Part shown: one piece after another, positions 1 through 44,846 of the stretch
Layout: each line of letters begins with the position of its first letter
How positions within the stretch are numbered: position 1 is the first letter of the stretch
Assembly: GCA_945889655.1 (NCBI GenBank)
Contig: CAMDCH010000002.1
Span: 1-44,846 of the forward strand
From: a bacterium HR33
Lineage (GTDB): Bacteria > Gemmatimonadota > Gemmatimonadetes > Gemmatimonadales > GWC2-71-9
Direction of reading: 5' to 3'
Length of the DNA: 44,846 nt
Translations under genes and position numbers: made by a program
Notes under the pieces: generated by a model
The model's input: only the letters and a program-made list of their open reading frames with translations
Told to the model about the DNA's origin: nothing
Databases searched by the model: none

Positions 1-174
1 GGCCACGCTTTCGTGCTCGTCGCGCGTATCCGAAAACCAAACTCGCTCGCCGGCCTCGGCGCAATCTGCCTCGCTGCCATCACCGCCTTCACGCTCCTCT
101 CTCCTCTGCTCCCTGAACTCGTTCACCATCAGAGCGAGTTCCTGCGGAAGGTGCGGGCGGTCCTCGACGGCTGA
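1..174 (+). CDS. 3' end of a gene starting upstream of the window; hydrophobic C-terminal tail, product unknown
   Basis: Frame 1 is open from base 1 to TGA at 172-174. It is absent from the ORF track because it has no start in the window. Third codon positions are mostly G/C, as in the confident genes. The tail ...SLAGLGAICLAAITAFTLLSPLLPELVHHQSEFLRKVRAVLDG contains one probable membrane helix. Confidence 0.3.
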   Translation, partial: GHAFVLVARIRKPNSLAGLGAICLAAITAFTLLSPLLPELVHHQSEFLRKVRAVLDG

Positions 175-1602
175 TCAGCTCAGCTCGGCGGCAGCCGCGC
201 GAACGTCGTCGAGCCCTTCCCGCATTCTCTCCATGTGCGTCCTGAACGACAGCACGCAGATCCGCAACACGAACCGGCCCTCGAGCGTCGTCCCGCTCAG
301 GTGAACGCGGTTCCGCCGGTTCACACCATTGATGAACGCCCGGTTGAGCTGGTTGAGCGCTTCCTCGTCCAAGCCGGGGCGCTTCAGGCGGAAGGCCACG
401 ATGGACAACTGCGGCTCGGCTACGATCTCCATGCCCGGAATCTTTCGCAGTTCGGCGGTCGCCCAGAGCGTGAGGTCCAGCTTCTCGTCCAGGTTCCGGC
501 GGAATGTCCCGATCCCGTGAAGCTTCACCGGCAGCCACACCCGAATGCCGCGGAAGGGACGGGACAGCTCCGGGGACACCTTGCTGAAATCCACCATGTC
601 GGGCGCATCGGGCAACGTGGGGAGGTAGTCCGCTTCCGCGTGGTGGGCGCGCTCGAGTGCTGCGCCGTCCCGCACCAGCAGTGATCCCGTGCCGTACGGA
701 AGGAACATCCCCTTGTGGGGATCGAGCGTGACCGAGTCGGAGCGCTCGATGCCGCGGAGCACCGCGCGGCCGCGCTCGGTCAGCATGAAGAACCCTCCGT
801 AGGCACCATCCACGTGAAGCCAGAGTTTCTGCCGGCTGGAGATGTCGGCCAGCGCTGACAGATCGTCCACGGCCCCGGTGTTCGTGGTGCCCGCATTCCC
901 GATCACGAAGAATGGAGTCTTCCCCGCCTTCCGATCCTGCTCGACCAGTTTCTCAAGCTCGTCGGGGCGCATCCGGTACTCGCTGTCGACCGGCACGAGG
1001 CGGACCGCGGACGCCGGAAACCCGGCGAGCATCGCCGCCTTCTGCACGGAGTGATGGACCTGGTCGGTGGTATACAGCGTGCCGGCGAGGAAATTCTCAG
1101 GAAGGAGCGCGCGTCGCGCGGTCACGATCGCGCCGAAATTGGCCAGTGAGCCGCCACTGGTGAGAAAGCCGGACGCGCCGTCGGGATATTTCACGATCTC
1201 GCACAGCCAGCGGACCACGTTGGCCTCGATCTGCGCGAGCCCGGGAGCCGCTAGCCAGACGCCTACGTAGCGGTTGACCGTCTCGCCAATGAAATCGGCC
1301 AGCGCTGACTCGAAGAGACCGCCGCCAGGGATGTAGGCCAGGTAGCCAGGGCCGGCCGTATTGAAGCTCTTGGGCGCGAGGCGGTCGAAGATGAGGTCCA
1401 GGAGCTGGTCGTACGAGGTCCCCTGCTCCGGCATCGGCTCGCGAACCGAGCGTGCGAGCTCGAGGGCGCCCTCCACGTCGGCCGCCTTCTGCTGTGGAAG
1501 GGTCTCGATGTGATGGACGATCCGCTCGAGCGCGCCCTGGACCAGCCGGCGCATTTCGGTTGCATCAGGTTCGAGTGAACGATCGTACGATGCGTTGCTC
1601 AT
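175..1602 (-). CDS. PLP-dependent group II amino-acid decarboxylase (aromatic-L-amino-acid/glutamate decarboxylase superfamily)
   Basis: Track ORF 175..1773 trimmed to the ATG at 1602 (MSNASYDRSLEPD...). Motifs HVDGAYGGFF and SVTLDPHKGMFLPYGTG (PLP lysine in DPHK) are typical of pyridoxal-dependent decarboxylases. Confidence 0.88.
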   Translation of the reverse strand: MSNASYDRSLEPDATEMRRLVQGALERIVHHIETLPQQKAADVEGALELARSVREPMPEQGTSYDQLLDLIFDRLAPKSFNTAGPGYLAYIPGGGLFESALADFIGETVNRYVGVWLAAPGLAQIEANVVRWLCEIVKYPDGASGFLTSGGSLANFGAIVTARRALLPENFLAGTLYTTDQVHHSVQKAAMLAGFPASAVRLVPVDSEYRMRPDELEKLVEQDRKAGKTPFFVIGNAGTTNTGAVDDLSALADISSRQKLWLHVDGAYGGFFMLTERGRAVLRGIERSDSVTLDPHKGMFLPYGTGSLLVRDGAALERAHHAEADYLPTLPDAPDMVDFSKVSPELSRPFRGIRVWLPVKLHGIGTFRRNLDEKLDLTLWATAELRKIPGMEIVAEPQLSIVAFRLKRPGLDEEALNQLNRAFINGVNRRNRVHLSGTTLEGRFVLRICVLSFRTHMERMREGLDDVRAAAAELS

Positions 1603-1811
1603 GAATTGCCCACGTGAGACTCTCCAAGACCGAATTGGCTTTGACGACAGTGACCGCTCACCACCTGTCCTCGGAAGAGGAATCATTGCGCAGGCGATTC
1701 TCGACCTGCACGTTGGATTCAACCACCAGCGCCCTGGTAGCAAGGGGGTAGTGTGGCCAGCGCGCGCGTCCATTTCCGCAAGACTCTCGAGCTGCGGCCG
1801 GAACGGTCGTA

Positions 1812-2117
1812 GTGAGTCAACACCCTCATCGCGCGGGCGACCAGGATAGCCAACACGTCCTGCCCGTTGTCCTCACTCCAGACGAGTGGATTCTGATCAC
1901 GCAAACCCTCGGACTCTCTTTACGAGAGTCCCAGATCTGTGCGGCCCTCTTCGATGGCAAGTCGAAGGCTCAGACCGCGGCATTACTCGGCATCTCCTCG
2001 CATACGGTGCATACACACCTAGAACGCCTTTACAGGAAACTCGAAGTTCACGACAAGGTTCAACTCACCATCAAGATCCTCTCCGTCTTGATCCATCGCG
2101 CGAGAGGCGAGGCTTAA
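1812..2117 (+). CDS. stand-alone LuxR/GerE-type helix-turn-helix transcriptional regulator
   Basis: GTG-initiated 101-aa ORF. LSLRESQICAALFDGKSKAQTAALLGISSHTVHTHLERLYRKLEV is a LuxR-type HTH. There is no receiver or ligand-binding domain. The exact start is uncertain. Confidence 0.78.
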   Translation: MSQHPHRAGDQDSQHVLPVVLTPDEWILITQTLGLSLRESQICAALFDGKSKAQTAALLGISSHTVHTHLERLYRKLEVHDKVQLTIKILSVLIHRARGEA

Positions 2118-2368
2118 GTCCGGACCTCGATCTTGTCGCCTGAATGACTGACGTCTAAGCGCCCGACAGCCGCGCAGCCGACTTTCAGTTCTAGAAATGC
2201 ATGACTAACATGGCGCGCGAAGAGAAGGGTCGTTGCGCGGTCCGTCAATCGCACACAGTGCGACCCAAACATGGAGAGGAGACAGGAACAACATCCGCTC
2301 GCCACGTCGTCTGGCGAGCTAGCGGAACGATTTCCACACACGGCTTTGCCCTTGATACGGAGGAATCT

Positions 2369-2581
2369 ATGCGCGCACTAAAACTCGCCCTGATAGCTGC
2401 TGCCCTAAGCCTTGCAGGGACAAGCCGAGTAGAAGCAAAGAAAGACTGCATGGGCTGCTTTGCGGAGTGTTGGGATTGCGAATACTACTGCCAGAGCCAA
2501 TGTACCCTGTTTCCCCTGTACTGCGATTATGAGCCTTCTTGCCCTTACAATCTCACTTACATGTGTGAATGCGGGAATTGA
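2369..2581 (+). CDS. secreted cysteine-rich mini-protein (70-aa precursor, about 47-aa mature part with 10 Cys), function unknown
   Basis: Track ORF 2201..2581 trimmed to the ATG at 2369, which has GGAGG at 2359-2363 (5-nt spacer). MRALKLALIAAALSLAGTSRVEA looks like a Sec signal peptide. The remainder is KKDCMGCFAECWDCEYYCQSQCTLFPLYCDYEPSCPYNLTYMCECGN. Confidence 0.6.
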   Translation: MRALKLALIAAALSLAGTSRVEAKKDCMGCFAECWDCEYYCQSQCTLFPLYCDYEPSCPYNLTYMCECGN

Positions 2582-2690
2582 GCCGCGTTGGGGCATTTCC
2601 ATCGCCCCGGCGGCGTTAGACGGCATGAAGCCGAATGTTTGCCTCAGCGACGGAAATGGCGTGGCCATCACTGAAACCTTCTACGAGTAA

Positions 2691-2715
2691 GGCCGAAGAC
2701 TCAGTGTCTTCGGCC
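2691..2715 (+). terminator. perfect 10-bp hairpin between the Cys-rich ORF and the DsbA-like gene (terminator-like or processing/attenuation stem)
   Basis: GGCCGAAGAC-tcagt-GTCTTCGGCC. There is no clear T-run after it (tgagggtacc), so its function as an intrinsic terminator is doubtful. Confidence 0.3.
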
Positions 2716-2728
2716 TGAGGGTACCCCA

Positions 2729-3373
2729 ATGCGCAAATACTTTGATTGGCTGCTCAATCTGGTGACGATCTTCGTACTCGCCCTCGCTGCCGCCGGTGCG
2801 ATTCGGCCGGGCTCGGCAATTCGATCAGGGATCGATTCCTGGCAAGCGCAACGCGCGTTGGCCAAGACTTGGCCGGCTCTTCAGGACATCGCAAGCCGCC
2901 TGGACTCAGGGTCGGGAGTAGTCAAACTCGTTGAGTTTGGGGACTACGAGTGCCCGTTCTGCAAGAGAGCGCATGACACATTGCGCGCGCTAATGAGCCG
3001 AGTTCCTGAGCTTGGCATTGTGTATCGTCACTATCCCCTTGCGAACCATCCTGCTGCCGAGGGAGCAGCGCGAGCGGCAATTTGCGCTGAAGGTCAAGGA
3101 AAATTCAGATCAATCCACAGCTACTTCTACAAGAACGAGAATTGGAAGACCGATCGGAATTGGATAGCCGCAGCACGAGCTGTCGGCGTTCCAGATCTTG
3201 AGAATTTTGAGGTCTGTCTCAATCACCCCGCAACAACCCAGCGCCTTAGGGATGACATAGCGTTGGCTCAAGTAGTTGGCATCAAGGGCACCCCTGCCTT
3301 CTACTCTCGGACAGGAGTCCTAGTCGGGGCCCCAACGGATTCGGCTGTCTCGCACCTCCTGGGTCGGGAATAG
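2729..3373 (+). CDS. membrane-anchored DsbA-family thiol:disulfide oxidoreductase
   Basis: N-terminal TM helix (LLNLVTIFVLALAAAGAI). Thioredoxin-fold active site in VEFGDYECPFCKRAH (CPFC). C-terminal GIKGTPAF cis-Pro loop typical of DsbA-like proteins. Confidence 0.85.
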   Translation: MRKYFDWLLNLVTIFVLALAAAGAIRPGSAIRSGIDSWQAQRALAKTWPALQDIASRLDSGSGVVKLVEFGDYECPFCKRAHDTLRALMSRVPELGIVYRHYPLANHPAAEGAARAAICAEGQGKFRSIHSYFYKNENWKTDRNWIAAARAVGVPDLENFEVCLNHPATTQRLRDDIALAQVVGIKGTPAFYSRTGVLVGAPTDSAVSHLLGRE

Positions 3374-3456
3374 CGCCTGTGGCATCACGCGATGGGGTTG
3401 GGGAGAATGGCAACGAGCGCTCATTGACATTTCCGGGATGAGCGCGATTCTCCATC

Positions 3457-4245
3457 ATGCGGCTTTCATGCCTTTGGGTACTCGTTCTCGCTACCGTCAA
3501 AGGAGCTCCGCGAGCACAGGCTCAGGTCGTGACGGGACGTGTGGAGGATTCGCTATCAGGCAAGGTCCTTGAACGGTCCTTTGTCTACTTTGAAGGACAG
3601 GTCGGTGACAATTTCAGCAAGTCGGACGGCCGGTTTCGGATCAATCGGCCGACTATCACCGACACAATCCTGGTGATCCGCCGGATAGGTTACGTGCCCA
3701 TCCGCGTGGTCGTACCTAACTCCGCCGCCGCATCTCTCGTAGATATGGGGACCGTCAAATTGCGGGCGGCGGCGACGAAGCTGGACCGCATTGCCATTGA
3801 AGCCGAAGAAAAAGCGCGTTATCCCCACTTGGAAGGGTTCTATCACCGGCGTGGTTTGCTTCAAGGGTTCTTCATGACGCCGGAGGACATTGCCAGTGCC
3901 GCAGCCTCCAAGCCCAGCCGGCTACTGGAGCGCTCGGTGAAGGTCATCACTGGTTGCAATGACAGGGGGAACGGGCGTTGGATGAAAGGTGCGCCTTTCG
4001 ATTGCACCGCGCAGAGCAATCGACCCAGAGCGTCGGGTGTGTCGGGTCGGTTGCTAATGACTCATTGCGAGATGGATGTATGGCTGGACGGGCGGCGGAG
4101 CCTTGTGGAACTCGACGAGGTTCCTGTCAAAGAAATCGTCGCTATTGAAGTCTACAGCGGTCCGGCCACGACTCCGTCCATGTTCGGCGCAGGAGACTGT
4201 GGCGCTGTGGCGATTTGGACCAACAGCGGCCGTGGGACCCCGTAA
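3457..4245 (+). CDS. secreted protein with N-terminal carboxypeptidase-regulatory-like (CarboxypepD_reg) domain
   Basis: Signal peptide MRLSCLWVLVLATVKGAPRAQAQ followed by VTGRVEDSLSGKVLERSFVYFEG...SDGRFRI, the usual CarboxypepD_reg beta-sandwich signature. The C-terminal ...IEVYSGPATTPSMFG... resembles the end of TonB-receptor plug-like regions. Confidence 0.7.
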   Translation: MRLSCLWVLVLATVKGAPRAQAQVVTGRVEDSLSGKVLERSFVYFEGQVGDNFSKSDGRFRINRPTITDTILVIRRIGYVPIRVVVPNSAAASLVDMGTVKLRAAATKLDRIAIEAEEKARYPHLEGFYHRRGLLQGFFMTPEDIASAAASKPSRLLERSVKVITGCNDRGNGRWMKGAPFDCTAQSNRPRASGVSGRLLMTHCEMDVWLDGRRSLVELDEVPVKEIVAIEVYSGPATTPSMFGAGDCGAVAIWTNSGRGTP

Positions 4246-4514
4246 CCCCCGCGCGGAGTTCTTTCGGCCAAGGCGACAAAGGACAAGGCGAACTAAAAGA
4301 GTCTCGTGTGCTCTTGCATCTCCTCTGCAGTGGGCTCGAGCGATAGATCAACTGCATTTCTGCTTACTGAGGGCACCGTCACCTCGTTGGGCTAGACCGT
4401 CTCGGCGTCTTTGGCGTCCAGGCGTCTAGGTGAAGGCCACAAGGTAACGCACTCGCGTCACCCTGCTACATTCCGTCCCTGGCGCAGTTCTCCTTACCGC
4501 CCCACCCGACGAGG

Positions 4515-6731
4515 ATGTCCATGAACGCCCGTCTTGCCGCCCTTCTCTCGCTGCCAGCGATGCTGGTCGCGGTTGCTTGCGCTTCGGGAACCCCCACACC
4601 GGTCGCGACGACTGCACCTCAACAGCCAGCAACACAGCCGGCCCCCGCAACGCGGCCCCAGGCTCAGCCTCCGGCACCAGCCTCTGCGACCGCTTCTGCG
4701 ACCTCTGCGACATCTGTGGCCGACAGCGTGAAGCCCGGCCGCTTCGACACCGGCCGGATGTGGACGTTCGAAAACGCACCCCTGTCGTATTTCCAGGAAG
4801 CCTACGGGTTCACGCCGACTGAAGCGTGGCTCAAGCGCGCCCGCCTCTCGGCGCTGCGCCTCCCGAACTGCACGGCGTCGTTCGTCTCGCCCAACGGGCT
4901 GGTGATGTCCAATCACCACTGCGCGCGCGAAGCCTCGGATGAAGTCACCAAGCCGGGGGAAGACCTGCTCAACAACGGGTTCTACGCGGCGAAGCAGGAG
5001 GACGAGCGGAAAGCCGGTCCCGACGTCTACGTGGACCAGATGGTCGAGATCCGTGACGTCACGCAGGAGATCGCCAGCCTCCCCGCCACCGGCTCGGAAG
5101 AGGAGCAGATCGAGGCACGGGACGAGAAGATCGCGGAGATCGAAGGACGGGTGAGCGCCGAGACGAAGCTGAAGTGCGAGGCGACGTCCTTGTATCACGG
5201 CGGCAAGTATTCGCTCTACTGCTACAAGCGTTACACGGATATCCGGCTCGTCTTCGAGCCGGAAGTGAGCGTGGCCTTCTTCGGCGGCGACCCCGACAAC
5301 TTTACGTATCCCCGCTACGACCTCGACGTCTCGTTCTTCCGGGTCTACGAAAACGGGCAGCCGCTGAAGACGGAGAACTTCCTCCCCTGGTCGCCGGCCG
5401 GGGCGAAGGAAGGCGATCCCGTCTTCGTGATCGGCAACCCGGGCTCGACGTCCCGCCTGGAGACCGTCGCCCAGCTAGAGTACAAGCGCGACGTGCAGTT
5501 CCCCTCCACGATCTCGATGCTCGACAGCCGCGCACGGGTGATGGAGGCGTACATGAAGGCGCACCCGGAGAAGAAGGCCGGGATCATCACCGACTACTTC
5601 GGCATCACGAATTCCCTCAAGGCCTATCGCGGCGAGCTGGAAGGCCTCCACACCCCCGCGCTCTTTAACCGCAAGCTGGCGTTCGAGCGTGACTTCAAGA
5701 AGACCATTTCGGCGAAGCCGGAGCTGGCGGCGAAGTACGGGTCACTGTGGACCGAGATCGCGGACTTGCGCAGCCAGATCCGCCGCATCGCGCCGACGCT
5801 GAATTCCCTCCAGCAGGGTGGGCTCACGCGCTCCAAGACACTCGCGGTGGCGTTCGGCATGGTCCAGATCGGGGGCGCGGTCGGCCGGGTGCCCGATTCC
5901 ATCATCAAGCAGTTCGCCAACGAGCTCCTCACGGAAAAGATCGACCCCGAGCTCGACGCCATGGTTCTCGCCGCGCAGCTCGAAGACGCCCGGAAAATGC
6001 TCGGCGCGGAGGACACCTGGGTCTCGCGCACGCTGGCCGGCCGCACCCCGATCGAGGCCGCCCGCGGCATCATCGCCGGGTCCGGCATCCCTGATTCGGC
6101 GAAGCGGGCGGCGATGCTCGCCAATCCCGCGTCGCTCAACAGCAGCACCGACCTCGCGATCCAGGTCGTGCGGCCGGCGCTGCCGCGCTTCCAGCAGGCG
6201 GCCCAGCAGTACCAGCAACTGACGGCGCAGGAGGAGATCCGCACCAGCAAGCTGGCCCGTGCGCTCTTCGACGCGTACGGCACCAGCATCGCGCCGGACG
6301 CCACGTTCACGCTGCGCATCGCCGATGGCACGGTGCAGGGCTACAACTACAACGGCACCCGGGCGCCGTGGTTCACCACGTTCTACGGCATGTACGACCG
6401 CCACTACTCGAATCCCGGCAACGCTGACTGGGCGCTGCCGAAGCGGTGGCTGTCGCCGCCGGCGGCGTTCGACCTGAAAACACCCCTCAACATGGTCACG
6501 ACCAACGACATCATCGGCGGCAATTCCGGCAGCCCGATGATCGACCGCCAGGGCCGCGTGGTCGGACTGATCTTCGACGGCAACATCGAGAGCCTGCCGG
6601 GCTCCTTCATCTACGACACGGAATCCAACCGCGCGGTCTCGGTGCACTCGCAGGCCATTCTCGCGGCCCTGCGCGACCTCTACGGCGCGAAGCGCATCGC
6701 CGACGAGCTGGCGGCGACCATCGCACGATGA
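4515..6731 (+). CDS. S46-family serine dipeptidyl-peptidase (DPP7/DPP11-like), lipoprotein-type signal
   Basis: 738 aa. Signal/lipobox LPAMLVAVAC. Catalytic His in VMSNHHCA and catalytic Ser in IIGGNSGSPMIDRQGRVVGLIFDGN, as in peptidase S46. Confidence 0.92.
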   Translation: MSMNARLAALLSLPAMLVAVACASGTPTPVATTAPQQPATQPAPATRPQAQPPAPASATASATSATSVADSVKPGRFDTGRMWTFENAPLSYFQEAYGFTPTEAWLKRARLSALRLPNCTASFVSPNGLVMSNHHCAREASDEVTKPGEDLLNNGFYAAKQEDERKAGPDVYVDQMVEIRDVTQEIASLPATGSEEEQIEARDEKIAEIEGRVSAETKLKCEATSLYHGGKYSLYCYKRYTDIRLVFEPEVSVAFFGGDPDNFTYPRYDLDVSFFRVYENGQPLKTENFLPWSPAGAKEGDPVFVIGNPGSTSRLETVAQLEYKRDVQFPSTISMLDSRARVMEAYMKAHPEKKAGIITDYFGITNSLKAYRGELEGLHTPALFNRKLAFERDFKKTISAKPELAAKYGSLWTEIADLRSQIRRIAPTLNSLQQGGLTRSKTLAVAFGMVQIGGAVGRVPDSIIKQFANELLTEKIDPELDAMVLAAQLEDARKMLGAEDTWVSRTLAGRTPIEAARGIIAGSGIPDSAKRAAMLANPASLNSSTDLAIQVVRPALPRFQQAAQQYQQLTAQEEIRTSKLARALFDAYGTSIAPDATFTLRIADGTVQGYNYNGTRAPWFTTFYGMYDRHYSNPGNADWALPKRWLSPPAAFDLKTPLNMVTTNDIIGGNSGSPMIDRQGRVVGLIFDGNIESLPGSFIYDTESNRAVSVHSQAILAALRDLYGAKRIADELAATIAR

Positions 6732-7876
6732 GCCCGGCGGCAGCGAAAAAGAAGACAGGGAAGAAGCCGGCGCGGGCGCCGCGCGGGGAGACCATCGCCG
6801 ACCTGGCCACACCGGCGCTCGTACTCGATCTCGACGTGATGGAAGCGAACCTCGCGCGAATGGCCGCGCGCGCGAAGACGCTGGGCGTCACGCTCCGCCC
6901 GCACGCGAAGACCCACAAGTGCGTCGAAATCGCGAAGCGCCAGCGCGCGCACGGGGCCGAGGGGCTCACCGTCTCAACGCTGTACGAGGCCGGCGTCTTC
7001 GCCCGGCACGGCTTCGACGACATCACCTGGGCCTTCCCGGTCATCCTCAACCGCATCCCCGAGGCCGCGAAGCTTGCGGACCGGATCACGCTGCGCCTCG
7101 TGGTGGATTCGCCCGAGGCCGTCACCGCGCTGGAGAAGTCCGGCGAGCGCTTCCACGTGTGGCTCAAGATCGATTGCGGGTACCACCGCGCCGGTGCCGA
7201 CCCGCAGTCCGCGAGCACGATCGATCTGGCCCGGCGGCTGGTGGACTCGAAGAAGCTGCGCTTCGACGGGATCCTCACCCACTCGGGCCACTCCTATCAC
7301 GGCGCCACCCGGCAGGAGATCCTCCGCATCGCCGAGCAGGAGCGCGGCGTGATGCTGGAGGTTGCAGCACGCATGGAACGCGCCGGCATTGGCATCCCCG
7401 CCATCAGCGTGGGCTCGACACCCGCGATGTCCGTCGTCGAGAATCTCGACGGCATCACCGAGGCGCGCCCCGGCAACTACGTCTTCTACGATTACACGCA
7501 GGTGGCGCTGGGATCATGCGAGCTGCGGGATGTCGCGGTCAGCGTCGTGACCAGTGTCGTCTCCACCCAGCGCGCGACCAACCACGCGGTCGTGGACGCC
7601 GGCGCTCTCTCCATGTCCAAGGACGCCGGCTCCGAGCTCGCGCCCAGGAAGAGCATGGGCGAGATCTTCGCCGACTACGACGCCCGCACCCTGCGGCCCG
7701 AACGGCTGGTATCGCTGAGCCAGGAGCACGGTGTCATCAGCGCCCCGCTCCCCGTGGGCACCCGGCTCCGCGTGGTACCAAACCACTCGTGCTTAACGGT
7801 GGCCCAGTTTGACGAGTACGTCGTCGTGCAGGGTGAGAACGTCGTGGATCGCTGGAAGGTCTGGCGAGGCCGCTAG
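6728..7876 (+). CDS. PLP-dependent D-serine dehydratase-like / D-threonine aldolase-like enzyme (alanine racemase N-terminal fold)
   Basis: Track ORF 6446..7876 trimmed to the ATG at 6728, which overlaps the S46 stop (ATGA). TPALVLDLDVMEANLARMAARAKTLGVTLRPHAKTHKC carries the PLP lysine (HAKTHK) typical of the DSD1/D-TA family. Confidence 0.85.
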   Translation: MSPAAAKKKTGKKPARAPRGETIADLATPALVLDLDVMEANLARMAARAKTLGVTLRPHAKTHKCVEIAKRQRAHGAEGLTVSTLYEAGVFARHGFDDITWAFPVILNRIPEAAKLADRITLRLVVDSPEAVTALEKSGERFHVWLKIDCGYHRAGADPQSASTIDLARRLVDSKKLRFDGILTHSGHSYHGATRQEILRIAEQERGVMLEVAARMERAGIGIPAISVGSTPAMSVVENLDGITEARPGNYVFYDYTQVALGSCELRDVAVSVVTSVVSTQRATNHAVVDAGALSMSKDAGSELAPRKSMGEIFADYDARTLRPERLVSLSQEHGVISAPLPVGTRLRVVPNHSCLTVAQFDEYVVVQGENVVDRWKVWRGR

Positions 7877-9549
7877 CGCGGGACCTTTCTTGCCCGCCGG
7901 TCGTGCAGCAGGATGTTCGCAATGAGCGCCACCCCTCCCGCACCAGCCGCCACGAAACAGAGAATGGCCAGCCCCGGGTAACCCAGGATCGTAAAGCGGG
8001 TCTCGACCCGCATCATCAGGGCCGCTCCGACGATCAGCGAAGCCAGCACCAGCCCGGTCGCGATCCGGTTCGCCACTTTCTGGAAGCCTTCCATCAGCTG
8101 CGCTTCGTCGATCGAATCCACCTTGACCTGAAGCGAGTTGTTCGCGGCCAGGTCCAGGATCTTGTTCACCCGCCCCGGCAGCCGCTGGATGAAGTCCTTC
8201 AGCTCGATCGTCGTCTCCAGCAGGCTCCCGGGTGACAGCGCTTCCTTCATCTTCTGCGTCGTCAGCAGCGCCGCCCTGTGCCGGATGGCCGCCTGGGGAT
8301 CGAAATCAGGATCGAGGATGCGGCCGATCTGGTCGAGACTGAGCAGCGCCTTGCCGAGAATCGTGAGCTCGGGCGGAACTCGGAGCCCGCCGTCACCCGA
8401 GGCCTTCGCGACCGCCAGCACCGCCCGCCCCACCTGGATCTCCTTCACGGTTACATCGCGGTTCTGCGCCACCAGCTCGCCGATATCCCGGCGCACCTTG
8501 GCCTCATCGAAATGCGGCCGCTTTTCCCCGATAGCGATCGCGATCTCGGCCGCCTCGTCACCCTTTCCTTCACTGACAGCCAGGAGGAGCTGCAGCAGCC
8601 GCTCCTGCATCTGGGGCGAGATGTGGGTCACGGTCCCGAGGTCGATGAGCGCGATCCGGCCGTCGTCCGTCAGGAATACGTTGCCGGGATGCGGGTCCGC
8701 ATGGACGAAGCCGTCCACGATGATCTGCTTCAGGTAGGCGTCGAACAGCTCCCGGGCCAGGTCGGAGCCGTCCAGCTCCGTCCGTGCCACCGGGCTCACG
8801 TCCGTGATCTTCTTCCCGGGCACGAAGTCCATCGTCAGCACGCGGGACGTGGTGTAATCCATCACCGGCTGCGGGACCACGATCTTCTCGAATCCATCAA
8901 GATTGCGGCCCAGGGCAACGAGGTTGCGTGCCTCCTGGAGGTAGTCCAGCTCCCGGAGCAGCATCTTCTTGAACTCTTCCAGCATTGCGGCGAAGCCGTA
9001 CCGCCGGCCCACCTCGGTATGCTCGTCCACGAACAGCGCGATTTCCCGCATCGACTCGAGGTCGTCCACGATCTTCTCGCGGATGTCCGGGCGCTGGACC
9101 TTGACCGCTACCAGGCGCCCGTCACGCAGCGTCGCCCGGTGCACTTGGCCCAGTGACGCGGCCGCCATGGGAACGCCATCGAACTCGGCGAAGGCCTTGG
9201 AGAGACGCACGCCGAGCTCGGCCGTGATAATCTTCTCGACCTCTTCAAAGGCGAACGGCTCGACGTTGTCCTGGAGACGGGTCAGGGCCTCGATGTACGG
9301 GGCCGGCAGGAAGTCGGCACGGGTGGACAGGAGCTGGCCAATCTTGATGTAGGTGGGCCCGAGCGCTTCGAGGTCGTCTGCGAACGCCTTCGCCAGATCT
9401 TCCGTATCCTGGCTGACCGGGGCGGGTTCGCCGCCCGGCACGACGTCGAGCTGGACGTCGGCATCCAGTCCAGCGCGGCCGTACTTGAAGATCAGCCTGG
9501 CAATGTCAGAATAGCGCTTGAGATGCTTGGGCTTCAGCGAGATCGCCAC
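7873..9549 (-). CDS. ABC1/UbiB-family atypical protein kinase with C-terminal TM helices
   Basis: Track ORF 7873..10269 trimmed to the GTG at 9549 (VAISLKPKHLKRY...). Upstream of that the frame overlaps hisA-IE. Motifs LGPTYIKIGQLLSTRADFLP, ASLGQVHRATL...VAVKVQRP and HADPHPGNVFL. Confidence 0.88.
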   Translation of the reverse strand: MAISLKPKHLKRYSDIARLIFKYGRAGLDADVQLDVVPGGEPAPVSQDTEDLAKAFADDLEALGPTYIKIGQLLSTRADFLPAPYIEALTRLQDNVEPFAFEEVEKIITAELGVRLSKAFAEFDGVPMAAASLGQVHRATLRDGRLVAVKVQRPDIREKIVDDLESMREIALFVDEHTEVGRRYGFAAMLEEFKKMLLRELDYLQEARNLVALGRNLDGFEKIVVPQPVMDYTTSRVLTMDFVPGKKITDVSPVARTELDGSDLARELFDAYLKQIIVDGFVHADPHPGNVFLTDDGRIALIDLGTVTHISPQMQERLLQLLLAVSEGKGDEAAEIAIAIGEKRPHFDEAKVRRDIGELVAQNRDVTVKEIQVGRAVLAVAKASGDGGLRVPPELTILGKALLSLDQIGRILDPDFDPQAAIRHRAALLTTQKMKEALSPGSLLETTIELKDFIQRLPGRVNKILDLAANNSLQVKVDSIDEAQLMEGFQKVANRIATGLVLASLIVGAALMMRVETRFTILGYPGLAILCFVAAGAGGVALIANILLHDRRARKVPR

Positions 9550-9631
9550 ACAACCCCCGGTCGAATCCGGCCGCCTGAGGTGCGGCCGCCACACCGGTAC
9601 TGACGCAATTTTCTCGCCAATCGCCTCCGAC

Positions 9632-10861
9632 TTAGCGCGAGTGGCGGGACTCCAGCTCGGCGATGACTTCGTCCAGCGTGACGCCCTTGGCCCGCATCTC
9701 CACCAGGGCATGATAGAAGAGGTCGCCCGCTTCCCACCGGGCGTTTTCCCGGGTCGGCGATACCGCCAGCTCCTCGGCCTCCTCCAGCAGCTTCTCCCTT
9801 CGGAGGGCCGCGTCGCCCAGGAGCTTCTTCGTATAGCTCGTGCCCGTGCCGGCAGCATCGCGTTGCGCGATGACCTGTTCCAGGCGCTCGAGGCTGAACG
9901 GCCGATCTCCGAAACAGGACTCCGTGAGCTTGTGGCAGGAAGGACCCGAAGGCTCGACCAGGAAGAGGAGCGTGTCGCGGTCGCAGTCCACTTCGACCCG
10001 CACGAGTTTTTGCGTATTCCCGGATTCCTCGCCCTTCTTCCACCGGCCCCGCCGGCGGGAGAAGAGGATGGTGGCACCTTCCTGGATGGCCTCGCGCAGC
10101 GTTTCCGGCGTAGACCGCGAGAACATGAGGACCCGCCCGTCCCGCACATCCTGCACGATCGTGGGAATGACGCCGCCGTTCGATTCGAAACCCGTGACGG
10201 CCACGAGGCAGTCGCCCGGGGTGAACCGCCCCTTGTAGAGCGACATCCCCACCTGCGCATCGATGCCAAGGCGGTCGAGGGTCACGATCTCGTCGAGTGA
10301 CTTGATGCCACCGGCTGCCGTGATGGGCACCTGGGTGGCCTCCGCCATTTCACGAATGCGCGTGAGGTCGATCCCCTTCTCCGATCCCTCGAGGTCCACC
10401 AGCGTGTAGAGGAATCCCGACACGTAGGGCGCGAGCCGCTTCGCCCGGTCGATCGGCGACTCGCCCGTGTACGCGGTCCATCCCTGGTCCACCACCTGCC
10501 CGCGCTCCGCGTCCACCGCCGCCATCACGCGGGCCTTCGGGAACTGCGAGAGAAACTCGGGCTCGGCCTTCGTCCCGATGATGATCTTGCGGGCGCCGGC
10601 GCGCAGGAGCCGCTGGGCGCGCTCCAGGTCCCGGATCCCGCCCCCCACCCGGCAGGGCGCGATGGCGCACAGCTCTTCGACCAGCGGGAGGTTGTCTCCC
10701 TTGCCCATCGCCGCGTCGAGGTCGATCACCGCGATCTCGCCCACGCGGCCGAACTCCCGGGCCAGGTCGCGCGGATCTTTCTCCGACGTGATCACGAGCT
10801 CCTTGCCGCGACGGAGCTGGACCGCCTTGCCGTCGATCAGGTCGATGCTCGGTATCAGCAT
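9632..10861 (-). CDS. hisA-hisIE: fused ProFAR isomerase (HisA) / phosphoribosyl-AMP cyclohydrolase (HisI) / phosphoribosyl-ATP pyrophosphatase (HisE)
   Basis: N-terminus MLIPSIDLIDGKAVQLRRG...VGGGIRD...ITAAGGIKSLDE is HisA-like. The middle part IPTIVQDVRDGRVLMFSRSTPETL...GNTQKLVRVEVDCDRDTLLFLVEPSGPSCH is HisI. The C-terminus SYTKKLLGD...EAGDLFYHALV is HisE. Confidence 0.9.
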   Translation of the reverse strand: MLIPSIDLIDGKAVQLRRGKELVITSEKDPRDLAREFGRVGEIAVIDLDAAMGKGDNLPLVEELCAIAPCRVGGGIRDLERAQRLLRAGARKIIIGTKAEPEFLSQFPKARVMAAVDAERGQVVDQGWTAYTGESPIDRAKRLAPYVSGFLYTLVDLEGSEKGIDLTRIREMAEATQVPITAAGGIKSLDEIVTLDRLGIDAQVGMSLYKGRFTPGDCLVAVTGFESNGGVIPTIVQDVRDGRVLMFSRSTPETLREAIQEGATILFSRRRGRWKKGEESGNTQKLVRVEVDCDRDTLLFLVEPSGPSCHKLTESCFGDRPFSLERLEQVIAQRDAAGTGTSYTKKLLGDAALRREKLLEEAEELAVSPTRENARWEAGDLFYHALVEMRAKGVTLDEVIAELESRHSR

Positions 10862-11625
10862 GGGCGCACCTGGACGCCATTCGCCTGGAGGACCTTCTTC
10901 ACATCACCCACCGTGTAACTCCCGTCATGAAACATCCCCGCCCCCAGCGCGGCGGATGCGCGTCCCTCGCGGATCACGTCCACGAAATGCTCCGGCCGCC
11001 CGGCGCCGCCGGACGCGATGACCGGGATCGTGACCGCGGATGCGATCGCCCGCGTGAAGGTGATGTCGAACCCGTCACGCGTTCCGTCGGAATCGATCAC
11101 GTTCAGCAGGATCTCCCCCGCCCCGAAGCCCGCGACCTTCTTCGCGAACTCGAGGGCATCGATCGCGGTGTCTTCCCGGCCCCCGCGTCGCGTCAGGTGA
11201 CAGCGCTCGAAGGTCGAGTGGCGCACATCCAGCGAAACGATGACGGCCTGCGCGCCCGCCCGCTCGGCGATCTCGCCGAGGACTTCGGGCCGCGTCACCG
11301 CCGCGGATCCCACGCTGATCCGGTCCGCGCCCGAGTCGAGCAGTCGCGACGCATCCTCCCAGCTCTTCACGCCACCACCGACGGAGAACGGAACGAAGAG
11401 CTTCCGCGCCACACGCTCCACCCAGTCGAGCCGGGTGCCGCGCGGCTTGCCCGCCTCGGCCGAGGCCTCGATGTCCAGGAAGGCGATCTCATCCGCGCCC
11501 TGGTCCGCGTAACGGAGCGCGAGATCTACGAGGTCGCCCTGGTCCTTCAGGTCCTTGAACTTCACGCCCTTCACCACGCGGCCGTTCGCCACGTCGAGGC
11601 AGACGATGATGCGGGGCCAGCTCAT
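10855..11625 (-). CDS. hisF: imidazole glycerol phosphate synthase, cyclase subunit
   Basis: RIIVCLDVANGRVVKGVKFKDLKDQGDLVDLALRYADQGADEIAFLDI..., a full-length HisF barrel. It overlaps hisH (4 nt) and hisA-IE (7 nt). Confidence 0.95.
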   Translation of the reverse strand: MSWPRIIVCLDVANGRVVKGVKFKDLKDQGDLVDLALRYADQGADEIAFLDIEASAEAGKPRGTRLDWVERVARKLFVPFSVGGGVKSWEDASRLLDSGADRISVGSAAVTRPEVLGEIAERAGAQAVIVSLDVRHSTFERCHLTRRGGREDTAIDALEFAKKVAGFGAGEILLNVIDSDGTRDGFDITFTRAIASAVTIPVIASGGAGRPEHFVDVIREGRASAALGAGMFHDGSYTVGDVKKVLQANGVQVRPC

Positions 11626-12218
11626 ATGCGGAGGTCCTGGCCGTTGAGCGAGCGCGAGAGCAGCTCCAGGCCGGGATTACCCGACCGCTCGGGGTGAAAC
11701 TGGAACCCCATGACCGCACCGCTGGAGACAATCGCGGGAAAACGCTCGCCCCACTCGGCTGTTTCCTTGACCACCGTCGGATCCTCGGGCTCCACCACGA
11801 AGCTGTGGGCGAAATAGAGCGGGGTGCGGGTCTTCCCCACCGGACACCAGCCCAGGTGCGGAAGCGGGAGGTCGTCCACGTTCAGCCTGCGCACATGACC
11901 CCCGAGGATCCCGATCCCCTGGACCCCCGGAGCTTCCTCGGACCAGCCGAACAACATCTGGAGGCCGAGACAGACTCCCACGACTCGGCGCCCGGAAGCG
12001 GCAGCGGCGCGGATGCTGTCCGCGACACCCGACGTGTTGATGGTGTTCATCGCGGCGCCGTAGTTCCCCACGCCGGGAAGCAGGATGGGGCCTTCCGCCG
12101 GCAGGTCCGCGGGCGCACGCACCAGCTTCTGCGGAAGGCCGAGCTCTTCCATCGCGCGGCGGGCATTGCCCAGGTTGCCCGCGCCATAGTCGATCACCGC
12201 GACTTCGAACGACTTCAC
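11622..12218 (-). CDS. hisH: imidazole glycerol phosphate synthase, glutamine amidotransferase subunit
   Basis: VAVIDYGAGNLGNARRAMEELG...GVCLGLQMLF (catalytic Cys)...FQFHPERS, a class I GATase of HisH type. Confidence 0.95.
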   Translation of the reverse strand: MKSFEVAVIDYGAGNLGNARRAMEELGLPQKLVRAPADLPAEGPILLPGVGNYGAAMNTINTSGVADSIRAAAASGRRVVGVCLGLQMLFGWSEEAPGVQGIGILGGHVRRLNVDDLPLPHLGWCPVGKTRTPLYFAHSFVVEPEDPTVVKETAEWGERFPAIVSSGAVMGFQFHPERSGNPGLELLSRSLNGQDLRI

Positions 12219-12844
12219 TCCAGCACGCCTTTTGTGCTCGGTATCGAGCCGCCGCGGGCGGGGTCACGGGAAACCGCGAGCCCAAGCGCCGCACCGGCGC
12301 TCTTGAAGAGCGCCTCGATCTTGTGGTGTTCGTTCTCTCCGTACTGGACCCGCACGTGCCAGTTGGCCTTGCTCGCGTTCGCCAGCGACTTGAAGAACTC
12401 CGGGAGCAGGTCGAGATCGAGATCGCCCTGCCGGTCCTTCGCGAACCGCGCGTCGAAGACGCAGTAGGGACGGCCCGACAGGTCCACCGCGCAGAAACCC
12501 AGCGCGTCATCCATCGGGACCGACGCACTGGCGGCCCGGCGGATGCCGCGCCGCTCGCCCAGCGCTTCGCGCAGCGCCTGCCCCAGCGCGAGACCCACAT
12601 CTTCGACCGTGTGATGCTGGTCGACCTGGACATCGCCTTTCGCCTCCAGCGTGAGATCCAGGTTGGCGAATCGGCAGAACGCGTCCAGCATGTGGCTGAA
12701 GAACGGAATCGGCGTCTCGATCTTCGTGGCACCGCTGCCATCCACGTTCAGCTCGAGCCTGATGGTCGTTTCGCCGGTCTTGCGCGATACCGACGCTCGC
12801 CGCCCCAAAGGCTTCGCGGGTGACCCCTTCCGCTTCGGACTCAT
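12215..12844 (-). CDS. hisB: imidazoleglycerol-phosphate dehydratase (monofunctional)
   Basis: RKTGETTIRLELNVDGSG...DQHHTVEDVGLALGQAL...GENEHHKIEALFKS. At 209 aa there is no fused phosphatase domain. Confidence 0.95.
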   Translation of the reverse strand: MSPKRKGSPAKPLGRRASVSRKTGETTIRLELNVDGSGATKIETPIPFFSHMLDAFCRFANLDLTLEAKGDVQVDQHHTVEDVGLALGQALREALGERRGIRRAASASVPMDDALGFCAVDLSGRPYCVFDARFAKDRQGDLDLDLLPEFFKSLANASKANWHVRVQYGENEHHKIEALFKSAGAALGLAVSRDPARGGSIPSTKGVLE

Positions 12845-14628
12845 GACTCGCTCCCCTCGTTGACGGCATCACGCTCGGCGAACACCGAAGCGATCTCCTC
12901 GGCACGGCCGATGATCGCGATGGGCTGGCCCTCGCGGAGCACCGCCTCGCGCCGGTCACCGGCGTCCGGGCCGCGCACGGCCACGGACCGGATGCCGGCG
13001 CGCTTCGCGGCCAGCAGGTCCGCCGGCCCGTCACCCACCATCCATGCCGCCTTTGCGCCGAGCTTCCGCAGGGCTGCTCTCACCGCGTCGGGCTCGGGTT
13101 TCTTCTTCTTCACGTCATCGGTGGTGATCACCGCCTTGAAGAAGCGAGCGGCTTTTCCGGCCTTCAGTGCCATGCGTGCTTCCTCGCGCGTCCGGCCTGT
13201 CACGATGCCCAGCGGAAACTGCTTCGCCAGCTTCTCGAGCGTCTTGAGCGGAAAGAGCCACTGCTCTTTGCGACAGAGTCCCGGTGTCTTCCGCGTGCCG
13301 AGGTAGATCTCCTGGAACCGGCGCTCGACCTCCTTGCGGTCGGCCTTCACGCCCAGCTTCGCCAGGGCGATGCAGGTCGCGTCGTGGTCGTCGTTGGCGT
13401 CGGTACGCTCTTTCACCGCCAGGATGCTCTCGCGGCCGGGGTTCTTCCCCGGCGGCAGGAAGCTGCGGACTGTCCGCACGATGGTTTCGTCGTAGGACTC
13501 GCGTACGTCCACCAGCACGCCATCCATGTCGAAGAGGATCGCGTCCGGCGCATCCGCCGTCAGCAGGCGCATCTCGTCCAGGAAGCGTTCGACCTCCCGG
13601 TCGGTCCCGGCGCTGATCCGCACCCATCCGCCCATGCCGGCCAGGTGGCTGCGGTTCCGGATCGCGATGCCGCGCCGCGCGAGCGCCTGCGTGACGCGGC
13701 CGGCGCGCTCCGTGTCGCCCAGGTCGAGCAGGACGAAGTTGGCGCGCGTCGGGAGGTTCTTCAGGTCCAGGTCGTCGAGACCGGCCGCCAGGCGGCGCAC
13801 GGCGCGACGTGACTGCTTCACGGTCGCGGTCACGTGCGCGCTGTCGTCGAGGGCTGCGAGGCCGAGCTCCGCGGCAGTTGCCGTGATTGGATAGGGGACA
13901 TTAATCCTGGCGAGCAGCTCGATCAGCGGGGCGCTGCCGATCAGCCCGCCGATCCGCTCGCCCGCCAGTCCCAGCGCCTTCGAGAAGGTCCGGCTCACGA
14001 GGACGTTCGGCAGCTTCACCGCGATGCGGATGGCACTCACCCCGAAGAACTCGGCGTAGGCCTCGTCCACCAGGAACAGGGTCCGCCGGTGATCCCGCGC
14101 CAGCCGCTCGAGGAATTCCAGCGCCGGGGCGGCGCCCGTCGGGTTGTCGGGATTGCCGAGCACCACCAGTCGCGGCGGCACGCCGGCGTCCTCGACCGCC
14201 GTCCGGAATCCCGCGGTGGGAAACGCGAATCCATTCGCCGCGTCCACCGGGACGGTGACGACTCTCGCTTCCCGCCGCTCGGCCGCCCACGCGTAGAGCT
14301 CGAAGGACGGTGCCGCCACGACGCAGCTGTCACCGCGGTTCAGCACGAGCTCGGCGGCCAGCGCGATGGCGGGACCAGAACCGGACGTCAGGAGCACCTG
14401 GTCGACCGAGACTTTGAGGTCCCGCGCCCACCGCTCGCGCAGGGCCTGTGGCGCCGGGTACCGCGAAAGATGCCCGCCTCCCAGCTCAGCCAGCCGGGCG
14501 AGCACCTTGGGCGATGCCCCCAGCGGGTTCTCGTTCCCGTCCAGCAGGACCGCGGGTCGCGCGCTCGTGAGGCCGCGGTACGGCGGCAGCGCGCGGACGG
14601 CTTCCCGCACCAGCTGCTCCACGCTCAT
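12841..14628 (-). CDS. hisC: histidinol-phosphate aminotransferase fused to a C-terminal HAD-superfamily phosphatase domain
   Basis: Track ORF 12841..15090 trimmed to the ATG at 14628 (MSVEQLVREAVRALPPY...), which overlaps the hisG stop (ATGA). Aminotransferase part: LDGNENPLG...SRTFSKALGLAGERIG (PLP Lys). C-terminal part: AILFDMDGVLVDV (HAD motif I)...GIVTGRTR...MVGDGPADLLAAKRAG. Confidence 0.9.
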   Translation of the reverse strand: MSVEQLVREAVRALPPYRGLTSARPAVLLDGNENPLGASPKVLARLAELGGGHLSRYPAPQALRERWARDLKVSVDQVLLTSGSGPAIALAAELVLNRGDSCVVAAPSFELYAWAAERREARVVTVPVDAANGFAFPTAGFRTAVEDAGVPPRLVVLGNPDNPTGAAPALEFLERLARDHRRTLFLVDEAYAEFFGVSAIRIAVKLPNVLVSRTFSKALGLAGERIGGLIGSAPLIELLARINVPYPITATAAELGLAALDDSAHVTATVKQSRRAVRRLAAGLDDLDLKNLPTRANFVLLDLGDTERAGRVTQALARRGIAIRNRSHLAGMGGWVRISAGTDREVERFLDEMRLLTADAPDAILFDMDGVLVDVRESYDETIVRTVRSFLPPGKNPGRESILAVKERTDANDDHDATCIALAKLGVKADRKEVERRFQEIYLGTRKTPGLCRKEQWLFPLKTLEKLAKQFPLGIVTGRTREEARMALKAGKAARFFKAVITTDDVKKKKPEPDAVRAALRKLGAKAAWMVGDGPADLLAAKRAGIRSVAVRGPDAGDRREAVLREGQPIAIIGRAEEIASVFAERDAVNEGSES

Positions 14629-15479
14629 GGAATGACCTTGCGGATCGGATACTCGAGGATGTCGCTCGCGCCCAGCTGCTTGAGCCGCGGCACGAGGCGG
14701 GGGACGTCGGCCTGCGGCACCGCGGCCTTCAGCACGTGCGAGCCGTCGGCGAGCTGGGAGACCGTGGGACTCTTCATCGCGGGCAGGAGCTTGATCACCT
14801 GGTCCAGGTTGCCGTTGGCGACGTTCATCTCCAGTATGACGCGACTCGCGGCGGCGCGCACACCACGCATGAGCAGCACGAGATCCTCGGCAAACTCCTT
14901 CACCTCCGGACGCTTCAGCGACGCCGCGGAGCCGATGAAGCGCGTCGAGGAGGACATGAGCTTCTCGACGATCACCAGGTTGTTCTCGCGCAGCGTCTGC
15001 CCCGTCGCGGAATTGTCGACGATCATGTCGGCGTCCTCGGGCGGGAAGACTTCCGTGGCCCCGTACGAGCGGACGAAACGGAACGCCCATCCCTTCTTCT
15101 CGAAGAAACGCCGCGTCAGGTTCTCGTATTCGGAAGCAACGACCAGCGGGGCCGCGCCGGACGGCGGCGGGGTCCAGCCCTGGGATGCCGCGGCCACGAT
15201 GTCTACGGGCTCCAGCTCCGTGTCATCCAGTATCTCCACCTGGCCGCCACTCTCGGAAATCCAGTCGAAGCCGGTGAAGCCAAGGTCGTGCCGGCCGAGC
15301 TCGACCAGCGCCGGGATGTTCTGCGGCTTGAGGATCTTCAGCTCGAGGCGCGGATCGCTGGCCTTCGGCCGGTAGGAACGCTCGTGCTCCTTGACCACCA
15401 GGCCCGCCTGTGCGAGCTGGGACAGGAGCGAGGTGAACATCCGGCCCTTCGGTAACGCGAGCGTTATTGGCTGTGACAT
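14625..15479 (-). CDS. hisG: ATP phosphoribosyltransferase, long form with C-terminal regulatory domain
   Basis: Track ORF 14625..15671 trimmed to the ATG at 15479 (MSQPITLALPKGRMF...). The upstream part of the ORF is translated repeat DNA. At 284 aa with a C-terminal HisG_C-like segment it is the long form. Confidence 0.93.
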   Translation of the reverse strand: MSQPITLALPKGRMFTSLLSQLAQAGLVVKEHERSYRPKASDPRLELKILKPQNIPALVELGRHDLGFTGFDWISESGGQVEILDDTELEPVDIVAAASQGWTPPPSGAAPLVVASEYENLTRRFFEKKGWAFRFVRSYGATEVFPPEDADMIVDNSATGQTLRENNLVIVEKLMSSSTRFIGSAASLKRPEVKEFAEDLVLLMRGVRAAASRVILEMNVANGNLDQVIKLLPAMKSPTVSQLADGSHVLKAAVPQADVPRLVPRLKQLGASDILEYPIRKVIP

Positions 15480-15509
15480 CGTTTTTCCTTCTCCATCCTG
15501 GAGTGTTAT

Positions 15510-15664
15510 CCTCACCCCCTTGCCCCTCTCCCTTACGGGAGAGGGGGGACCTCCATTCGAACCCTGCCTTTCGAACCCAGGCCCCGATGTCCGGACTGGG
15601 TTCGAAACCGTGAACAGTTTTCGTACTCTCCCCTCTCCCGTAGGGAGAGGGGCAGGGGGAGAGG
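15510..15664. repeat. MITE/REP-like element: two inverted copies of a ~37-nt module, each containing its own hairpin, flanking a ~75-nt core
   Basis: Left module, 15510-15546: CCTCACCCCCTTGCCCCTCTCCCTTACGGGAGAGGGG. The reverse complement of 15628-15664 is CCTCTCCCCCTGCCCCTCTCCCTACGGGAGAGGGG (1 mismatch, 2 single-nt indels). Internal hairpins are CCCCTCTCCC/GGGAGAGGGG at 15523-15546 and 15630-15652. The core has TTCGAACCC...GGGTTCGAA inverted repeats. Confidence 0.55.
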
Positions 15665-15700
15665 TAAACAAAAACCCCCGGACCCATTCGGTCCCGGGGG
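15662..15700 (-). terminator. intrinsic terminator in the hisG leader (attenuator terminator candidate)
   Basis: The minus strand reads CCCCCGGGACC-GAAUG-GGUCCGGGGG (10 bp, one bulged G) followed directly by UUUUUGUUU. Confidence 0.6.
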
Positions 15701-15728
15701 AGACAAGATCACCGTCCTGGCTTGCGGC

Positions 15729-15809
15729 TTACGCGCGCACGGCAACCTTCGTCCCAGCCGGGGCCGGACGATGATGGTGCACGTGATGCTGCTGGCCTAG
15801 AATGGTCAT
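15729..15809 (-). CDS. putative histidine-rich leader peptide of the his operon (26 aa: MTILGQQHHVHHHRPAPAGTKVAVRA)
   Basis: Hand translation of the minus strand: ATG ACC ATT CTA GGC CAG CAG CAT CAC GTG CAC CAT CAT CGT ... TAA. Five His fall within six codons. It lies upstream of hisG and 28 nt before a terminator. It is too short for the ORF track and has no Shine-Dalgarno. Confidence 0.55.
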   Translation of the reverse strand: MTILGQQHHVHHHRPAPAGTKVAVRA

Positions 15810-15818
15810 GAGGCAGGG

Positions 15819-15847
15819 AGAGTAAGGCACCACCGGGAGAGCGTCAA
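15819..15847 (-). promoter_or_regulatory. sigma70-like promoter candidate for the his leader (TTGACG-17 nt-TACTCT)
   Basis: On the minus strand TTGACG (15847-15842), a 17-nt spacer and TACTCT (15824-15819). The -10 element ends 9 nt before the leader ATG, which implies a leaderless or nearly leaderless transcript. Confidence 0.35.
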
Positions 15848-15865
15848 GGGTAGATTCAGGAGCCT

Positions 15866-17251
15866 ATGATCCACCGTTTTAGCCTGTGCGCGACCGTTGC
15901 GTTGCTGGTGCTGGCGGGACCAGCGAGCGCGCAGTCGCGGCACAAGAAGCTGAACACCCGCGTGGACTCGCTGGCCCGCAAGGCGCTGGCCGACTGGCTC
16001 ACACCCGGCATGTCCATCGCGGTATCGCGCGGCAATGACGTTCTCGTATCACGCGGATACGGCATCGCGCGCCTGATGGACAGCACGCCCGCCTCCCCGG
16101 AAACCGTCTACCCCATCGCCTCCATCACCAAGCAGTTCACCGCGGCCGCCATCATGCAGCTGGCGGAAAAGCGTCGCATCAAGCTCAAGGACGAGTTCTG
16201 GGTTCACCTGCCGGAATACGCCACCCGCCAGCGGTTCACGATCCAGCAGCTCCTGAACCACACGTCGGGTATTCCCGACTGGGCCTCGGTCCCCGATTTC
16301 GCGGGCCGCAACCAGTCCACGCTCGACCTGACGCCCCAGCAGTTCCTCGTGGCGTTCGCGAACCGTTCCTACAATTTCGCGCCCGGGCAGAAGTTCGCGT
16401 ACAGCAACGCCGGCTACTACCTGCTCGGCCTGCTCGTCGAGAAAATCTCGGGTGAGCGCTATGGGGACTACATCCGGACCCACCTGCTCGATCCGGCGCT
16501 CATGATCAACTCGAAATACTGCACCCCTGATGGGCCGCACCGCGCCCGCGGGTACCGCGCGCTCGATTCGATGATTGTGCCGGCCACCCCCATCGGCGAC
16601 GACGAGATGTATGCAGCCGCCGGACTCTGCTCCACCGCGGCCGACCTCCTCAAGTGGCCCCGTGCCCTATCCGACGGTAGCCTGATCAACAACTTCTCCT
16701 GGAAACAGATGATTGAGCCCGCCGAGCTCGCCGACGGATCAACCGTGAGCTATGGATACGGTGTCACGCTGGGCCGGCTCGGGAAGCACCGGTTCGTGGG
16801 ACATGGCGGCGCAGTAAGGGGGTTTGCCAGCCAGATCTCCTACTATCCGGATGCCGACGTCACCGTCGTAGTCCTGGCCAACTCGGAGCAAGCCGTTCCT
16901 CGCCGCATAGCTGACCAGATCGCGCGCATGGTGCTCGGCATGGTTGAGCCCAGGGTCAAAGACCTGCCCTTGGCTGCCTCCGACTTCGAGAAGTATGTCG
17001 GGGCCTACGACCTGGCCGGCACCGCGATCCAGGTTTACGAGCGCGCCGGTCGACTGATGATGAGGGTCGATGATGGCGGCGGGTCCGTCTTGCTCTACCA
17101 GGGATCCAACGAATTCGCGACCGAGGCCGACCCCACCACCACGCTCTACTTCCGAATGTCGCGAGGCTATGCGAAATCGCTGGTATTCACGACGGGAGGC
17201 CTAAGCCTGAACGCTGATAGACTAGACGCAGTGAGCACACACTCACGATAG
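15866..17251 (+). CDS. secreted serine hydrolase of the beta-lactamase/penicillin-binding (class C-like) family
   Basis: AGGAG at 15858-15862 before the ATG. Signal peptide ...LLVLAGPASAQS. SxxK motif in PIASITKQF. YSNAGYYLLG (YxN). Confidence 0.88.
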   Translation: MIHRFSLCATVALLVLAGPASAQSRHKKLNTRVDSLARKALADWLTPGMSIAVSRGNDVLVSRGYGIARLMDSTPASPETVYPIASITKQFTAAAIMQLAEKRRIKLKDEFWVHLPEYATRQRFTIQQLLNHTSGIPDWASVPDFAGRNQSTLDLTPQQFLVAFANRSYNFAPGQKFAYSNAGYYLLGLLVEKISGERYGDYIRTHLLDPALMINSKYCTPDGPHRARGYRALDSMIVPATPIGDDEMYAAAGLCSTAADLLKWPRALSDGSLINNFSWKQMIEPAELADGSTVSYGYGVTLGRLGKHRFVGHGGAVRGFASQISYYPDADVTVVVLANSEQAVPRRIADQIARMVLGMVEPRVKDLPLAASDFEKYVGAYDLAGTAIQVYERAGRLMMRVDDGGGSVLLYQGSNEFATEADPTTTLYFRMSRGYAKSLVFTTGGLSLNADRLDAVSTHSR

Positions 17252-17397
17252 CCTGAAGCCCGCTTCGTTGTACATCAACAATACATCATCGCGATATAAT
17301 CGAGTCAGGTTCAAGTCATTGTAGTTTGCTAACATATTACAATTACAACACTTACGTTAAGACAGGGTACCAGTAGCCGACCGGCACAGTTAGATTT

Positions 17398-18459
17398 GTG
17401 GCGATGGCTCTACACGATATCGTCGGCCACGAGGCCCTTCGAGAGCGACTGAACCAGTCGATTGCCGCCGATCGATTCCCCCAGGCGTCCCTGCTGGTCG
17501 GCCCCCAGGGGATCGGCAAGCAGCGATTGGCCCTGTGGCTCGGCCAGACGATCCTCTGCGACGACCGACAGCGAAGCGGACCTTGCGGCCAGTGTCCCGC
17601 CTGCCGTCGCTCCCTCAACCTCGCCCATCCCGATCTCCACTGGTTTGTCCCGATCCCCCGCCCCAAGGCCACCGAACCCTCGAAGCAGATCGACGAAGCG
17701 GACAGCTTGCTGGGGGAGACTCTGGAGGGGCGCCGGGCGCAGCCACTCTGGGGCAGGCCCGACGGGACGTTCAGCCATTCGATCGCTTCTATCCGGCTCC
17801 TCCAGCGCCGGGTGTCACTCACGCCGGTCATGGCCCGAAAGAAGGTCGTCATCATCGGCGACGCCGAACGGCTCGTAGTCCAGGAGGCGAGTCCCGAGGC
17901 GGCCAACGCGCTGCTGAAGCTCCTGGAAGAACCACCGTCCGACACGTACGTGATGCTCACCGCGGCCGATCCGCAGGCCCTGCTCCCGACGGTCCGGTCG
18001 CGGCTGGTGCCGATACGGGTTCAGCGGCTCACCGACGACCAGGTGGGCGGTTTCCTGGAACAGCGGGGCGTGGGTACGGCGACGACTCGCTCGCGCCAGG
18101 CCCTGCTGGCCGAAGGGAGCATTGGCCGGGCGCTCGCAGCCACAGATGGCGCAGAGGCGGCAGATAAGGCCGCTGATCGGTTTCTCGACGCCCTTAAGGG
18201 CGGCGCTGTGAAATCGGCGCTGGCGGCGATGGCCCAGCCACCCTGGTCCGCCCGGGGGGAGTTCACCGCGATGCTCGACGGGGTGGCTGTCAGGCTGCGG
18301 GCGCGTGTTGCGGAGGCGCCACACCAGGATCGTCGCATCCTGCGACGCTACGCGGAAGCTTTGCGTAAGGTGGAAGCCGCGCGGTTCGACGCGCAGGGCA
18401 ATTTGAACCCGCAGCTGTCGCTGGCCGTATTGGCACAGGAACTGCGAACCCTGGTATGA
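17398..18459 (+). CDS. holB: DNA polymerase III delta-prime subunit
   Basis: GHEALRERLNQSI...ASLLVGPQGIGKQRLALWL (degenerate P-loop), zinc module CGQCPACRR, and VVIIGDAERL...ANALLKLLEEPP. Start is the GTG at 17398 or the ATG at 17404. Confidence 0.85.
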   Translation: MAMALHDIVGHEALRERLNQSIAADRFPQASLLVGPQGIGKQRLALWLGQTILCDDRQRSGPCGQCPACRRSLNLAHPDLHWFVPIPRPKATEPSKQIDEADSLLGETLEGRRAQPLWGRPDGTFSHSIASIRLLQRRVSLTPVMARKKVVIIGDAERLVVQEASPEAANALLKLLEEPPSDTYVMLTAADPQALLPTVRSRLVPIRVQRLTDDQVGGFLEQRGVGTATTRSRQALLAEGSIGRALAATDGAEAADKAADRFLDALKGGAVKSALAAMAQPPWSARGEFTAMLDGVAVRLRARVAEAPHQDRRILRRYAEALRKVEAARFDAQGNLNPQLSLAVLAQELRTLV

Positions 18460-18932
18460 GCAGGCTTACCCATGTCGACGAAGCTGGCCGCGCACAGATG
18501 GTGGATGTAGGCGGCAAAGCCGAAACGGCCCGGCGCGCAGTTGCGGAAGGATCGATCACGATGTCGGCCCAGGCGTTCGACCTGGTGCGCGAGAATCGCG
18601 GTCCGAAGGGGGCGGTGCTGTCGACCGCGGAGCTGGCAGGGACGATGGGCGCGAAACGGACGGCGGAGCTGATTCCGCTTTGCCATCCACTTCCGCTCGA
18701 TGCCATAGAAGTGAAAGCCGAGTTGGACCCCAAACTGCCAGGTGTACGGATTCGCGCCACCGCGCGCACCACCGGGAAGACGGGCGTAGAGATGGAAGCG
18801 TTGACGGCCGTTGCCGTCGCGTTGCTGACCGTATACGACATGATGAAGGCAGCGGACCGTGGGATGGTGATCGGACCGGTAGCACTCATCGAGAAGTCGG
18901 GCGGAAGCAGCGGTCTATGGAAGAAGGAGTGA
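18456..18932 (+). CDS. moaC: cyclic pyranopterin monophosphate synthase accessory protein
   Basis: LTHVDEAGRAQMVDVGGK...KGAVLSTAELAGTMGAKRTAELIPLCHPL...TGVEMEALTAVAVALLTVYDM, a canonical MoaC. It overlaps the holB stop (ATGA). Confidence 0.93.
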   Translation: MSRLTHVDEAGRAQMVDVGGKAETARRAVAEGSITMSAQAFDLVRENRGPKGAVLSTAELAGTMGAKRTAELIPLCHPLPLDAIEVKAELDPKLPGVRIRATARTTGKTGVEMEALTAVAVALLTVYDMMKAADRGMVIGPVALIEKSGGSSGLWKKE

Positions 18933-18936
18933 CGAC

Positions 18937-19602
18937 ATGAGTAAACAGACGTCGACCCAGGGATTGATGCTCCGCGGCTTGAGCCTGCTCGGAGCGATCG
19001 TGCTGTTCTGTGGAGCGGTGGGCGGGATCTTCGGCTCGGCCGGCGGACCCCTGCCCTATACGGGCACCGCGGGCGTGGGCAACGCCGCTGACCTTCGCCA
19101 CTCGCTGGCCATGGCCATGGGCGAGACGGAGATCCGCTCGCTCCAGCTGGACCGGGCCAACGCGATCATGGAAGCGTCGTCACGCTATCGCATCCCGGCG
19201 GACCTCGCCGCCCAGATTCACGACGAAGCGATTCGCGCGGGGCTCGATCCCGAGCTGGCGTTCCGGCTGGTGAAAGTCGAGAGCAACTTCAACCCGCAAG
19301 CCAGGAGCTCGGCCAATGCGTTCGGGCTGGCGCAGGTGCAGCTGCCCACGGCGCGCCACTACGATGCGCGGGTCACGGAAAAGGATCTCTACGATCCCCA
19401 GCACAACCTGCGGATCGGGTTCCGGTACCTGGTTGACCTGAATGACCGGTACGCGAACATGCGGCTGGCGCTGCTGGCCTACAACGTGGGACCGAGCCGC
19501 CTCCAGGACATCATCGACGGCGGGCGGGATGTGAAGGGGACCTACGCGGCTGCGGTGCTGAAGGGCTACTCCAGCGAACCGCAGGTCGGTCTATCGCACT
19601 GA
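18937..19602 (+). CDS. lytic transglycosylase (SLT domain), membrane-anchored
   Basis: N-terminal TM helix. SLT signature LVKVESNFNPQARSSANAFGLAQV...LLAYNVGPSRL. Confidence 0.85.
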   Translation: MSKQTSTQGLMLRGLSLLGAIVLFCGAVGGIFGSAGGPLPYTGTAGVGNAADLRHSLAMAMGETEIRSLQLDRANAIMEASSRYRIPADLAAQIHDEAIRAGLDPELAFRLVKVESNFNPQARSSANAFGLAQVQLPTARHYDARVTEKDLYDPQHNLRIGFRYLVDLNDRYANMRLALLAYNVGPSRLQDIIDGGRDVKGTYAAAVLKGYSSEPQVGLSH

Positions 19603-21258
19603 TTCGCTAGCGGTCTCGGGCGCGCCGCCGCGCGGCGGCGCGATCACGAGGCGCACTCCCGGCTTCAGCGTCTCGCTATCCGTGATGTCGTTCCACTCGC
19701 GCAGCTCCGCCACCTTCACTCCATCACGCTGGGCGATCTGCCACAGCGATTCACCCCAGCGCACAACGTGAAAGCGGCTGTTGGCCGCCGCGGCAACCGA
19801 CCTGGCCTTGGCGCTGGGAGCGGGCTTGGGCGTCCGGACGGTGCGCGCCGGGGCCGCCGCGGTCACGTGGGCCACCGGGCTGATGGGGATCACGATCCTC
19901 GTGCCGACGCGGAGCGCACGGGGCTTGAGGCGCGGATTGGCGGCCAGGATGACGCCCTGGTCCACCTTGTAGCGCTTGGCGATCACGGAGATCGTCTCCC
20001 CGCGAGCGATGACGTGATCGATGACGGTGACCCGTTCCTTCGCCGGCAGCTCCGCCCAGCGCTGGGCGACCACCGTGCCGGTGCCAAGGGGCACGCGGAC
20101 GATGACGGCGCGCGAGGGAGGTGTCACGGCGCGAAAGAACTGCGGGTTCAGCTCGAGGAGCGCGGCGGTCGTCGTGTCCGCCAGGCGGGCGACAACGTCG
20201 AGCCCGGTCTGCTCCACAATCACGACTTCGTCGAACTGGAGCGGCATGAGGTTCGGCAGGCTGTCGAACCCGTAGCGCCCCGGTTCCTTGGCGATAAGCG
20301 CGGCCGCGATCAGCTTCGGCACGTAGTCGCGCGTCTCGCGCTTGAGAATCCGCGTGCCGGAGAGCTGGAAGAACATCGAGTCCGTCTCGACCGACACATC
20401 GCCCTTCGAGACACGACGGATGCCCCGTGAGATGCGGCCCGCGCCGGCGTTATAGGCAGCTGCCGCCAGGTACCAGGAACCGAATTCCCCGTTGAGATCC
20501 GCAAGGTGGCGCGCGGCGGCGTCCGTGGCCTTGAACGGATCGCGGCGCTCGTCCACCCACGCGTCCACCGTGAGCCCGTAGCCGCGGCCCGTGGCGGTCA
20601 TGAACTGCCACATGCCCACGGCCTTGGCGCGCGATACCGCGCCCGTGGAGAAGCCACTCTCGATCAGTCCCAGGTAGACCATGTCCTCTGGAATGCCTTC
20701 CTGGCGGAACCGGTCGCGCGCCATGCCCTCGTAGCGGGCCATGCGGCCCAGCCAGATGGCGAACCGGTCACGCGCGGGACCGAGGAAATAGTCGACGTAC
20801 GCCTGGACCCGTGCATGACTGGCGAATGTCTCTACATCGATGTCGTAAGTCGGGGCGGAGGCACCGGCGGTGCCGCCGCGCGGCGCCTCGAACATGCCGG
20901 AGGCTTCGCCCGCTACTTCGGCGCCACTGACCGTCGCGACCCCGATGGTGCTGTTCACGTGGCTGGTGCCCTTGCCGAGGCTCTCGAGCTGGACGTCGTC
21001 CAGCGCGCTGAGGGCCGCCTCGTCGGCGGCATCCTCGGCCGACGTGTCGGCGGGCACGGCCAGGGAATCCGCGATCACGGTCTCCGGCTCGGCGTTGAGC
21101 GACACGATCACGGCCGTATCCGTGGGACCGATGACGATGGTGATGGTATCCCGGGCCGCTATCGGCTCGGGTGCGCGAACGACGTCCCGGCTGCCGCGGC
21201 CGCACGCCGCCAGCACCATGACCGACATCATCGCCAGGACTTTACGCAGGGTTATCAC
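19591..21258 (-). CDS. MltD-like lipoprotein: lytic transglycosylase with two C-terminal LysM domains
   Basis: Track ORF 19591..21312 trimmed to the GTG at 21258, giving (M)ITLRKVLAMMSVMVLAAC (lipobox). SLT core GLIESGFSTGAVSRAKAVGMWQFM. LysM repeats HVIARGETISVIAKRYKV... and HVVRWGESLWQIAQRDGV.... The start is uncertain (alternative ATG at 21231). Confidence 0.86.
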   Translation of the reverse strand: MITLRKVLAMMSVMVLAACGRGSRDVVRAPEPIAARDTITIVIGPTDTAVIVSLNAEPETVIADSLAVPADTSAEDAADEAALSALDDVQLESLGKGTSHVNSTIGVATVSGAEVAGEASGMFEAPRGGTAGASAPTYDIDVETFASHARVQAYVDYFLGPARDRFAIWLGRMARYEGMARDRFRQEGIPEDMVYLGLIESGFSTGAVSRAKAVGMWQFMTATGRGYGLTVDAWVDERRDPFKATDAAARHLADLNGEFGSWYLAAAAYNAGAGRISRGIRRVSKGDVSVETDSMFFQLSGTRILKRETRDYVPKLIAAALIAKEPGRYGFDSLPNLMPLQFDEVVIVEQTGLDVVARLADTTTAALLELNPQFFRAVTPPSRAVIVRVPLGTGTVVAQRWAELPAKERVTVIDHVIARGETISVIAKRYKVDQGVILAANPRLKPRALRVGTRIVIPISPVAHVTAAAPARTVRTPKPAPSAKARSVAAAANSRFHVVRWGESLWQIAQRDGVKVAELREWNDITDSETLKPGVRLVIAPPRGGAPETASESVR

Positions 21259-21685
21259 CGTTCGGCTTCTCCGTACGGGCAAAAATGTTTCCCAGCACAC
21301 GATTCGTCGCATTCATCACCGCCAAAGCTGCACCGCGCGCCGACAGGTCGTCCGTGATGAACGACCCGACCAGCCGGGACGGGCGGGAATCCTGGCGCGA
21401 GGTCAGCGACACGATGACCACGGTCGCATCAAACGCTCGCACGGCCTTCACGCCCAGCAGCTCGAAACTCACCTGCGATTCCACCGCCCGTTCGATCGCG
21501 GCGAGCGCGGCCTGCGCGGCGCACCGCAGCTCTCCCGCCTGCGATCCCAGCTCTTCCGCGCTCCCGATGAACTGCTCCTCGGGATGCCATTCCAGGACGA
21601 CGCGTGCCCGGCACCGGCCGTTCTGCAGTTTCCGGAGCTCGAAATCCACGAAGCGCAACCGCTCACGAAGAAGATCGGCCGCCAT
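21242..21685 (-). CDS. hypothetical protein (147 aa)
   Basis: One of three non-overlapping minus-strand ORFs tiling 21242-22217. It shows the high GC3 typical of real genes here. The competing plus-strand ORFs are Ser/Arg/Pro-rich and look like artefacts. I recognise no family. Confidence 0.5.
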   Translation of the reverse strand: MAADLLRERLRFVDFELRKLQNGRCRARVVLEWHPEEQFIGSAEELGSQAGELRCAAQAALAAIERAVESQVSFELLGVKAVRAFDATVVIVSLTSRQDSRPSRLVGSFITDDLSARGAALAVMNATNRVLGNIFARTEKPNGDNPA

Positions 21686-21700
21686 TATGCTGGCCCGGAC

Positions 21701-21958
21701 CTACTCCCCACCGTCGAACCGCACTTCCAGCTGTCCCTGCGCGGCCTCATCGCCGGCCGGGCGGAGCAGGTCCACGTCGAGGCGTGGCTTGCCGGTCTCG
21801 TCGAGCAGCACGCTGACGAGAAGCGTCTGTCCATCGTCCAGCGTGAGGCGGAGCTGGCGGCAATCCGACCGGATGACCACATCGGTTACGCGCCGATCCC
21901 GCAATTCGCCGACGGCTTCGGCGATGCGGCGGAGATCCTGGACGGTGGCCAACGACAC
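21701..21958 (-). CDS. hypothetical protein (85 aa, GTG start)
   Basis: Tiled with its neighbours and has high GC3. No recognisable motif and no clear Shine-Dalgarno. Confidence 0.4.
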   Translation of the reverse strand: MSLATVQDLRRIAEAVGELRDRRVTDVVIRSDCRQLRLTLDDGQTLLVSVLLDETGKPRLDVDLLRPAGDEAAQGQLEVRFDGGE

Positions 21959-21977
21959 GCGGGAGTGGTCGTTCCGT

Positions 21978-22217
21978 TCACTTGACGTGCTGGGAGATCA
22001 CTTCGCGCAGCTTGTCGTCACTGATGCGCTCGGCCTGGACGAAAAGCGAAGACTTGGAAAGCGATTCGATCGGGAACGGGGCCCAGAACACCCGCCGCTC
22101 CGGCGCAACAGCGCGGAAGGACAGGAAAAGCTGCCACAACTGGGCGTTGGCCGTACGCTGGGCGGCCGGCTGCACATTCCACTTCTCGCCCGCCGCGTCG
22201 ATGACTCTCCACGCCAT
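21978..22217 (-). CDS. hypothetical protein (79 aa)
   Basis: In ATG GCG TGG AGA GTC ATC GAC GCG..., 23 of the first 26 third positions are G/C. No recognisable family. Confidence 0.45.
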   Translation of the reverse strand: MAWRVIDAAGEKWNVQPAAQRTANAQLWQLFLSFRAVAPERRVFWAPFPIESLSKSSLFVQAERISDDKLREVISQHVK

Positions 22218-22219
22218 TT

Positions 22220-22235
22220 TGTGACCCCGGTCACA
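22220..22235. promoter_or_regulatory. perfect CRP/FNR-type palindrome TGTGA-N6-TCACA
   Basis: TGTGACCCCGGTCACA is a 16-bp perfect inverted repeat. It starts 3 nt upstream of the ATG of the 79-aa ORF. Confidence 0.35.
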
Positions 22236-22322
22236 CAGTGTAAAAGGAGGTGTGGGGCCAATATGCCCGTTACCTGTAGGACGGGCAAGGGTGACTAAAG
22301 GAAGGCGTTTGTGAGGTTTGAC

Positions 22323-23960
22323 CTACACGAAAGCGAGCTGCGTTTCAACCAGCTGGCGATAGATGTCGCTCGTCTGAAGGAGGTCGGCGTGGATGCCGGT
22401 GGCAACCACGCGGCCCCCGGAGAGGACCACGATGCGGTCCGCCGCCAGGACGGTGCTGAGCCGGTGGGCGATGATCAGCGCCAATCGCTGGTCACGGGTT
22501 TCCTGGAGCGTTTCGAGTATCCGGCTCTCGGTTTGCGCGTCGAGACCGCTGGTCGCTTCGTCGAGCACCAGGATCGCCGGGCCGCCGGCCAGCGCCCGGG
22601 CCAGCGCGATCCGCTGGCGCTGGCCGGCTGAGAGTGCCACGCCGCGCGGTCCCACGCGGGAGGCGCGACCCGCCGGGAGTCCGTCAACGAAATCCGCCCC
22701 CGCAGCCTCCAGGGCATCGCGCACATCCTCGTCAGAAATCGTCCGGCCCAGCGTGACGTTCCACTCAACCGACTCATCGAAGACAAAGGCATCCTCGAAC
22801 ACCACGCCGATGTCGCCGTCCAGGGTGACGCTCCCGCGATCCGGAGCCTGGAGCCGGAGGAGGACGTGTGCCAGGGTGCTCTTCCCCGCCCCACTTTCCC
22901 CCACCACGGCCACGATCTCGCCGCGGGCGAGCCGCAGATCCACCTCGTCGAGCACCGGTTCACCGGGACGGTAGGAGAACGACACACCCTCCGCCTGGAG
23001 CCGCGCCGAGCGGGACCGGGAGGCCGCGGGCGCCGGTTCGTCGGCGGCGGGTTCGGAGATGAAGGAGAAGACGCTAGAGGCCGCGCCTTGGTGCTCCGCC
23101 AGCGCGGCCAGGGAATCGAACACCACGGAGAGCTGGCCCTGGAACCGGGCCAGCACCACCGCGAATGCGAGGATCAGCGTGGAGCTGGCAAAGAGTCGTT
23201 CCGGTGAAACCGCGAGCGCGACCCCGAGAGCGCCGAGGAGTATCAGGGCGTTCGCGACCTCGGAGAGGGGCCGGAGGGCGTGGCGCCAGCGGTGCAGCGC
23301 GAGCGTCGAATCGAGCACCGCGCGGTTGGCTGCACGATGAAGGTCCAGCCGGCCGGCCGGCGTCCCCATCGCCCGGACGACCGCATGCCCGCCGGCGTCG
23401 TCTGAAACGACCGCGCTGGCGTCCTCGTCGGCGCGCACCATCGCCACGGCCGCCGCGGCGACACGCCGCCGGACCATCCACGCGATGACCGTACCGGCCG
23501 AGAGAATCAGGACCGCCCCCAGGCCCAGCCTCCACGACAGCGACGCCATCATCACGAGGTATACCGCGACGAGCATCAGCGCCCCACCCAGCGCGACCAC
23601 CGCCGAGAGCGCCGACGCGACGCGTTCGGCCTGCACCGAGAACAGGTTGACGATGCGACCCGGGCCGAGGTGCTCCACGTCCCGGTAGCGGGCGGCGTAG
23701 AACCCGCGGGCCAGCCGCTCCCGGATCGACAGCAACACTCGCAGGTGAAGGCGCACGCCGAGCATGTCGAGCGCGTACCCCGCCCCCGCCCGCAACACGA
23801 TGACCCCTGCCAGCAGCAGCGCGCCTCTCCAGAGCGTCTCGGCCGACGCCGCGCGGAAGGCCGCGAGAACGGGCGGCACCAGTGCCAGGCAAGCGGCCTC
23901 GAGTCCCGCGACCACCGCGCTCATGGCGGCCATCACCACTCCCGACCGGCCAAGCTTCAT
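22323..23960 (-). CDS. ABC exporter (fused permease + ATPase), McjD-like position in a lasso-peptide cluster
   Basis: 545 aa with an N-terminal 6-TM region. Walker A GESGAGKST, signature LSAGQRQRIALARAL and Walker B ILVLDEATSGLD. The ATG at 23960 overlaps the kinase stop (ATGA). Confidence 0.92.
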   Translation of the reverse strand: MKLGRSGVVMAAMSAVVAGLEAACLALVPPVLAAFRAASAETLWRGALLLAGVIVLRAGAGYALDMLGVRLHLRVLLSIRERLARGFYAARYRDVEHLGPGRIVNLFSVQAERVASALSAVVALGGALMLVAVYLVMMASLSWRLGLGAVLILSAGTVIAWMVRRRVAAAAVAMVRADEDASAVVSDDAGGHAVVRAMGTPAGRLDLHRAANRAVLDSTLALHRWRHALRPLSEVANALILLGALGVALAVSPERLFASSTLILAFAVVLARFQGQLSVVFDSLAALAEHQGAASSVFSFISEPAADEPAPAASRSRSARLQAEGVSFSYRPGEPVLDEVDLRLARGEIVAVVGESGAGKSTLAHVLLRLQAPDRGSVTLDGDIGVVFEDAFVFDESVEWNVTLGRTISDEDVRDALEAAGADFVDGLPAGRASRVGPRGVALSAGQRQRIALARALAGGPAILVLDEATSGLDAQTESRILETLQETRDQRLALIIAHRLSTVLAADRIVVLSGGRVVATGIHADLLQTSDIYRQLVETQLAFV

Positions 23961-24883
23961 GACGCGAGGTCCTTCTCAATCGCGTCGCAGAGCGAGGGGA
24001 GCTTCGCGAGCAGCCGTGGGTACGCGAGCCGCTTCACGGGCACCGCGGCGGCGACCGCGCTCGCAAGCCGGAACTGGTTGGCGAGCCGCTCGGGACCGGT
24101 GACGATCGTGTTGAACGTGTTCCGGACGGTTTCGATCATGGCGGCGGCAGGGTCGAGCCGGCGGATCGCGATCCGGGCCGAGGGCAGCGTGGGATCGGAG
24201 AGCACGTAGATCGCGCGCAATGGCGCAGCGCGACGGCTTGCCCGGTGTTGGTCGAGCGGCAGGACCATCTTGCTCGTTCCCGGGTTCATGCGAGTCCCCT
24301 CGCGCCCCCCCAGGACCGCACGCGACACCGCGGGAAAGAGCTTGATGCGGGGGACGCCGGCGTGGACCAGGAACCCGCCGCCGCCGCGCGGGGCGAGCGA
24401 GACGAGATCATCGGTCAGGACGGGGAACCCGCGCGCCAGCATCGCCGCGCCGAGCGTGGACTTGCCGTAGCCGGTGTCGCCCAGGAAGGCAACAGCGCCG
24501 CCATCGACCACCACGACCGTCCCGTGCAGCGGCTCACGGCCGAGTGCCAGGAGCGAAAATGACAGGACCTGGCTCAGCAGGTAGGTACTGAACGACTCTC
24601 GCGACGCCCTGCGGAGACGCCGATACTCGATGCGGCGGCCGTCCGGTGAAATCAGAAAATCGAAGAGGTTGGTCCAGCCGAGATACATGGTACCGTCCGC
24701 GAGCTGGCGGCAGCGGAACCAGTCGCGCGCGTTGGGAAGACGGGTGCCGCGGAGCGCGCCGGCGAAGCGGCGGCGCGGTGCGGGAACGAGCCTGACGGTG
24801 GGTACTGATACCCGCGACGCACGGGGGCACGGGAGGGCAAGCGGACTCTGAAGACCGAGGCCGTAGAGCCGGTACAGGCTCAG
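23957..24883 (-). CDS. HPr-kinase-like P-loop serine kinase (lasso-peptide tailoring kinase candidate)
   Basis: P-loop FLGDTGYGKSTLGAAMLARGFPVLTDDL. The N-terminal LYRLYGLGLQSPLALP resembles the start of HprK-like RiPP kinases. No ATG/GTG/TTG is available there, so the start is provisionally placed at the CTG at 24883, which overlaps the precursor TGA. The first ATG (M145 of the track ORF) would remove the N-terminal domain. Confidence 0.75.
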   Translation of the reverse strand: MSLYRLYGLGLQSPLALPCPRASRVSVPTVRLVPAPRRRFAGALRGTRLPNARDWFRCRQLADGTMYLGWTNLFDFLISPDGRRIEYRRLRRASRESFSTYLLSQVLSFSLLALGREPLHGTVVVVDGGAVAFLGDTGYGKSTLGAAMLARGFPVLTDDLVSLAPRGGGGFLVHAGVPRIKLFPAVSRAVLGGREGTRMNPGTSKMVLPLDQHRASRRAAPLRAIYVLSDPTLPSARIAIRRLDPAAAMIETVRNTFNTIVTGPERLANQFRLASAVAAAVPVKRLAYPRLLAKLPSLCDAIEKDLAS

Positions 24884-25038
24884 GAGTTGGAGCCCGACGC
24901 CCGCGTGGTAGGCTTGCGCGCACCGTCGGCCATGCTGCCCTTCTTTACCAGGGTGAGTGCACGCAGATCGCCGTGCACCACGAGGCGAGGGGCCTGGTAG
25001 GGACGTTTCGGATGCGCCAAAGACTTCCTGGGACTCAT
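24880..25038 (-). CDS. lasso-peptide precursor (52 aa: MSPRKSLAHPKRPYQAPRLVVHGDLRALTLVKKGSMADGARKPTTRASGSNS)
   Basis: Track ORF 24880..25083 trimmed to the ATG at 25038, which has GGAGGT 6 nt upstream and overlaps the cyclase stop (ATGA). The leader fits YxxPxLx3Gx5Tx (Y14, P17, L19, G23, T29). The predicted core is VKKGSMADGARKPTTRASGSNS. Confidence 0.75.
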   Translation of the reverse strand: MSPRKSLAHPKRPYQAPRLVVHGDLRALTLVKKGSMADGARKPTTRASGSNS

Positions 25039-26942
25039 GATCTGACCTCCATCTGGGAGCGACTGAAAAATACCCGTAGCCATGCCTCCAAGCCAAGCAG
25101 GTCAACCAGGTCCCACCCATCGGTGGCCTCTTTGCCCGCCAGTCCGGCGGCCATCCGGTCGACCGCCGGCTGAAGGCGACCGCCGTCCACGTAGCCCATC
25201 CTCACCCCCAGGCTACCCGGCCCCAGGCGGGCGCGAATTGCCGCCAGGTCCTGGGCCACGCCGTGGTTCGTGGCCTCGGTGAAGTCGGCCTTCCAGCGGC
25301 GCGCGCGCACCCGTTCCGGCAGGATGCCGCGCATCGCTTCCCTGAGTATGGCGCGCGGGACGCCTTCGTGATTCTGGACCTCGCCCGGGATCGCCATCAG
25401 GAACGCGAGCAAGTCGCGGTCCAGGAATGGGAACGCCGCCTCGAGCCCGTGCGACGCCGCGATCTTGTTGTTCCACTCCATGCACTGCACATGGTACTTG
25501 GACCGGGCTTCGAGGTACAGCGAGCGCGCCTGCGCCGAATGAAACCCGCTTCCCAGCATCGCCGGCCGGTCCGCATCCTTCAGTCCGCCGGCGAGGAACC
25601 GGTCCGAATACCAGGAGCGGGGACGCGCATCGGCAAAGAGCCGCCGCCGCACCCACTTCAGCGGCCCGACCAGCGCGTCCGGCGCGTGGTGGCGGAGCAG
25701 TTCCATCGGCAGGCGGCCGCGGAGCGTAGCCACTTCTTCCCTGCCGAACCACCGCAGGTACTCGCGCGTGTGGCTCCATGCCTTGCGCCAGGCGAAACGA
25801 CTCACGAGATCAACCAGGTACGCCGGCGAGAAGAGCACCTGGTCACCCCAGTGTCCCGAGAGCATCACCCGCGCACCCGCGCGCCCGGCGCGCGCGTCCA
25901 GCTCGCAGGTAACGCCCCACTGGTAATCGAGAAACGGCGCCTCGATGGCACCCACCTGCGTCTCGACCCCGGCTAGCGCACCCGCGTGCACTTCCATTGG
26001 AAAGCGCCCGATGGAGACGCCGTATTCGCGCTCGATTTCCTCGAGATACTCGCGCTCATCGGCGTCCGAACCCGTGGCACCGAGGTACGCGAAACCAAGC
26101 ACGGAGCCCGTTCGTAGCTTCTGCGCCTGGCAAAAGATGGACGATGAATCGAGCCCGCCGCTGGTGGAGACGGCGACCGGGTATGCAGATCGCACGCGTC
26201 GTGCCACCGCCTGGGCAAAGAGCTCCGCGAACGCATCGCGGTACTCCTCGAAGCGGCTAAGTCGAATGGCCGCCGAGGGATCGAAGTCCCAGTAGCGCCG
26301 TGCAACAGCGGCGTCCGTTGTGACGGTGACAACATGCGCCGGGACAACTGCGGAAATCCCTGCAAAGCACGTGACATCCTGCCGGTCTACGGGTCGAGCC
26401 CCTACCAGGAGGAAATCGGCCAATCCCTCGTCATCGGGCGCGGCGCGAATCTCGGGATGCGCCAGGAGGGCCTTGATCTCGGTAGCGAACGCGACGAACC
26501 GTTTGCCGCGGTGGTAGTAGAGCGGCCGGATCCCGATGGCGTCGCGCGCAAGGATGAGGCGGGCCCGTGCCGAGTCGTAGAGCGCGAGGGCGAAATCCCC
26601 GCTGAGATGGTCGACGAACGAGTCGCCAAGGCGAGCGTAGGCCGCGAGCACCACTCTCGCGTCGGTGCTGGATGACGACAGACCCAGCTTCGAGATCAGC
26701 TCAGGACGATTGTCGAGCCGGCCATCCCAGGCCAGCAGGAGGCCCTGCTCGTTGAGCGGCTGCCGTTCGCCGACCTCCTCGGGCGTGATCCACATGCGAC
26801 GGTGCGCGAAGCCGACCGCGCCCGCGATGCACCGGTCGCCGCCATCGGGACCGCGGTGGGCGAGCGTGGCGTCCATGCGTTCGAGGACGGCCGGCGACAG
26901 CGGAGCGCCGTCGGTATTCCACACTCCCGATATCCCGCTCAT
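25035..26942 (-). CDS. asparagine-synthetase-like lasso-peptide cyclase (C protein)
   Basis: Track ORF 25035..27350 trimmed to the ATG at 26942 (MSGISGVWNTDGAPL...). It has an N-terminal Ntn-amidotransferase-like domain and an AsnB-type adenylation domain (AVSTSGGLDSSSIF PP-loop). Confidence 0.9.
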   Translation of the reverse strand: MSGISGVWNTDGAPLSPAVLERMDATLAHRGPDGGDRCIAGAVGFAHRRMWITPEEVGERQPLNEQGLLLAWDGRLDNRPELISKLGLSSSSTDARVVLAAYARLGDSFVDHLSGDFALALYDSARARLILARDAIGIRPLYYHRGKRFVAFATEIKALLAHPEIRAAPDDEGLADFLLVGARPVDRQDVTCFAGISAVVPAHVVTVTTDAAVARRYWDFDPSAAIRLSRFEEYRDAFAELFAQAVARRVRSAYPVAVSTSGGLDSSSIFCQAQKLRTGSVLGFAYLGATGSDADEREYLEEIEREYGVSIGRFPMEVHAGALAGVETQVGAIEAPFLDYQWGVTCELDARAGRAGARVMLSGHWGDQVLFSPAYLVDLVSRFAWRKAWSHTREYLRWFGREEVATLRGRLPMELLRHHAPDALVGPLKWVRRRLFADARPRSWYSDRFLAGGLKDADRPAMLGSGFHSAQARSLYLEARSKYHVQCMEWNNKIAASHGLEAAFPFLDRDLLAFLMAIPGEVQNHEGVPRAILREAMRGILPERVRARRWKADFTEATNHGVAQDLAAIRARLGPGSLGVRMGYVDGGRLQPAVDRMAAGLAGKEATDGWDLVDLLGLEAWLRVFFSRSQMEVRS

Positions 26943-26957
26943 AGATTTGAGTATACC

Positions 26958-27254
26958 ATGCCCGTTCCCGTGATTGCCCCGCACACCACCGTCGTTTCCG
27001 CCGGCGAGCTGCTGTCCAGCGAGTTCGGCGAAGAGTTCATCATCCTGAACCTGAAGGACGGGATTTACTATGGGCTGGATCACGTCGGTGCCCGGGTGTG
27101 GACGCTCATCAAGCAACCGATGACCGTGGGCGCGGTGCGGGATGCGCTGGTGGCGGAGTATGAGGTGGACGTTGCCCAGTGCGAACGCGATCTCGTTGCG
27201 CTGCTCGAGGACCTGGTGACCAAGGGGCTGGTCGAGCTCCGGGCGGACGCCTGA
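26958..27254 (+). CDS. PqqD-family RiPP recognition element (lasso B1 protein)
   Basis: Track ORF trimmed to the ATG at 26958. ...GEEFIILNLKDGIYYGLDHVGARVWTLIKQPMTVGAVRDALVAEYEVDVAQCERDLVALLEDLVTKGLV is a typical PqqD fold signature. Confidence 0.85.
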   Translation: MPVPVIAPHTTVVSAGELLSSEFGEEFIILNLKDGIYYGLDHVGARVWTLIKQPMTVGAVRDALVAEYEVDVAQCERDLVALLEDLVTKGLVELRADA

Positions 27255-27685
27255 GCAAGCTCGCGAAGTTCTTTGGGCTGCCCGCGACCGACAAGTGGCT
27301 GCTCGTTCGCACGGCGTTCGTGATGACGCTGGTGCGGGTGGGACTGGCACTGATGCCCTTCTCGGCGCTGAAACGGCTGGTGGAGAGGGATAGAACCGGA
27401 ACCTCGGAGGGTCTGGCCGACCTTCCCGAGCGGGTTTCCTGGGCGATCGCCGTGCTCTCGTCGCGGGTCCCGGGAAAGAACACCTGCCTTGTCCAGGCCC
27501 TGACCGCCGACTCGCTGCTCCGTCGCGGTGGCTACCGGCCCACGCTGCGCATTGGCGTGGCGGGACGGAATCCGGGTGGGACCATCAAGGCCCACGCGTG
27601 GCTGGAGTGCGAAGGCCGAGTGATCACCGGCGGACTCGAGGACCTATCCAGCTACTCGGTGCTGACGTCGCCCGGACGGGGATGA
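27251..27685 (+). CDS. transglutaminase-like cysteine protease (lasso B2 leader peptidase)
   Basis: NTCLVQALTADSLLRRGGYRPTLRIGV...IKAHAWLECEGRVITG contains the Cys and His of the B2 catalytic site. The family-like N-terminus LSKLAKFFGLPATDKW begins at the CTG at 27251, which overlaps the B1 TGA. The alternative start is the track GTG at 27179 (76-nt overlap with B1). Confidence 0.72.
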   Translation: MSKLAKFFGLPATDKWLLVRTAFVMTLVRVGLALMPFSALKRLVERDRTGTSEGLADLPERVSWAIAVLSSRVPGKNTCLVQALTADSLLRRGGYRPTLRIGVAGRNPGGTIKAHAWLECEGRVITGGLEDLSSYSVLTSPGRG

Positions 27686-28782
27686 CCGAGGCGGTCGCCC
27701 GGATTCTCCGCGGCGAGGCCCCCGCATGGAGCGAGGTCGGCGCGACACCCGCCGCCTTTCTCGAATACTGCGAGCGGGAAGACCTGATTCCCCTCGTTCA
27801 TCACAACCTGCACAGTGGTTGGCCCGTGGAGGTCTCGGCGGCGCTGGAGCGCGCGGCCCGCGATGCCGCAGCCCGCGAGATGGTCCGGCGACAGGAAATC
27901 ACCCGCGTTCTCACCCTGCTCGACGAGGCCGGCATCCGGCCGATCGTCTTCAAAGGAACCGCCCTCGCCTATCTCGTCTATCCGGCGCCCGGACTTCGCC
28001 CGCGCAACGACACCGATCTTTTGATCCGCCGCGCTGACGTGGACCCAGCGCGCGCCGTTTTCGCGGCAACCGGATACGTAGAGCCCGCATACAGTGGTGA
28101 CGAGCTGCTCTTCCGGCAGTTTGAGGCGCAGCGGGAAGATTCTCTCGGTGTCCACCATGCGTTCGATGTCCATTGGGAGATCAGCACCCAGTCCGCCTTT
28201 GCGAACCTGCTCTCCTACGATGATCTCGCGAATTACAGCGTGCCGGCGCCGATGCTGGGGGCCGCCGCGCGAGCGGCGGGGCCCGTGGAGGCGCTGCTCA
28301 TCGCGTGCGTCCATCCAGCCATGCACCATCGCAATGAAGAACGGCTGATCTGGCTGTTTGACGTGCACCTGCTGGCGGGACGGCTCGCACCGGAGGAATG
28401 GAAACGGTTCAGCGCGACTGCCCTGTCACGAAAAACAGGAGTCGTATGCGCATACGCGCTGCGACATGCGCATGACCTGCTTGGAACCGCGATACCCCCT
28501 CACATCATCAACAATCTGGAGTCCGCAGCGGGCGATGAGCCAACCGCCGCCTACCTCGACCGGTCGCGCTCGTGGCGGCATGAGGTCGGTGCGAACATCC
28601 GCGGGCTTTCATCGTGGAGTGACCGGCTCGGCTTGCTGCGGGAGATCGCGTTTCCGCGGCCGAGCTACATACTAGAGAAGTACGAATGGAAGGACACGCT
28701 GCCGGCTCGGCTCGGACTACCGTGGCTCTACTTCAGGCGCGCGATGGAAGGGACCTGGAAGGTGGTGTCCGGGAAAAAATGA
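27682..28782 (+). CDS. nucleotidyltransferase-family protein of the type found in lasso/RiPP clusters
   Basis: Track ORF trimmed to the ATG at 27682, which overlaps the B2 stop (ATGA). IVFKGTALAYLVYPAPGLRPRNDTDLLI carries the G-x...D-x-D nucleotidyltransferase signature. Confidence 0.78.
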   Translation: MTEAVARILRGEAPAWSEVGATPAAFLEYCEREDLIPLVHHNLHSGWPVEVSAALERAARDAAAREMVRRQEITRVLTLLDEAGIRPIVFKGTALAYLVYPAPGLRPRNDTDLLIRRADVDPARAVFAATGYVEPAYSGDELLFRQFEAQREDSLGVHHAFDVHWEISTQSAFANLLSYDDLANYSVPAPMLGAAARAAGPVEALLIACVHPAMHHRNEERLIWLFDVHLLAGRLAPEEWKRFSATALSRKTGVVCAYALRHAHDLLGTAIPPHIINNLESAAGDEPTAAYLDRSRSWRHEVGANIRGLSSWSDRLGLLREIAFPRPSYILEKYEWKDTLPARLGLPWLYFRRAMEGTWKVVSGKK

Positions 28783-28786
28783 CGCC

Positions 28787-29971
28787 TCAGATACCGCGGC
28801 TCAGTTGAACGAGCGACCCACCTGAACCGACGCGGTAACGATAGACGAAGTCGAGAGGATCGCCCGACTCGACCTCAAGCGGACATCCAGCAGTCCACAC
28901 GGCCACGTTCCAGCTGCAGCCGTCGTGAGCGCGGCGCGGATCGTTCGTCAGCGTGATGCCGCGAGCGAGATCGAGCTCGAAATACTCCACGACGGCATCA
29001 ATGCGCCCGGCCGCACTGGCCTGGATCGAAGCGGTAGCGTCCACCGCGGCGCCCGTGAACGACGCCAGGTCTACCTTGCTGAGCAGCGCGGGGTCTGACA
29101 GCGGCTCCCACCCTTGAGCGACTCGCGGCCTCACAAAGAACGGGGCAATCTCGTGTCGTTGCCGTGCCAAGGCGTGAAAATCCATGTCGTACCATTCCCG
29201 CCACCGCGCCGCGGCAGCTTCACTCGCGATGCGTCCTCCCAAGGGGTCGCCCCCAATCGAAACGGGCAAGGCGTAGGTCCTGAGACCGGAGGGAATCATC
29301 CGGGCGCCCGGGACCAGGAGCCGCTTGCGCGCGTCCAGCAGGACTTCCAGCAGGCTCTCGGCCAGCGGCTCGTGGCCGACGATCTCCGCCACCAGCACGT
29401 CCGCACGCTTCTCGATGGTTACCTGCGTCGACCAGTTCTGCAGGACCGAGATGCGCTGAGTGAACCCATTCGCGCGAACCATCTCGCGGGCGGTCTCGGC
29501 GACGCTGTCAGCTTCGATCGCGTAGACCTGCCCGGCACCCGCTTTCGCTGCCGCGATGGCCAGGACGCCGGTCCCGGTTCCTATGTCGAGCACCACGTCC
29601 CCCGGTTTCACCGTGGCCTGAACTGCCGCGATGAACCCTTCGGTCCGCACCCGGTCATTGAGCATGACCACGTGATGATCCAGCGAAATGGTCGAGGTCC
29701 TGACCGGCTCCCCGTCTCCGATCAGGGCCCCGACGCTGATGAGCTGATCCATCGTAGAGACGCAATCCATCCAGTCCTGCGCCCCGGTGAGCCGAGGCTT
29801 GAGCAGCTCGACTGCCTCCTCGATGGTGAGCAAGCGGCCGAAAACGTCGAGAATCCCCAGGGCATGCGGGCCGGCGTGCAGGTCTGTGCCGTTGACCGAG
29901 ACACGTACGCCTGAGACCTCAGTGCGGATGATGAGGCCCGGAGCGCGAGAATAGCGAACACTGTCCATCAC
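28787..29971 (-). CDS. PRMT-like class I SAM-dependent methyltransferase with N-terminal PqqD/RRE-like domain
   Basis: The N-terminal ~85 aa (GVRVSVNGTDLHAGPHALGILDVFGRLLTIEEAVELLKPRL...MDQLISVGALI) look like a winged-helix RRE. The core VVLDIGTGTGVLAIAAAKAGAGQVYAIEADS...ADVLVAEIVGHEPLAESLLEVLLDARKRLLVPGARMIPS matches PRMT motif I, post-I and the double-E loop. Start is the GTG at 29971 or the ATG at 29968, both overlapping the M1 peptidase stop. Confidence 0.78.
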   Translation of the reverse strand: MMDSVRYSRAPGLIIRTEVSGVRVSVNGTDLHAGPHALGILDVFGRLLTIEEAVELLKPRLTGAQDWMDCVSTMDQLISVGALIGDGEPVRTSTISLDHHVVMLNDRVRTEGFIAAVQATVKPGDVVLDIGTGTGVLAIAAAKAGAGQVYAIEADSVAETAREMVRANGFTQRISVLQNWSTQVTIEKRADVLVAEIVGHEPLAESLLEVLLDARKRLLVPGARMIPSGLRTYALPVSIGGDPLGGRIASEAAAARWREWYDMDFHALARQRHEIAPFFVRPRVAQGWEPLSDPALLSKVDLASFTGAAVDATASIQASAAGRIDAVVEYFELDLARGITLTNDPRRAHDGCSWNVAVWTAGCPLEVESGDPLDFVYRYRVGSGGSLVQLSRGI

Positions 29972-31863
29972 TCTCGGGCGTTGTTGCTGCGGTCAATGTC
30001 CGGCAGCCCCGCGTGCGGATCGATCTCGGCCCGGCGAACGCGTTTGCCCGCGACACGGTAGGTGAATTGCGAGCCCAGGTTCCACATCTCCACGGGCAGC
30101 TCCACCGGGACCACCGTGCCGTCCTGGTACGTAATCGCCAGCTCGGCCGGCATGATCATGGTCCCACGACTCGACAGGTGTATCGCCGAGCCGCTGTCCG
30201 AGACAACGACCGAATCCACCGCCTGGTCGAGCCGGGCGGTGGTGTAGATCCACCCCCGCCAGAACCAGTCCAGCTCCATCCCCGAGACGTCGCGCATCAC
30301 GCGGAAGAAGTCGGCGGGCGTGGGATGCTTGAAGGCCCACGCGCGCGCGTACTCGCGGAAGGCTGCATCAAAGCGTTCCTTGCCAAGCACCTCGTTCCGC
30401 AGCAACCGCATCATGAGCGCCGGCTTCTGGTAGCCCGCCCAGAGCAGGTCACGGACCTGCGTCGGTACCGCGATCAGCGGCTGTTCGTCGCCGGGCTTCC
30501 CATGCTCGGGATAGAGGTTGAGGGGGTGCTCCTGGATGGTGTCACCGTAGGCGGTGCCGTCGAAGTAGTTCGCCGTGTTCTCCAGGTCGATGAACGTGTT
30601 GAACCCTTCGTCCATCCACGGGTAGAGCCGCTCGTTGGAGCCCACGACCATCGGGAACCACTGGTGCCCGAACTCATGCGCGATCACCCATTGCAGGTCT
30701 TCACGGGTGGGACTGTCGGGACAGAAGGTCAGCATCGGGTACTCCATCCCAGCGATGGGACCCTCGACAGTGGTCGCGTGCGAGTAGGGATAGGGATACC
30801 ACTGCTCGCTGAAGTGCTTGATCGCCTCGCGTCCCATGCGGTTGGCTTCTTCCCACTTGGTCGCGGAGGGCCGGTAGAGCGTCTCGACCAGCGCCCACTT
30901 GTAGCCACTCGCGTCCCAGCGCAGTCCGGGACTCGTGGCCCAGGCAAAGTCGCGCACGCTGTCGGCCGCGAAGTGCCAGGTGAGCATTCCGCTCGCAGCC
31001 GGCCGAGTCTTCGCGACATCGCCCGCCTCTTCCTTCGTAATGATCCCGATGGCGGTGTCCGATGTGCGTGCCCGCGCGAGCCGCGTGCGCTGTGTTGCGG
31101 TCAGGACCTGGAGCGGGTTGAGCAGCTTGCCAGTGGCCGCGACCAGGAACGATGCGGGCACCGTGAGCGAAACGTCGAAGCTGCCGTACTCCAGGTAGAA
31201 CTCGCCTGCGCCGATGTACGGCTCATGATTCCAGCCGCGCACGTCGTCATAGACCACAAGACGCGGATACCACTGGGCGACCTGGTAAAGTTGTCCGTCC
31301 CGCCCCATCCGCCCCGCCCCCGCCACCGGCACGTGGAACCGCCAGCCGATGGCCACGGTCGCGACGGCACCGGAGGCGAGGGGCGCCGGGAGATCGATCC
31401 GCATGGTGGTCCCCGTGACCAGCGGCGTCACCCGCTTACCCGCAACGACCACCGAGTCGAGCGTCACCCCGCCCTGGAATCCCTGGCAGGAGAAGTCGAA
31501 CGCGGTGCCCAGGAAGACCAACGGCGGCTGGTTCAGCTGGTTGGTGACGCTGTTCGGCGCGCAGATGTTCTGCTCGAGGAAGAGCCACAGGTAGCTGAGC
31601 GTCTCGGGCGACCGGTTGGTGTAGCGGATCGTCTGCCGGCCGGTGATCTCGTTGGTCGCAGTGTCCAGCGTCGCGGCGATCGTGTAGTCCACGCGCTGCT
31701 GCCAGTAGCCTCGCCCCGGGCGTCCGGAACCAGTCCGGACCTGGTTCGGTGCCGGAAGGTCGAGTGGGCGAAAGAGCGAGGTGTCCGCCGCGCTTTGCTG
31801 CGCGCGACTGGCCACGGGGGCGGCGAGAAGAACCAGGGCGAGACCGATGATCCGCGACACCAT
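29968..31863 (-). CDS. secreted M1-family zinc metallopeptidase (aminopeptidase N-like)
   Basis: Signal peptide MVSRIIGLALVLLAAPVASRAQQ. HEFGH followed 18 residues later by E (HEFGHQWFPMVVGSNERLYPWMDEG), the M1 HEXXH-X18-E motif. Confidence 0.9.
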   Translation of the reverse strand: MVSRIIGLALVLLAAPVASRAQQSAADTSLFRPLDLPAPNQVRTGSGRPGRGYWQQRVDYTIAATLDTATNEITGRQTIRYTNRSPETLSYLWLFLEQNICAPNSVTNQLNQPPLVFLGTAFDFSCQGFQGGVTLDSVVVAGKRVTPLVTGTTMRIDLPAPLASGAVATVAIGWRFHVPVAGAGRMGRDGQLYQVAQWYPRLVVYDDVRGWNHEPYIGAGEFYLEYGSFDVSLTVPASFLVAATGKLLNPLQVLTATQRTRLARARTSDTAIGIITKEEAGDVAKTRPAASGMLTWHFAADSVRDFAWATSPGLRWDASGYKWALVETLYRPSATKWEEANRMGREAIKHFSEQWYPYPYSHATTVEGPIAGMEYPMLTFCPDSPTREDLQWVIAHEFGHQWFPMVVGSNERLYPWMDEGFNTFIDLENTANYFDGTAYGDTIQEHPLNLYPEHGKPGDEQPLIAVPTQVRDLLWAGYQKPALMMRLLRNEVLGKERFDAAFREYARAWAFKHPTPADFFRVMRDVSGMELDWFWRGWIYTTARLDQAVDSVVVSDSGSAIHLSSRGTMIMPAELAITYQDGTVVPVELPVEMWNLGSQFTYRVAGKRVRRAEIDPHAGLPDIDRSNNARE

Positions 31864-31898
31864 CCAGGGCTCCTGTTCGGATGCCGGGGAAGATGCTC

Positions 31899-31934
31899 AA
31901 AAGAAAGGGCCGATGCACGTGCACCGGCCCTTTC
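31899..31934 (-). terminator. intrinsic terminator downstream of the HtrA-like gene
   Basis: Minus strand: GAAAGGGCCG-12 nt loop-CGGCCCUUUC followed by UUUUG. The plus strand also carries TTTCTGCTT after the stem. Confidence 0.6.
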
Positions 31935-31958
31935 TGCTTCCCGATCTGATCAGTGGCC

Positions 31959-33530
31959 CTACTTGACTCTCATCCTCACGACGCGTGACCCACCGCGCTC
32001 GCCCGGCCCCTGGGCGTTGTAGACCCGCAGCTCGACGATGTCGCCGGCCTTGACGGTGGAGACTGCCTGGGTGAATTCCGTCACCGTCCTCACGCGGGTG
32101 CCGTCCACGTGGGTGATGATGTCGCCCGGCCCGTCCTGGGCCGCTGGCTGCAGTTTCTCTGCCGCGGGACCGTCCTGATCCACCGCGGTGACGCCGAGCC
32201 CCGTGTTCTCGGGCGTGTCACCTGACACGGGTGCGACGCTGATCCCCAGCTTCTGGTTGAGCGGCGCCGCGGCAGGAGCCCGGCCGGCACGGCCGGTCGA
32301 GCTCGTTGCTACGGGTTCTTCGCTAGGCGCGGCGATCAGGGCCACCTTCAGGTTCACCTTCACACCGCCCTTGCGCTGAACGGTGAGCGTGACGATTTCG
32401 CCCGGCTTCCGGAACGCCACCGCCTGCTGGAACTGCGCGATGTATTCAATCATTTTCCCATCGATCGCGACGACGACGTCGCCCGGCCGCACGCCCGCGG
32501 CCTCCGCGGGACTGTTCTCGACTGAGAAGTCCTGCACGACCGCACCGCTCACCGCGTCGAGCTTCGCGTACTCGGCGTCTTCCGGCTGGACCGTCCCGAG
32601 TCGCAGGCCGATGATCGCGCGATTCACCTTTCCATTCTTGATCAGCTCATCCATCACATGCTGGGCCAGGTTGCTCGGGATCGCGAAGCCGTAGCCTTCG
32701 TAGGTGCCGGTCTGCGTGGCGATCGCGGAGTTGATGCCGATCACCTTGCCGTCGGCGTTCACCAGCGGGCCACCGGAGTTGCCCGGGTTGATCGCGGCAT
32801 CGGTCTGGATGAAGTCCTGGATGCCGTAGTTGGTTTCTCCATTGCGCAGGCCGTTCAGGGGGCGCCCCTTGGCGCTCACGATGCCGGCCGTTACGGTGAA
32901 CGTCAGATCCTGCCCCATCGGGTTGCCGATGGCGAGAACCCATTCACCCACCCGGGTCGAATCCGAGTTTCCGAAGCTCACGACCGGCAGGTTCCGGGCG
33001 TCGATCTTGATGACGGCGACATCGGTCGCGGGGTCGCGGCCAACCACGGTCGCGGGATACGTGCGGCCGTTGAAAAGCGTGACGCGCAGCCTGTCAGCGT
33101 CACGCACGACGTGGCTGTTGGTCATGATGTAGCCATCCGGGCTGACGACGAAGCCGGTGCCCGAGCTGGTGCTGCGCTGCATGCCGTCAGGGTCGGTGTC
33201 AGGCATGCCGGGCATGGGGGTATTCGGGTTCTGTCGCTGCCACTGCCGGAAGAAGTCCTGGAATGCATCGGAGCGGCTGTTGGGCACCGGGGCCGCGCGC
33301 CGGGTGTCGGCCCGGATGAAGACCACGGCCGGCCGCACGGTCTCGGCCACGTTGGCAAAGGCATCACTCCACGCTGCCATCGTGTTGGCGGTAGCCGCCG
33401 GTGCCGCCACGGCGGCGGGGGCGGACGCAGCCGGTGCCGACGGGTGCTCGACCGCCCAGGCCACGAGGGCCGGGCCGAGCAGGATACCGAGTCCGGCGCC
33501 GAGCTGAGCGTATCTCTTCCACAGCTTCAT
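31959..33530 (-). CDS. htrA: HtrA/DegP-family periplasmic serine protease with two PDZ domains
   Basis: Track ORF trimmed to the ATG at 33530 (AGGAG upstream). Catalytic motifs IMTNSHVV, D in the loop and GNSGGPLVN. Two PDZ-like segments with GVRPGDVVVAIDG and GPGDIITHVDG. Confidence 0.93.
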   Translation of the reverse strand: MKLWKRYAQLGAGLGILLGPALVAWAVEHPSAPAASAPAAVAAPAATANTMAAWSDAFANVAETVRPAVVFIRADTRRAAPVPNSRSDAFQDFFRQWQRQNPNTPMPGMPDTDPDGMQRSTSSGTGFVVSPDGYIMTNSHVVRDADRLRVTLFNGRTYPATVVGRDPATDVAVIKIDARNLPVVSFGNSDSTRVGEWVLAIGNPMGQDLTFTVTAGIVSAKGRPLNGLRNGETNYGIQDFIQTDAAINPGNSGGPLVNADGKVIGINSAIATQTGTYEGYGFAIPSNLAQHVMDELIKNGKVNRAIIGLRLGTVQPEDAEYAKLDAVSGAVVQDFSVENSPAEAAGVRPGDVVVAIDGKMIEYIAQFQQAVAFRKPGEIVTLTVQRKGGVKVNLKVALIAAPSEEPVATSSTGRAGRAPAAAPLNQKLGISVAPVSGDTPENTGLGVTAVDQDGPAAEKLQPAAQDGPGDIITHVDGTRVRTVTEFTQAVSTVKAGDIVELRVYNAQGPGERGGSRVVRMRVK

Positions 33531-33794
33531 CGTTCGTTCTCCTGATTGCTGTTGGGGGCTGGCGGAGTAGCCGAACCCCGGTTGCGTCCCCTGCAATGTG
33601 ACATGATGCACGGCGGCATGGTGAGGTCGCAGTCGGAACAATGGAACATTGTGGCGTTACCGCAACGTGGCATGCTGCCCACGGTCGCGCATCTGTATTT
33701 CCCGAATCCCTGATTCCTCAATGCTTTAGCTCTCTCTAGAACAGTGCACGTGTCTTGCTTGTTCCCTCTGCGCGCCCGTACAACAGGAGAGACG

Positions 33795-34601
33795 ATGCGC
33801 AGGATAGCCTGGAGAGTCGTTGCGATGACCATGGCAGTGGTCTCGCTCAGCTGCAAACACCCGCTCAAGCCGGACGAGGTAGACACCTCAGTCCCGCAGC
33901 CCGCGTCCGCCAACGAGCCGGCCGGCTTCAAGCCGATTGCCAATCGCGGTTTTCTGAATCTCGTGGAAGACAACTGGATCTGGGGCGGCGACCTGAGTGC
34001 CTGGGCGCTGCGGAGCGAGCCGGACGCCCCGCAATCCAAGCCGTCCGTCGCGCGGATCACCCTCCCGGCAGGCTTTGCGTCCGGGGCCAGCCCGGTCCAT
34101 CTCGAGCGCAACCTGCGCGAGAACGATCATTTCTACCTGAACACGTGGATCCGGGTTTCCGACAACTGGAAGCCGAACCAGATCCAGGACGCCATGATGG
34201 CGATCTGGGGGGGCGGAAAGCCCCGGATCTTCTGGGGCTGGCGGCCGGACTCGACCGGAGAGCGCAAGATGCCGAACGCACTCATCCTGACTGAAGGGGT
34301 GCCGGGAGGCTCGCTCTGGCTCGATCCGAATGTCGTGAAAGACGCGGCGATCAAGGTCAACCAGTGGCATCACATCGAGATCGAAGTGCGCACCACCGGC
34401 GGCACCAACGGCAACGGGCGGTTCGTCTGCTGGCTGGACGGGGTGAAGATCTCATCGTATGACGATGTCCCGTACGGACTGCCGGCGGGCCAGCGGTGGG
34501 CCATGATCCAGGTCGGGCCGACCTGGGGCGGCCTCACCGAGCCGCTTGACCAGTCGCAGTGGGTGGAGTTCGACCATCTCTACATGAGCGCGCCGCAGTG
34601 A
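33795..34601 (+). CDS. lipoprotein of unknown function (beta-rich, possibly lectin/lyase-like fold)
   Basis: Track ORF trimmed to the ATG at 33795 (AGGAGAG upstream). Lipobox MAVVSLSC. I recognise no catalytic motif. Confidence 0.6.
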   Translation: MRRIAWRVVAMTMAVVSLSCKHPLKPDEVDTSVPQPASANEPAGFKPIANRGFLNLVEDNWIWGGDLSAWALRSEPDAPQSKPSVARITLPAGFASGASPVHLERNLRENDHFYLNTWIRVSDNWKPNQIQDAMMAIWGGGKPRIFWGWRPDSTGERKMPNALILTEGVPGGSLWLDPNVVKDAAIKVNQWHHIEIEVRTTGGTNGNGRFVCWLDGVKISSYDDVPYGLPAGQRWAMIQVGPTWGGLTEPLDQSQWVEFDHLYMSAPQ

Positions 34602-34912
34602 CCAAGGCTTGGGGGGTTCTCGTGGCGCTGCTGGCTCTCCCGTTCAGCATCGCCCTGGGTCGTGAGCTGTTCGCGGCCAGCCGGTGCGTGGAGCGCGGCG
34701 GTCTCTACGATTACTTCCGAGCGCTCTGCTACATGTCGGCCGAGCAGGCGTTCGACCCGCGTGGGGCGAGCCCGCTGCTCTGGATCTCGGGCTATCTCGT
34801 ATTGAAAATCATCGCCGTTGCCATCATCGCCGTCATGCCGTGGAAGGTACCGGTGCCGGCGTGGTGGCGGCGGCGTGTAGGAAGTCTCGTGGGGCAAAAA
34901 GCCGCCGTCTGA
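34598..34912 (+). CDS. small membrane protein (about 104 aa), unknown function
   Basis: The GTG at 34598 overlaps the preceding TGA (GTGA). Two hydrophobic helices (WGVLVALLALPFSIAL, LLWISGYLVLKIIAVAIIAV). A terminator follows. Confidence 0.45.
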   Translation: MTKAWGVLVALLALPFSIALGRELFAASRCVERGGLYDYFRALCYMSAEQAFDPRGASPLLWISGYLVLKIIAVAIIAVMPWKVPVPAWWRRRVGSLVGQKAAV

Positions 34913-34933
34913 AGTCGGTTTGTCCCGGAAAAC

Positions 34934-34961
34934 GCCCCCGAGTAGTTGGCGGGGGCTTTTT
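34934..34961 (+). terminator. intrinsic terminator
   Basis: GCCCCCG-agtagttgg-CGGGGGC followed by TTTTTCTTT. Confidence 0.65.
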
Positions 34962-35063
34962 CTTTGTACCCCCCGTCTGTAGCGGTTTCCCTGTTTGACA
35001 CGTCCCGGCGGTGGGGTCATGTTCTCCGGGCTTTGCCTCCTGGTCTCGATCGAGGAGCCGCAC

Positions 35064-36017
35064 ATGGAACGTGCCGCGCCTATCCCAGCTCAACTCGCAC
35101 ACCTCCGGGCCTCTGACGCCGCCGGAGCCCTCGTCGCAGGCCAAAGCATCCTCCTCACCGCCGTGGCACTCTGGCTGTCGTCGCGACCGGAGACGCTGCC
35201 CTGGCTCGCGGGCCAACTGCTGCTCGCGCTGGCCCTGGTGCAATGGTTCTCACTCCTCCACGAATGCGGGCACGAGACGCTCTTCCTGACGCGGCACTTG
35301 CATCTCCCGCTGGGCCATCTTGCCGCGGTCTTCTCGCTCATCCCGTTCTACAACTGGAAGCGGGTGCACGCGCGGCACCACAAGTGGACGGGATGGCAGG
35401 ACGTGGACCCGACGACGGCGGCGCTCGTCCCGCGCCCCCTGGGACGCGCCGAGCGCACGCTCGTGAACGTGTGCTGGAAGTACTGGATCCCGCTTTTCTC
35501 CGTGCTGTACCGCCTGAACAATTTCTGGAACTGGCCACGACTGCGCGGGCTCTTCGCGAAGGCGCGAGACCGGCGGCTCCTCGGGCTGAACCTGCTCGCC
35601 ATGCTCGGCGTCTATGCCGCGCTCGTCTGGTTCGTCGGGCCTGTCCTCCTGCTCCGGATGACCGGCCTCGCGGTGCTCCTCTCGCTCGTGGCGGAAGACC
35701 TCATTCTGCTCAGCCAGCACACGCACGTCCCGCAGCAGGTGAGCCACGGCGAGCCGGTGCGTCCCTTCCCCACCGTCGAGCAGGAAGTCTTTACGCGGTC
35801 GCTCGCCTTCCCGGGCTGGCTCTCGTCGCTGCTACTGCACATCGACGCGCACGAGCTGCACCACATGTATCCCTTCGTTCCCGGCTACCGGCTCTCCGGC
35901 ATCTCGTACGAGACGGAGAACGAGATCCACTGGTGGACGTGGGTTCGGCGGGCGCGCGCGATGCCGGGAGAGCTCTTTCTCTTCCATAACCGCCTGGAAA
36001 CGGGCGCCGACATCTGA
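35064..36017 (+). CDS. membrane fatty-acid desaturase family protein
   Basis: Track ORF trimmed to the ATG at 35064 (GAGGAG upstream). Three His boxes: HECGH, HARHH and HELHH. Confidence 0.88.
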   Translation: MERAAPIPAQLAHLRASDAAGALVAGQSILLTAVALWLSSRPETLPWLAGQLLLALALVQWFSLLHECGHETLFLTRHLHLPLGHLAAVFSLIPFYNWKRVHARHHKWTGWQDVDPTTAALVPRPLGRAERTLVNVCWKYWIPLFSVLYRLNNFWNWPRLRGLFAKARDRRLLGLNLLAMLGVYAALVWFVGPVLLLRMTGLAVLLSLVAEDLILLSQHTHVPQQVSHGEPVRPFPTVEQEVFTRSLAFPGWLSSLLLHIDAHELHHMYPFVPGYRLSGISYETENEIHWWTWVRRARAMPGELFLFHNRLETGADI

Positions 36018-36078
36018 GACGCGCGACCTGACCCGGCTCGATCCGCTCGTCTGCGCGCTCTTCCTCATCGTCGCGTTC

Positions 36079-36615
36079 GTGCTCGCAGGCCTGGCGCACT
36101 CGGCGTGGCTGCGGGCGCCGGTCTCGCGCCGACTGGCCATTCCCCTCGACGGCGGGGCGCGCGTCCGCGGACGCCGCGTCTTTGGCGACAACAAGACCGT
36201 GCGCGGCTTCGCGGTCATGATCCCCGCGACATCGATCGCGTTCGTCATCCTCGCGACCCTCGTGCGCCGCATCGCGCCCGGCCTGGCCGATGGACTCTGG
36301 CCCCTCACGACCGTCGAAATGGCCGCGCTTGGCGCCTGGGCCGCGTTCGGGTTCATGCTCGGCGAGCTCCCCAACTCGTTCGTCAAGCGCCAGCTCGATA
36401 TCGCGCCGGGCGCCGCGCCTCGCGGACCCGCCGCCAGAACCGTGGGCTTTCTCATCGACCGGTATGACTCCATCCTCGGCATGCTTGCCATCGTGACGCT
36501 CGTCGCCGGCGCGCCGTGGGCCACCTGGGGGTACGTAGCCCTGCTGGGACCGACGATCCATTGGTCGTTCAGCGTCCTGCTCTATCGGCTCGGCGTCAAG
36601 GCGCGCCCCGCATGA
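36079..36615 (+). CDS. CDP-archaeol synthase-like (CarS/DUF46 family) integral membrane cytidylyltransferase
   Basis: VFGDNKTVRGF, GELPNSFVKRQL and FLIDRYDSILG match the conserved FGxxKTxRG / NSFxKR / DxxD blocks of the CarS family. The frame stays open upstream with hydrophobic sequence, so the true start may lie before the GTG at 36079 (for example CTG at 36028). Confidence 0.72.
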   Translation: MLAGLAHSAWLRAPVSRRLAIPLDGGARVRGRRVFGDNKTVRGFAVMIPATSIAFVILATLVRRIAPGLADGLWPLTTVEMAALGAWAAFGFMLGELPNSFVKRQLDIAPGAAPRGPAARTVGFLIDRYDSILGMLAIVTLVAGAPWATWGYVALLGPTIHWSFSVLLYRLGVKARPA

Positions 36616-39305
36616 CGACGACCGCCGGGCGACCGCCCACCTTCACTGCGGCGGCGGAACCATTCTGCGTTTCCCTCCTCGCGGACACCGATCGCACCCT
36701 GGTCGGCGGCAAGGCGCATGCGCTGGCTGCCATGCTTCGGCTCGGTGTACGGGTGCCGGCGGGTTTCGTCATCACCACCCGCGCGTTCGCGGCCCATCTC
36801 GACCAACACGCGCTGGCAGATCGCATCGCTCAACTCTGCGACGGGTTGACCCCGCGCGACACCGCCCATATGAAGGACGTGTCAGCGACCATCGCGTCGG
36901 TCGTGCGCAGCGCTTCGCTCGCATCCGGGCTGCGCGACCAGGTTCTGCATGCCGCACAGCCCCTCTTGAGGAATGGGCCGGTGGTGGTGCGAAGCTCCGC
37001 GGTGGGTGAAGACTCGAGCACCGGATCCTTTGCCGGGCAGCTCGACTCCGTACTGCACGTCGCCTCGCAGGCCGATCTCGAGCGCGCGCTGCTCACCTGC
37101 TGGGCGTCCTATTGGTCCGAGCGCTCCCTGTTCTACCGGGTGGCGCGCGGCGTGGCGCTGGACGGCATGGGGGTGGTGATACAGTCGCAGGTGGCCGCGC
37201 GCGCGTCGGGAGTGATGTTCAGCGATGCGAGGGCCGGCGCCATCATGGTCGAATATGGACCAGGCCTCGCCGATGCACTGGTCGCCGGTACCATCGATCC
37301 CGGGCGGATCACCATAGATCCCGCGACGCGCCGCGTCACGCGGTTTGCCGCATCCGCGGAGCGCGCCGTCGACGAGCTGGTGTTGTCGGCGCCATCCATC
37401 GCGGCGCTCGCCAATGCCGGGTCCGGTCTCGAGCGCCTGTTCGGCGCTCCCCAGGACATTGAGTGGGCGATGGATTCCGGCGGTACGCTCTTCGTGGTGC
37501 AATCGCGGCCGATCACCGCGCCCGTGCAGTGGCCGCACCAACCGGCGTCCTCCGGGCCGGAAGCGCCGCCGGCGCATTGGTCCAACGCGAACGTCAACGA
37601 GAACTTTCCCGACCCGATCTCGCCCCTGCTCTACTCCATCGCGACGGCAGGGTACACCAGCTACTTCAGCAATCTCGCGCGAGCCCTTGGCATCGCGCCG
37701 GCTCGCATCGCCGCCCTGGCGCCGGCCTTCCGCCAGATCATCGGCGCCCACGGCGCGCGGATGTACTACAACCTGACGAACATCCACGCCATCCTGCGTC
37801 TTGCTCCATTTGGCGACGCATTGGCCGCGTCGTTCGACAGCTTCGTCGGGGCGGACGGGCCCGCGACAGCCGCCTCTCCTCGTCGTGGACTGGTGACGAA
37901 CGCGGTGGAAGCCGCTGTCGTTGCGATGAAGGCGTTCTGGCAGTACCGCTCCCTCCCAGCGCGCATTCGCCGGTTCGAGCGCACGGTTGACGCCTTCGCC
38001 GCGCGTACGCACCCCGAGCGCCTGAAGGACGCGCCGCTCGAGCAGCTCGGCGGCGCGCTGGATGATTTCATGGACATCCGCTGCCACCGGTGGCTGGACG
38101 CGTCGCTCGCCGATGCGGCGGCCATGGTGTGCTACCGGGCGCTTCAACGACTGCTCGCGCATGCCTACCCGGCCGGGGAGCGTGGCGCCGTCCATACCTC
38201 GCTGCTCACGGCGATCCCCGACGTGGTCAGCGCCGAGCCTGTTTACGCGCTCTGGGCGCTCTCCCGCGTCATCCGCGAGGATGAGGCATTGTCCCGACTC
38301 TTCCAGGCCGAGGGCCCGGAAGTCATCCTCTCCGCCCTGGCGAACGATCCACGGTTCACCGCGTTTCAGAAAGCGTTCGCCGAGTACCTGGAGCGTTGGG
38401 GCTTTCGCTGCTCTTCCGAGCTGATGCTCACGGTGCCGAGCTTCCAGGAGGATCCCGCACCTCTCTTCGATATGCTGCGCGCCTACGCCCGGCTGGACGG
38501 CGACTCGCCGGTGGAGGCGCTGGCGCGCCAGGCCGCGGAGCGCGAGGCGCTGACCGCGCGCCTGGCCGAAGAGCTCGCGTGGCGGCCGGTCTTTGGATGG
38601 CTCCCTTTCCCGACCTGCGCCCAGCTGCTCCGCGTGCTCCTGCCGTGGACCCATGCGGCCATTCGGTTCCGCGAGCGCGCTCGGCTCAAGCAGGCGCTCC
38701 TCTACAGCCGGTGCCGGCGCATTGCACTCGCTCTGGGCGAGCGACTGTCCGCGCGCGGCGTGCTTCCCACCCGCGACCACGTGTTCTGGCTGAGCGTCGA
38801 CGAGCTGCGCGAACTCGCCGCGGGAAGCGCCATGTACCCGCGGGCCACCCGTGAGCTCGTCGAGACCCGCGCCCGCGCGCACGCGGTGCTCACGGCAACG
38901 ACGCCCCCCGACGCCTTCGTCCTCGCCCGGGGCGAGTACCTGCCCGTCGGCTCGGTAGCGCCGGCAGTGGCGCGTGAGGCCTCCACCACGCTCACCGGCA
39001 CGCCCGCATGCGGCGGCCGCGTCACCGGGCGCGCGACCGTGCTGCGCGACGTCACCGAGGCGGCGCGGCTCGCGCGCGGCGACATCCTGGTCACCAGGCA
39101 GACCGACCCGGGATGGGCCCCGGCGTTCTTCCTGATCGCCGGGCTCGTGATCGAGCGCGGCGGCATGCTCTCCCACGGGGCGATCATCGCCCGCGAGTTC
39201 GGCATTCCCTGCGTCGTTGCGGTACGCGGCGCGACGGAAGCCATTCCCGATGGCGCCACCATCACGGTCGATGGAGACCATGGCAACGTCCAGCTCGCCG
39301 ATTGA
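36612..39305 (+). CDS. PEP-utilising-enzyme family phosphotransferase with rifampin-phosphotransferase-like domain order (N-terminal ATP-grasp, long middle domain, C-terminal swivel His domain)
   Basis: Track ORF trimmed to the ATG at 36612 (ATGA overlap). N-terminus GGKAHALAAMLRLGVRVPAGFVITT (PPDK_N-like). C-terminus GDILVTRQTDPGWAPAFFLIAGLVIERGGMLSHGAIIAREFGIPCVV (mobile His domain). No C-terminal PEP/pyruvate TIM-barrel domain. Confidence 0.86.
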   Translation: MTTTAGRPPTFTAAAEPFCVSLLADTDRTLVGGKAHALAAMLRLGVRVPAGFVITTRAFAAHLDQHALADRIAQLCDGLTPRDTAHMKDVSATIASVVRSASLASGLRDQVLHAAQPLLRNGPVVVRSSAVGEDSSTGSFAGQLDSVLHVASQADLERALLTCWASYWSERSLFYRVARGVALDGMGVVIQSQVAARASGVMFSDARAGAIMVEYGPGLADALVAGTIDPGRITIDPATRRVTRFAASAERAVDELVLSAPSIAALANAGSGLERLFGAPQDIEWAMDSGGTLFVVQSRPITAPVQWPHQPASSGPEAPPAHWSNANVNENFPDPISPLLYSIATAGYTSYFSNLARALGIAPARIAALAPAFRQIIGAHGARMYYNLTNIHAILRLAPFGDALAASFDSFVGADGPATAASPRRGLVTNAVEAAVVAMKAFWQYRSLPARIRRFERTVDAFAARTHPERLKDAPLEQLGGALDDFMDIRCHRWLDASLADAAAMVCYRALQRLLAHAYPAGERGAVHTSLLTAIPDVVSAEPVYALWALSRVIREDEALSRLFQAEGPEVILSALANDPRFTAFQKAFAEYLERWGFRCSSELMLTVPSFQEDPAPLFDMLRAYARLDGDSPVEALARQAAEREALTARLAEELAWRPVFGWLPFPTCAQLLRVLLPWTHAAIRFRERARLKQALLYSRCRRIALALGERLSARGVLPTRDHVFWLSVDELRELAAGSAMYPRATRELVETRARAHAVLTATTPPDAFVLARGEYLPVGSVAPAVAREASTTLTGTPACGGRVTGRATVLRDVTEAARLARGDILVTRQTDPGWAPAFFLIAGLVIERGGMLSHGAIIAREFGIPCVVAVRGATEAIPDGATITVDGDHGNVQLAD

Positions 39306-39939
39306 CGCGGCCACGGCCTACCTGCGGGAGCGCTATGCGTCTCCCCTTTTCGTCGTGCTGGCCGCGCTGCTCACCGCGACAGGGTTCGCCATTTCACCCG
39401 GAGAGGCAGGCCCGGCGGCGCTCTTCCGGTCCCTGGCGATCGCCTTCCTGCTCGTGCTCTCCTTCCGCATCGGCGACGACCTGGCAGACGCGCCACGCGA
39501 CCGCGTGCGTCATCCCGATCGCGTGCTCGTCCGCGCGCCGGAGCGCGGCCCCTTCATCGCCCTGCTCGCAGCCACGACGGCCCTCGCCGTCGCAATCATC
39601 GCCACCGCGCCACAACCCTTCGCGCGGCTCATTGCCATCGGCGGGGCCGCACTGGTGCTCGGCGCCTGGTATGCCGCGCGTGGCGACGCAAAGCCGCTCG
39701 TCGCCGCCCACGTCGTTCTCGCGAAATACCCCGTCATCGCTCTCGCCGCGGCGCCGGCGTTCCCGCGCAGCGTGACCGGATCCGTCGTGGCGATACTCGC
39801 CGCGCTCTATGCCGTCCTGTGCGCGTACGAAACGTTCCACGACCCGGTGCTCCGCGGTTCGCCGGCCGCACGCCGTCTCGCCCTGCTCGAGGCGGTGCTG
39901 GTCGCTCCCCTGCTCCTGCTCGGAGGACTCCTTCGGTGA
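39280..39939 (+). CDS. polytopic membrane protein, short UbiA-prenyltransferase-like
   Basis: FRIGDDLADAPRDRVRHPDR resembles the first Asp-rich motif of UbiA enzymes (NDxxDxxxD...R..RP). It has about 6-7 hydrophobic helices. I see no clear second Asp-rich motif. Start is the ATG at 39280 or 39271, overlapping the previous gene. Confidence 0.5.
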   Translation: MATSSSPIDAATAYLRERYASPLFVVLAALLTATGFAISPGEAGPAALFRSLAIAFLLVLSFRIGDDLADAPRDRVRHPDRVLVRAPERGPFIALLAATTALAVAIIATAPQPFARLIAIGGAALVLGAWYAARGDAKPLVAAHVVLAKYPVIALAAAPAFPRSVTGSVVAILAALYAVLCAYETFHDPVLRGSPAARRLALLEAVLVAPLLLLGGLLR

Positions 39940-40925
39940 CCGCTACCGCTTCACCCCGCGAGCGTACGCCGCTTTCGCCGAGCGGACCGGCGCCGGACGC
40001 GTTTGAGACCGTGCCCTGCTATCTCTGCGGCTCCTCCGAGTGCACGCCCTTCATCGAGGCCGAAGACGACCTCACCGGCAAGCCGGGCCGCTTCCACTTC
40101 GTGACGTGCACGAGGTGCGGACTGCGGTATCAGAGTCCCCGCCTTTCGGTGGAACACATCAAGGCGTACTACGACGACGAATACATCGCGCACCGGAAGA
40201 AGAGCGACTGGGGAGTACTCACGGGCTTCTTCAACTGGGCGATGGACCGCCACGACCGGCAGAAGGATGCGATCGTGCGCCGTTACCTGGCGCTCAACGC
40301 CCATAGCCGAGTGCTCGACGTGGGGTGCGCGGTAGGAACGTTCCTGCAAAAGATGCGTGCGCGATATGGCACGCATGTGGCGGGCGTGGATTTCAAGGAT
40401 CTCCGCGCGCACCCGTCGCTGGCGGGCGTCGACTTTCGCTGCGGACTGTTCTACGAGCAGGATTTCGGCCAGGAGCGATTCGACCTGATCACCATGTGGC
40501 ACTTTCTCGAGCACGACTACGACCCGATGCGGACCCTCGCCACAGCCCGTGAGCTGCTCGCGGCGAACGGACGGCTGGTGATCGAGGTGCCGAGGCTCGA
40601 CAGCCTCACCTTCCGGATGTATCGCCACCGCTGGCCCGGCCTCCAGGCGCCGCAGCACACCGTGTTGTACGACAAGCGGGCGCTGCTCGCCGCCGTCGAC
40701 AAGGCGGGGCTCGAGGTGGAAGCGTTTCTGCCCTATGGAGCCTTCCCGGCGTTCTTCTACTTCTTCGCCGGCGCCGCGTTCACGATGCTGCGGGGGCGCG
40801 GCTTGAATCTCTCCAGGGCGATCTACCCCTACTTCGTCGGGCAGCTCCTCTTCGCCCCCCTCCTCGCGTTCGAGAAGCAGCTCAACTTTGCCATGCAGAC
40901 TGTCGTCTGCCGGAGGCGCGCATGA
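39936..40925 (+). CDS. class I SAM-dependent methyltransferase with N-terminal Cys4 zinc-ribbon
   Basis: The GTG at 39936 overlaps the preceding TGA. CYLCGSSEC...CTRCGLRY is a zinc ribbon. VLDVGCAVGTFL is SAM motif I. Confidence 0.84.
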   Translation: MTATASPRERTPLSPSGPAPDAFETVPCYLCGSSECTPFIEAEDDLTGKPGRFHFVTCTRCGLRYQSPRLSVEHIKAYYDDEYIAHRKKSDWGVLTGFFNWAMDRHDRQKDAIVRRYLALNAHSRVLDVGCAVGTFLQKMRARYGTHVAGVDFKDLRAHPSLAGVDFRCGLFYEQDFGQERFDLITMWHFLEHDYDPMRTLATARELLAANGRLVIEVPRLDSLTFRMYRHRWPGLQAPQHTVLYDKRALLAAVDKAGLEVEAFLPYGAFPAFFYFFAGAAFTMLRGRGLNLSRAIYPYFVGQLLFAPLLAFEKQLNFAMQTVVCRRRA

Positions 40926-41740
40926 CCCACGCTGCGACTCCCGTCGCCGAGCGCGCACCGTCCGCGCTGCACGACACCGGTGGCACGAGCCTGAAGACCC
41001 GGATCCGCCTTGCCGCCACCATGGCCGTGCTCAGCGCCGGCGCGCTCGTCATGCTCATCGCGGCCATTCCGACGCTCGGGCTCGCGCGGCGGTTCTATTC
41101 GGAGGTCATCGGCCGGGCGACCGGGAATGCGATCCTCCGCCTGTGGGGCCTGCACTACGTCGTGCACCGTTCGCGGCCGCTTCCGGCGGGCCAGGCGGTC
41201 TACATCAGCAATCACACGTCCACCATCGATCTCTTCCTGCTCATCGCCCTCGCACTGCCGCGCACCCGGTTCTTCCTGGCCGGTTTCCTCCGCAAGCTCG
41301 TTCCGCTCGGCGTCGTCGGTTACCTCATCCGCATCTTCTGGACGGTGCCGCAGCAGTTTCCAGAGCTGCGGCGGCGCATCTTTGCGCGCGCCGATCGCAT
41401 CCTGCGCCGCAGCGGCGATTCGGTGTATCTGAGCCCCGAGGGCAAGCGGGTCGTCAGCGGCGAGATGGGCCACTTCAACAAGGGCTCCTTCCATCTCGCC
41501 ACCAGCCTCCGCGCTCCGATCATCCCCATCTACTTCGCCATTCCGCAGGACATCAATCCCGGCATGGGCTTCGACGCGAAACCCGGGCGGATCGACATCT
41601 GGTTCCTCCGCCCCATCGAGACGCGCGACTGGCGGCTCGAGGACCTGGAAGAAAATCGTGACGCCGTGCGCGACCTCTTCGTACGCGTGCACGACGCGGT
41701 ACGCGCGACCGGGCGGCCGGCGGCGGAGCTGACCGGATGA
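40922..41740 (+). CDS. lysophospholipid/1-acyl-sn-glycerol-3-phosphate acyltransferase family (AGPAT/PlsC-like)
   Basis: N-terminal TM helix. HX4D motif in YISNHTSTIDLF. LSPEGKR block. ATGA overlap at both ends. Confidence 0.87.
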   Translation: MTHAATPVAERAPSALHDTGGTSLKTRIRLAATMAVLSAGALVMLIAAIPTLGLARRFYSEVIGRATGNAILRLWGLHYVVHRSRPLPAGQAVYISNHTSTIDLFLLIALALPRTRFFLAGFLRKLVPLGVVGYLIRIFWTVPQQFPELRRRIFARADRILRRSGDSVYLSPEGKRVVSGEMGHFNKGSFHLATSLRAPIIPIYFAIPQDINPGMGFDAKPGRIDIWFLRPIETRDWRLEDLEENRDAVRDLFVRVHDAVRATGRPAAELTG

Positions 41741-43548
41741 CGCACGACGGTCGCACGCTGGTCGACCTGCTGCGCACTCGCGCGCAGGGCGACGAGCGCC
41801 GCCTCGGCTACACATTCCTGGTGGACGGCGAGCGCGAGGGCGCCACGCTGACCTACGAGGACCTCGACCGCCGTGCGCGCGCCATCGCCGTCCTGCTGGC
41901 CGATCGGGGGGTGCGGTCCGGGGATCGCGCGCTGCTCCTCTACCCCCCCGGACTCGATTTCATCGCCGCGTTCTTCGGTTGCCTGTACGCCGGCGTTGTC
42001 GCGGTCCCGTTGTACCCGCCGCACCCGTCGCAGATCGCGCGCGCGCTCCCCCGGCTCCTCGCGATCACCGCGGACGCGGAGGCAGGCGTGGTGCTCTGCA
42101 CCGGGGCGGTGGCAGCGATGGCCGCCGACGTCTCGCGGCTGGCGCCGGCCCTGCACGGGCTCAGCTGGCTCGCCACCGACACGCTCGCCGATGGCTCGGC
42201 GGAGTGGCGCGAGCCCGACATCGACGGTGATTCGCTGGTCTTCCTTCAGTACACGTCGGGATCGACCGCGGCTCCGAAAGGCGTGATGGTCAGCCACGCC
42301 AACCTGCTCCACAACCTTGGCTACGCCTGCTACGCCGCCGAAAACGACCGCACCACCATCGCCGTGTCGTGGCTCCCCGTCATTCACGACATGGGGCTCA
42401 TCGAAGGCGTGCTCCAGCCGGTGTACGCCGGCTACCCGACCTATCTCATGGCGCCGGCATCCTTTCTTCAGCGCCCCAGTCGCTGGCTCGAGGCCATCAC
42501 GCGCTACCGCGCGACAAACAGCGGCGGGCCCAACTTCGCCTACGACCTTTGCGTCCGAAGGATCGCGCCGGCCGGGCGTGAGGCGCTCGATCTCTCATCA
42601 TGGCGCGTGGCATACAACGGTGCCGAACCGATCCGGCGTGATACGCTGGTCGCGTTTCACGCTGCGTTTCGTCGCTCGGGTTTCCGCTGGAAGGCCTTCT
42701 ATCCGGTCTACGGCCTCGCCGAGGCCACGCTCGTGGTGTCGACCGGCCGAAGGAACTATGAGCCCGTGGTCTGCGAGGCTGACGCCGATCGCCTCGCGGA
42801 GACGGCGACGCTGGCGGCGGGCGCCGGGAATCCGCGCGTCGTGCCCCTGGTGTCGAGTGGACCGGCCTTGTACGGCACCCGGGTCCTCATCGTCGACCCC
42901 GAGTCGCTCGAACGCTGCCCGCCCGATCGCGTCGGGGAGATCTGGATCGATTCGCCGAGCGTGGCGCAGGGGTATTGGCGTCGCCCGGCCGAAAGCGCCG
43001 AGTGCTTCCAGGCCCGCACCAGTGATGGCGACGGGCCGTTTCTCCGCACCGGCGACCTGGGGGTGCTGCGCGACGGCGAGCTGTTCGTCACCGGGCGGCT
43101 GAAGGATCTGCTCATCGTGCGCGGCTACAAGCACTATCCGCAGGACCTCGAGCTCACCGCCGAGCGGCAGCATGAGATCATCCGGCCCGGCTGTGTGGCG
43201 GCGTTCGCGATCGAAGTCGGCGGCCATGAAACGGTGGCCATCCTCGCCGAAGTGAACCAGCGCGGACTCTCGGCAGACCACCACGAACGCGAAGCGACGC
43301 TCGCGCAGGTCGTCACGTCCGTGCGGACCGCCGTTGCTGACCAGCACGGCATCCAGCTCGCCGCGGTTTCGCTGATCGGTATTGGCGCCCTTCCGAAGAC
43401 ATCGAGCGGGAAGCTCCGGCGCCAGGCCTGTCGTGCAGCATTTCACGATGCCTCGCTGGACGAGCTGACGCGGTGGACGCTGCCGGTGTTCGTAGACCAC
43501 ACCGACGACGCGCCATCCATCAGTCGAGCGCTTCGCACCGGATCATGA
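41737..43548 (+). CDS. fatty acyl-AMP ligase / acyl-CoA synthetase family adenylating enzyme (FadD32-like)
   Basis: LGYTFLVDGE...LTYEDLDRRARAIAVLL...FLQYTSGSTAAPKGVMVSHANLLHN...GRLKDLLIVRGYKHYPQDLE, as in FAAL-type enzymes. Confidence 0.92.
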   Translation: MTHDGRTLVDLLRTRAQGDERRLGYTFLVDGEREGATLTYEDLDRRARAIAVLLADRGVRSGDRALLLYPPGLDFIAAFFGCLYAGVVAVPLYPPHPSQIARALPRLLAITADAEAGVVLCTGAVAAMAADVSRLAPALHGLSWLATDTLADGSAEWREPDIDGDSLVFLQYTSGSTAAPKGVMVSHANLLHNLGYACYAAENDRTTIAVSWLPVIHDMGLIEGVLQPVYAGYPTYLMAPASFLQRPSRWLEAITRYRATNSGGPNFAYDLCVRRIAPAGREALDLSSWRVAYNGAEPIRRDTLVAFHAAFRRSGFRWKAFYPVYGLAEATLVVSTGRRNYEPVVCEADADRLAETATLAAGAGNPRVVPLVSSGPALYGTRVLIVDPESLERCPPDRVGEIWIDSPSVAQGYWRRPAESAECFQARTSDGDGPFLRTGDLGVLRDGELFVTGRLKDLLIVRGYKHYPQDLELTAERQHEIIRPGCVAAFAIEVGGHETVAILAEVNQRGLSADHHEREATLAQVVTSVRTAVADQHGIQLAAVSLIGIGALPKTSSGKLRRQACRAAFHDASLDELTRWTLPVFVDHTDDAPSISRALRTGS

Positions 43549-44846
43549 GCTCCAGCGCCGTCCGGGCGGCCCGGGACCTCGAATCCCGACTCGCGAGCGT
43601 CGTAGCTACCACGCTTGGCGTGCCCGTCGACCTGGTGCACTCCGACACGCCGTTCACCCTCCTCGGCATGGACTCGCTGGGCGCGGTGGAGCTCACGGGG
43701 GCGGTCGAGAGCGCGCTCGGCGTCGCCCTGCCGCTGACCGCCGTGCACGAGTATCGCGACGTCGCCTCGCTGGCCCGGTTCATCGAGCTGGGCGTCGCGC
43801 CGCCCGCGCGCATGTCCACGCTCGAGCGGATGCGGGCGGACGCCGTGCTCCCCAGCGACATCGCGCCGCCGCGCGGAGCCCCGTCGCTGACCCGGGATGC
43901 CCGCGACCTGCTGCTTACCGGCGCCACCGGCTTCGTCGGCGCGCACCTGCTCGGCGCGCTGCTGGACGCGTCCCCCGTCACCGTGCACTGCCTCGTGCGC
44001 GGCACCGACGCCGCGCAGCGCGTGCGCGCGAACCTCGAACGGTATGGCCTGTGGACGCACGACACGTCGCGCCGCGTGCGCATCGTCAACGGCGATCTGA
44101 CCCAACCGATGTTCGGCCTCGGCACGGCGGAGTACGCTGCGCTGGCCCGGCGCATCGGCGCCATCTATCACGGCGGTGCGGCAGTGAACTGGGTGCACGG
44201 GTACGAGGGCCTCCGCGACGCCAACGTCCTGGGTACGCGCGAAGTCCTCCGGTTCGCCTGCCACGACGCTGCCAAGGCGGTGCACTTCCTCTCCAGTCTT
44301 GGCGTCTGCTATTCCACCCGGGCACCGCGGACGGTGAATGAGACGGCCGACGTCTTCGCGCATGCCGACGGGCTCCACCTGGGGTACGCACAGAGCAAGT
44401 GCGTGGCCGAGGAGCTGGTGCGAAGCGCCGGCGCGCGCGGACTCCCGGTGACGATCCTGCGGCCGGCGTTGGTGTCGGGTCACAGCGTGACCGGCGCATC
44501 CAATACCGACGATCTCCTCGCCCGCTTTATCGCAGGGTGCATCCAGATGCGTGCGGCGCCCGATCTCGACTGGCGGGTGGATTGCGTGCCGGTGGACCAT
44601 GTCGCCCGCGCGGTCGTCGTGCTGTCACGCGGCCACGAGAAGGGCACCGCCATCGCGCATCTCGCGAACGCGCGCGCGCGACACTGGCGGGAGTGCATCC
44701 TCTGGATGCGTCTCTGCGGCTACGACATCGAGCTCCTGCCCTATCGCGAGTGGATGCGCGTGCTCCGGGCGAGCGCCGGCGCGGATCACCCGCTGCATGC
44801 GCTGCGGCCCTTTTTCGTTCACGCACTCCCCGGCGAAGACCACCTC
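43545..44846 (+). CDS. acyl/peptidyl carrier protein fused to a thioester reductase (NAD-binding SDR) domain; runs off the window edge
   Basis: Not in the ORF track (no stop in the window). The ATG at 43545 overlaps the FAAL stop (ATGA). Carrier Ser in LLGMDSLGAVEL. Reductase Rossmann motif LLTGATGFVGAHLL and YAQSK (YxxxK). Confidence 0.87.
   Translation, partial: MSSSAVRAARDLESRLASVVATTLGVPVDLVHSDTPFTLLGMDSLGAVELTGAVESALGVALPLTAVHEYRDVASLARFIELGVAPPARMSTLERMRADAVLPSDIAPPRGAPSLTRDARDLLLTGATGFVGAHLLGALLDASPVTVHCLVRGTDAAQRVRANLERYGLWTHDTSRRVRIVNGDLTQPMFGLGTAEYAALARRIGAIYHGGAAVNWVHGYEGLRDANVLGTREVLRFACHDAAKAVHFLSSLGVCYSTRAPRTVNETADVFAHADGLHLGYAQSKCVAEELVRSAGARGLPVTILRPALVSGHSVTGASNTDDLLARFIAGCIQMRAAPDLDWRVDCVPVDHVARAVVVLSRGHEKGTAIAHLANARARHWRECILWMRLCGYDIELLPYREWMRVLRASAGADHPLHALRPFFVHALPGEDHL

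What the first reader, a model, noticed from the sequence alone, without database searches (positions are those of the whole stretch)
15662..15847. Histidine-rich leader ORF plus terminator upstream of hisG: candidate ribosome-mediated his attenuator
On the minus strand, 15809->15729 encodes MTILGQQHHVHHHRPAPAGTKVAVRA, with five His in six codons (CAT CAC GTG CAC CAT CAT). A strong GC hairpin followed by UUUUUGUUU (15700->15662) lies 28 nt after the TAA. The His-codon run AUCAUCGUCCGG (15775->15764) is complementary to CCAGGACGGUGAU (15720->15708), which lies between the stop codon and the terminator. By eye this gives 12 pairs including one G.U, plus one bulge. That is the kind of ribosome-sensitive pairing used in classical attenuators. 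A GGCCCCGG tract just after the His codons could alternatively sequester the CCGGGGG arm of the terminator. A TTGACG-17-TACTCT motif ends 9 nt before the ATG, which implies a leaderless leader ORF and fits the absent Shine-Dalgarno. His-leader attenuation is established for enterobacterial hisL. I am not aware of it being described for this kind of high-GC lineage.
Basis: partly seen in the sequence, partly recalled or inferred. Interest (0 to 1): 0.65.

Follow-up and report, generated by a model that had tools for sequence, protein, structure and literature searches.

The report
Histidine-sensing leader attenuator before hisG
A short histidine-rich mini-gene followed by a transcription stop signal sits in front of the histidine-synthesis operon of an uncultured lake Gemmatimonadota bacterium; it is conserved in relatives and most likely works as a classical ribosome-mediated attenuator, a known mechanism found here in a lineage and sequence family where I found no earlier description.

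Summary
On the minus strand there is a TTGACG-17-TACTCT promoter, then 9 nt later a 26-codon ORF (15809->15729) with five His in six codons. A GC hairpin with a U tract (15700->15666) follows, then hisG. The same layout occurs in all 16 other distinct Gemmatimonadota hisG loci recovered.

Comparative folding gives three mutually exclusive helices, each with compensatory changes:
- a hairpin that starts right after the His codons (1:2);
- a long antiterminator between that hairpin's loop and 3' arm and the terminator's 5' arm plus flank (2:3);
- the terminator (3:4).

A ribosome stalled on the His codons frees region 2.

Its secondary suggestion (GGCCCCGG sequestering the terminator arm) is the conserved one.

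No Rfam family matches (His_leader, T-box). Leaderless leader ORFs are already known in Actinobacteria.

His-leader ORFs also precede 70 of 120 loci of this hisG clade across several phyla.

No transcript or physiological data exist.

Verdict: a real, well-supported new member of a known kind, of moderate interest.

The parts
15842..15847 (-). -35 hexamer TTGACG of the leader promoter
   Evidence: TTGAC[GCA] is conserved at the same distance in all 17 Gemmatimonadota loci. The E. coli-consensus scan did not call it because the -10 is of the TAnnnT type.
15819..15824 (-). -10 hexamer TACTCT (TAnnnT type). It lies 17 nt after the -35 and 9 nt before the ATG.
   Evidence: Relatives have TACTCT, TACTGT, TAGTCT, TAACCT, TAGCCT, TACGAT, TAGAGT or TACCGT, 6-12 nt before the start codon. 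This implies a 5' UTR of about 0-5 nt, that is a leaderless or near-leaderless ORF (inference; no TSS data).
15729..15809 (-). Leader ORF hisL-like, 26 codons plus TAA: MTILGQQHHVHHHRPAPAGTKVAVRA
   Evidence: Orthologous ORFs of 25-33 aa with 4-6 His are present in all relatives. There is no Shine-Dalgarno sequence.
15771..15788 (-). Regulatory His codons (CAU CAC GUG CAC CAU CAU): the proposed sensor of charged tRNA-His
   Evidence: The pattern HH[AV]xHH(H) is conserved. CAU makes up 54% of leader His codons against 19% in window genes.
15750..15770 (-). Hairpin P1 (region 1:2, anti-antiterminator and possible pause hairpin), CGUCCGGCC-CCGG-CUGGGACG. It starts on the codon after the last His.
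   Evidence: It is the RNAalifold consensus on the full-length alignment: 5 pairs, with one G-C to A-U compensatory pair in 4 sequences. Energy is -12.4 kcal/mol in the window and -14.9 on average. It appears in every MFE structure.
15739..15766 (-). Region 2: 5' strand of the antiterminator. It comprises the 3' end of P1's 5' arm, P1's loop and 3' arm, and the following GAAGGUUGCCG.
   Evidence: Folding with the ribosome masked to A-site+13 gives this pairing in all 15 loci folded in that run. The duplex with region 3 is -24.1 kcal/mol in the window and -22 to -32 in relatives.
15689..15715 (-). Region 3: 3' strand of the antiterminator. It comprises the spacer ACGGUGAUCUUGUCU plus the terminator 5' arm.
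   Evidence: The RNAalifold consensus on the truncated alignment has 10 pairs, 4 with compensatory changes. On the CM-based alignment 78.9% of cells are paired, against 40-62% when slid.
15666..15700 (-). Intrinsic terminator (region 3:4): CCCCCGGGACC-GAAUG-GGUCCGGGGG followed by UUUUUGUUU
   Evidence: A comparable GC hairpin with a U tract lies 15-35 nt after the stop codon in all relatives. RNAalifold gives 8 consensus pairs, 4 of them compensatory.
15510..15663 (-). REP/MITE-like palindromic insert between the terminator and the hisG ribosome-binding site. It is not part of the conserved attenuator but lies within the read-through transcript.
   Evidence: It folds into a near-perfect hairpin of -115.6 kcal/mol, z = -8.9, with inverted repeats. 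It is absent at this position in most relatives. Its ~38-nt end modules recur in other contigs of lake, soil and sediment metagenomes.
14625..15494 (-). hisG: SD GGAGAAGGA at 15494-15486, ATG at 15479, 284 aa, long-form ATP phosphoribosyltransferase. This is the regulated gene.
   Evidence: PF01634 + PF08029; best hits are Gemmatimonadetes, 81-88% identity.
9632..14631 (-). Rest of the his operon: hisC fused to a HAD phosphatase, hisB (IGPD), hisH, hisA/F-type barrel, and hisF fused to hisI-hisE
   Evidence: Pfam scan.

Best explanation
This is a classical ribosome-mediated transcription attenuator of the his operon. It belongs to a sequence family that Rfam does not cover.

Proposed sequence of events:
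1. Transcription starts at a TTGACG-17-TACTCT promoter, a few nucleotides before or at the AUG of a 26-codon leader ORF. The ORF has no Shine-Dalgarno sequence, so translation is probably leaderless.
2. The ORF carries five His codons within six (codons 8-13).
3. Directly after them the RNA forms hairpin P1 (region 1:2).
4. When charged tRNA-His is plentiful, the ribosome runs on to the stop codon, which lies 28 nt before the terminator. P1 re-forms behind it. Region 3 stays free and pairs with region 4, giving a GC hairpin with a U tract. Transcription stops before hisG.
5. When His-tRNA is scarce, the ribosome stalls with one of the later His codons in the A site. It then covers the 5' arm of P1.
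6. The freed region 2 (GGCCCCGGCUGGGACGAAGG...) pairs with region 3 as soon as region 3 is made. Region 3 is the terminator's 5' arm plus about 12 nt upstream of it. The result is a 20-22 bp antiterminator enclosing a small hairpin that holds the stop codon.
7. The terminator cannot form, and RNA polymerase reads into hisG-hisC/N-hisB-hisH-hisA-hisF/IE.

Shown here: the sequence elements, their conservation, the three mutually exclusive helices and their covariation.

Inferred: the transcription start, leaderless translation, ribosome stalling, kinetic competition between the helices, and the response to histidine.
For: - The elements are present at the stated coordinates.
- All 17 distinct Gemmatimonadota loci share the same order and spacing: promoter, then a start codon 6-12 nt after the -10, then an ORF with 4-6 His, then a stop, then 15-35 nt, then a GC hairpin with a U tract, then hisG. 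hisG identity among these loci goes down to about 65%.
- In most relatives only about 25-45 nt separate the U tract from the hisG start. That leaves no room for a separate promoter.
- With a ribosome masked at the middle His codon, the MFE fold shows the same region 2:3 helix in all 15 loci tested.
- Before the 3' arm emerges, the terminator's 5' arm is sequestered with mean probability about 0.90 when the ribosome is stalled. The figure is about 0.49 with the ribosome at the stop codon.
- The core sequences change together between lineages: CCCCGG/CCGGGG, CUUCGG/CCGGAG and CCUCGG/CCGAGG.
- RNAalifold, run independently, returns the antiterminator on truncated RNAs (10 pairs, 4 compensatory). 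On full RNAs it returns P1 plus the terminator (13 pairs, 5 compensatory).
- On a CM-based alignment 78.9% of cells are paired, against 40-62% after sliding. Eight pairs have double changes.
- Region 2:3 duplexes are -22 to -32 kcal/mol, usually 2-4 sd better than shuffles.
- The amino acids after the His run vary (PAPAG, PTPVG, PASAG) in step with the RNA pairing. The constraint is therefore on the RNA, not the peptide.
- The gene downstream is the first gene of a his operon.
- Leaderless leader peptides followed by terminators are documented in Actinobacteria (PMC8079986).
Against: - No transcript data could be found for this or any related locus. The start site, the short terminated RNA and any histidine response are therefore untested.
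- At equilibrium the terminator conformation is on average about 7 kcal/mol more stable than the antiterminated one, even with the ribosome stalled (range -1 to +22). The antiterminator must therefore win kinetically. My recollection, not checked here, is that the E. coli trp attenuator also relies on such a kinetic race.
- With no ribosome at all, equilibrium folding also sequesters the 5' arm in many loci (mean 0.74). The no-translation state is thus not cleanly separated from the stalled state by thermodynamics.
- Covariation statistics on a fixed-column alignment are modest (covariation score reached by 13 of 500 shuffles). The outer helix has variable bulges, and the core is near-palindromic CCCCGGGG.
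- The lower helix between the His codons and the ORF end is not better than shuffles (mean z = -0.9).
- The -10 element is weak by the E. coli consensus.
Confidence: 0.85

Rival explanations
1. The leader senses histidine as proposed, but the switch uses the first reader's pairing. In this version the His-codon tail and P1 5' arm (AUCAUCGUCCGG) pair with the spacer CCAGGACGGUGAU, and a stalled ribosome releases that spacer.
For: The pairing exists in the window: 12 pairs, -21.1 kcal/mol, z = -4.2, matched by 1 of 300 shuffles.
Against: It is not conserved. Across all 17 loci the mean z against shuffles is +0.1. Among the 16 relatives none approaches the window's value; the strongest are z about -1.2 to -1.3 in L070 and L143. 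It is absent from the window's own MFE fold. The spacer segment is instead used as the outer part of the conserved antiterminator.
Confidence: 0.05
2. The ORF encodes a functional small His-rich peptide, for example a metal-binding one. The hairpin would then simply be the terminator of that small gene, with hisG transcribed from elsewhere.
For: The His motif is conserved at the peptide level.
Against: The C-terminal half is conserved as RNA pairing and not as peptide, with compensatory codon changes. In relatives there is no room for a hisG promoter after the terminator. The ORF is always linked to hisG and is found in 70 of 120 loci of this hisG clade across phyla. The peptide is 25-33 aa with no signal or domain features.
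Confidence: 0.03
3. Regulation is by another RNA mechanism, with the His codons incidental. Candidates are a T-box, a riboswitch, a protein-mediated antiterminator of the HutP or TRAP type, or Rho.
For: T-boxes control his genes in some Firmicutes and Actinobacteria (PMC9413887).
Against: No Rfam family matches at E <= 10 in the window region or at E <= 0.1 in 19 related loci. The leader is only about 145 nt and has no specifier or T-box features. The His run is the most conserved coding feature. No candidate regulator gene is linked to the locus.
Confidence: 0.04
4. The stalled ribosome acts mainly on translation or mRNA stability of hisG rather than on transcription termination. This would resemble the translational attenuation of mycobacterial Cys leaderless sORFs.
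For: Leaderless sensory sORFs that control translation are known (10.1101/834739).
Against: A canonical GC hairpin with a U tract is conserved in 17 of 17 loci. The hisG SD is not part of any conserved pairing, and in the window it lies about 170 nt downstream, beyond an inserted palindrome.
Confidence: 0.03

Closest known systems
Enterobacterial his operon leader (hisL; Rfam His_leader RF00514)
   Same: A short ORF with a run of His codons sits upstream of hisG. Alternative hairpins end in an intrinsic terminator. The logic is the same: a ribosome stalled on His codons favours the antiterminator (PMC9413887 summarises the mechanism).
   Different: There is no detectable match to RF00514. This leader has 5 His interrupted by Val or Ala, where from memory E. 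coli has 7 consecutive. It has no Shine-Dalgarno sequence and a promoter placed for a leaderless ORF. It follows a three-helix 1:2 / 2:3 / 3:4 layout with a long-range 2:3 helix enclosing the stop codon. From memory, the Salmonella/E. coli his leader uses a six-segment A-F scheme instead.
Leaderless leader-peptide attenuators of Actinobacteria (Streptomyces lividans leuL, trpL, ilvL; Corynebacterium glutamicum ilvBNC, trp, leuA, aroF)
   Same: High-GC genomes with TAnnnT/nTGACn promoters. The leader ORF starts at the transcript's 5' end. It is followed by hairpins and a U-rich stretch (PMC8079986; PMC11857589; Neshat et al. 2014 as cited there).
   Different: The phylum differs (Gemmatimonadota) and so does the amino acid (His). 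In Actinobacteria leaderless transcription was shown by TSS mapping. Here it is only inferred from promoter spacing.
His-leader attenuators of Firmicutes (Bacillus cereus group, Peptostreptococcaceae, Erysipelotrichales)
   Same: They were predicted by the same comparative logic: a leader with 3-5 His codons plus terminator and antiterminator upstream of his genes. They too do not match RF00514 (PMC9413887; PMC2965389).
   Different: The sequences are unrelated. They are low-GC, SD-led ORFs located upstream of hisZ or other his operons.
Polycysteine leaderless sORF attenuators of mycobacteria
   Same: A leaderless sensory sORF enriched in the cognate codon, with a stalled ribosome remodelling downstream RNA (10.1101/834739).
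   Different: [quoted passage not shown] Here a canonical intrinsic terminator is conserved.

Membership tests
Ribosome-mediated (leader-peptide) transcription attenuators | Short ORF upstream of a biosynthetic operon, enriched in codons for the amino acid the operon makes | tested here: met
   26-codon ORF with 5 His in 6 codons upstream of hisG. Conserved in 17 of 17 Gemmatimonadota loci.
Ribosome-mediated (leader-peptide) transcription attenuators | Intrinsic terminator between the leader ORF and the first structural gene | tested here: met
   GC hairpin of -19.7 kcal/mol followed by UUUUUGUUU. Present in all relatives.
Ribosome-mediated (leader-peptide) transcription attenuators | Antiterminator helix mutually exclusive with the terminator, formed when the ribosome occupies the regulatory codons | tested here: met
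   In silico only. The region 2:3 helix appears in all 15 loci folded with a stalled ribosome. RNAalifold gives a consensus with 4 compensatory pairs. 78.9% of cells are paired against 40-62% when slid. Duplex energies are -22 to -32 kcal/mol.
Ribosome-mediated (leader-peptide) transcription attenuators | Upstream hairpin (1:2) that holds region 2 when the ribosome is not stalled | tested here: met
   P1 hairpin directly after the His codons. It is the RNAalifold consensus, with G-C to A-U compensation in 4 sequences. Mean energy -14.9 kcal/mol.
Ribosome-mediated (leader-peptide) transcription attenuators | Leader is translated, a short terminated transcript exists, and read-through rises when charged tRNA is scarce | not testable with these tools
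   No RNA runs hold the locus. The one RNA contig found lies inside hisG of a relative.
Rfam His_leader (RF00514) | Match to the family covariance model at or near its gathering score | tested here: not met
   No hit at E <= 10 in window 14500-17000. No hit at E <= 0.1 in 19 related loci.
T-box leader | Match to the T-box covariance model (specifier loop, T-box sequence) | tested here: not met
   No hit.
Leaderless leader-ORF attenuators (Actinobacteria type) | Transcription starts at or within a few nt of the leader start codon, with no Shine-Dalgarno sequence | tested here: inconclusive
   The conserved -10 lies 6-12 nt before the start codon, followed by a C/U-rich tract and no SD, in 17 loci. 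No TSS data are available.

The most novel reading that the evidence does not exclude
The window's element may be one member of a large unannotated family of His-leader attenuators. This family would travel with one clade of long-form hisG across at least Gemmatimonadota and Acidobacteriota, and perhaps Planctomycetota (Pirellulaceae), Melainabacteria and Myxococcota. It would be co-inherited or co-transferred with the gene rather than re-invented in each lineage.

Evidence so far:
- 70 of 120 loci of this clade carry a His-rich leader ORF, 62 of them with a terminator, against 0 of 120 on the opposite strand.
- A covariance model built only from Gemmatimonadota leaders finds the Acidobacteriota leaders, including both units of tandem attenuators, at E down to 5.5e-8. 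All 26 hits fall on the sense strand, and those I checked against the table coincide with predicted leader ORFs.
- Leader peptides are alike: MTLTALTHHHASHH... in Gemmatimonadota against MTLTSRHHASHH... in Holophaga.

Convergence on the same short features (AUG, CAY run, GC hairpin, U tract) is not excluded.
Probability: 0.45. Interest if true: 0.55.

Novelty: new member of a known kind. Interest (0 to 1): 0.42.

Why it matters
It extends leader-peptide attenuation of histidine biosynthesis to Gemmatimonadota, a poorly studied and mostly uncultured phylum. Beyond the gamma-proteobacterial family, such attenuation is so far catalogued mainly in a few Firmicutes and Actinobacteria.

It provides a clean 17-sequence comparative model of the switch: promoter, leaderless-type ORF, and 1:2 / 2:3 / 3:4 helices with covariation. 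This could seed a new RNA family and improve annotation of metagenomic genomes.

It also gives a sequence-level hint that Gemmatimonadota use leaderless translation for regulatory ORFs. Finally, it points to a much wider, unannotated set of His leaders in Acidobacteriota, Planctomycetota and Melainabacteria.

The mechanism itself would not surprise a specialist.

Tried and rejected
- Rfam scans: permissive for the window region, and E <= 0.1 for 19 related loci. No His_leader, T-box or other relevant family matched. The only hit over the region is a spurious miRNA match to the palindromic insert.
- Promoter scan with the E. coli consensus: nothing was called, because the -10 is of the TAnnnT type.
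- A lower helix between the His codons (CACGCG) and the ORF end (CGCGUG): present in most MFE folds but not better than shuffles. I keep it only as a weak possibility.
- Equilibrium thermodynamics as a discriminator: the terminator state is usually more stable even when the ribosome is stalled. Only a kinetic reading works.
- DNA pattern scan of genomes with the P1 core (CCGGCCCCGGCYGGRRCKARG): the listed hits were almost all chance matches in GC-rich genomes, and those I read lay in coding sequence. It recovered only the already known L070 locus. A hit in another Gemmatimonadetes MAG lies upstream of clpP and has no His ORF.
- RNA evidence: no RNA runs hold the window or L070. For L072 there is one 152-nt metatranscriptome contig inside hisG, which is uninformative.
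- MAFFT columns were not structurally exact for the outer antiterminator and the terminator 3' arm. I therefore used per-sequence folding, RNAalifold and a CM-based realignment instead.
- Eight exact-protein look-ups for more loci: one returned no DNA (sample file too large), five were duplicates of loci already held, and two distinct leaders were added.
Full report
**Observation**

- TTGACG lies at 15847->15842, followed by a 17-nt spacer and TACTCT at 15824->15819.
- Nine nucleotides later comes an ATG at 15809, with no purine-rich Shine-Dalgarno sequence.
- It opens a 26-codon ORF, MTILGQQHHVHHHRPAPAGTKVAVRA, ending in TAA at 15731-15729.
- Five of six consecutive codons (15788->15771: CAU CAC GUG CAC CAU CAU) are His.
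- Twenty-eight nucleotides after the stop lies CCCCCGGGACC-GAAUG-GGUCCGGGGG (15700->15675; -19.7 kcal/mol), followed by UUUUUGUUU (15674->15666).
- The terminator scan finds this hairpin. One hit against 0.6 expected is not significant on its own.
- The pairing AUCAUCGUCCGG / CCAGGACGGUGAU is also real: -21.1 kcal/mol, equalled by 1 of 300 shuffles.
- Contigs of two lake-water metagenome runs reproduce the region without a difference.

**Context**

- The gene downstream starts at ATG 15479, preceded by the SD GGAGAAGGA. It is a 284-aa long-form ATP phosphoribosyltransferase, HisG with the HisG_C domain.
- It heads an operon: hisG, hisC fused to a HAD phosphatase, hisB, hisH, a HisA/F-type barrel, and hisF fused to hisI-hisE.
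- The upstream gene (15866-17251, + strand) is divergent and encodes a beta-lactamase-family serine hydrolase. The hairpin therefore cannot be that gene's terminator.
- The closest HisG proteins come from Gemmatimonadetes MAGs, at 81-88% identity.
- The window itself occurs in lake-water metagenomes.

**Conservation**

I collected loci in three ways: protein-guided scans of genome and metagenome contigs, and exact-protein look-ups. Together they gave 16 further distinct Gemmatimonadota hisG loci, with HisG identity down to about 65%.

Every one has the same layout:
- TTGAC[GCA], then 17-18 nt, then a TAnnnT-type hexamer;
- a start codon (ATG, once GTG) 6-12 nt later, with only C/U-rich sequence between;
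- an ORF of 25-33 codons with 4-6 His in the pattern HH[A/V]xHH(H);
- a stop codon, then 15-35 nt, then a GC hairpin of -15 to -32 kcal/mol with a U tract;
- then hisG.

In most relatives only about 25-45 nt separate the U tract from the hisG start. hisG must therefore be transcribed through this element.

**Structure and mechanism**

Full-length leaders fold with the terminator formed in all 17 loci. They also form a hairpin, P1, that begins on the codon after the last His. In the window P1 is CGUCCGGCC-CCGG-CUGGGACG at 15770->15750.

Next I masked the RNA up to 13 nt past a His codon in the A site, and withheld the terminator's 3' arm as not yet transcribed. The MFE structure then switches in all 15 loci tested. 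In the new structure:
- the loop and 3' arm of P1 plus the following purine-rich stretch form region 2 (15766->15739 in the window);
- region 2 pairs with the terminator's 5' arm plus about 12 nt upstream of it, which is region 3 (15715->15689);
- the helix encloses a small hairpin that carries the stop codon.

Before the 3' arm emerges, the 5' arm is sequestered with the following mean probabilities:

| Ribosome position | Mean probability that the 5' arm is sequestered |
|---|---|
| Stalled at the middle His codon | about 0.90 |
| At the stop codon | about 0.49 |

The region 2:3 duplexes are -22 to -32 kcal/mol, mostly 2-4 sd better than shuffles.

The three helices change together between lineages:
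- CCCCGG / CCGGGG in the window type;
- CUUCGG / CCGGAG in L073 and L148, where region 2 GGCUUCGGCGGG almost copies the terminator 3' arm GGCUUCGGGGGG;
- CCUCGG / CCGAGG in L144.

RNAalifold, without any guidance, gives two consensus structures:
- on the truncated RNAs it returns the antiterminator core: 10 pairs, 4 with compensatory changes;
- on the full RNAs it returns P1 plus the terminator: 13 pairs, 5 compensatory.

On an alignment fitted with a covariance model of the antiterminator:
- 78.9% of cells pair, against 40-62% when the partner is slid by 1-3 columns;
- eight pairs show changes on both sides;
- the covariation score is reached by 13 of 500 shuffles.

This is modest formal support. 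It is limited by variable bulges in the outer helix and by the near-palindromic core.

The peptide after the His run varies (PAPAG, PTPVG, PASAG) exactly as the pairing requires. Selection is therefore on the RNA.

This is the classical 1:2 / 2:3 / 3:4 design:
- A ribosome stalled on the later His codons covers P1's 5' arm and releases region 2, which captures region 3.
- A ribosome that reaches the stop codon lets P1 re-form, and the terminator fires.

**Caveats**

- At equilibrium the terminated conformation is on average about 7 kcal/mol more stable than the antiterminated one, even with a stalled ribosome.
- With no ribosome, the 5' arm is also often sequestered at equilibrium (mean 0.74).
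- The switch must therefore be kinetic. My recollection, not checked here, is that the E. coli trp attenuator works the same way.
- A further helix between the His codons and the ORF end appears in most MFE folds but is not better than shuffles.
- Leaders use CAU for 54% of His codons (44 of 82), against 19% (10 of 53) in ten genes of the window (Fisher p = 6e-5). This could slow decoding or could merely serve the pairing. The comparison mixes genomes.
- No RNA data exist for the window or for L070. The only RNA contig found lies inside hisG of L072.

**Comparison with what is known**

- His-leader attenuation is textbook for gamma-proteobacteria. It has been predicted in some Firmicutes (PMC9413887, PMC2965389). 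Work on Actinobacteria is cited in PMC4833913.
- The Rfam His_leader model does not match this element or its relatives, and neither does the T-box model.
- Leaderless leader ORFs followed by terminators are documented by TSS mapping in Streptomyces lividans, and discussed for Corynebacterium glutamicum (PMC8079986, PMC11857589). Leaderless sensory sORFs are known in mycobacteria (10.1101/834739). The leaderless feature is thus a known variant.
- Full-text searches found nothing on attenuators in Gemmatimonadota. Subscription literature, such as Lopatovskaya et al. 2010, could not be read.

I therefore class the element as a new member of a known kind.

**Wider picture**

- Among 120 loci of this long-form hisG clade, 70 carry a His-rich ORF (at least 4 His in 7 residues) within 400 nt upstream on the sense strand. 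Of these, 62 are followed by a terminator-like hairpin.
- None of the 120 reverse-complement controls has such an ORF.
- The positive loci are Gemmatimonadota, Acidobacteriota (8 of 8), Melainabacteria (12 of 15) and many Pirellulaceae/Mariniblastus. WOR-3, Aminicenantes, most Phycisphaerae and the MAGs labelled archaeal lack them.
- The model built only from Gemmatimonadota leaders detects the Acidobacteriota leaders at E down to 5.5e-8. All 26 hits are on the sense strand, and those I checked against the table coincide with predicted leader ORFs.
- Holophaga-type loci carry two complete attenuators in tandem.
- Whether this reflects common descent with hisG or convergence is open.

**Verdict**

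Confidence that this is a ribosome-mediated His attenuator is about 0.85. The mechanism is known, while the lineage and sequence family are new. Interest is moderate.

Noticed in passing
window 15510-15663 (minus strand), between the attenuator terminator and the hisG ribosome-binding site: A palindromic insert of about 150 nt folds into a near-perfect hairpin (-115.6 kcal/mol, z = -8.9). It is built from two inverted ~38-nt modules (CCUCUCCCCCUGCCCCUCUCCCUACGGGAGAGGGGAGAG) around a core with GGTTCGAA repeats. Most relatives lack it at this position. The ~38-nt modules recur in other contigs, with different flanks, in lake, soil and sediment metagenomes. It is therefore a REP/MITE-like dispersed repeat. 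L143 has one related module right after its terminator. Its effect on read-through transcripts is unknown.
   Followed up: partly
L003 1201-1330 and 1347-1465; L016 1201-1330 and 1357-1468 (Holophaga / Solibacteraceae MAGs): Acidobacteriota loci carry two complete His attenuators in tandem upstream of hisG, each with a leader ORF, a GC hairpin and a U tract. The second leader ends in a polyproline tail (for example MTRIAFHHHPAHPPPPG, MTFHLHHHHHPPPPG). This could add EF-P-dependent stalling.
   Followed up: partly
L029-L049 (Melainabacteria), L075-L121 (Pirellulaceae/Mariniblastus), L129 (Alphaproteobacteria MAG): His leaders in other phyla look different. Melainabacteria have 5-7 consecutive His. 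Mariniblastus has conserved MP(K/N)R(L/F)HNTHSHLHHPPR. One alphaproteobacterial MAG has an expanded (HHHV)x8 repeat in its leader.
   Followed up: partly
window 12841-14631 and 9632-10861 (minus strand): Gene fusions occur in the his operon. One is histidinol-phosphate aminotransferase fused to a HAD-family phosphatase, probably histidinol phosphatase. The other is HisF fused to HisI-HisE. No hisD was seen in the operon. The listed 749-aa ORF 12841-15090 overlaps hisG in another frame, and its real start is near 14631.
   Followed up: partly
leader ORFs of the 17 Gemmatimonadota loci; window 15771-15788: The leaders prefer the rare codon CAU (54%), against 19% in window genes. The middle non-His codon of the run is almost always GCG or GUG.
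   Followed up: partly
L247 1857-1877 (Gemmatimonadetes MAG HKST-UBA01): The 21-nt P1 core motif CCGGCCCCGGCCGGAGCGAGG also occurs just upstream of a clpP-like gene, without any His ORF. This is probably a chance match in GC-rich DNA.
   Followed up: no

Follow-up and report, generated by a model that had tools for sequence, protein, structure and literature searches.

The window, i.e. the whole stretch of 44,846 nucleotides that was analysed, contains a gene cluster for a lasso peptide, the features of which are collected in Table 1. Pfam and NCBIfam scans gave the layout C-A-K-D on the minus strand and, divergently, B1-B2-N on the plus strand. The ATG of the small ORF A overlaps the stop codon of the cyclase gene (ATGA), and its own stop codon overlaps the start region of the kinase gene downstream, where the conserved N-terminus of the kinase begins at a CTG (CTGA); no ATG, GTG or TTG occurs at this conserved start position. 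On the other strand, the true start of B2 probably lies downstream of 27179, and the likely start of N is an ATG at 27682 that shares nucleotides with the stop codon of B2. The B1 protein scores 69 bits against the lasso_PqqD_Bac model, under its curated cut-off of 80. Next to N and convergent with it lies a methyltransferase gene, 4 nt separating the two stop codons; its start is translationally coupled to the stop codon of an upstream M1 peptidase gene. A scan of positions 22000..32200 for promoters and terminators returned counts that did not exceed the shuffle expectation.

Table 1. Genes and sequence features of the lasso peptide locus (positions in the window)
Feature	Position	Strand	Remarks
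ABC exporter (D)	22323..23960	minus	transmembrane and ATPase parts fused in one protein (Pfam)
HPr-kinase-like precursor kinase (K)	23957..24883	minus	Pfam and NCBIfam scans, alignment
Lasso precursor gene (A)	24880..25038	minus	52 aa plus stop; ATG 25038..25036, TGA 24882..24880
Predicted 22-residue core	24883..24948	minus	VKKGSMADGARKPTTRASGSNS; V31 codon 24948..24946, last codon ends at 24883
PxT[RK] tail motif, P13-T14-T15-R16	24901..24912	minus	Thr15 codon 24906..24904, proposed phospho-acceptor
Asp8 (D38) codon	24925..24927	minus	predicted macrolactam acceptor; invariant in the family alignment
Leader peptide M1-L30	24949..25038	minus	Y(-17)xxPxLx3Gx5T(-2)x, direct reading
GGAGG, Shine-Dalgarno-like	25046..25050	minus	7 nt 5' of the precursor ATG
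Lasso cyclase (C)	25035..26942	minus	Asn_synthase PF00733 (5.6e-44), GATase domain, SGGLDS motif
B1, PqqD-type RRE	26958..27254	plus	PF05402 (2.9e-18)
B2 leader peptidase, transglutaminase-like	27179..27685	plus	PF13471; NF033537 96.6 bits (cut-off 33)
NTP_transf_5 nucleotidyltransferase (N)	27598..28782	plus	PF14907 (2.5e-38)
RRE-PRMT fusion methyltransferase	28787..29971	minus	394 aa; predicted RRE-like domain ~1-90, PRMT Rossmann and beta-barrel ~95-394

Translation of the small ORF gives MSPRKSLAHPKRPYQAPRLVVHGDLRALTLVKKGSMADGARKPTTRASGSNS followed by a stop codon, identical to the translation in an earlier note made from the letters alone (hereafter the sequence-only reading), which had called this ORF a lasso precursor. 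Several observations bear the call out. The peptide scores 25.7 bits against NCBIfam model NF033521 (lasso RiPP family leader peptide-containing protein; cut-off 19). YxxPxL occupies positions -17 to -12 and Thr position -2 of the leader (Y14, P17, L19, T29), and direct reading of the translation places these residues and G23 exactly where the note had put them. An Asp/Glu is found within core positions 7-9 (Asp8), and a lasso cyclase, a B1 RRE and a B2 transglutaminase-like peptidase all adjoin, in a synteny common to the loci L001-L010. The core VKKGSMADGARKPTTRASGSNS is free of Cys, which assigns the peptide to class II. By these sequence criteria, the ORF is a genuine lasso-peptide precursor in a complete biosynthetic gene cluster. 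Its basic identity is that of an ordinary lasso precursor, which NCBI's own HMM would name as such, and the interest of the locus lies in the surrounding family. Our overall reading, to which we assign a probability of roughly 80%, is that of the precursor of a class II lasso peptide made by the surrounding cluster, with the processing and tailoring proposed below.

The opposite view, of a reading frame that arose by chance or has decayed and yields no product, could draw on the kinase gene directly downstream, which has no canonical start codon. We regard it as very improbable on several counts. In all six translated frames of the window there is one place that combines the leader motif with a short tail having Asp/Glu at core position 7-9, where 0.01 would be expected per dinucleotide-preserving shuffle, and the curated HMM was passed above its cut-off. 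A direct protein search with the 52-aa precursor returned a single homologue, P0002 (61% identical), because small ORFs are seldom called; on its 3.2-kb contig (L001), the gene has a cyclase on one side and a kinase on the other. Comparison of the two ORFs revealed 12 identical codons, 16 synonymous and 11 non-synonymous differences, and this synonymous excess points to selection on the protein. The syntenic position is also conserved, and all enzymes of the cluster are intact.

Further relatives of the precursor were recovered from the DNA around kinase homologues, by scanning 80 genome and 80 metagenome loci, obtained via the kinase alignment, for leader-bearing small ORFs. The sequence-only reading would have been refuted by absence of the ORF from syntenic clusters; instead, L001 and many loci from genomes and metagenomes have a homologous small ORF flanked by C and K, and clusters with a related ORF at this position are numerous in Gemmatimonadota, Acidobacteriota and Vicinamibacterales. 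These relatives (L001-L010) also have the order C-A-K in common, with B1, B2 and N close by; N co-occurs with the kinase, and the Y(-17)xxPxLx3Gx5T(-2)x leader motif is kept in all of them. In one locus, from a Gemmatimonadota MAG (L005), orf147 and the LysM/SLT genes of the flank are found as well, with 58% identity, which makes Gemmatimonadota the most likely source of the window. A strict set of 13 unambiguously aligned precursors, the window counted in, stems from MAGs of Vicinamibacterales, Gemmatimonadota and Acidobacteriota and from metagenome contigs without assignment. The consensus of these close relatives is xKxGxxxDG..KPxT[RK], in which K2, G4, D8 and G9 do not vary and KPxT[RK] is almost constant. 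The two ends of the core vary: residue 1 is Ala in five members, Val in three, Ser in three and Thr in two, and the last residue is Ala in six, Thr in two, and Gln, Pro, Lys, Arg and Ser in one each, the sole Ser being that of the window itself.

The leader register fixes the predicted cleavage site. With Y14 at -17, P17 at -14, L19 at -12 and T29 at -2, residue +1 falls on V31; the same logic was used for the precursor BsfA (PMC10368454). Asp or Glu at position 8 is the commonest register among the 74 kinase-linked precursors. Since Asp8 is invariant and residue 1 is variable in the close relatives, we accept the Val1-Asp8 ring, and both the cleavage before V31 and the ring at core Asp8 that had been read from the sequence hold up as well-supported predictions and as the best call from the alignment. 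The remark that Val1 is atypical stands for characterised lasso peptides, none with Val1 having been found in our literature search; within the family, where the small and beta-branched residues Ala, Val, Ser and Thr alternate freely, Val1 is ordinary. Rings of seven, eight and nine residues are all known, and in L088 and L090 the T(-2) motif is set apart from the xKGG..D block by 6 and 2 additional residues, respectively, so that the spacing is not absolute. A different register, with the cleavage site shifted by one residue towards the N-terminus (Leu1-Asp9) or the C-terminus (Lys1-Asp7), or with Asp38 not cyclised, nevertheless appears improbable to us, as all four leader positions point to V31 as +1 and the xKxGxxxD block stays in one register across the 13 relatives.

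The kinase that the earlier note had placed next to the precursor is of the HPrK-like kind, and its catalytic motif is intact. The His, GxxGxGKS and Asp-Asp elements of paeninodin-type kinases are all present: in an alignment of 39 kinase sequences H120, G135, G140, K141, S142, D158 and D159 do not vary and G138 hardly does, and the motif spacing equals that of BsfK (H148-G163-G166-G168-K169-S170-D186-D187), where the motif was validated by mutagenesis (PMC10368454). More than 540 homologues of the kinase were found; where a source is named, as for a few of them, it is a Gemmatimonadota MAG. Identity to the kinases of Paenibacillus and Cohnella is only about 25-33%.

The residue on which this kinase acts is where our analysis departs from the sequence-only reading, which had proposed the C-terminal Ser as a paeninodin-type phosphorylation site. 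In the alignment with precursors from kinase-containing clusters, Asp8 is invariant, and the C-terminal Ser, although present in the window, lacks conservation, being found in 1 of 13 close relatives. Where the linked kinase is at least 40% identical to that of the window, 4 of 31 precursors have a C-terminal Ser, compared with 6 of 41 for kinases below 40%. The motif PxT[RK], on the other hand, occurs in 18 of the 31 precursors of the first group and in none of the 41 of the second (0/41), and several of the remaining precursors with kinases of at least 40% identity carry the close variants VKTK, MKTK, VNTR and PKTF. The motif Thr, located 6-9 residues past the ring acceptor, is the only conserved hydroxyl residue. 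It is the sole Ser/Thr in the cores of L005a (AKRGRRFDGIGRPRTRVRILNP), L005b (AKAGRRNDGAGKPRTRLGGRRA) and L009 (GDRRNKAEPGGVKTKLGGGG), and position 3 in the family is K, G, N, R or A, never Ser or Thr. Because PxT[RK] tracks the kinase clade and the C-terminal Ser is not conserved, Thr15 is favoured over Ser22, and we somewhat lean towards Thr15 of PxT[RK] as the phospho-acceptor predicted by this comparison. Phosphorylation of an internal residue has a precedent in BsfK, which modifies Ser3 and is stimulated by B1 (PMC10368454).

A paeninodin-type pathway, in which the kinase would act on Ser22, the nucleotidyltransferase would decorate the phosphate, and PxT[RK] would be structural or serve in target binding, has to be weighed against this assignment. 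PadeK, ThcoK, SyanK and PsmK all act on the linear precursor, at a C-terminal Ser that is strictly conserved (PMC9266682), which leaves BsfK as the sole exception among the characterised kinases; the window core does end in Ser, and the K and N gene pair matches that of pseudomycoidin. The low counts of C-terminal Ser given above, the cores of L005a, L005b and L009 that offer no Ser or Thr beyond the motif Thr, and the low identity to the Paenibacillus and Cohnella kinases all speak against it, and we consider Ser22 a rather unlikely site for the window peptide. PxT[RK] could alternatively act as a steric plug or in target binding. As a positive control, the known C-terminal-Ser precursors were sought in loci of Paenibacillus, Cohnella and Sphingomonas, at first by means of a relaxed leader pattern and afterwards among small ORFs upstream of the cyclase; nothing credible was recovered, and the C-terminal-Ser rule for these systems therefore rests on the literature.

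The methyltransferase was described earlier as a PRMT-like enzyme with the Lys and Arg residues of the core as possible targets. A PDB sequence search placed PRMTs alone at the top (PRMT4.2, PRMT7, PRMT6; E about 1e-24). An AlphaFold model built with 41 sequences (pLDDT 89.7) has PRMTs for all of its 50 best fold matches, over 304-343 aligned columns with the beta-barrel included, and target TM-scores are 0.68-0.84 for single-module PRMT targets. The alignment further shows conservation of MLxDxxR, of GTGTG, of the double-E loop (E196/E205, with the canonical +9 spacing) and of W354 in a THW-like loop; M103, L104, D106, R109, G131-G133, E196, E205 and W354 are invariant. Thus, the Rossmann part, the beta-barrel, MLxDxxR, motif I, the double-E loop and the THW-like loop of the PRMT fold are all in place. 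In established PRMT enzymology, this signature with a double-E loop stands for methylation of arginine and not of lysine. Lys as a target is ruled out by this active-site signature, and the earlier suggestion is kept in a narrower form, with R11 and R16 as the candidate residues.

Residues 1-90 of the methyltransferase are conserved in all full-length homologues. In an hhalign comparison with 88 lasso B1 sequences this N-terminal part aligned over 86 columns with a probability of 90.4% (E 1.4e-6), and DSSP assigned four strands followed by three helices to residues 6-79 of the model. With strands preceding three helices and homology to PqqD/B1, both features of the RRE/PqqD-like fold are found here, and the N-terminus is, by homology and model, an RRE-like domain with a predicted role in leader binding.

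The genomic contexts of ten RRE-PRMT homologues were inspected. Five lie inside kinase-type lasso clusters (P0132, P0139, P0158, P0181, P0145), two adjoin NTP_transf_5 with or without PqqD (P0166, P0212), and three are located away from lasso genes (P0126, P0173, P0150). In one of the five kinase-type clusters, L168, the linked precursor consists of a lasso-type leader, MDKAVEYEAPEIRRIGTFVDLTQ, and a core with an RG repeat, QGQGRGRGRGRGRGRGGGHS; RG repeats are the classical substrate motif of PRMTs. The other precursors linked to RRE-PRMTs all contain Arg, within VNCR[IV]E in L163, L169 and L171 and within GRTRT in L167. The earlier description as PRMT-like is thus strengthened: the enzyme has a genuine PRMT fold with a double-E loop and an RRE-like domain, and it recurs in kinase-type lasso clusters.

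These contexts bear on the question of whether the enzyme is a mere neighbour that belongs to the M1-peptidase operon and acts on another substrate, so that the mature peptide would carry no methyl-arginine. The coupling of its start to the stop codon of the M1 peptidase gene, which is not lasso-associated elsewhere, the three homologues outside lasso contexts, and the absence of a PRMT neighbour in the closest precursor relatives (L002-L006, L010, L083, L087) make this a serious possibility, which we still hold to be the less probable one. The RRE-like domain is homologous to lasso B1, the gene ends 4 nt from the N gene of the cluster, half of the sampled homologues are inside kinase-type clusters with two more beside NTP_transf_5, and L168 offers an RG-repeat precursor. 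Membership of the methyltransferase in the lasso pathway is accordingly our preferred reading, held with some reserve, and that an Arg-methylated product is actually made appears doubtful.

Within the strict subfamily, the window is the only member with a PRMT neighbour and the only one with Arg at position 11 (D-G-A-R-K-P), a position occupied by Gly in 9 of 13. We treat this single coincidence as a lead only. PRMT-like tblastn matches were also found beside kinases at 19 of 161 loci and were considered as equivalents of the window enzyme. Most are short and have neither an RRE nor a double-E loop, which marks them as a different subfamily; they therefore have no bearing on Arg specificity, and the basic content of the cores linked to them was dropped as evidence.

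In the pathway that we propose, the core steps (leader binding, cleavage, cyclisation and export) are drawn from homology and gene context, and the tailoring steps are those we infer from the data above. B1 would bind the YxxPxL leader and B2 would cleave after Leu30. The cyclase would activate the side chain of Asp8 and join it to the amine of Val1, forming a ring of 8 residues through which a cationic tail of 14 residues is threaded, and the ABC transporter would export the product. The HPrK-like kinase is expected to phosphorylate the linear precursor, most likely at Thr15, after which the NTP_transf_5 enzyme may add to the phosphate in the manner of PsmN in the pseudomycoidin pathway. The RRE-PRMT probably binds the same leader via its own RRE-like domain and would methylate an Arg, either R11 in its G-A-R context or R16.

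Such a system would work like the phosphorylated class II lasso peptides of the paeninodin, pseudomycoidin and Bsf group, except that the conserved C-terminal Ser of paeninodin-type precursors is not among its features. The PadeA/PadeK (paeninodin), ThcoA/ThcoK and SyanA/SyanK systems are likewise class II with split B1/B2 and an HPrK-like His-Lys-Asp-Asp kinase acting on the linear precursor (PMC9266682). They differ in the host phylum, in kinases that are about 25-33% identical to that of the window, and in the strictly conserved C-terminal Ser, in place of which the window family conserves the Thr of PxT[RK]. Pseudomycoidin (PsmK/PsmN, Bacillus pseudomycoides) shares with the window a kinase and a nucleotidyltransferase-like gene in the cluster, PsmN, likened to N by gene type, adding hexoses to the phosphorylated residue; in contrast to the window, its site is the C-terminal Ser and a PRMT-like enzyme is absent. 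In Bradymonas sediminis, BsfA likewise has its ring at Asp8 (Gly1-Asp8), and its HPrK-like kinase BsfK has the same motif spacing (PMC10368454). The BsfK site, Ser3, is however inside the ring, whereas the candidate Thr15 is in the tail, and BsfA has Ile at -2 where the window peptide has the canonical Thr. Methyltransferase reactions and Arg-directed tailoring known from lasso peptides comprise StspM (lassomycin-type C-terminal O-methylation), PIMT-type aspartimide formation and citrulassin Arg deimination; the enzymes involved are O-methyltransferases, PIMT homologues and PADs, none of which has a PRMT fold or an RRE fusion.

Our literature search found no description of PRMT-type tailoring of lasso peptides or of Arg-methylated lasso peptides, and the tailoring encoded in this cluster is, judged from its genes, a probable new variant. 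The full product, a cationic lasso peptide with phospho-Thr at PxT[RK], possibly glycosylated or nucleotidylated, and with methyl-arginine introduced by a leader-guided, RRE-fused bacterial PRMT, is put forward tentatively, as a rather unlikely outcome when all of its parts are taken together. To our knowledge, phospho-Thr and methyl-arginine have not yet been described together as modifications of one tail, and, as far as we know and could find in the literature, an Arg-methylated lasso peptide or RiPP would be the first of its kind. If this is true, a bacterial PRMT gains a defined natural substrate, arginine N-methylation joins the repertoire of RiPP modifications, and a leader-directed bacterial PRMT becomes usable for peptide engineering.

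Lasso clusters of Gemmatimonadota have so far been counted only in antiSMASH-type surveys (PMC11316326). With more than 540 kinase homologues, lasso clusters of the kinase type form an extensive and so far uncharacterised clade in Gemmatimonadota and Acidobacteriota, which appears to break the C-terminal-Ser rule for the kinases, offers a specific, testable alternative site, and probably links lasso biosynthesis to an RRE-fused enzyme of the PRMT fold.

At the position where the kinase gene of the window is expected to begin from conservation, no ATG, GTG or TTG is found. The precursor stop and kinase start are joined there by a CTGA, the counterpart of which in the related kinase locus L001 is an ATGA overlap. 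The 64 residues ahead of the first in-frame Met of the kinase are conserved among its homologues (72% identity to P0004), and the public gene call (P0003, 243 aa) begins at this internal Met. The missing canonical start could mean that translation begins at the CTG, that expression is reduced or that the sequence contains an error. At the other end of the cyclase gene, the cyclase and B1 (PqqD-type RRE) start codons diverge with a gap of only 15 nt; therefore, unless one of these starts is mis-assigned, the promoters must lie within the coding regions on either side.

Coordinates of the features discussed; L-numbers are relative loci recovered around kinase or RRE-PRMT homologues
Feature	Sequence	Position	Strand	Remark
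Conserved kinase start	window	24875-24890	minus	
CTG of CTGA	window	24883..24881	minus	
Cyclase/B1 starts	window	26940-26960		cyclase ATG 26942 (minus), B1 ATG 26958 (plus)
RRE-PRMT and M1 region	window	28787-31863	minus	
M1-family metallopeptidase	window	29968..31863	minus	upstream of RRE-PRMT
Precursor	L088	9813-9935		
Precursor	L090	1284-1403		
Tandem precursors	L005	9543-9983		Gemmatimonadota MAG
Tandem precursors	L006	9257-9900		Acidobacteriota MAG
RRE-PRMT locus	L166	5966-9203		ENA ERZ26167084 contig_3
RRE-PRMT cluster	L168	1182-7642		NCBI GCA_020064125.1, JAITZQ010956273.1; B1, precursor, HPrK/ScmC-like kinase, ABC transporter, RRE-PRMT, NTP_transf_5

Precursor relatives vary in both copy number and spacing. 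Whereas the window has one precursor gene, L005 and L006 each carry a tandem pair of the same family upstream of a single kinase. Between the penultimate leader Thr, T(-2), with its following residue and the conserved xKGGxxxD block, six extra residues are present in L088 (LVVPPA before VKGGAKSD) and two in L090 (GP before SKGGAKQD). In these two precursors, either the cleavage site need not fall at T(-2)+2 or there is an additional N-terminal trimming step.

The start of the RRE-PRMT gene (PRMT-fold methyltransferase with an N-terminal RRE-like domain) overlaps the stop codon of the M1 metallopeptidase gene, which implies co-transcription of the two. The peptidase appears from its N-terminal sequence to bear a signal peptide, and a homologue near a kinase gene was found at just one further locus, L059. 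In more distant lasso clusters of the kinase type, a second, shorter family of PRMT-related methyltransferases is encoded directly after either the precursor or the kinase (adjoining kinase genes in L008, L014, L019, L042, L127, L128, L130, L131, L135, L136, L144 and L159). Its members have no RRE and lack an intact double-E loop: Asp usually stands in place of the first Glu, and the second is absent. Several of the linked cores have CL at the C-terminus and are free of Arg.

In L168, neither cyclase nor B2 (the transglutaminase-like leader peptidase) is present in the 13 kb of locus covered. The precursor reads MDKAVEYEAPEIRRIGTFVDLTQ followed by QGQGRGRGRGRGRGRGGGHS, that is, a leader of lasso type and then an RG-repeat core with a C-terminal Ser and no Asp/Glu acceptor. 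Its product may be a linear RiPP, Arg-methylated and phosphorylated, other than a lasso peptide. In L166, with no cyclase nearby, the rpoBC genes are separated from the rpsL-rpsG-fusA-tuf ribosomal protein cluster by an insertion that carries genes for an RRE-PRMT homologue, a PqqD protein of 176 aa and an NTP_transf_5 protein.

Follow-up and report, generated by a model that had tools for sequence, protein, structure and literature searches.

Deletion of tsaG abolished the bis-N-methylation of His12 in thiostreptamide S4 (Eyles et al., Chem Sci 2021, PMC8153245). TsaG and TvaG are pfam06325 methyltransferases encoded in thioamitide clusters (thiostreptamide S4 and thioviridamide), and the methyl groups added by TsaG go to the imidazole nitrogens of His (PMC8153245). 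Lasso clusters also encode SAM-dependent tailoring enzymes: LasF and StspM methylate the C-terminal carboxyl (StspM acting on the linear precursor, according to reviews), and TceM and LihM, homologues of PIMT, form an Asp methyl ester that proceeds to aspartimide. These are O-methyltransferases of other folds and protein families acting on carboxylates, whereas the enzyme described here is predicted to be a PRMT-fold N-methyltransferase with an RRE of its own. Arg or Lys side-chain N-methylation is absent from the lasso modifications covered by reviews up to mid-2026. The sequence-only reading of this DNA, which knew of no such lasso peptide, agreed with reviews up to June 2026 on this point; it missed the genetically characterised relative type, the histidine bis-N-methyltransferase TsaG/TvaG. 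Methyltransferase matches were treated as false positives by the authors of RRE-Finder.

The locus and its lasso cluster

The window (the whole stretch of 44,846 nucleotides analysed) contained a lasso cluster, and next to it a gene for a methyltransferase (MT) with an additional N-terminal domain. The features were as follows.

22323-23960, minus strand: ABC exporter D (Pfam ABC_membrane and ABC_tran)
23957-~24883, minus strand: HprK-related kinase, homologue of the paeninodin-type C-terminal Ser kinase (Hpr_kinase_C, 4.9e-5)
24880-25038, minus strand: lasso precursor, leader MSPRKSLAHPKRPYQAPRLVVHGDLRALTL, predicted core VKKGSMADGARKPTTRASGSNS (leader motif)
25035-26942, minus strand: lasso cyclase C, Asn-synthase-like, start ATG at 26942 (Asn_synthase, 9.3e-44)
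26958-27254, plus strand: lasso B1, discrete PqqD-type RRE (PqqD, 2.9e-18)
27179-27685, plus strand: lasso leader peptidase B2 (Transglut_core3, 4.1e-23)
27682-28782, plus strand: NTP_transf_5 nucleotidyltransferase (NTase), PsmN-like, convergent with the MT (Pfam, 2.5e-38; 366-aa gene call)
28787-29971, minus strand: MT gene, RRE-PRMT fusion (ORF and translation)
28790-29266, minus strand: PRMT-type C-terminal beta-barrel and helical arm of the MT, residues 236-394 (Foldseek, profile match)
29267-29683, minus strand: SAM-binding Rossmann module of the MT, residues ~97-235 (conserved columns in a 57-sequence alignment; alignment to PRMT4.2/PRMT10 (3r0q) and PRMT7)
29357-29386, minus strand: double-E loop, E196-x8-E205, within the Rossmann module
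29708-29971, minus strand: RRE-like N-terminal domain of the MT, residues 1-88, four beta strands, three helices and a short strand (AF2, Foldseek, hhalign)
29968-31863, minus strand: putatively secreted M1-family metallopeptidase, 631 aa, located upstream of the MT, with which it is translationally coupled (Pfam Peptidase_M1, 2.5e-13)

Judged from its genes, the lasso cluster is real and of the kinase/NTase type. As in paeninodin- and pseudomycoidin-type clusters, which carry a kinase (K) and a nucleotidyltransferase (N), the window encoded A, C, B1, B2, D, an HprK-like kinase and an NTP_transf_5 protein, and its precursor ended in Ser, which matches the known kinase target. It differed from them in its Gemmatimonadota producer, in a predicted core starting with Val, and in the PRMT-like methyltransferase, which has been described in none of those clusters. 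Among the NCBIfam models, lasso_biosyn_B2 matched B2 above its cut-off (1.5e-27), and matches fell below cut-off for the cyclase (lasso cyclase model, 3.7e-108), B1 (lasso_PqqD_Bac, 2.9e-19; 69 bits vs. a cut-off of 80) and the kinase (HprK_rel_A, 1e-7). The kinase was homologous to genes of ~300 aa at five loci of the MT family (L083, L086, L088, L091 and L092). P-x-L-x3-G-x5-T-x, the central part of the lasso leader motif, had a single short-tailed match in the window, the precursor. Its ATG overlapped the cyclase stop, and it had a Tyr 3 residues ahead of the Pro, as in the full motif Y-x2-P-x-L-x3-G-x5-T-x. The predicted core contained Val1, Asp8, two Arg, three Lys, no His and a C-terminal Ser.

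The MT comprised 394 aa from the GTG at 29971, or 393 aa from the ATG at 29968, one codon later, which was the start chosen by the metagenome gene call; its stop codon occupied 28787-28789. The NTase stop (TGA) ended at 28782 and the MT stop (tca on the plus strand) began at 28787, hence the convergent stops were 4 nt apart, and no terminator-like site was found between them. The MT start overlapped the M1 stop as GTGA with the GTG start, or as TGATG with the ATG start. Both reading frames, the narrow gap lacking a terminator and the overlap were thus present as the sequence-only reading had described them.

Fold and motifs of the methyltransferase

The fold, motifs, family and gene neighbourhoods of the MT were established by computation. 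Pfam returned PrmA (8.9e-19) and a weak PRMT_C match (22 bits vs. a cut-off of 27), the latter being on record for most homologues. The AF2 model of the MT (pLDDT 92.8, pTM 0.86) retrieved only PRMTs among the top 50 Foldseek matches, the best being PRMT7, PRMT6 and PRMT1 (target-normalised TM 0.71-0.79 over 305-320 columns). The family profile likewise matched PRMTs alone in the PDB (E about 2.6e-53 to 6e-38). The match took in the Rossmann module and the barrel, ended at position ~398 of 404, and brought the double-E and THW loops into alignment. Homologues numbered 264 at E ≤ 1e-5, and those listed were mostly ~400 aa long with at least about 90% query coverage. PrmA, a Lys and alpha-amine methyltransferase of ribosomal protein L11, was rejected as an identity for the MT: TIGR00406 fell short of its cut-off (61.7 vs. 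183 bits) and matched residues 116-230 only, and the best structural and profile matches were PRMTs.

The PRMT hallmarks named by the sequence-only reading (VLDIGTGTGVL, YAIEA and the double-E region AEIVGHEPLAESLL) were all present, in a true PRMT fold with an intact double-E loop. The Rossmann module contained H100-x2-M103-L104-x-D106-x2-R109-T110, motif I (VLDIGTGTG) and E153. In the 57-sequence alignment D125, G131, T132, G133, G135 and E153 (motif I and post-I region) were invariant, as were M103, L104, D106 and R109 of the first helix, with H100 and T110 conserved in at least 90% of sequences; this N-terminal helix closes over SAM in PRMTs. The double-E loop, which clamps the guanidinium in PRMTs, aligned to SEWMGYFLLRE of 3r0q, with E205 invariant and E196 conserved in at least 90%. 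The equivalent of the THW loop was C-S-W354; W354, aligned to the Trp of THW, was conserved in at least 90%, and the residue before it was Ser in the window MT and His or Ser across the family.

The window MT had in common with eukaryotic PRMTs (PRMT1, PRMT6, PRMT7, PRMT10/4.2 and CARM1) the Rossmann module, beta-barrel and helical arm, and the H-x2-ML-x-D-x2-RT helix, motif I, post-I Glu, E-x8-E pair and THW Trp. It differed from them in being bacterial, in its low identity (19-27%), in the C-S-W version of THW, in an RRE-fold N-terminal domain in place of SH3, zinc-finger or PH domains, and in its presumed substrate, a small RiPP precursor instead of a protein.

The first ~85 aa had been read as RRE-like, and both the AF2 model and its PDB neighbours, almost all of them RREs, upheld that fold. 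The domain was modelled with a pLDDT of 92.5 (strands 6-9, 14-18, 21-26 and 29-33; helices 36-43, 50-60 and 64-80). Its top 32 Foldseek matches in the PDB were RRE-containing RiPP enzymes or discrete RREs (E 4e-3 to 5e-2), with MccB, ThcOx, TbiB1, PqqD and TfuB1 as neighbours (TM 0.6-0.7 over 84-93 columns), and the leader-bound lasso B1 proteins TbiB1 and TfuB1 were among the closest structures. Alignment to 9 lasso PqqDs by hhalign was in register over 72 columns (probability 74%, E 2.7e-5). Neither hmmscan of 34 N-terminal domains nor hmmsearch gave a PqqD (PF05402) match, and the domain profile had no relevant match among PDB sequences, with no solved RRE at the HMM level. The profile search returned 491 cluster representatives among 1.84 billion; in the 150 matches listed the domain lay at or near the N-terminus of proteins of ~400 aa, or of shorter ones that were probably fragments. 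By these profile searches the domain is a small family of its own, found mainly N-terminal to the RRE-PRMT methyltransferase.

Fold and element order were those of described RREs (PqqD-like proteins, TbiB1, TfuB1, the MccB clamp, and the N-terminal domains of ThcOx and TruD), some of which likewise form the N-terminal part of a RiPP-cluster tailoring enzyme. The domain departed from them in having no HMM-level similarity to PF05402 or to solved RREs, and its peptide binding is presumed; moreover, the cluster already encoded a separate RRE, B1. Some enzyme-fused RRE folds, for example that of ThcOx, are thought to be vestigial. Taken as a whole, the MT is very likely a PRMT-fold enzyme carrying an RRE-fold N-terminal domain.

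Genomic context of the family

RiPP genes were found near the RRE-PRMT fusion at 15 of 22 informative loci, whereas the 80 control loci had none (Fisher p 5e-13). The linked loci divided into 7 with a lasso cyclase, 7 with only PqqD, HprK-like kinase or NTP_transf_5 genes, and 1 thioamitide cluster; the survey of co-occurrence proposed with the sequence-only reading thus found a link to RiPP genes. L083/L084 (A-C-ABC-ABC2-PqqD-MT, convergent with B2-K-NTase), L086 (MT-PqqD-K-B2-NTase, convergent with C-A), L088 and L092 had the MT within a lasso operon, and a cyclase was close to the MT in L002 and L091. The MT occurred with PqqD, HprK-like kinase or NTase genes, and no cyclase or B2 was seen, in L087, L248, L249, L251, L252, L004 and L008. 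The NTase was the commonest neighbour of the family, adjoining the MT in L083, L086, L087, L249, L004, L008, L251 and L252, and its gene was directly upstream of the MT in L249 and L008. The MT of the window lay outside the lasso operon, convergent with the NTase and co-transcribed with the M1 peptidase, a housekeeping gene. No RiPP genes were present within about 10 kb of the MT at 6 of the 22 loci (L003, L006, L082, L085, L090 and L253). The family was rare and patchy, occurring in Gemmatimonadota, Cyanobacteria, Bacteroidota, Actinomycetota, Verrucomicrobiota and Proteobacteria. In L087 the MT cassette was situated between the rpoC and rpsL operons.

The thioamitide locus (L005) was that of Streptomyces mutomycini, with the gene order APH-HopA1-flavoprotein-MT-YcaO-TfuA-PhyH-C1 peptidase, checked by Pfam. 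Its MT, which stood where TsaG is encoded in such clusters, was 35% identical to the window MT over residues 9-388 (E 8e-66), N-terminal domain included, and the N-terminal domain profile matched it with an E of 2.8e-21. From synteny and Pfam family, this MT is probably orthologous to TsaG. In the family tree it stood apart on a long branch, and it had D...M at the double-E positions, whereas the window MT and all other family members examined kept both Glu (E-x8-E at 21 of 22 loci). TsaG/TvaG and the window MT are alike in being RiPP-cluster enzymes for which a basic side chain would be the site of N-methylation; the latter stands in a lasso rather than a thioamitide cluster, next to a core without His. 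N-methylation of RiPPs by the MT family is not unprecedented, since the TsaG/TvaG type bis-N-methylates His. A thioamitide context with a His substrate was rejected for the window: no YcaO, TfuA or HFCD genes were found in it, the core had no His, and the active-site loop differed.

The M1 peptidase contained the motifs HEFGH...WMDEGF, and its N-terminus, judged by eye, read as a putative signal peptide (MVSRIIGLALVLLAAPVASRA/QQ). Its orthologues occupied 80 Gemmatimonadota loci (62-72% identity), none of which had MT or lasso genes within 6 kb, and the gene adjoined the MT at no family locus other than the window. As a conserved Gemmatimonadota gene, the peptidase was rejected as a functional partner. 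The earlier suggestion that it might trim the exported product was left unsupported, and the alternative given with it, that it was unrelated, fits the orthologue loci. The adjacency of M1 and MT is a local accident, and M1 was judged to be outside the system.

Proposed function, substrate and alternatives

The MT likely acts on a RiPP precursor and, with somewhat less assurance, on the lasso precursor at 24880-25038. The fuller reading, in which the MT belongs to the TsaG-like family of RiPP N-methyltransferases and tailors the neighbouring lasso precursor, probably at Arg, is favoured on balance; Arg taken by itself as the methylation target is tentative. Because relatives recur in lasso clusters, the MT probably adds a methyl mark unreported on lasso peptides. 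Arg was preferred since lasso-associated members all kept E-x8-E, unlike the His-specific thioamitide member (D...M), and since the window core had two Arg and no His. Every MT-linked core found had at least 1 Arg, although ordinary Arg frequency would by itself put an Arg into an estimated 70-85% of cores as long as these. Also to be set against the favoured reading, the MT family kept closer company with the NTase and kinase than with the cyclase; what those two enzymes make could be the real determinant of the substrate.

A reaction course is proposed that covers precursor binding, substrate residue, methyl number and timing. The N-terminal domain would bind the linear, leader-bearing lasso precursor. 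The PRMT module, which like PRMTs is probably dimeric, would use SAM to methylate a nitrogen in a side chain of the core, with Arg11 or Arg16, at its guanidinium group, as the likeliest site. Methylation would precede leader removal by B1/B2 and closure of the Val1-Asp8 ring by C. This would yield a lasso peptide of the kinase/NTase type that is phosphorylated, glycosylated or both, with N-methyl-arginine in addition.

If true, these would be the first lasso peptides with methylated arginine, and a leader-guided N-methylating enzyme would extend the engineering toolbox for very stable lasso peptides. More speculatively, a small bacterial family of RRE-bearing PRMTs may install N-methyl-arginine on ribosomal peptides, one scaffold being retuned for Arg in lasso and PqqD/kinase/NTase cassettes or for His in thioamitides through changes in the double-E loop. 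The family would then be a compact bacterial model of PRMT substrate choice, with the loop intact or, in the His-methylating thioamitide member, altered. The family also suggests that at least some RRE-Finder methyltransferase matches are genuine RRE fusions, and a possible handle for genome mining. It draws attention, too, to PqqD/HprK-like kinase/NTase cassettes whose nearest ~10 kb contained no lasso cyclase.

Leader-guided tailoring of an acceptor other than Arg is fairly unlikely. The acceptor could be Lys2, Lys3 or Lys12 of the Lys-rich window core, the alpha-amine of Val1 after cleavage, or, elsewhere, a His near the C-terminus. TsaG, the sole characterised member type, targets His imidazole nitrogens and not Arg; a His was conserved in the cores of L083, L086 and L092, at the third position ahead of G[SD]; and the His of the THW loop was replaced by Ser in the window. 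Against these points, lasso-linked members retained the guanidinium-clamping double-E loop without exception, the thioamitide (His) member alone lacking it; no His was present in the cores of the window, L088 and L002; and the likeness to PrmA was limited to the Rossmann part.

An accidental adjacency, in which the MT would be a housekeeping protein methyltransferase (with, for example, a ribosomal target) expressed with M1, and the N-terminal domain a generic winged-helix or protein-interaction module, is improbable. Co-transcription with M1 and convergence on the lasso operon would agree with it, as would the six loci without RiPP neighbours, the position of the L087 cassette and the RRE-Finder authors' view of methyltransferase matches. 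The RiPP neighbours at 15 family loci vs. none of the controls argue against it, as do the absence of the MT from M1 orthologue loci in 80 species and the rarity and patchiness of the family, which fit accessory rather than housekeeping genes.

That the MT acts on, or needs, a kinase/NTase modification (phosphate, sugar or nucleotide) at the C-terminal Ser is also improbable. In its favour, NTP_transf_5 and the HprK-like kinase were the most constant neighbours of the MT, even where no cyclase or B2 was seen, the NTase gene lay just upstream of the MT in two loci, and 3 of 4 precursor types had a basic residue at the third position ahead of the C-terminal Ser or G[SD]; in the window precursor the nearest Arg stood 6 residues before the C-terminal Ser. 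Against it, the active site, with all PRMT SAM-binding and double-E residues, suits N-methylation of a cationic side chain, and the thioamitide relative has no need of such a kinase or NTase. No PRMT-fold enzyme is known to methylate phosphate or sugar.

The methyltransferase gene and the adjoining lasso cluster

Both open reading frames claimed in the sequence-only reading, for a methyltransferase and an M1 metallopeptidase, were present, and all of the motifs quoted for the former were found in its translation. The lasso cluster adjoining the methyltransferase gene is complete.

Genes of the lasso cluster, with the methyltransferase and M1 peptidase genes (window coordinates, strand, product)
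22323-23960, minus, ABC exporter
23957-~24883, minus, HprK-related kinase
24880-25038, minus, lasso precursor, MSPRKSLAHPKRPYQAPRLVVHGDLRALTL then VKKGSMADGARKPTTRASGSNS after the predicted leader/core boundary
25035-26942, minus, lasso cyclase (ATG at 26942)
26958-27254, plus, B1, a PqqD-type RiPP recognition element (RRE) (ATG at 26958)
27179-27685, plus, B2, the leader peptidase
27682-28782, plus, NTP_transf_5 nucleotidyltransferase
28787-29971, minus, methyltransferase, 394 aa
29968-31863, minus, M1 peptidase, 631 aa

The two convergent stops, with NTP_transf_5 ending at 28782 and the stop codon of the methyltransferase starting at 28787, lay 4 nt apart, and no terminator-like site was present in the gap, both as originally proposed. 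The proposed overlap of the methyltransferase start with the M1 stop was present for GTG 29971 as well as for ATG 29968 (the choice of the metagenome gene call).

Among the window's matches to P-x-L-x3-G-x5-T-x, which forms the core of the lasso leader motif, the precursor alone was short-tailed; its Tyr three residues ahead of the Pro agreed with the full motif. Its predicted core contained two Arg, three Lys and zero His. The predicted cores of the window (VKKGSMAD…) and of the related locus L088 (4401-4604; VNGDPNSD…) both had Val first and Asp at position 8, and the leader ends of the two precursors were almost the same (…VHGxxxxxTL). Val1 is uncommon as the ring-forming residue among lasso peptides.

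No ATG, GTG or TTG occurred near the conserved N-terminus of the HprK-like kinase (LSLYRLYGL…; window 24871-24890). The nearest in-frame starts were at 25120, which would span the whole precursor gene, or at a Met about 145 codons inside the open reading frame; the probable true start is a CTG that overlaps the stop codon of the precursor (CTGA). The divergent cyclase and B1 genes were separated by a 15-bp spacer (window 26943-26957), and each promoter must therefore sit within the opposite coding region. The mechanical open reading frame 25035-27350 makes the cyclase 136 codons too long.

The M1 peptidase had been suggested as a possible trimmer of the exported product. It contained HEFGH...E, and its N-terminus, judged by eye, resembled a signal peptide. 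Orthologues (62-72% identity) occurred in 80 genomes of Gemmatimonadota, the phylum to which the window belongs, and neither the methyltransferase, nor lasso genes, nor the DegP-like neighbour was found within 6 kb at any of these loci (0/80). The M1 gene lay beside the methyltransferase gene in no family locus other than the window. The M1 peptidase was thus rejected as a conserved partner, and its coupling to the methyltransferase is a local arrangement outside the system. Three envelope-type peptidase families were encoded in the window, namely S46 (4515-6731), M1 (29968-31863) and a DegP/HtrA-like protease with PDZ domains (31959-33641). The window also carried a his operon segment (10855-15090), in which the aminotransferase open reading frame had a C-terminal HAD-type hydrolase domain.

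Catalytic core and N-terminal domain

The methyltransferase matched PrmA in Pfam (8.9e-19) and PRMT_C below threshold, and nothing else; it reached the cut-off of no NCBIfam model, and its 61.7 bits with the prmA model fell short of the required 183. Among 5.8 billion proteins searched there were 264 homologues, which among the matches listed were mostly about 400 aa, with query coverage of about 90% or more. In a 57-sequence alignment the protein arginine methyltransferase (PRMT) signature H100-x2-M103-L104-x-D106-x2-R109-T110, motif I, E153, the double-E pair E196 and E205 with its E-x8-E spacing, and W354 were invariant or nearly so. The profile of this alignment matched exclusively PRMTs among all PDB sequences (E 2.6e-53 to 6e-38). 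The matches spanned the Rossmann module as well as the barrel, and the double-E and THW loops were aligned position by position. The AlphaFold2 model was confident (pLDDT 92.8, pTM 0.86), and its best 50 Foldseek matches were all PRMTs (TbPRMT7, PRMT6, PRMT1, PRMT3 and PRMT2; lowest E 2.5e-22; target-normalised TM 0.71-0.79 for the best hits). The PDB profile matches, the Foldseek result and the failed prmA cut-off show the core to be a genuine PRMT-fold enzyme rather than PrmA; the PRMT-like core of the sequence-only reading was upheld by the conserved motifs and by both comparisons.

Residues 1-88 were conserved throughout the family. Modelled alone (pLDDT 92.5), they formed four short strands followed by three helices and a final strand, and nearly all Foldseek matches in the PDB were RREs, either as domains within RiPP enzymes or as discrete proteins. 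Matches included ThcOx, MccB, TigE, PqqD, the PbtF RRE, TruD, SuiB and McbB, and the lasso B1 proteins TbiB1 and TfuB1, each leader-bound. The E-values were modest (4e-3 to 5e-2; query-normalised TM 0.6-0.7 over 84-93 columns), as expected of an 88-residue query. PqqD was matched neither by Pfam hmmscan of 34 N-domains (E ≤ 10) nor by the N-domain profile against all PDB sequences. Profile-profile alignment with hhalign against nine lasso-locus PqqD proteins gave 74% probability (E 2.7e-5, 72 columns, in register). The PqqD likeness first proposed thus stood by fold and by hhalign, the only comparisons in which it was visible, but not in HMM searches. Against 1.84 billion representatives the N-domain profile matched 491 proteins at E ≤ 1e-3 and 321 at E ≤ 1e-10; among the 150 matches listed, the domain lay at or near the N-terminus of proteins of about 400 aa, or of shorter ones that are probably fragments. 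On its modelled structure, the N-domain is a distinct, rare family of predicted RRE fold, seen mainly as a fusion to this methyltransferase.

The thioamitide relative and the proposed methyl acceptor

A family member occupied the TsaG position in a complete thioamitide-type cluster of Streptomyces mutomycini (L005:6180-14951; NZ_MAPV01000129), ordered APH-HopA1-flavoprotein-methyltransferase-YcaO-TfuA-PhyH-C1 peptidase, the tsaC-K order of thioamitide clusters. The protein was 35% identical to the window methyltransferase over residues 9-388 (E 8e-66), with the N-domain common to both. TsaG (pfam06325) is needed for bis-N-methylation of His12 (PMC8153245). By this homology and the role of TsaG, the family would already have genetic evidence for RiPP side-chain N-methylation. 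In the double-E loop, the thioamitide member had D...M, whereas both Glu were kept in all 21 other family members examined.

In the mechanism proposed as the best explanation, the N-domain would dock the linear, leader-bearing lasso precursor, and the PRMT module would methylate a core nitrogen, most likely of Arg11 or Arg16, while the leader is still attached and the ring not yet closed. Arg was tentatively favoured as the acceptor in the window, at a little under even chances, because the Glu pair is kept and the predicted core has Arg and Lys and no His. Methylation of Lys, of the alpha-amine, or of His in other clusters, for which the three Lys of the core and the His methylation by TsaG speak and the retained Glu pair does not, appears unlikely.

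For methylation of Arg in a lasso precursor, nothing relevant was found in the literature on lasso peptides with methyl-arginine or PRMT; a single 'PRMT' hit seemed to be a coincidence of wording. Reviews up to June 2026 name methyl esters, aspartimide, phosphorylation, glycosylation, acetylation, citrullination, hydroxylation, epimerisation and prenylation among lasso modifications; N-methyl Arg or Lys is absent from them, in line with the sequence-only reading. The TsaG enzyme family is already known, as are both types of domain. No description was found in the literature of the PRMT nature of the TsaG family, of its RRE fold, or of its recurrence in lasso and kinase/nucleotidyltransferase cassettes. 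In the RRE-Finder paper, 1,050 methyltransferase hits were presumed to be false positives and dropped.

Gene neighbourhoods of the fusion family

Scans with the full alignment were swamped by generic motif-I matches and yielded just 5 full-length family loci from genomes and 7 from metagenomes. In all, 22 informative loci with the fusion were gathered. Lasso cyclase was present in 7/22 (window, L083/L084, L086, L088, L091, L092 and L002). Two of these were ordered as follows (A, precursor; C, cyclase; MT, methyltransferase; NTase, nucleotidyltransferase).

L083/L084: A-C-ABC-ABC2-PqqD-MT, convergent with B2-kinase-NTase
L086: MT-PqqD-kinase-B2-NTase, convergent with C-A

Another 7/22 had PqqD, HprK-related kinase and/or NTP_transf_5 genes but lacked a cyclase in the surrounding 10 kb or so (L087, L248, L249, L251, L252, L004 and L008), and one (L005) was the thioamitide cluster. 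L250 was ambiguous, with LanC-like, HopA1 and APH genes 8-10 kb from the methyltransferase gene. Adjacency of a housekeeping enzyme by accident would suit the six loci without RiPP-type neighbours in about 10 kb (L003, L006, L082, L085, L090 and L253), and is improbable given RiPP-type neighbours in 15/22 family loci and lasso-type genes in 0/80 control loci with the same tblastn queries (Fisher p = 5e-13; counting tblastn hits alone, 9/20 vs. 0/80, p = 9e-8). The survey of co-occurrence suggested in the sequence-only reading thus supports a link to RiPP genes.

Every methyltransferase-linked lasso cluster was of the kinase type, and the nucleotidyltransferase was also in each one not ended by a contig edge. 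According to reviews, the C-terminal Ser is the residue that the two enzymes phosphorylate and glycosylate in paeninodin and pseudomycoidin. Action of the methyltransferase on the kinase/nucleotidyltransferase product, or dependence on it, would fit this linkage and is improbable, the thioamitide member working with no kinase or nucleotidyltransferase of this type. Returning to Arg as the favoured acceptor, all cores of the four methyltransferase-linked precursor types contained Arg; a conserved Arg position across them was not counted as evidence, the sample being too small and Arg too common.

The precursors at L083:5816-5974, L086:15829-16020 and L092:5590-5793 had a canonical leader with an HTF end, followed by ~14-16 Pro-/Gly-rich residues and a conserved GFVNCR[IV]E…NCELSHPG segment. 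This segment has two Cys and is a candidate for a Gly1-Glu8 ring, and the ring start would likely be far from the T-x cleavage motif.

The L087 cassette (7966-12084; 4.2-Mb contig; cyclase absent within 10 kb) encoded a PqqD protein, NTP_transf_5, the methyltransferase and an HprK-related kinase between the rpoBC and rpsL-tuf operons. Its PqqD protein (176 aa) had a Cys-/Arg-rich tail (…CNRRRCCNGVCRNQRRARQQCGC), possibly a substrate peptide joined to an RRE of its own. At L248:1497-4993 (Verrucomicrobiota by name of source) and L251:4427-9173 the methyltransferase gene was convergent with genes for an HprK-like kinase, PqqD and a GT2 glycosyltransferase, additionally with NTP_transf_5 at L251; lasso cyclase and B2 were absent at both loci. 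L252:473-2895 carried two tandem RRE-PRMT paralogues (403 and 404 aa) upstream of ABC transporter, NTP_transf_5 and GT2 genes.

A second PRMT-like subfamily also occurred in kinase/nucleotidyltransferase-type lasso clusters (L010, L016, L095, L101 and L106; e.g., L101:9716-10951). It differed from the window family in having neither the N-terminal domain nor the double-E pair. In 4/5 loci (not L101) it had a C-terminal extension of ~80 aa, which gave no PqqD match in a Pfam scan and had a PqqD-like helix pattern.

Follow-up and report, generated by a model that had tools for sequence, protein, structure and literature searches.

One of the closest described systems is the elb pathway of Myxococcus xanthus, in which the ElbD protein has the domain order reductase, ligase, carrier, acyltransferase, the reductase being described as an N-terminal FAR1-like domain (PMC9131029; bioRxiv 10.64898/2026.06.23.733905). 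Split elbD genes have been reported in Acidobacteriota and Poribacteria, along with elb-like clusters adjoining CDP-alcohol phosphatidyltransferases (bioRxiv 10.64898/2026.06.23.733905). The cassette described here also bears likenesses to the rifampin phosphotransferases (RPH) and the prodigiosin ligases PigC and RedH, which share an architecture of ATP-grasp, substrate and swivelling His domains. In the ether-lipid pathway of archaea, DGGGP synthase, CarS and archaetidylserine synthase act one after another. In phytol/polyprenol salvage, a lipid alcohol is phosphorylated twice, by the VTE5 and VTE6 kinases, and the phytyl diphosphate that the two successive kinases provide is used by UbiA-type transferases; one of these salvage enzymes belongs to the CdsA/CarS superfamily.

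The window (the whole stretch of DNA analysed, 44,846 nucleotides) ends in eight same-strand genes downstream of a terminator hairpin. The ORF coordinates, their start and stop codons and the junctions between them were confirmed on the sequence itself, and the features are as follows.

34934..34966, + strand: intrinsic-terminator-like hairpin and U-run, ending the upstream unit and forming the 5' boundary of the operon
35064-36017, + strand: G1, membrane di-iron desaturase or hydroxylase-like protein (317 aa; PF00487)
36079-36615 as annotated, 36028..36615 with the conserved N-terminus, + strand: G2, CarS-like membrane CTP:lipid-phosphate cytidylyltransferase (PF01864)
36612-39305, + strand: G3, RPH/PigC-type ATP-dependent phosphotransferase (PPDK_N, PEP-utilizers)
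39280-39939, + strand: G4, putative short UbiA/DGGGP-synthase-like integral membrane transferase (219 aa; motif and predicted fold)
39936-40925, + strand: G5, class I SAM methyltransferase (Methyltransf_23)
40922-41740, + strand: G6, AGPAT/PlsC-type acyltransferase (PF01553)
41737-43548, + strand: G7, fatty acyl-AMP ligase (FAAL; AMP-binding)
43545 to beyond 44846, + strand: G8, carrier and NRPS-type thioester reductase (PP-binding, NAD_binding_4, TIGR01746)

Five junctions are 4-nt overlaps (ATGA or GTGA, at 36612, 39936, 40922, 41737 and 43545) and G3 and G4 overlap by 26 nt, exactly as given in the first-pass annotation, whose view of the genes as one expression unit of lipid enzymes is supported by these junctions. 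The hairpin (GCCCCCG-N9-CGGGGGC, then UUUUUCUUU, at 34934-34966) has a folding energy of -20 kcal/mol (z = -2.6) and was missed by a simple terminator scan because its 9-nt loop falls outside the scan's loop limit of 3-8. A GGAGG lies 7 nt 5' of the G1 ATG. As annotated, 61 nt separate G1 and G2; the conserved N-terminal helix of G2 is encoded 5' of the annotated GTG (36079), and homologues have their ATG at the position of a CTG at 36028, which makes a true gap of about 10 nt probable. G8 has no stop codon inside the window and is cut at its end (44846). All eight domain assignments made earlier hold in Pfam and NCBIfam; seven proteins pass the Pfam gathering score, the exception being G4, which is assigned by motif and predicted fold.

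The gene order G1-G2-G3-G4-G5-G6-(G7)-G8-(G9) is kept across phyla (Acidobacteriota, Gemmatimonadota, Planctomycetota, Myxococcota, Nitrospinota, Nitrospirota, and Beta- and Gammaproteobacteria) and recurs in more than 130 distinct loci, which is far beyond chance. The G5 family has at least 590 matches in species-representative genomes, and the few cultured carriers are Polyangium fumosum, P. jinanense and Massilia glaciei. Comparison of the neighbourhoods of homologous loci showed no conservation of flanking genes between phyla. Proteins of the window resemble Gemmatimonadaceae proteins (~64-77 %) more than Acidobacteriota ones (~45-67 %). The invariant core comprises the desaturase, RPH-like kinase, UbiA-like protein, methyltransferase and acyltransferase. 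Among complete loci, G1 was present in 49 of 49 and G2 in 47 of 49; G3 was found in 49/49 loci and G7 in 30/49. G1 leads nearly every homologous cassette, the exceptions being L138, where it is at the 3' end, and three myxobacterial loci, where it is divergent. Ligase and carrier are dispensable, with ligase-less versions having the reductase-kinase only; these include every version seen in Proteobacteria and several outside that phylum. G2 and G9 are missing in some loci, and Pirellulales variants lack G7 and G8 and have a second PEP-utilising gene instead.

G6 has an N-terminal membrane anchor and the motifs NHTSTID (HX4D) and PEGKR (PF01553, 60.4 bits). G7 scored 233.9 bits for AMP-binding and matched NCBIfam FAAL subfamilies (E 1e-131, under their cut-offs); its best PDB match is 7r7e (deposited as 'Polyketide synthase', E 9e-162), followed by 3kxw (E 5e-134) and then FadD32/FadD28-type FAALs. 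G8 contains the carrier serine (GMDSL) and the reductase motifs GATGFVG and YAQSK, with scores of 55.8 bits for PP-binding, 213 bits for NAD_binding_4 and 304.9 bits for TIGR01746 (cut-off 213), and MxaA (4u7w, E 7e-80) is its nearest solved structure. Judging from homologues of 78-80 % identity, the operon probably continues beyond the window with a further G8 domain and a ninth gene. Full-length G8 homologues (887-933 aa) carry a C-terminal APH-type kinase domain (APH, PF01636), in which 36 sequences share the motifs HxDFNxRN and DWE, and are usually followed by a separate CDP-alcohol phosphatidyltransferase gene (G9; PF01066), whose product best matches archaetidylserine synthase and PssA. 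Carrier-reductase-APH kinase followed by a PF01066 gene was seen in L001, L003, L081 and L144, with a 4-nt overlap in the last. Both the kinase fusion and the CDP-alcohol phosphatidyltransferase agree with the earlier suggestion that the lipid might be ether-, alkyl-phosphate- or CDP-activated.

An adenylating fatty-acid ligase, a carrier, a PF07993-family NAD(P)H reductase and an AGPAT-type acyltransferase are common to the cassette and M. xanthus ElbD, the elb route is, like that proposed for the cassette, thought to pass via a fatty aldehyde or alcohol, and elb also has split versions and versions beside phospholipid head-group genes. The module had been called split ElbD-like. If so, G6, G7 and G8 would do the job of ElbD, giving 1-O-alkylglycerol lipids from a fatty aldehyde or alcohol, and the remaining genes would only activate or decorate the product (CDP activation, head group, desaturation, methylation). 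The presence of all four ElbD domain families (PMC9131029), the reported split elbD genes and elb-like clusters beside CDP-alcohol phosphatidyltransferases (bioRxiv 10.64898/2026.06.23.733905) and a fusion of acyltransferase to ligase in L002 favour this. However, the cassette order of acyltransferase / ligase / carrier-reductase-kinase differs from the order in descriptions of ElbD, and its reductase belongs to the NRPS-type terminal thioester reductases (TIGR01746; MxaA closest), is not FAR1-like, and in homologues has an extra fused kinase domain. No counterparts of ElbA, ElbB, ElbC or ElbE were detected in or beside the cassette in any locus examined, which for ElbB, ElbC and ElbE means more than 130 loci. 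None of the best 150 representative G6 relatives is of ElbD-type multidomain length, nearly all being free-standing (~250 aa) with a few N-terminal acyltransferase fusions (~800 aa). The invariant partners in the cassette (RPH-like, UbiA-like, CarS-like, methyltransferase and desaturase genes) are not part of elb; the RPH-like and UbiA-like genes are invariant whereas ligase and carrier are dispensable, and the fused kinase, G3 and G4 would be left without a role. An ElbD-type pathway in pieces is therefore quite improbable: the four domain families of the earlier claim stand, but with a different domain order and reductase type and no other elb genes the likeness is a resemblance and not an identity.

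G3 has the three-domain architecture of RPH and PigC (PPDK_N 202 bits, PEP-utilizers 91 bits; Rph_4th, PF27448, also in homologues). Its nearest solved structures are the rifampin phosphotransferases 5hv2, 5fbs and 5hv1 (E ~1e-71), and its GGMLSHGA block (GGMLSHGAIIARE) lines up with the corresponding stretch of the RPH swivel domain. Unlike RPH, it scores 332 bits against an equivalog cut-off of 999 bits, and unlike RPH, PigC and RedH it lies in a lipid operon, translationally coupled to CarS-like and UbiA-like genes; its substrate is presumably a lipid alcohol, lipid phosphate or aldehyde. G2 scored 47.3 bits against PF01864 (gathering score 22) and 64.5 bits against the NCBIfam CarS equivalog (below the cut-off of 148); its sole solved relative is CarS (5guf), and the motifs GDxKTxxG, SFxKR and DxxD are retained. 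G4 scored 20.7 bits against PF01040, below the gathering score of 34.2, is shorter than canonical UbiA enzymes (219 vs ~280 aa) and has ExxxD as its second motif where these have DxxxD. It has an invariant R..DDxxDxxxD motif, together with K-Y-P and ExxxD, and in 47 of 55 loci an ORF with the G4 motif separates G3 from G5. An AlphaFold model (pLDDT 93.9, pTM 0.89) best matched the DGGGP synthases 6m31 and 7bpu (TM 0.61-0.65), with other UbiA homologues next, at Foldseek E-values of only 3.5e-3 to 8e-3. The UbiA assignment, though below the Pfam gathering score, is thus backed by the conserved motif and the predicted fold.

RPH-like genes also adjoin UbiA-like genes in several unrelated clusters. 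The two overlap by 4 nt in L004 and are adjacent in Rhodobacteraceae (L006, L008, L010, L011, L012 and L019) and in Phycisphaerae (L014), while L007 combines two RPH-like genes with UbiA, CarS-like, CDP-alcohol transferase, PEMT-type methyltransferase and MMPL genes. CarS-like and CDP-alcohol transferase genes are likewise neighbours outside the cassette (L007, L127). The earlier description of a fatty-acid reduction module joined to archaeal-type (CarS-like, UbiA-like) enzymes and a phosphotransferase is supported. Relatives of three consecutive enzymes of the archaeal pathway are present, the G4 model matching DGGGP synthase best and the CarS-family motifs being intact in G2. Unlike that pathway, the cassette has no GGGP synthase, G1P dehydrogenase or isoprenoid genes, its hydrophobic chain seemingly comes from a fatty acid by reduction, and an ester-forming AGPAT is included; the UbiA-like, CarS-like and CDP-alcohol transferase proteins all score below curated equivalog cut-offs.

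Gene structure, domain identities, catalytic motifs, the G4 fold, strict cross-phylum synteny, fusion patterns and the repeated pairing of RPH-like with UbiA-like genes are observations; all substrates, the sequence of reactions, the ether linkage and the type of head group are inferred. A fatty acid would be adenylated by G7, loaded onto the G8 carrier domain and reduced by the MxaA-like thioester reductase to a fatty alcohol, which the reductase-fused APH-type kinase, just past the window, would phosphorylate. Because the reductase-kinase fusion is kept even in versions without ligase and carrier, the product of the reductase is the likely substrate of the kinase. G3 might then add a second phosphate or otherwise phospho-activate the lipid; the Pirellulales variants, with a second PEP-utilising gene in place of G7 and G8, suggest that a second kinase may be needed. 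G3 could instead be a kinase supplying the substrate of the CarS-like enzyme, or a PigC-like condensing enzyme. G4 would use the alkyl (di)phosphate to alkylate a glycerol-phosphate-type acceptor, forming an ether, and G6 would acylate the free hydroxyl. The logic is that of phytol/polyprenol salvage, although the kinases are of unrelated families (APH-type, RPH-type) and the fatty alcohol would be generated within the pathway itself. UbiA-type chemistry is carbocation-like, and a saturated primary alkyl diphosphate is only weakly electrophilic in such a reaction; we know of no enzyme that uses one in this way. G2 would turn the lipid phosphate into a CDP derivative, although it could be a kinase, not a CDP-lipid synthase, since it shares a superfamily with CTP-dependent polyprenol kinases; the PssA/archaetidylserine-synthase-like G9 would attach a serine-type head group. 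Chain or head group may finally be tailored by G1 and G5. G1 has three His boxes (HECGH, HARHH and HELHH), scored 67.8 bits against PF00487 and weakly matched the Delta5 desaturase DesA in NCBIfam. G5, the best-conserved cassette protein (55-77 % identity across phyla; alignments A3 and A4), has an N-terminal four-Cys zinc ribbon and a hydrophobic C-terminal tail (Methyltransf_23, 91.9 bits), with weak PDB matches to MitM, phosphoethanolamine N-methyltransferase and UbiG.

The same enzymes might build a glycerol-free or hybrid phospholipid. Its backbone would be the alkyl phosphate made by the reductase-kinase, or a diol phosphate if G1 hydroxylates the fatty acid, a variant consistent with the hydroxylases in the G1 family (NCBIfam matches to CrtR and GntB). 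The CarS-like enzyme would CDP-activate this backbone, G9 would join the head group, the AGPAT would acylate a free hydroxyl, G3 would phosphorylate another, and G4 would transfer a common prenyl group drawn from the cell's polyprenyl diphosphates. Such a donor would explain L007 and L121, which have UbiA, RPH-like and CarS-like genes without the reductase, and the conserved reductase-kinase fusion and the CarS-like/CDP-alcohol transferase neighbours outside the cassette also agree with a lipid of this kind. The AGPAT motifs, however, are those for lysophosphatidate-type acceptors, the close G3-G4 coupling is less well explained, the cassette has no isoprenoid-supply gene, and to our knowledge no enzyme CDP-activates simple alkyl phosphates. 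This reading is considered unlikely.

A FAAL with a carrier-thioester reductase is commonly scored as NRPS-like by genome miners, and the cassette might accordingly make a phosphorylated lipid signal or antibiotic and not a bulk membrane lipid. The nearest solved relatives come from PKS/NRPS systems (MxaA, a PKS FAAL), relatives of G3 (RPH, PigC) have secondary metabolites as substrates, and the distribution is patchy and HGT-like. Such a product nevertheless appears very unlikely: five of nine proteins are from mainly membrane-phospholipid families (CarS-like, UbiA-like, AGPAT, CDP-alcohol transferase, membrane desaturase), the cassette has no condensation or ketosynthase domains and no exporter, and clusters for specialised metabolites seldom show gene order and sequence kept to such an extreme between phyla. 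There is about an even chance that the window holds the first eight genes of a nine-gene (sometimes ten-gene), self-contained, horizontally mobile cassette and that this cassette makes a non-canonical phospholipid, most probably carrying an ether-linked alkyl chain that derives from a fatty acid. The pathway had been proposed to be new, and a literature search found no published description of the cassette. Almost unchanged in hundreds of bacterial species, mostly uncultured, it very probably produces a membrane lipid that has so far gone undescribed.

The plus-strand genes at 35064-44846 had been described in the first-pass annotation as an eight-gene lipid operon, and checking on the sequence reproduced all eight ORFs, with coordinates and junctions as described. 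In order, these encode a desaturase-like protein (G1), a CarS-like protein (G2), a phosphotransferase of the rifampin-phosphotransferase (RPH) type (G3), a UbiA-like membrane protein (G4), a SAM methyltransferase (G5), an AGPAT acyltransferase (G6), a fatty acyl-AMP ligase (FAAL; G7) and a carrier-reductase (G8), whose ORF contains no stop codon up to the window end. Five junctions are 4-nt ATGA or GTGA overlaps (36612, 39936, 40922, 41737 and 43545), and G3 and G4 overlap by 26 nt; this last overlap was also found when genes were called independently on the identical contig (L143), and it recurs in L144, a 78 % homologue. GGAGG precedes G1. The hairpin upstream of the operon, with its U-run (34934-34966), proved stable (−20 kcal/mol, z=−2.6), though a simple terminator scan reported no terminator there. 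The annotated 61-nt gap between G1 and G2 is probably illusory: the stretch coding for the conserved N-terminal helix of G2 proteins (36028-36078) lies ahead of the annotated GTG, and in alignments the ATG of G2 homologues falls on a CTG at 36028. In the source organism, either translation begins at this rare CTG or the protein has a shortened N-terminus. In L144 (6590-6760), an insertion of about 150 nt lies directly after the ATG of the CarS-like gene, is flanked by inverted repeats (agtggagtgtgtcg ... cgacacactccact) and resembles a small mobile or REP-like element.

Elsewhere in the window, 22323-28782 carries on both strands an ABC exporter, a 387-aa protein without a family match, an asparagine-synthase-like protein (771 aa) and an NTP_transf_5 protein, a set upstream of the operon that is reminiscent of lasso-peptide or RiPP clusters. 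An ABC1/UbiB-type atypical kinase (7873-10269, 798 aa) and an aminotransferase-HAD fusion protein (12841-15090, 749 aa) had no evident link to the operon.

No contig reaching past the 3′ end of the window was found; the sole other contig with an identical G4 (L143) stops at the same base, and no database record was found for the window FAAL protein. The 3′ end of the operon was reconstructed from homologues of 78-80 % identity (L001, about 80 %; L144, about 78 %). The G8 orthologue is 887-933 aa long in these close loci and in the distant loci L003 and L081, and in all four it ends in an APH-type kinase domain (PF01636). Across 36 aligned homologues this domain keeps its catalytic HxDFNxRN loop and its DWE motif, and a sequence search of solved structures with the APH region gave no match. 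In these homologues G8 is followed by a CDP-alcohol phosphatidyltransferase gene (G9), which overlaps G8 by 4 nt in L144 and whose best NCBIfam matches were archaetidylserine synthase and PssA, both under cut-off. Unrelated genes come after the cassette (nadC and a GGDEF regulator in L001; purA in L144), and L003 has a second desaturase gene added. This gene order in homologues points to a complete unit of nine genes, sometimes ten.

Pfam, NCBIfam and comparisons with solved structures were used to assign gene identities. G1 is a di-iron membrane desaturase or hydroxylase in which all three His boxes are intact; its sole Pfam match was PF00487, and assignment as a CarF/PEDS1-type plasmanyl desaturase was unsupported. 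G2 passed the gathering score of PF01864 (47.3 bits vs 22) and did not reach the NCBIfam CarS equivalog cut-off (NF003114, 64.5 bits vs 148); among solved structures its family profile matched only CarS (5guf), with the motifs for CTP and metal binding (GDxKTxxG, SFxKR and DxxD) kept. G3 has rifampin-phosphotransferase architecture, consisting of PPDK_N, a central RPH domain and a swivelling His domain with the catalytic His, and its nearest solved structures were 5hv2, 5fbs and 5hv1 (E about 1e-71). Its GGMLSHGA block aligned with the corresponding segment of the RPH swivel domain in 5hv2, and Rph_4th was found both in G3 homologues and in the L143 protein, which is identical to G3. G3 fell far short of the NCBIfam equivalog cut-offs for RPH (NF041857, 332 bits vs 999), RedH (312 vs 1350) and PigC. 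G5, a class I methyltransferase, carries a zinc ribbon and a hydrophobic tail and gave only weak matches to the solved structures of MitM, phosphoethanolamine N-methyltransferase and UbiG. G6 is an AGPAT/PlsC protein (PF01553, 60.4 bits vs 23) in which HX4D (NHTSTID) and PEGxR (PEGKR) are present. The best solved relative of the G7 FAAL was 7r7e, deposited as 'Polyketide synthase' (E 9e-162), followed by 3kxw (E 5e-134) and FadD32 (E 1e-92 to 1e-103); scores for NCBIfam FAAL subfamilies were below cut-offs (438 vs 775). G8 combines a carrier domain with an NRPS-type thioester reductase (TIGR01746, 304.9 bits vs a cut-off of 213.35) that contains GATGFVG (Rossmann) and YAQSK (YxxxK) motifs. The closest structure was MxaA (4u7w, E 7e-80), a reductase yielding the alcohol.

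G4, a membrane protein of 219 aa, diverges fast and is often missed by tblastn; it did not reach the gathering score of Pfam UbiA (20.7 bits vs 34.2). In 47 of 55 loci, G3 and G5 flank an ORF with an invariant R..DDxxDxxxD motif. The first Asp-rich motif, [N/D]DxxDxxxD (DDLADAPRD in the window), is invariant in the 47 homologues, while the site of the second (DxxxD) reads ExxxD, with E in 46/47 and D in 41/47. An AlphaFold model built on a 30-sequence alignment was very confident (pLDDT 93.9, pTM 0.89) and contained about seven to eight long helices, against nine in a full UbiA architecture. Its best PDB matches were the archaeal DGGGP synthase structures 6m31 and 7bpu (TM 0.61-0.65, with E only 3.5e-3 and above), and further matches were UbiA homologues (4od4 and the 4tq series) and the membrane phosphoribosyltransferase 8j8j; soluble prenyl synthases matched at scores similar to UbiA-type structures. 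The model supports a UbiA fold for G4. Because the E-values are modest and canonical UbiA enzymes are longer, it is termed only UbiA-like here and is not filed as a UbiA member.

RPH-like genes repeatedly adjoin bona fide UbiA genes in unrelated clusters, with the RPH-like gene directly downstream of full-length UbiA in Bdellovibrionales, Rhodobacteraceae (the isolate Oceaniglobus indicus among them) and Phycisphaerae.

Loci with RPH-like genes beside UbiA or in an analogous cluster
L004 (Bdellovibrionales), 9123-12691: UbiA and RPH-like genes overlapping by 4 nt, in the order DUF3419, P450, AMP-binding, UbiA, RPH-like, GNAT
L006, L008, L010, L011, L012, L014 and L019, about 9100-12600: RPH-like gene directly downstream of full-length UbiA
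L007 (proteobacterial MAG), 988-12634: analogous cluster of non-orthologous parts, namely two RPH-like genes, UbiA, CarS-like, CDP-alcohol transferase, PEMT/ICMT-family methyltransferase and MMPL transporter

The strongest evidence for a joint function of the G3-type phosphotransferase and the UbiA-like transferase is this recurrent pairing. It further suggests that the CarS-like protein with the CDP-alcohol transferase, plus a methyltransferase, are part of one functional theme with them. We know of no function for a two-gene module of UbiA and RPH-like genes, and the pairing suggests a general, undescribed means of donor supply to UbiA enzymes. Full-length homologues of the RPH-like protein also occurred in archaeal MAGs, including Methanomassiliicoccaceae (L009, L018, L021, L023 and L024).

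The G2 family had 2206 members at E≤1e-3 in a large protein collection, the best 120 of which all share 61 % identity or more with the window protein. Scans of one genome per species gave 59 loci with a G2 alignment, at least 590 confirmed matches with a G5 alignment and 214 matches in a second G5 scan with proteobacterial seed sequences. Every locus long enough to judge had the same cassette in the same order.

Lineages carrying the cassette
Acidobacteriota: Thermoanaerobaculia, Vicinamibacterales/gp6, Pyrinomonadaceae, Solibacteraceae, Bryobacteraceae, other Acidobacteriota
Gemmatimonadota: Gemmatimonadaceae, Longimicrobiales
Planctomycetota: Pirellulales, other Planctomycetota
Myxococcota: Myxococcaceae, Archangiaceae, Polyangium, Nannocystaceae
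Beta- and Gammaproteobacteria: Rubrivivax, Sideroxydans, Massilia, Thiobacillaceae, Woeseiaceae, Chromatiales
Further carriers: Nitrospinaceae, Nitrospiria, Binatia

Nearly all carriers were MAGs. A restriction to uncultured bacteria, as the G2 scan had implied (59 of 59 MAGs), was discarded when the proteobacterial-seeded scan found isolates: Polyangium fumosum DSM 14668, P. jinanense SDU13, two more Polyangium strains, Massilia glaciei B448-2 and Nannocystaceae strain ST9. A conserved neighbourhood outside the cassette was likewise rejected. Flanking genes were common within lineages only and the window proteins were nearer to Gemmatimonadaceae homologues than to Acidobacteriota ones, which argues for a discrete cassette that has probably moved horizontally. 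Two whole-cassette copies in opposite orientation, one apparently frameshifted, were seen on a Gemmatimonadaceae contig (CAWBKI010000013.1; L085 and L086), and a Nitrospiria MAG also had two copies (L169 and L172).

Presence of cassette genes in 49 loci with full flanks
G1, G3, G5 and G6: 49/49
G2: 47/49
Reductase and kinase (G8): 44/49
FAAL (G7): 30/49
G9 (within reach): 22/49

In FAAL-less versions, which comprised all the proteobacterial loci and several from other phyla, the reductase-kinase directly follows the acyltransferase; among those with listed match coordinates, the carrier was absent as well. In one Pirellulales subgroup a second PEP-utilising gene takes the place of G7 and G8, and in L002 the acyltransferase is fused to the ligase.

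The operon had also been read as a split version of ElbD, and this part of the interpretation stood only in so far as the four domain families are present: ligase (PF00501), carrier (PF00550), reductase (PF07993) and AGPAT (PF01553), on G7, G8 and G6. The domain order of ElbD is reductase, ligase, carrier, acyltransferase (PMC9131029; bioRxiv 10.64898/2026.06.23.733905), whereas here it is AGPAT, FAAL, carrier-reductase-kinase, with a different reductase type and an added kinase domain; the fusions seen among cassettes are AGPAT-FAAL and carrier-reductase-APH. Neither elbA, elbB (HAD), elbC nor elbE (NAD-dependent epimerase) was present in the cassette in the loci examined. The best 150 representative relatives of G6 were almost all free-standing, with a few fused to ligase and none of ElbD-type multidomain length. 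Because of these differences in order, reductase type, kinase and partner genes, and the free-standing relatives of G6, the resemblance to ElbD appears to be a shared parts list only. The feature itself, with its ORFs, junctions, domains and recurring gene order, is real, and its reading as a lipid-biosynthesis operon held. No published description of this gene combination was found in full-text literature of incomplete journal coverage. The closest report was of sponge symbionts with elb-like clusters in which elbD is split and CDP-alcohol transferases are adjacent, and searches of its main text turned up no UbiA, pyruvate-type or phosphotransferase genes (bioRxiv 10.64898/2026.06.23.733905).

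The best-rated interpretation is that the operon represents bacterial lipid biosynthesis built from known enzyme families, with a realistic chance that the chemistry itself is new. A dedicated pathway to a non-canonical phospholipid is very probable. In the proposed route, all substrates and the order of steps of which are inferred, FAAL, carrier and reductase would convert a fatty acid to a fatty alcohol, which the fused APH-type kinase would phosphorylate to an alkyl phosphate and the RPH-type enzyme would convert to an alkyl diphosphate or other phospho-activated form. The UbiA-like enzyme would then transfer the alkyl group to a glycerol-phosphate-type acceptor to form an ether, AGPAT would acylate the free hydroxyl, the CarS-like enzyme would form a CDP-lipid and the PssA-like transferase would add the head group, with tailoring of the product by the desaturase and methyltransferase. 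This model assigns a role to every conserved protein. A need for two phosphorylations is suggested because the reductase-kinase fusion persists without ligase and carrier, because a second RPH-like gene replaces the reductase-kinase in one lineage, and because L007 holds two RPH-like genes. The route has parallels in phytol salvage, in which two kinases feed a UbiA transferase, and in the archaeal series of DGGGP synthase, CarS and archaetidylserine synthase. Chemically, the chief objection is that UbiA-type enzymes have, to our knowledge, no precedent for a saturated alkyl diphosphate as donor. The specific alkyl-diphosphate ether route is put forward tentatively, as possible with the balance against it. 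That bacteria of many phyla make ether lipids by an archaeal logic with fatty-acid-derived chains is in our judgement possible but less likely than not. In that reading a fatty alcohol produced in situ would be turned into an alkyl diphosphate by two kinases (an APH-type domain and an RPH-type enzyme), a UbiA enzyme resembling DGGGP synthase would move the alkyl group onto glycerol phosphate, and CDP activation by the CarS-like enzyme and a serine-type head group would come next.

With nine genes, sometimes ten, the cassette has sharp limits; it occurs in at least several hundred species of soil, freshwater and marine phyla and couples bacterial fatty-acid reduction with archaeal-type lipid enzymes. 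It is of high interest because it is very widespread, sharply defined and unstudied, and because a few culturable strains (Polyangium spp. and Massilia glaciei) hold it, so that its product and chemistry are directly testable. We know of no settled account of non-isoprenoid ether lipid formation in aerobic bacteria, no assigned bond-forming step for ElbD and few identified producers of the widespread environmental ether lipids that serve as climate proxies. Vicinamibacterales, Pyrinomonadaceae, Solibacteraceae and Bryobacteraceae are among the lineages that carry the cassette. If the ether route is true, it would represent a new oxygen-independent ether-bond-forming chemistry and a candidate pathway to the non-isoprenoid alkyl glycerol ethers found in soils and sediments, the producers and enzymes of which are still debated, and branched tetraether precursors could be among such ethers.

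Follow-up and report, generated by a model that had tools for sequence, protein, structure and literature searches.

Three adjoining genes, for a CarS-like protein, a rifampin phosphotransferase (RPH)-type dikinase and a short UbiA-like protein, were found in the window (the whole 44,846-nucleotide stretch of DNA analysed) and are best explained as the invariant core of an operon that is conserved and horizontally distributed but not yet characterised; this operon would build a fatty-alcohol-derived phospholipid, a reading given a probability of about 0.42. Taken more broadly, it is likely that the operon specifies a dedicated CDP-lipid/phospholipid pathway that draws its substrate from a reductase, and it is tentatively suggested that the UbiA-like protein forms an ether bond from an alkyl diphosphate. 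The family and fold assignments, conserved catalytic residues, operon structure, synteny across phyla and gene fusions are shown, and from these the pathway steps and their chemistry are predicted.

Open reading frames and profile searches place the three genes in a single operon at 35019–44846 on the + strand, running from a desaturase through the CarS-like protein, dikinase, UbiA-like protein, SAM methyltransferase, PlsC-type acyltransferase and fatty acyl-AMP ligase (FAAL) to an ACP-reductase whose gene is cut by the window end (Table 1). The genes are translationally coupled, with start and stop codons overlapping at 36612 (ATGA, dikinase start and CarS-like stop), 39280/39305 (26 nt, UbiA-like start and dikinase stop), 39936 (GTGA, methyltransferase start), 40922, 41737 and 43545. 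A hairpin upstream (folding energy −20 kcal/mol, z-score just −1.45) is predicted to end the preceding unit and to set the 5′ boundary of the operon; it was missed by a consensus terminator scanner because of its 9-nt loop. DNA similarity to an 84%-identical relative (L005) begins at 35043, and the operon flanks in the window and in this relative are unrelated, which suggests mobility of the operon.

Table 1. Features of the operon and its upstream boundary (window coordinates).
Feature	Coordinates	Strand	Evidence
Terminator-like hairpin, GCCCCCG-N9-CGGGGGC then U run	34934..34965	+	read from sequence
Membrane fatty-acid desaturase/hydroxylase family, 332 aa from ATG 35019	35019..36017	+	PF00487, 67.5 bits
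CarS-like CTP-transferase-family membrane protein	36028..36615 (195 aa, CTG 36028) or 36079..36615 (178 aa, GTG 36079)	+	PF01864, motifs
RPH-type ATP-dependent dikinase, 897 aa	36612..39305	+	PPDK_N, PEP-utilizers, RPH match
Short UbiA-superfamily-like membrane protein, 219 aa, 7-8 helices	39280..39939	+	motifs, AF2/Foldseek
Class I SAM methyltransferase, 329 aa from GTG 39936	39936..40925	+	Methyltransf_23, 91.6 bits
PlsC/AGPAT-type O-acyltransferase, 272 aa	40922..41740	+	PF01553, 60.4 bits
Fatty acyl-AMP ligase (FAAL), 603 aa	41737..43548	+	AMP-binding, 233.9 bits
Acyl carrier domain + NAD(P)-dependent thioester reductase domain, cut by window end	43545..44846	+	translation, motifs

The gene order recurs at about 70 loci in at least seven phyla. 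Among loci long enough to show the gene in question, the dikinase was present in 72/73, the UbiA-like protein in 71/72, the methyltransferase in 71/72, the acyltransferase in 67/70 and FAAL in 56/65, with the desaturase lying 5′ of the CarS-like gene in 72/77 and the UbiA-like gene between dikinase and methyltransferase in 71/71. The full order, which in relatives includes an APH kinase domain following the reductase, is kept in Gemmatimonadota, Acidobacteriota, Planctomycetota, Myxococcota, Burkholderiales, Verrucomicrobiota and Nitrospinota. This collinear arrangement is far above chance, with the CarS-like protein, dikinase and UbiA-like protein as its invariant core; the taxonomic spread is patchy. 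No published account of the cluster, and no lipid data for its carriers, were found in the literature.

The desaturase carries the His boxes HECGH, HARHH and HELHH. Of all the cluster proteins the methyltransferase is the best conserved (57–76% identity across phyla); its N-terminus bears a Cys4 zinc-ribbon-like motif and its C-terminus is hydrophobic. In the few variants seen, it and the desaturase are either both present or both absent. The acyltransferase shows the H(X)4D motif as HTSTID together with SPEGKR, and also gave a weak NCBIfam match to OlsA, a lyso-ornithine-lipid O-acyltransferase that acylates the hydroxyl of a 3-hydroxyacyl group. The FAAL/carrier/reductase context described in the earlier note was recovered by profile search and translation: NCBIfam FAAL subfamily models scored 380–440 bits, and the last gene contains GMDSL (carrier) and GATGFVG and YAQSK (reductase). 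Reductase orthologues have the architecture PP-binding, NAD_binding_4 and APH, the protein running on into an APH/EcKL-type kinase domain (HNDFNPRN...DWE). A gene for a PssA-like CDP-alcohol phosphatidyltransferase then follows at at least 21 loci (L005 and at least 20 others), and in Pirellulales lies upstream of the desaturase instead, so that linkage is kept in two arrangements. This transferase resembles archaetidylserine synthase and has the serine-type motif DxxDGxxARx8GxxLDSLxD, but scored about 84–89 against NCBIfam equivalog cut-offs of 200–240.

The combination of FAAL, carrier and terminal reductase is typical of modules that load and release natural products (PMC11837247). It could be argued that the genes represent an NRPS-like secondary-metabolite cluster for a small lipidic signal or antibiotic, with the RPH-type enzyme as a PigC-like condensing enzyme or self-resistance kinase; the unrelated flanks and patchy distribution would suit this. 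It is nevertheless very improbable, since five phospholipid-type membrane enzymes are present (CarS-like, UbiA-like, PlsC-type, PssA-like and desaturase), the dikinase is found fused to the CarS-like protein and to the acyltransferase, and the conserved neighbours of the operon include no condensation, PKS or transporter genes.

The assignment of the 178-aa protein as CarS-like was borne out. The reading frame contains GDNKTVRG, SFVKR and DRYDS, in agreement with the motifs of Aeropyrum pernix CarS (ApCarS), and passes Pfam PF01864 (47.3 bits, cut-off 22). ApCarS was also matched by sequence in the PDB (5GUF, E 6e-4) and was the sole match of the predicted model in a fold search of the PDB (E 2.5e-3, TM 0.53–0.59). 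The three genes are all present on the + strand as the earlier note had placed them, although the CarS-like start is probably the CTG at 36028 and not 36079, as homologues are about 195 aa long, the in-frame upstream peptide LTRLDPLVCALFLIVAFV resembles their N-termini, and the codon at 36028 is ATG in L005, the closest relative; alternatively the protein may be N-terminally shortened. The suggestion that these are archaeal-type enzymes did not hold in the sense of archaeal orthology: the protein scored 64.5 bits against a cut-off of 148 for the NCBIfam CarS equivalog (NF003114), it belongs to a large bacterial clade (1594 clusters, formed at 50% identity, match the profile), and no GGGPS, G1P dehydrogenase or isoprenoid gene is linked. 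The CTP-transferase fold also covers CTP-dependent lipid kinases, and cytidylyl transfer is predicted here from the motifs and the linked CDP-alcohol transferase.

The large enzyme is, as proposed, of RPH type and not a PEP synthase. Its N-terminus is a PPDK_N (ATP-grasp) domain (202 bits), followed by a large middle substrate domain and, at the extreme C-terminus, the PEP-utilizers swivel phospho-His domain (residues 854–923). A normal PEP/pyruvate-binding domain, named beforehand in the earlier note as evidence against its reading, was looked for with Pfam profiles, and no PEP-utilizers_C domain was found. The best PDB matches were Listeria RPH (E about 1e-71), and Rph_4th (PF27448) was found mid-protein in orthologues. 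The catalytic equivalents K34, R127, S146, R687-E688, R691 and H855 are kept; RPH K22, R117, R666-E667 and H825 are conserved, with T136 replaced by Ser and K670 by Arg. The centre of the middle domain (residues ~308–508) was not aligned to RPH by phmmer, and the protein falls below the NCBIfam equivalog cut-offs for RPH (332 vs 999), PigC (285 vs 1300) and RedH (311 vs 1350). RPH-Lm (PDB 5FBS/5HV1) and the PigC/RedH/HapC ligases share its domain order and the absence of the PEP/pyruvate domain. In contrast to RPH, PigC and RedH, it is always embedded in a lipid operon and at times fused to membrane enzymes; it therefore presumably acts on a lipid alcohol or lipid phosphate rather than an antibiotic.

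The UbiA-like assignment stood in part. The protein contains FRIGDDLADAPRDRVRHPDRVLVR, LAKYP and YETFHD, and its DDLADAPRD fits the first UbiA motif, (N/D)DxxDxxxD, which is invariant among relatives together with flanking Arg, Lys and Tyr residues. The AF2 model (pLDDT 93.9) retrieved the DGGGP synthases 6M31/7BPU as top Foldseek matches, followed by ApUbiA, AfUbiA, Rv3806c and FPPS. However, the PF01040 score is below threshold (20.6 bits, cut-off 34.2) and the second Asp-rich motif is degenerate, one Glu alone being nearly invariant. To our knowledge, UbiA chemistry is established for allylic donors only, and we know of no UbiA-family enzyme that uses a saturated, non-allylic alkyl diphosphate. 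These points, with the DGGGP synthase matches, would suit a true prenyltransferase that etherifies a lyso-lipid from a housekeeping prenyl diphosphate such as FPP or GGPP, the dikinase acting as a lipid kinase which gives the CarS-like protein its phosphomonoester. Such a hybrid isoprenoid/acyl lipid is also in keeping with the preference of archaeal CarS for isoprenoid substrates (PMC9385802) and with retention of the trio in reductase-less variants. It is considered quite unlikely, as no prenyl diphosphate synthase, GGGPS, geranylgeranyl reductase, G1P dehydrogenase or other isoprenoid or glycerol-phosphate-specific gene was found among the conserved neighbours, FAAL/ACP/reductase linkage is strong in most phyla, and the reductase-fused APH kinase is left unexplained.

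In the preferred reading, FAAL would load a fatty acid on the carrier domain and the thioester reductase would free the fatty aldehyde or alcohol. The APH-type kinase and the dikinase would convert the alcohol to alkyl phosphate and then alkyl diphosphate, or the dikinase might pass on a pyrophospho-His group in a single step. The UbiA-like protein would then alkylate a glycerol-phosphate hydroxyl to form the ether bond, the PlsC-type acyltransferase would esterify the remaining hydroxyl, and the CarS-like protein would use CTP to turn this phosphatidate analogue into a CDP-lipid. A serine-type headgroup may be added by the PssA/archaetidylserine-synthase-like transferase, encoded just past the window in relatives, with the desaturase and methyltransferase tailoring chain or headgroup. 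The outline put forward previously, from fatty alcohol through phosphorylation and UbiA-type transfer to CDP activation, gains from the invariant trio, APH kinase, PssA-like gene and fusions; its chemistry is deduced, and the non-allylic donor lacks a known precedent. The ether route is also weakened by the degenerate second motif and sub-threshold Pfam score, by variants with no reductase/APH nearby and by the lack of a linked glycerol-phosphate-specific gene.

Were the reductase to end at the aldehyde, a vinyl-ether (plasmalogen-type) product could be envisaged, the dikinase phosphorylating the enol form to 1-alkenyl phosphate, by analogy with the enol phosphate formed by PEP synthase, before the alkenyl group moves to a hydroxyl of glycerol and phosphate or diphosphate is released. 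NRPS-type terminal reductases often release aldehydes, and MurA and EPSP synthase are precedents for transfer from enol phosphate to enol ether. The dikinase is homologous to PEP synthase and to PigC/RedH, activators of an aldehyde oxygen (NCBIfam; PMC13534948). This route is nonetheless highly improbable: the operon encodes no enolpyruvyl-transferase-related fold, no UbiA-fold enzyme is known to substitute at a vinylic carbon, and the separate desaturase could give unsaturation by ordinary means.

Variants and fusions bear on both the ether route and a glycerol-free one. The cluster of cultured Thioalkalivibrio paradoxus consists solely of PssA-like, CarS-like, RPH-like, UbiA-like and reductase-APH genes; these supply six activities, each of which the proposed route could use once. 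Cultured Oligoflexus tunisiensis has a desaturase, a CarS-acyltransferase-dikinase fusion, a 235-aa candidate at the UbiA-like position, a methyltransferase and an acyltransferase. Here and at several Pirellulales loci no reductase/APH gene is nearby, so that the alcohol source and second kinase are missing or encoded elsewhere. Natural fusions join the CarS-like protein to the dikinase, with or without an acyltransferase, to an acyltransferase by itself and, in one representative, directly to an NAD_binding_4 reductase. The last fusion, the lack of acyltransferase in T. paradoxus, the absence of a linked glycerol-phosphate gene and the OlsA match would all suit a glycerol-free phospholipid, in which a fatty alcohol (or a hydroxy-fatty-acid-derived diol) made by the reductase is phosphorylated directly, any second hydroxyl is acylated, and the CarS-like and PssA-like proteins make CDP-alkanol and then an alkyl-phosphoserine-type lipid, with the UbiA-like protein in a side role. 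This is judged unlikely, as it leaves no job for the invariant, always adjacent UbiA-like protein or for one of the two kinases; the nearest structure is that of ApCarS, which binds a glycerol lipid with two chains (PMC9385802), and the CarS-acyltransferase fusions better fit conversion of lyso-PA to PA and CDP-lipid.

The operon appears to follow the logic of the archaeal ether-lipid pathway, namely lipid diphosphate, ether bond, CDP activation and headgroup, and holds the folds of DGGGP synthase (UbiA family), CarS and archaetidylserine synthase in one operon. Likeness lies in the CarS motifs (GDxKTxxG, SFxKR, DxxD), the first Asp-rich motif and the serine-type CDP-alcohol transferase motif. 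However, the proteins are not orthologues, missing NCBIfam equivalog cut-offs widely; the UbiA-like protein is shorter by about 70 residues and has a degenerate second motif; GGGPS, G1P dehydrogenase and isoprenoid genes are not linked; and the hydrocarbon apparently derives from fatty acid (FAAL/ACP/reductase), with one chain probably ester-linked. Among bacteria, the elb operon of Myxococcus xanthus is tied to ether lipids in Myxococcota and Acidobacteriota, and its ElbD unites reductase, acyl-activating domain, ACP and AGPAT in a single protein (PMC9131029; bioRxiv 10.64898/2026.06.23.733905). The same four activities are found here as separate adjoining genes, but the elb operon encodes ElbA/ElbE epimerase-family proteins, the HAD phosphatase ElbB and ElbC, and lacks CarS-like, RPH-like, UbiA-like, APH, methyltransferase, desaturase and PssA-like genes. 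AGPS (alkyl-DHAP synthase), PlsA/PlsR and the Ger reductases, which are known bacterial routes to ether bonds, share the presumed product class, alkyl/alkenyl glycerolipids; their homologues are absent from the operon, and the proposed ether former, a UbiA-fold transferase, would work by a different mechanism.

The operon is apparently undescribed; its products may make phospholipids from fatty alcohols, probably ether lipids, by a route not recognised before. As variants are carried by the cultured T. paradoxus and O. tunisiensis, the pathway is testable.

From about position 35019 to its end, the window (GC content about 67%) was found to carry a single operon on the + strand, the genes of which overlap at their start and stop codons (see table). 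No consensus promoter or terminator was detected in a scan of positions 33600–36200. The first gene encodes an ordinary PF00487 protein with the Bacillus delta-5 desaturase Des as its best, weak NCBIfam match, and its identification as a plasmanyl desaturase of the CarF/PEDS1 type is unsupported. With 57–76% identity across phyla, the methyltransferase is better conserved than any other protein of the cluster; it has an N-terminal zinc-ribbon-like motif (CxxC...CxxC), and its C-terminal tail is hydrophobic. The desaturase and the methyltransferase are either both present or both missing in the few variants found, which hints at a desaturate-then-methylate pair.

Elsewhere in the window, four genes for a cyclase, a kinase, a nucleotidyltransferase and an exporter look like a candidate lasso-peptide-type RiPP cluster. 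There is also a histidine biosynthesis operon comprising IGPD, HisH, HisA and HisF fused to or overlapping HisIE, and adjoining it an aminotransferase of 749 aa fused to a HAD phosphatase domain, which may be a HisC-HisN-type fusion.

Features of the window, with the number of relatives' loci carrying each operon gene among those long enough to include it
Feature	Coordinates	Strand	Remarks	Loci
Histidine biosynthesis operon	9632-15090	-
ABC exporter	22323-23960	-
HPr-kinase-C-like protein	23957-25120	-
Asparagine-synthase homologue	25035-27350	-	771 aa
NTP_transf_5 nucleotidyltransferase	27598-28782	+
Terminator-like hairpin	34934-34965		5' of operon; read by eye, folding z-score weak
Desaturase-family protein	35019-36017	+	PF00487; His boxes HECGH, HARHH, HELHH	72/77
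CarS-like protein	36028 or 36079 to 36615	+	PF01864; motifs of A. pernix CarS
RPH-type dikinase	36612-39305	+	ATGA overlap with CarS-like gene	72/73
Short UbiA-like protein	39280-39939	+	26-nt overlap with dikinase gene	71/72
SAM methyltransferase	39936-40925	+	GTGA overlap with UbiA-like gene	71/72
PlsC-type acyltransferase	40922-41740	+	coding ends overlap neighbours	67/70
Fatty acyl-AMP ligase (FAAL)	41737-43548	+	separate gene	56/65
Carrier domain + thioester reductase	43545 to beyond 44846	+	runs past window end	57/63
APH/EcKL-type kinase domain			seen in relatives	56/63

The earlier note had read the second gene product as a relative of CDP-archaeol synthase (CarS), and profile searches bear this out at the level of the family: the protein scored 47.3 bits against Pfam PF01864 (cut-off 22), and this domain was present in 120 of 120 homologues among the matches listed. 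It falls short of the archaeal CarS equivalog of NCBIfam (NF003114), scoring 64.5 bits where 148 are required. Its motifs GDNKTVRG, SFVKRQ and DRYD align with the loop motifs GDGKTxEG, SFVKRR and DQLD of CarS from A. pernix (5GUF) and are invariant across 22 homologues. An AF2 model (pLDDT 85), built on the 178-aa form with part of helix 1 missing, showed the five-helix membrane fold of 5GUF, which was also its sole fold match in the PDB (E 2.5e-3, TM 0.53–0.59, 27% identity). Homologues are about 195 aa long, and the N-terminal helix absent from the 178-aa form is encoded in frame in the window. The CTG at 36028–36030 stands at the position of the ATG start codon in the 84%-identical relative L005, and the stretch of 17 residues that follows it shows protein-level conservation. 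The likely explanations are a rare CTG start, initiation at GTG 36079 giving a shorter protein, or a sequencing error.

When 1.84 billion representatives were searched with a profile, 1594 CarS-like clusters were obtained, among which natural fusions to the dikinase, to the acyltransferase, to the acyltransferase plus dikinase and to an NAD_binding_4 reductase were found. Three library proteins (P0230, P0239 and P0252) carry a conserved membrane module of about 130–230 aa N-terminal to the CarS-like domain, with the motifs RKxVH and (A)D(G/T)xAxxxG...KSxxGS. This module had no match in Pfam, NCBIfam or the PDB; its motifs may resemble those of phytol/dolichol kinases (RKxVH and DGxAAxxG...KSxxG), a likeness that is unconfirmed.

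The reading of the third gene product as an enzyme of the rifampin phosphotransferase (RPH) type rather than a PEP synthase held up. PPDK_N spans residues 61–335 and PEP-utilizers residues 854–923 (numbering of the 929-aa ORF), PF02896, the PEP/pyruvate-binding domain, was absent from the ORF in the Pfam search, and the order of ATP-grasp, middle substrate domain and C-terminal swivel His is that of RPH. In addition, Rph_4th (PF27448) was found in orthologues, and the closest PDB relatives of the 897-aa protein are Listeria RPH. A PEP synthase was ruled out by the lack of PEP-utilizers_C, the C-terminal position of the swivel domain and the top PDB matches to RPH. By alignment, K22, R117, T136, R666-E667, K670 and H825 of the Listeria enzyme (RPH-Lm) correspond to K34, R127, S146, R687-E688, R691 and H855 of the dikinase, with two conservative changes (T136 to Ser and K670 to Arg). 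In RPH-Lm these catalytic residues are required in both phosphotransfer steps (PMC4844700). The chemistry of RPH proceeds via a pyrophospho-His intermediate (PMC4844700), so that a one-step diphosphoryl transfer by the dikinase would also be conceivable. The scores against the NCBIfam RPH models were below their cut-offs (NF041857, 332 bits vs 999; NF000283, 236 vs 1700), and those of the PigC and RedH equivalogs were likewise unreached.

The assignment of the fourth, 219-aa product to the UbiA family stood in part. The first Asp-rich motif, (N/D)DxxDxxxD with a basic residue, is present as DDLADAPRD...R81, and residues R63, D66, D67, D70, D74 and R81 were invariant across 30 sequences; the block FRxWDDLADxxxDxxxHPxRVLVR and LAKYP are invariant as well, and a Glu nearly so. 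The model (pLDDT 93.9) has 7–8 long helices, compared with the 8–9 helices and cap domain of the UbiA fold, and its top Foldseek matches were DGGGP synthase (6M31/7BPU), ApUbiA, AfUbiA and Rv3806c, with TM 0.57–0.65 by query. The E-values of these matches were modest (3.5e-3 to 0.2), soluble FPP synthases scoring alike, and the protein is about 60–70 residues shorter than the targets. The sequence, however, scored only 20.6 bits against PF01040 (gathering threshold 34.2), a precomputed match to which was found in a minority of homologues, and the second Asp motif (DxxxD) appears degenerate: in its candidate, YETFHD (183–188), E184 alone is nearly invariant, and several homologues lack the His-Asp pair. 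The family is fast-evolving, with 34 homologues found and a mean column identity of 31%. A sequence search against the PDB gave no match, the fold search alone being informative.

A scan with one genome per species gave 111 relatives of the CarS-like gene, and the 80 loci listed, all from MAGs, belong to Gemmatimonadota, Acidobacteriota, Planctomycetota, Myxococcota, Burkholderiales, Verrucomicrobiota and Nitrospinota. Gene order was determined by tblastn searches and, for the UbiA-like family, with an HMM, and nearly all loci long enough share the collinear order. The closest relative of the operon among those listed is a MAG labelled Thermoanaerobaculia, and Gemmatimonadaceae come next. Between positions 35043–44846 of the window and 8965–18708 of L005 the nucleotide identity is 84%, confined to the operon and ending at its 5' boundary; over the 9 kb further upstream the two contigs are unrelated. 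Close relatives of the operon thus lie in different genomic contexts, which suggests that it may have spread by horizontal transfer or been rearranged. It should also be noted that a Gemmatimonadaceae contig (CAWBKI010000013.1) carries two oppositely oriented copies of the operon (L006 and L007), separated by about 12 kb, and that an Acidobacteriota locus (L052, 8984–20499) shows a partial tandem duplication, in which desaturase, CarS-like and RPH-type genes are followed by the same three and the UbiA-like, methyltransferase and acyltransferase genes.

In relatives, the reductase gene extends into the APH/EcKL-type kinase domain with its HNDFNPRN...DWE site intact. At least 21 loci, L005 among them, carry after this domain a gene for a CDP-alcohol phosphatidyltransferase, the only additional conserved neighbour family across 82 loci. 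This PssA-like protein is a member of the CDP-alcohol phosphatidyltransferase family (about 50 bits against PF01066, cut-off 22), and a serine headgroup is predicted from the serine-type motif DxxDGxxARx8GxxxDxxxD, found in 29 loci. Its two top NCBIfam matches were below cut-off, namely pssA (68–90 bits vs 107) and archaetidylserine synthase (84–89 vs 240). In Pirellulales the gene is found some 1.7 kb upstream of the desaturase gene; that the linkage persists through a rearrangement speaks for a shared pathway. Three Pirellulales loci (L064, L074 and L083) also have a second, shorter PEP-utilizing/RPH-like gene (about 725–745 aa, ~16000–18265, - strand), convergent to the operon and immediately past the acyltransferase, and FAAL, the carrier-reductase and the APH domain are absent nearby.

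In the cultured Thioalkalivibrio paradoxus the cluster is reduced to PssA-like, CarS-like, dikinase, UbiA-like and reductase-APH genes, and the ACP, FAAL, desaturase, methyltransferase and acyltransferase are absent from it. An Oligoflexus sp. MAG (L086) carries the desaturase gene, a gene in which CarS-like, acyltransferase and dikinase parts form one CarS-AT-dikinase polypeptide, a gene for 235 aa, and those of the methyltransferase and a second acyltransferase; the 235-aa gene, which had no Pfam match, is by its place a candidate counterpart of the UbiA-like gene. The triple fusion of O. tunisiensis is library protein P0306, for the gene context of which L086 was taken as a stand-in, and WP_141735044.1 of this species is annotated as 'CDP-archaeol synthase'. 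From these variants and the fusions, the invariant core is exactly the CarS-like, dikinase and UbiA-like trio.

The earlier note spoke of archaeal-type lipid enzymes, and the operon would work like the archaeal segment of DGGGP synthase, CarS and archaetidylserine synthase. However, its proteins are not orthologues of the archaeal ones, and GGGPS, G1P dehydrogenase and isoprenoid genes are lacking. With the M. xanthus elb operon the FAAL/ACP/R/AT module is the sole common part (PMC9131029; 10.64898/2026.06.23.733905), encoded here as separate genes and in elb as the single protein ElbD. ElbD is accompanied by ElbB (HAD), ElbC and ElbA/ElbE (epimerase family) (PMC9131029), none of which was among the conserved neighbours in 82 loci; membership in elb was therefore ruled out. 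A study of bacteria with archaeal-type lipid genes detected no CarS in the Cloacimonetes MAGs that it covered (PMC7852524), and a phylogenomic survey of phospholipid genes nowhere mentions 'CarS' in its text (PMC6431249). No published description of the cluster was found, subscription journals being outside the coverage, so that this absence is no proof. The operon belongs among phospholipid/ether-lipid biosynthetic operons, and the cluster itself is apparently undescribed.

Building on the family and fold assignments, conserved active-site residues, synteny and fusions observed, we infer every substrate and product of the pathway; the most economical scheme uses each core activity once. The reductase would convert an acyl thioester to a fatty alcohol, which the APH kinase and the RPH-type dikinase would phosphorylate to an alkyl phosphate and then an alkyl diphosphate, or the dikinase might transfer the diphosphoryl group in one step. 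The UbiA-like enzyme would form the ether on glycerol phosphate. Acylation by the PlsC-type or a housekeeping acyltransferase, CDP activation by the CarS-like enzyme and headgroup transfer by the PssA-like enzyme would follow. UbiA enzymes are known with allylic (or PRPP) donors only, which is the main chemical objection to the scheme. Four rival products or routes were considered: a glycerol-free alkyl or diol phospholipid, a hybrid lipid with a prenyl ether, a vinyl ether formed via an enol phosphate, and a secondary metabolite that is no membrane lipid. GGGPS, G1P dehydrogenase and prenyl synthase were not found among the conserved neighbours of the CarS-like loci.

The farthest-reaching reading, a tentative one to which a chance of roughly three in ten is given, is that bacteria from many phyla of soil and water (Gemmatimonadota, Acidobacteriota, Planctomycetota, Myxococcota and others) may build fatty-alkyl ether phospholipids in archaeal style. 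An RPH-type dikinase, with or without the APH kinase, would make the alkyl diphosphate, a minimal UbiA-fold enzyme would form the ether from this non-allylic donor, the bacterial CarS and PssA-like enzymes would finish the lipid, and the desaturase/methyltransferase pair would introduce mid-chain methyl branches.

Ether-bond formation in aerobic bacteria is only partly explained; some producers fall outside the AGPS, PlsA/PlsR and Ger routes. Bacterial ether lipids are the basis of widely used palaeoclimate proxies and bear on the 'lipid divide' debate. The operon is a compact, concrete and testable candidate pathway, reduced to five genes in the cultured T. paradoxus and with O. tunisiensis as a second cultured carrier. 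If the reading is true, it would represent a new oxygen-independent mechanism of ether-bond formation and a candidate source of the alkyl glycerol ethers and branched ether lipids found in soils. If confirmed, UbiA-fold chemistry would reach non-allylic donors, RPH-type dikinases would gain a physiological role beyond antibiotic resistance and prodiginine synthesis, and CarS-type CDP activation would be widespread in Bacteria. Even with the ether step wrong, the cluster would define a dedicated phospholipid pathway, so far unrecognised, that occurs in at least seven phyla.
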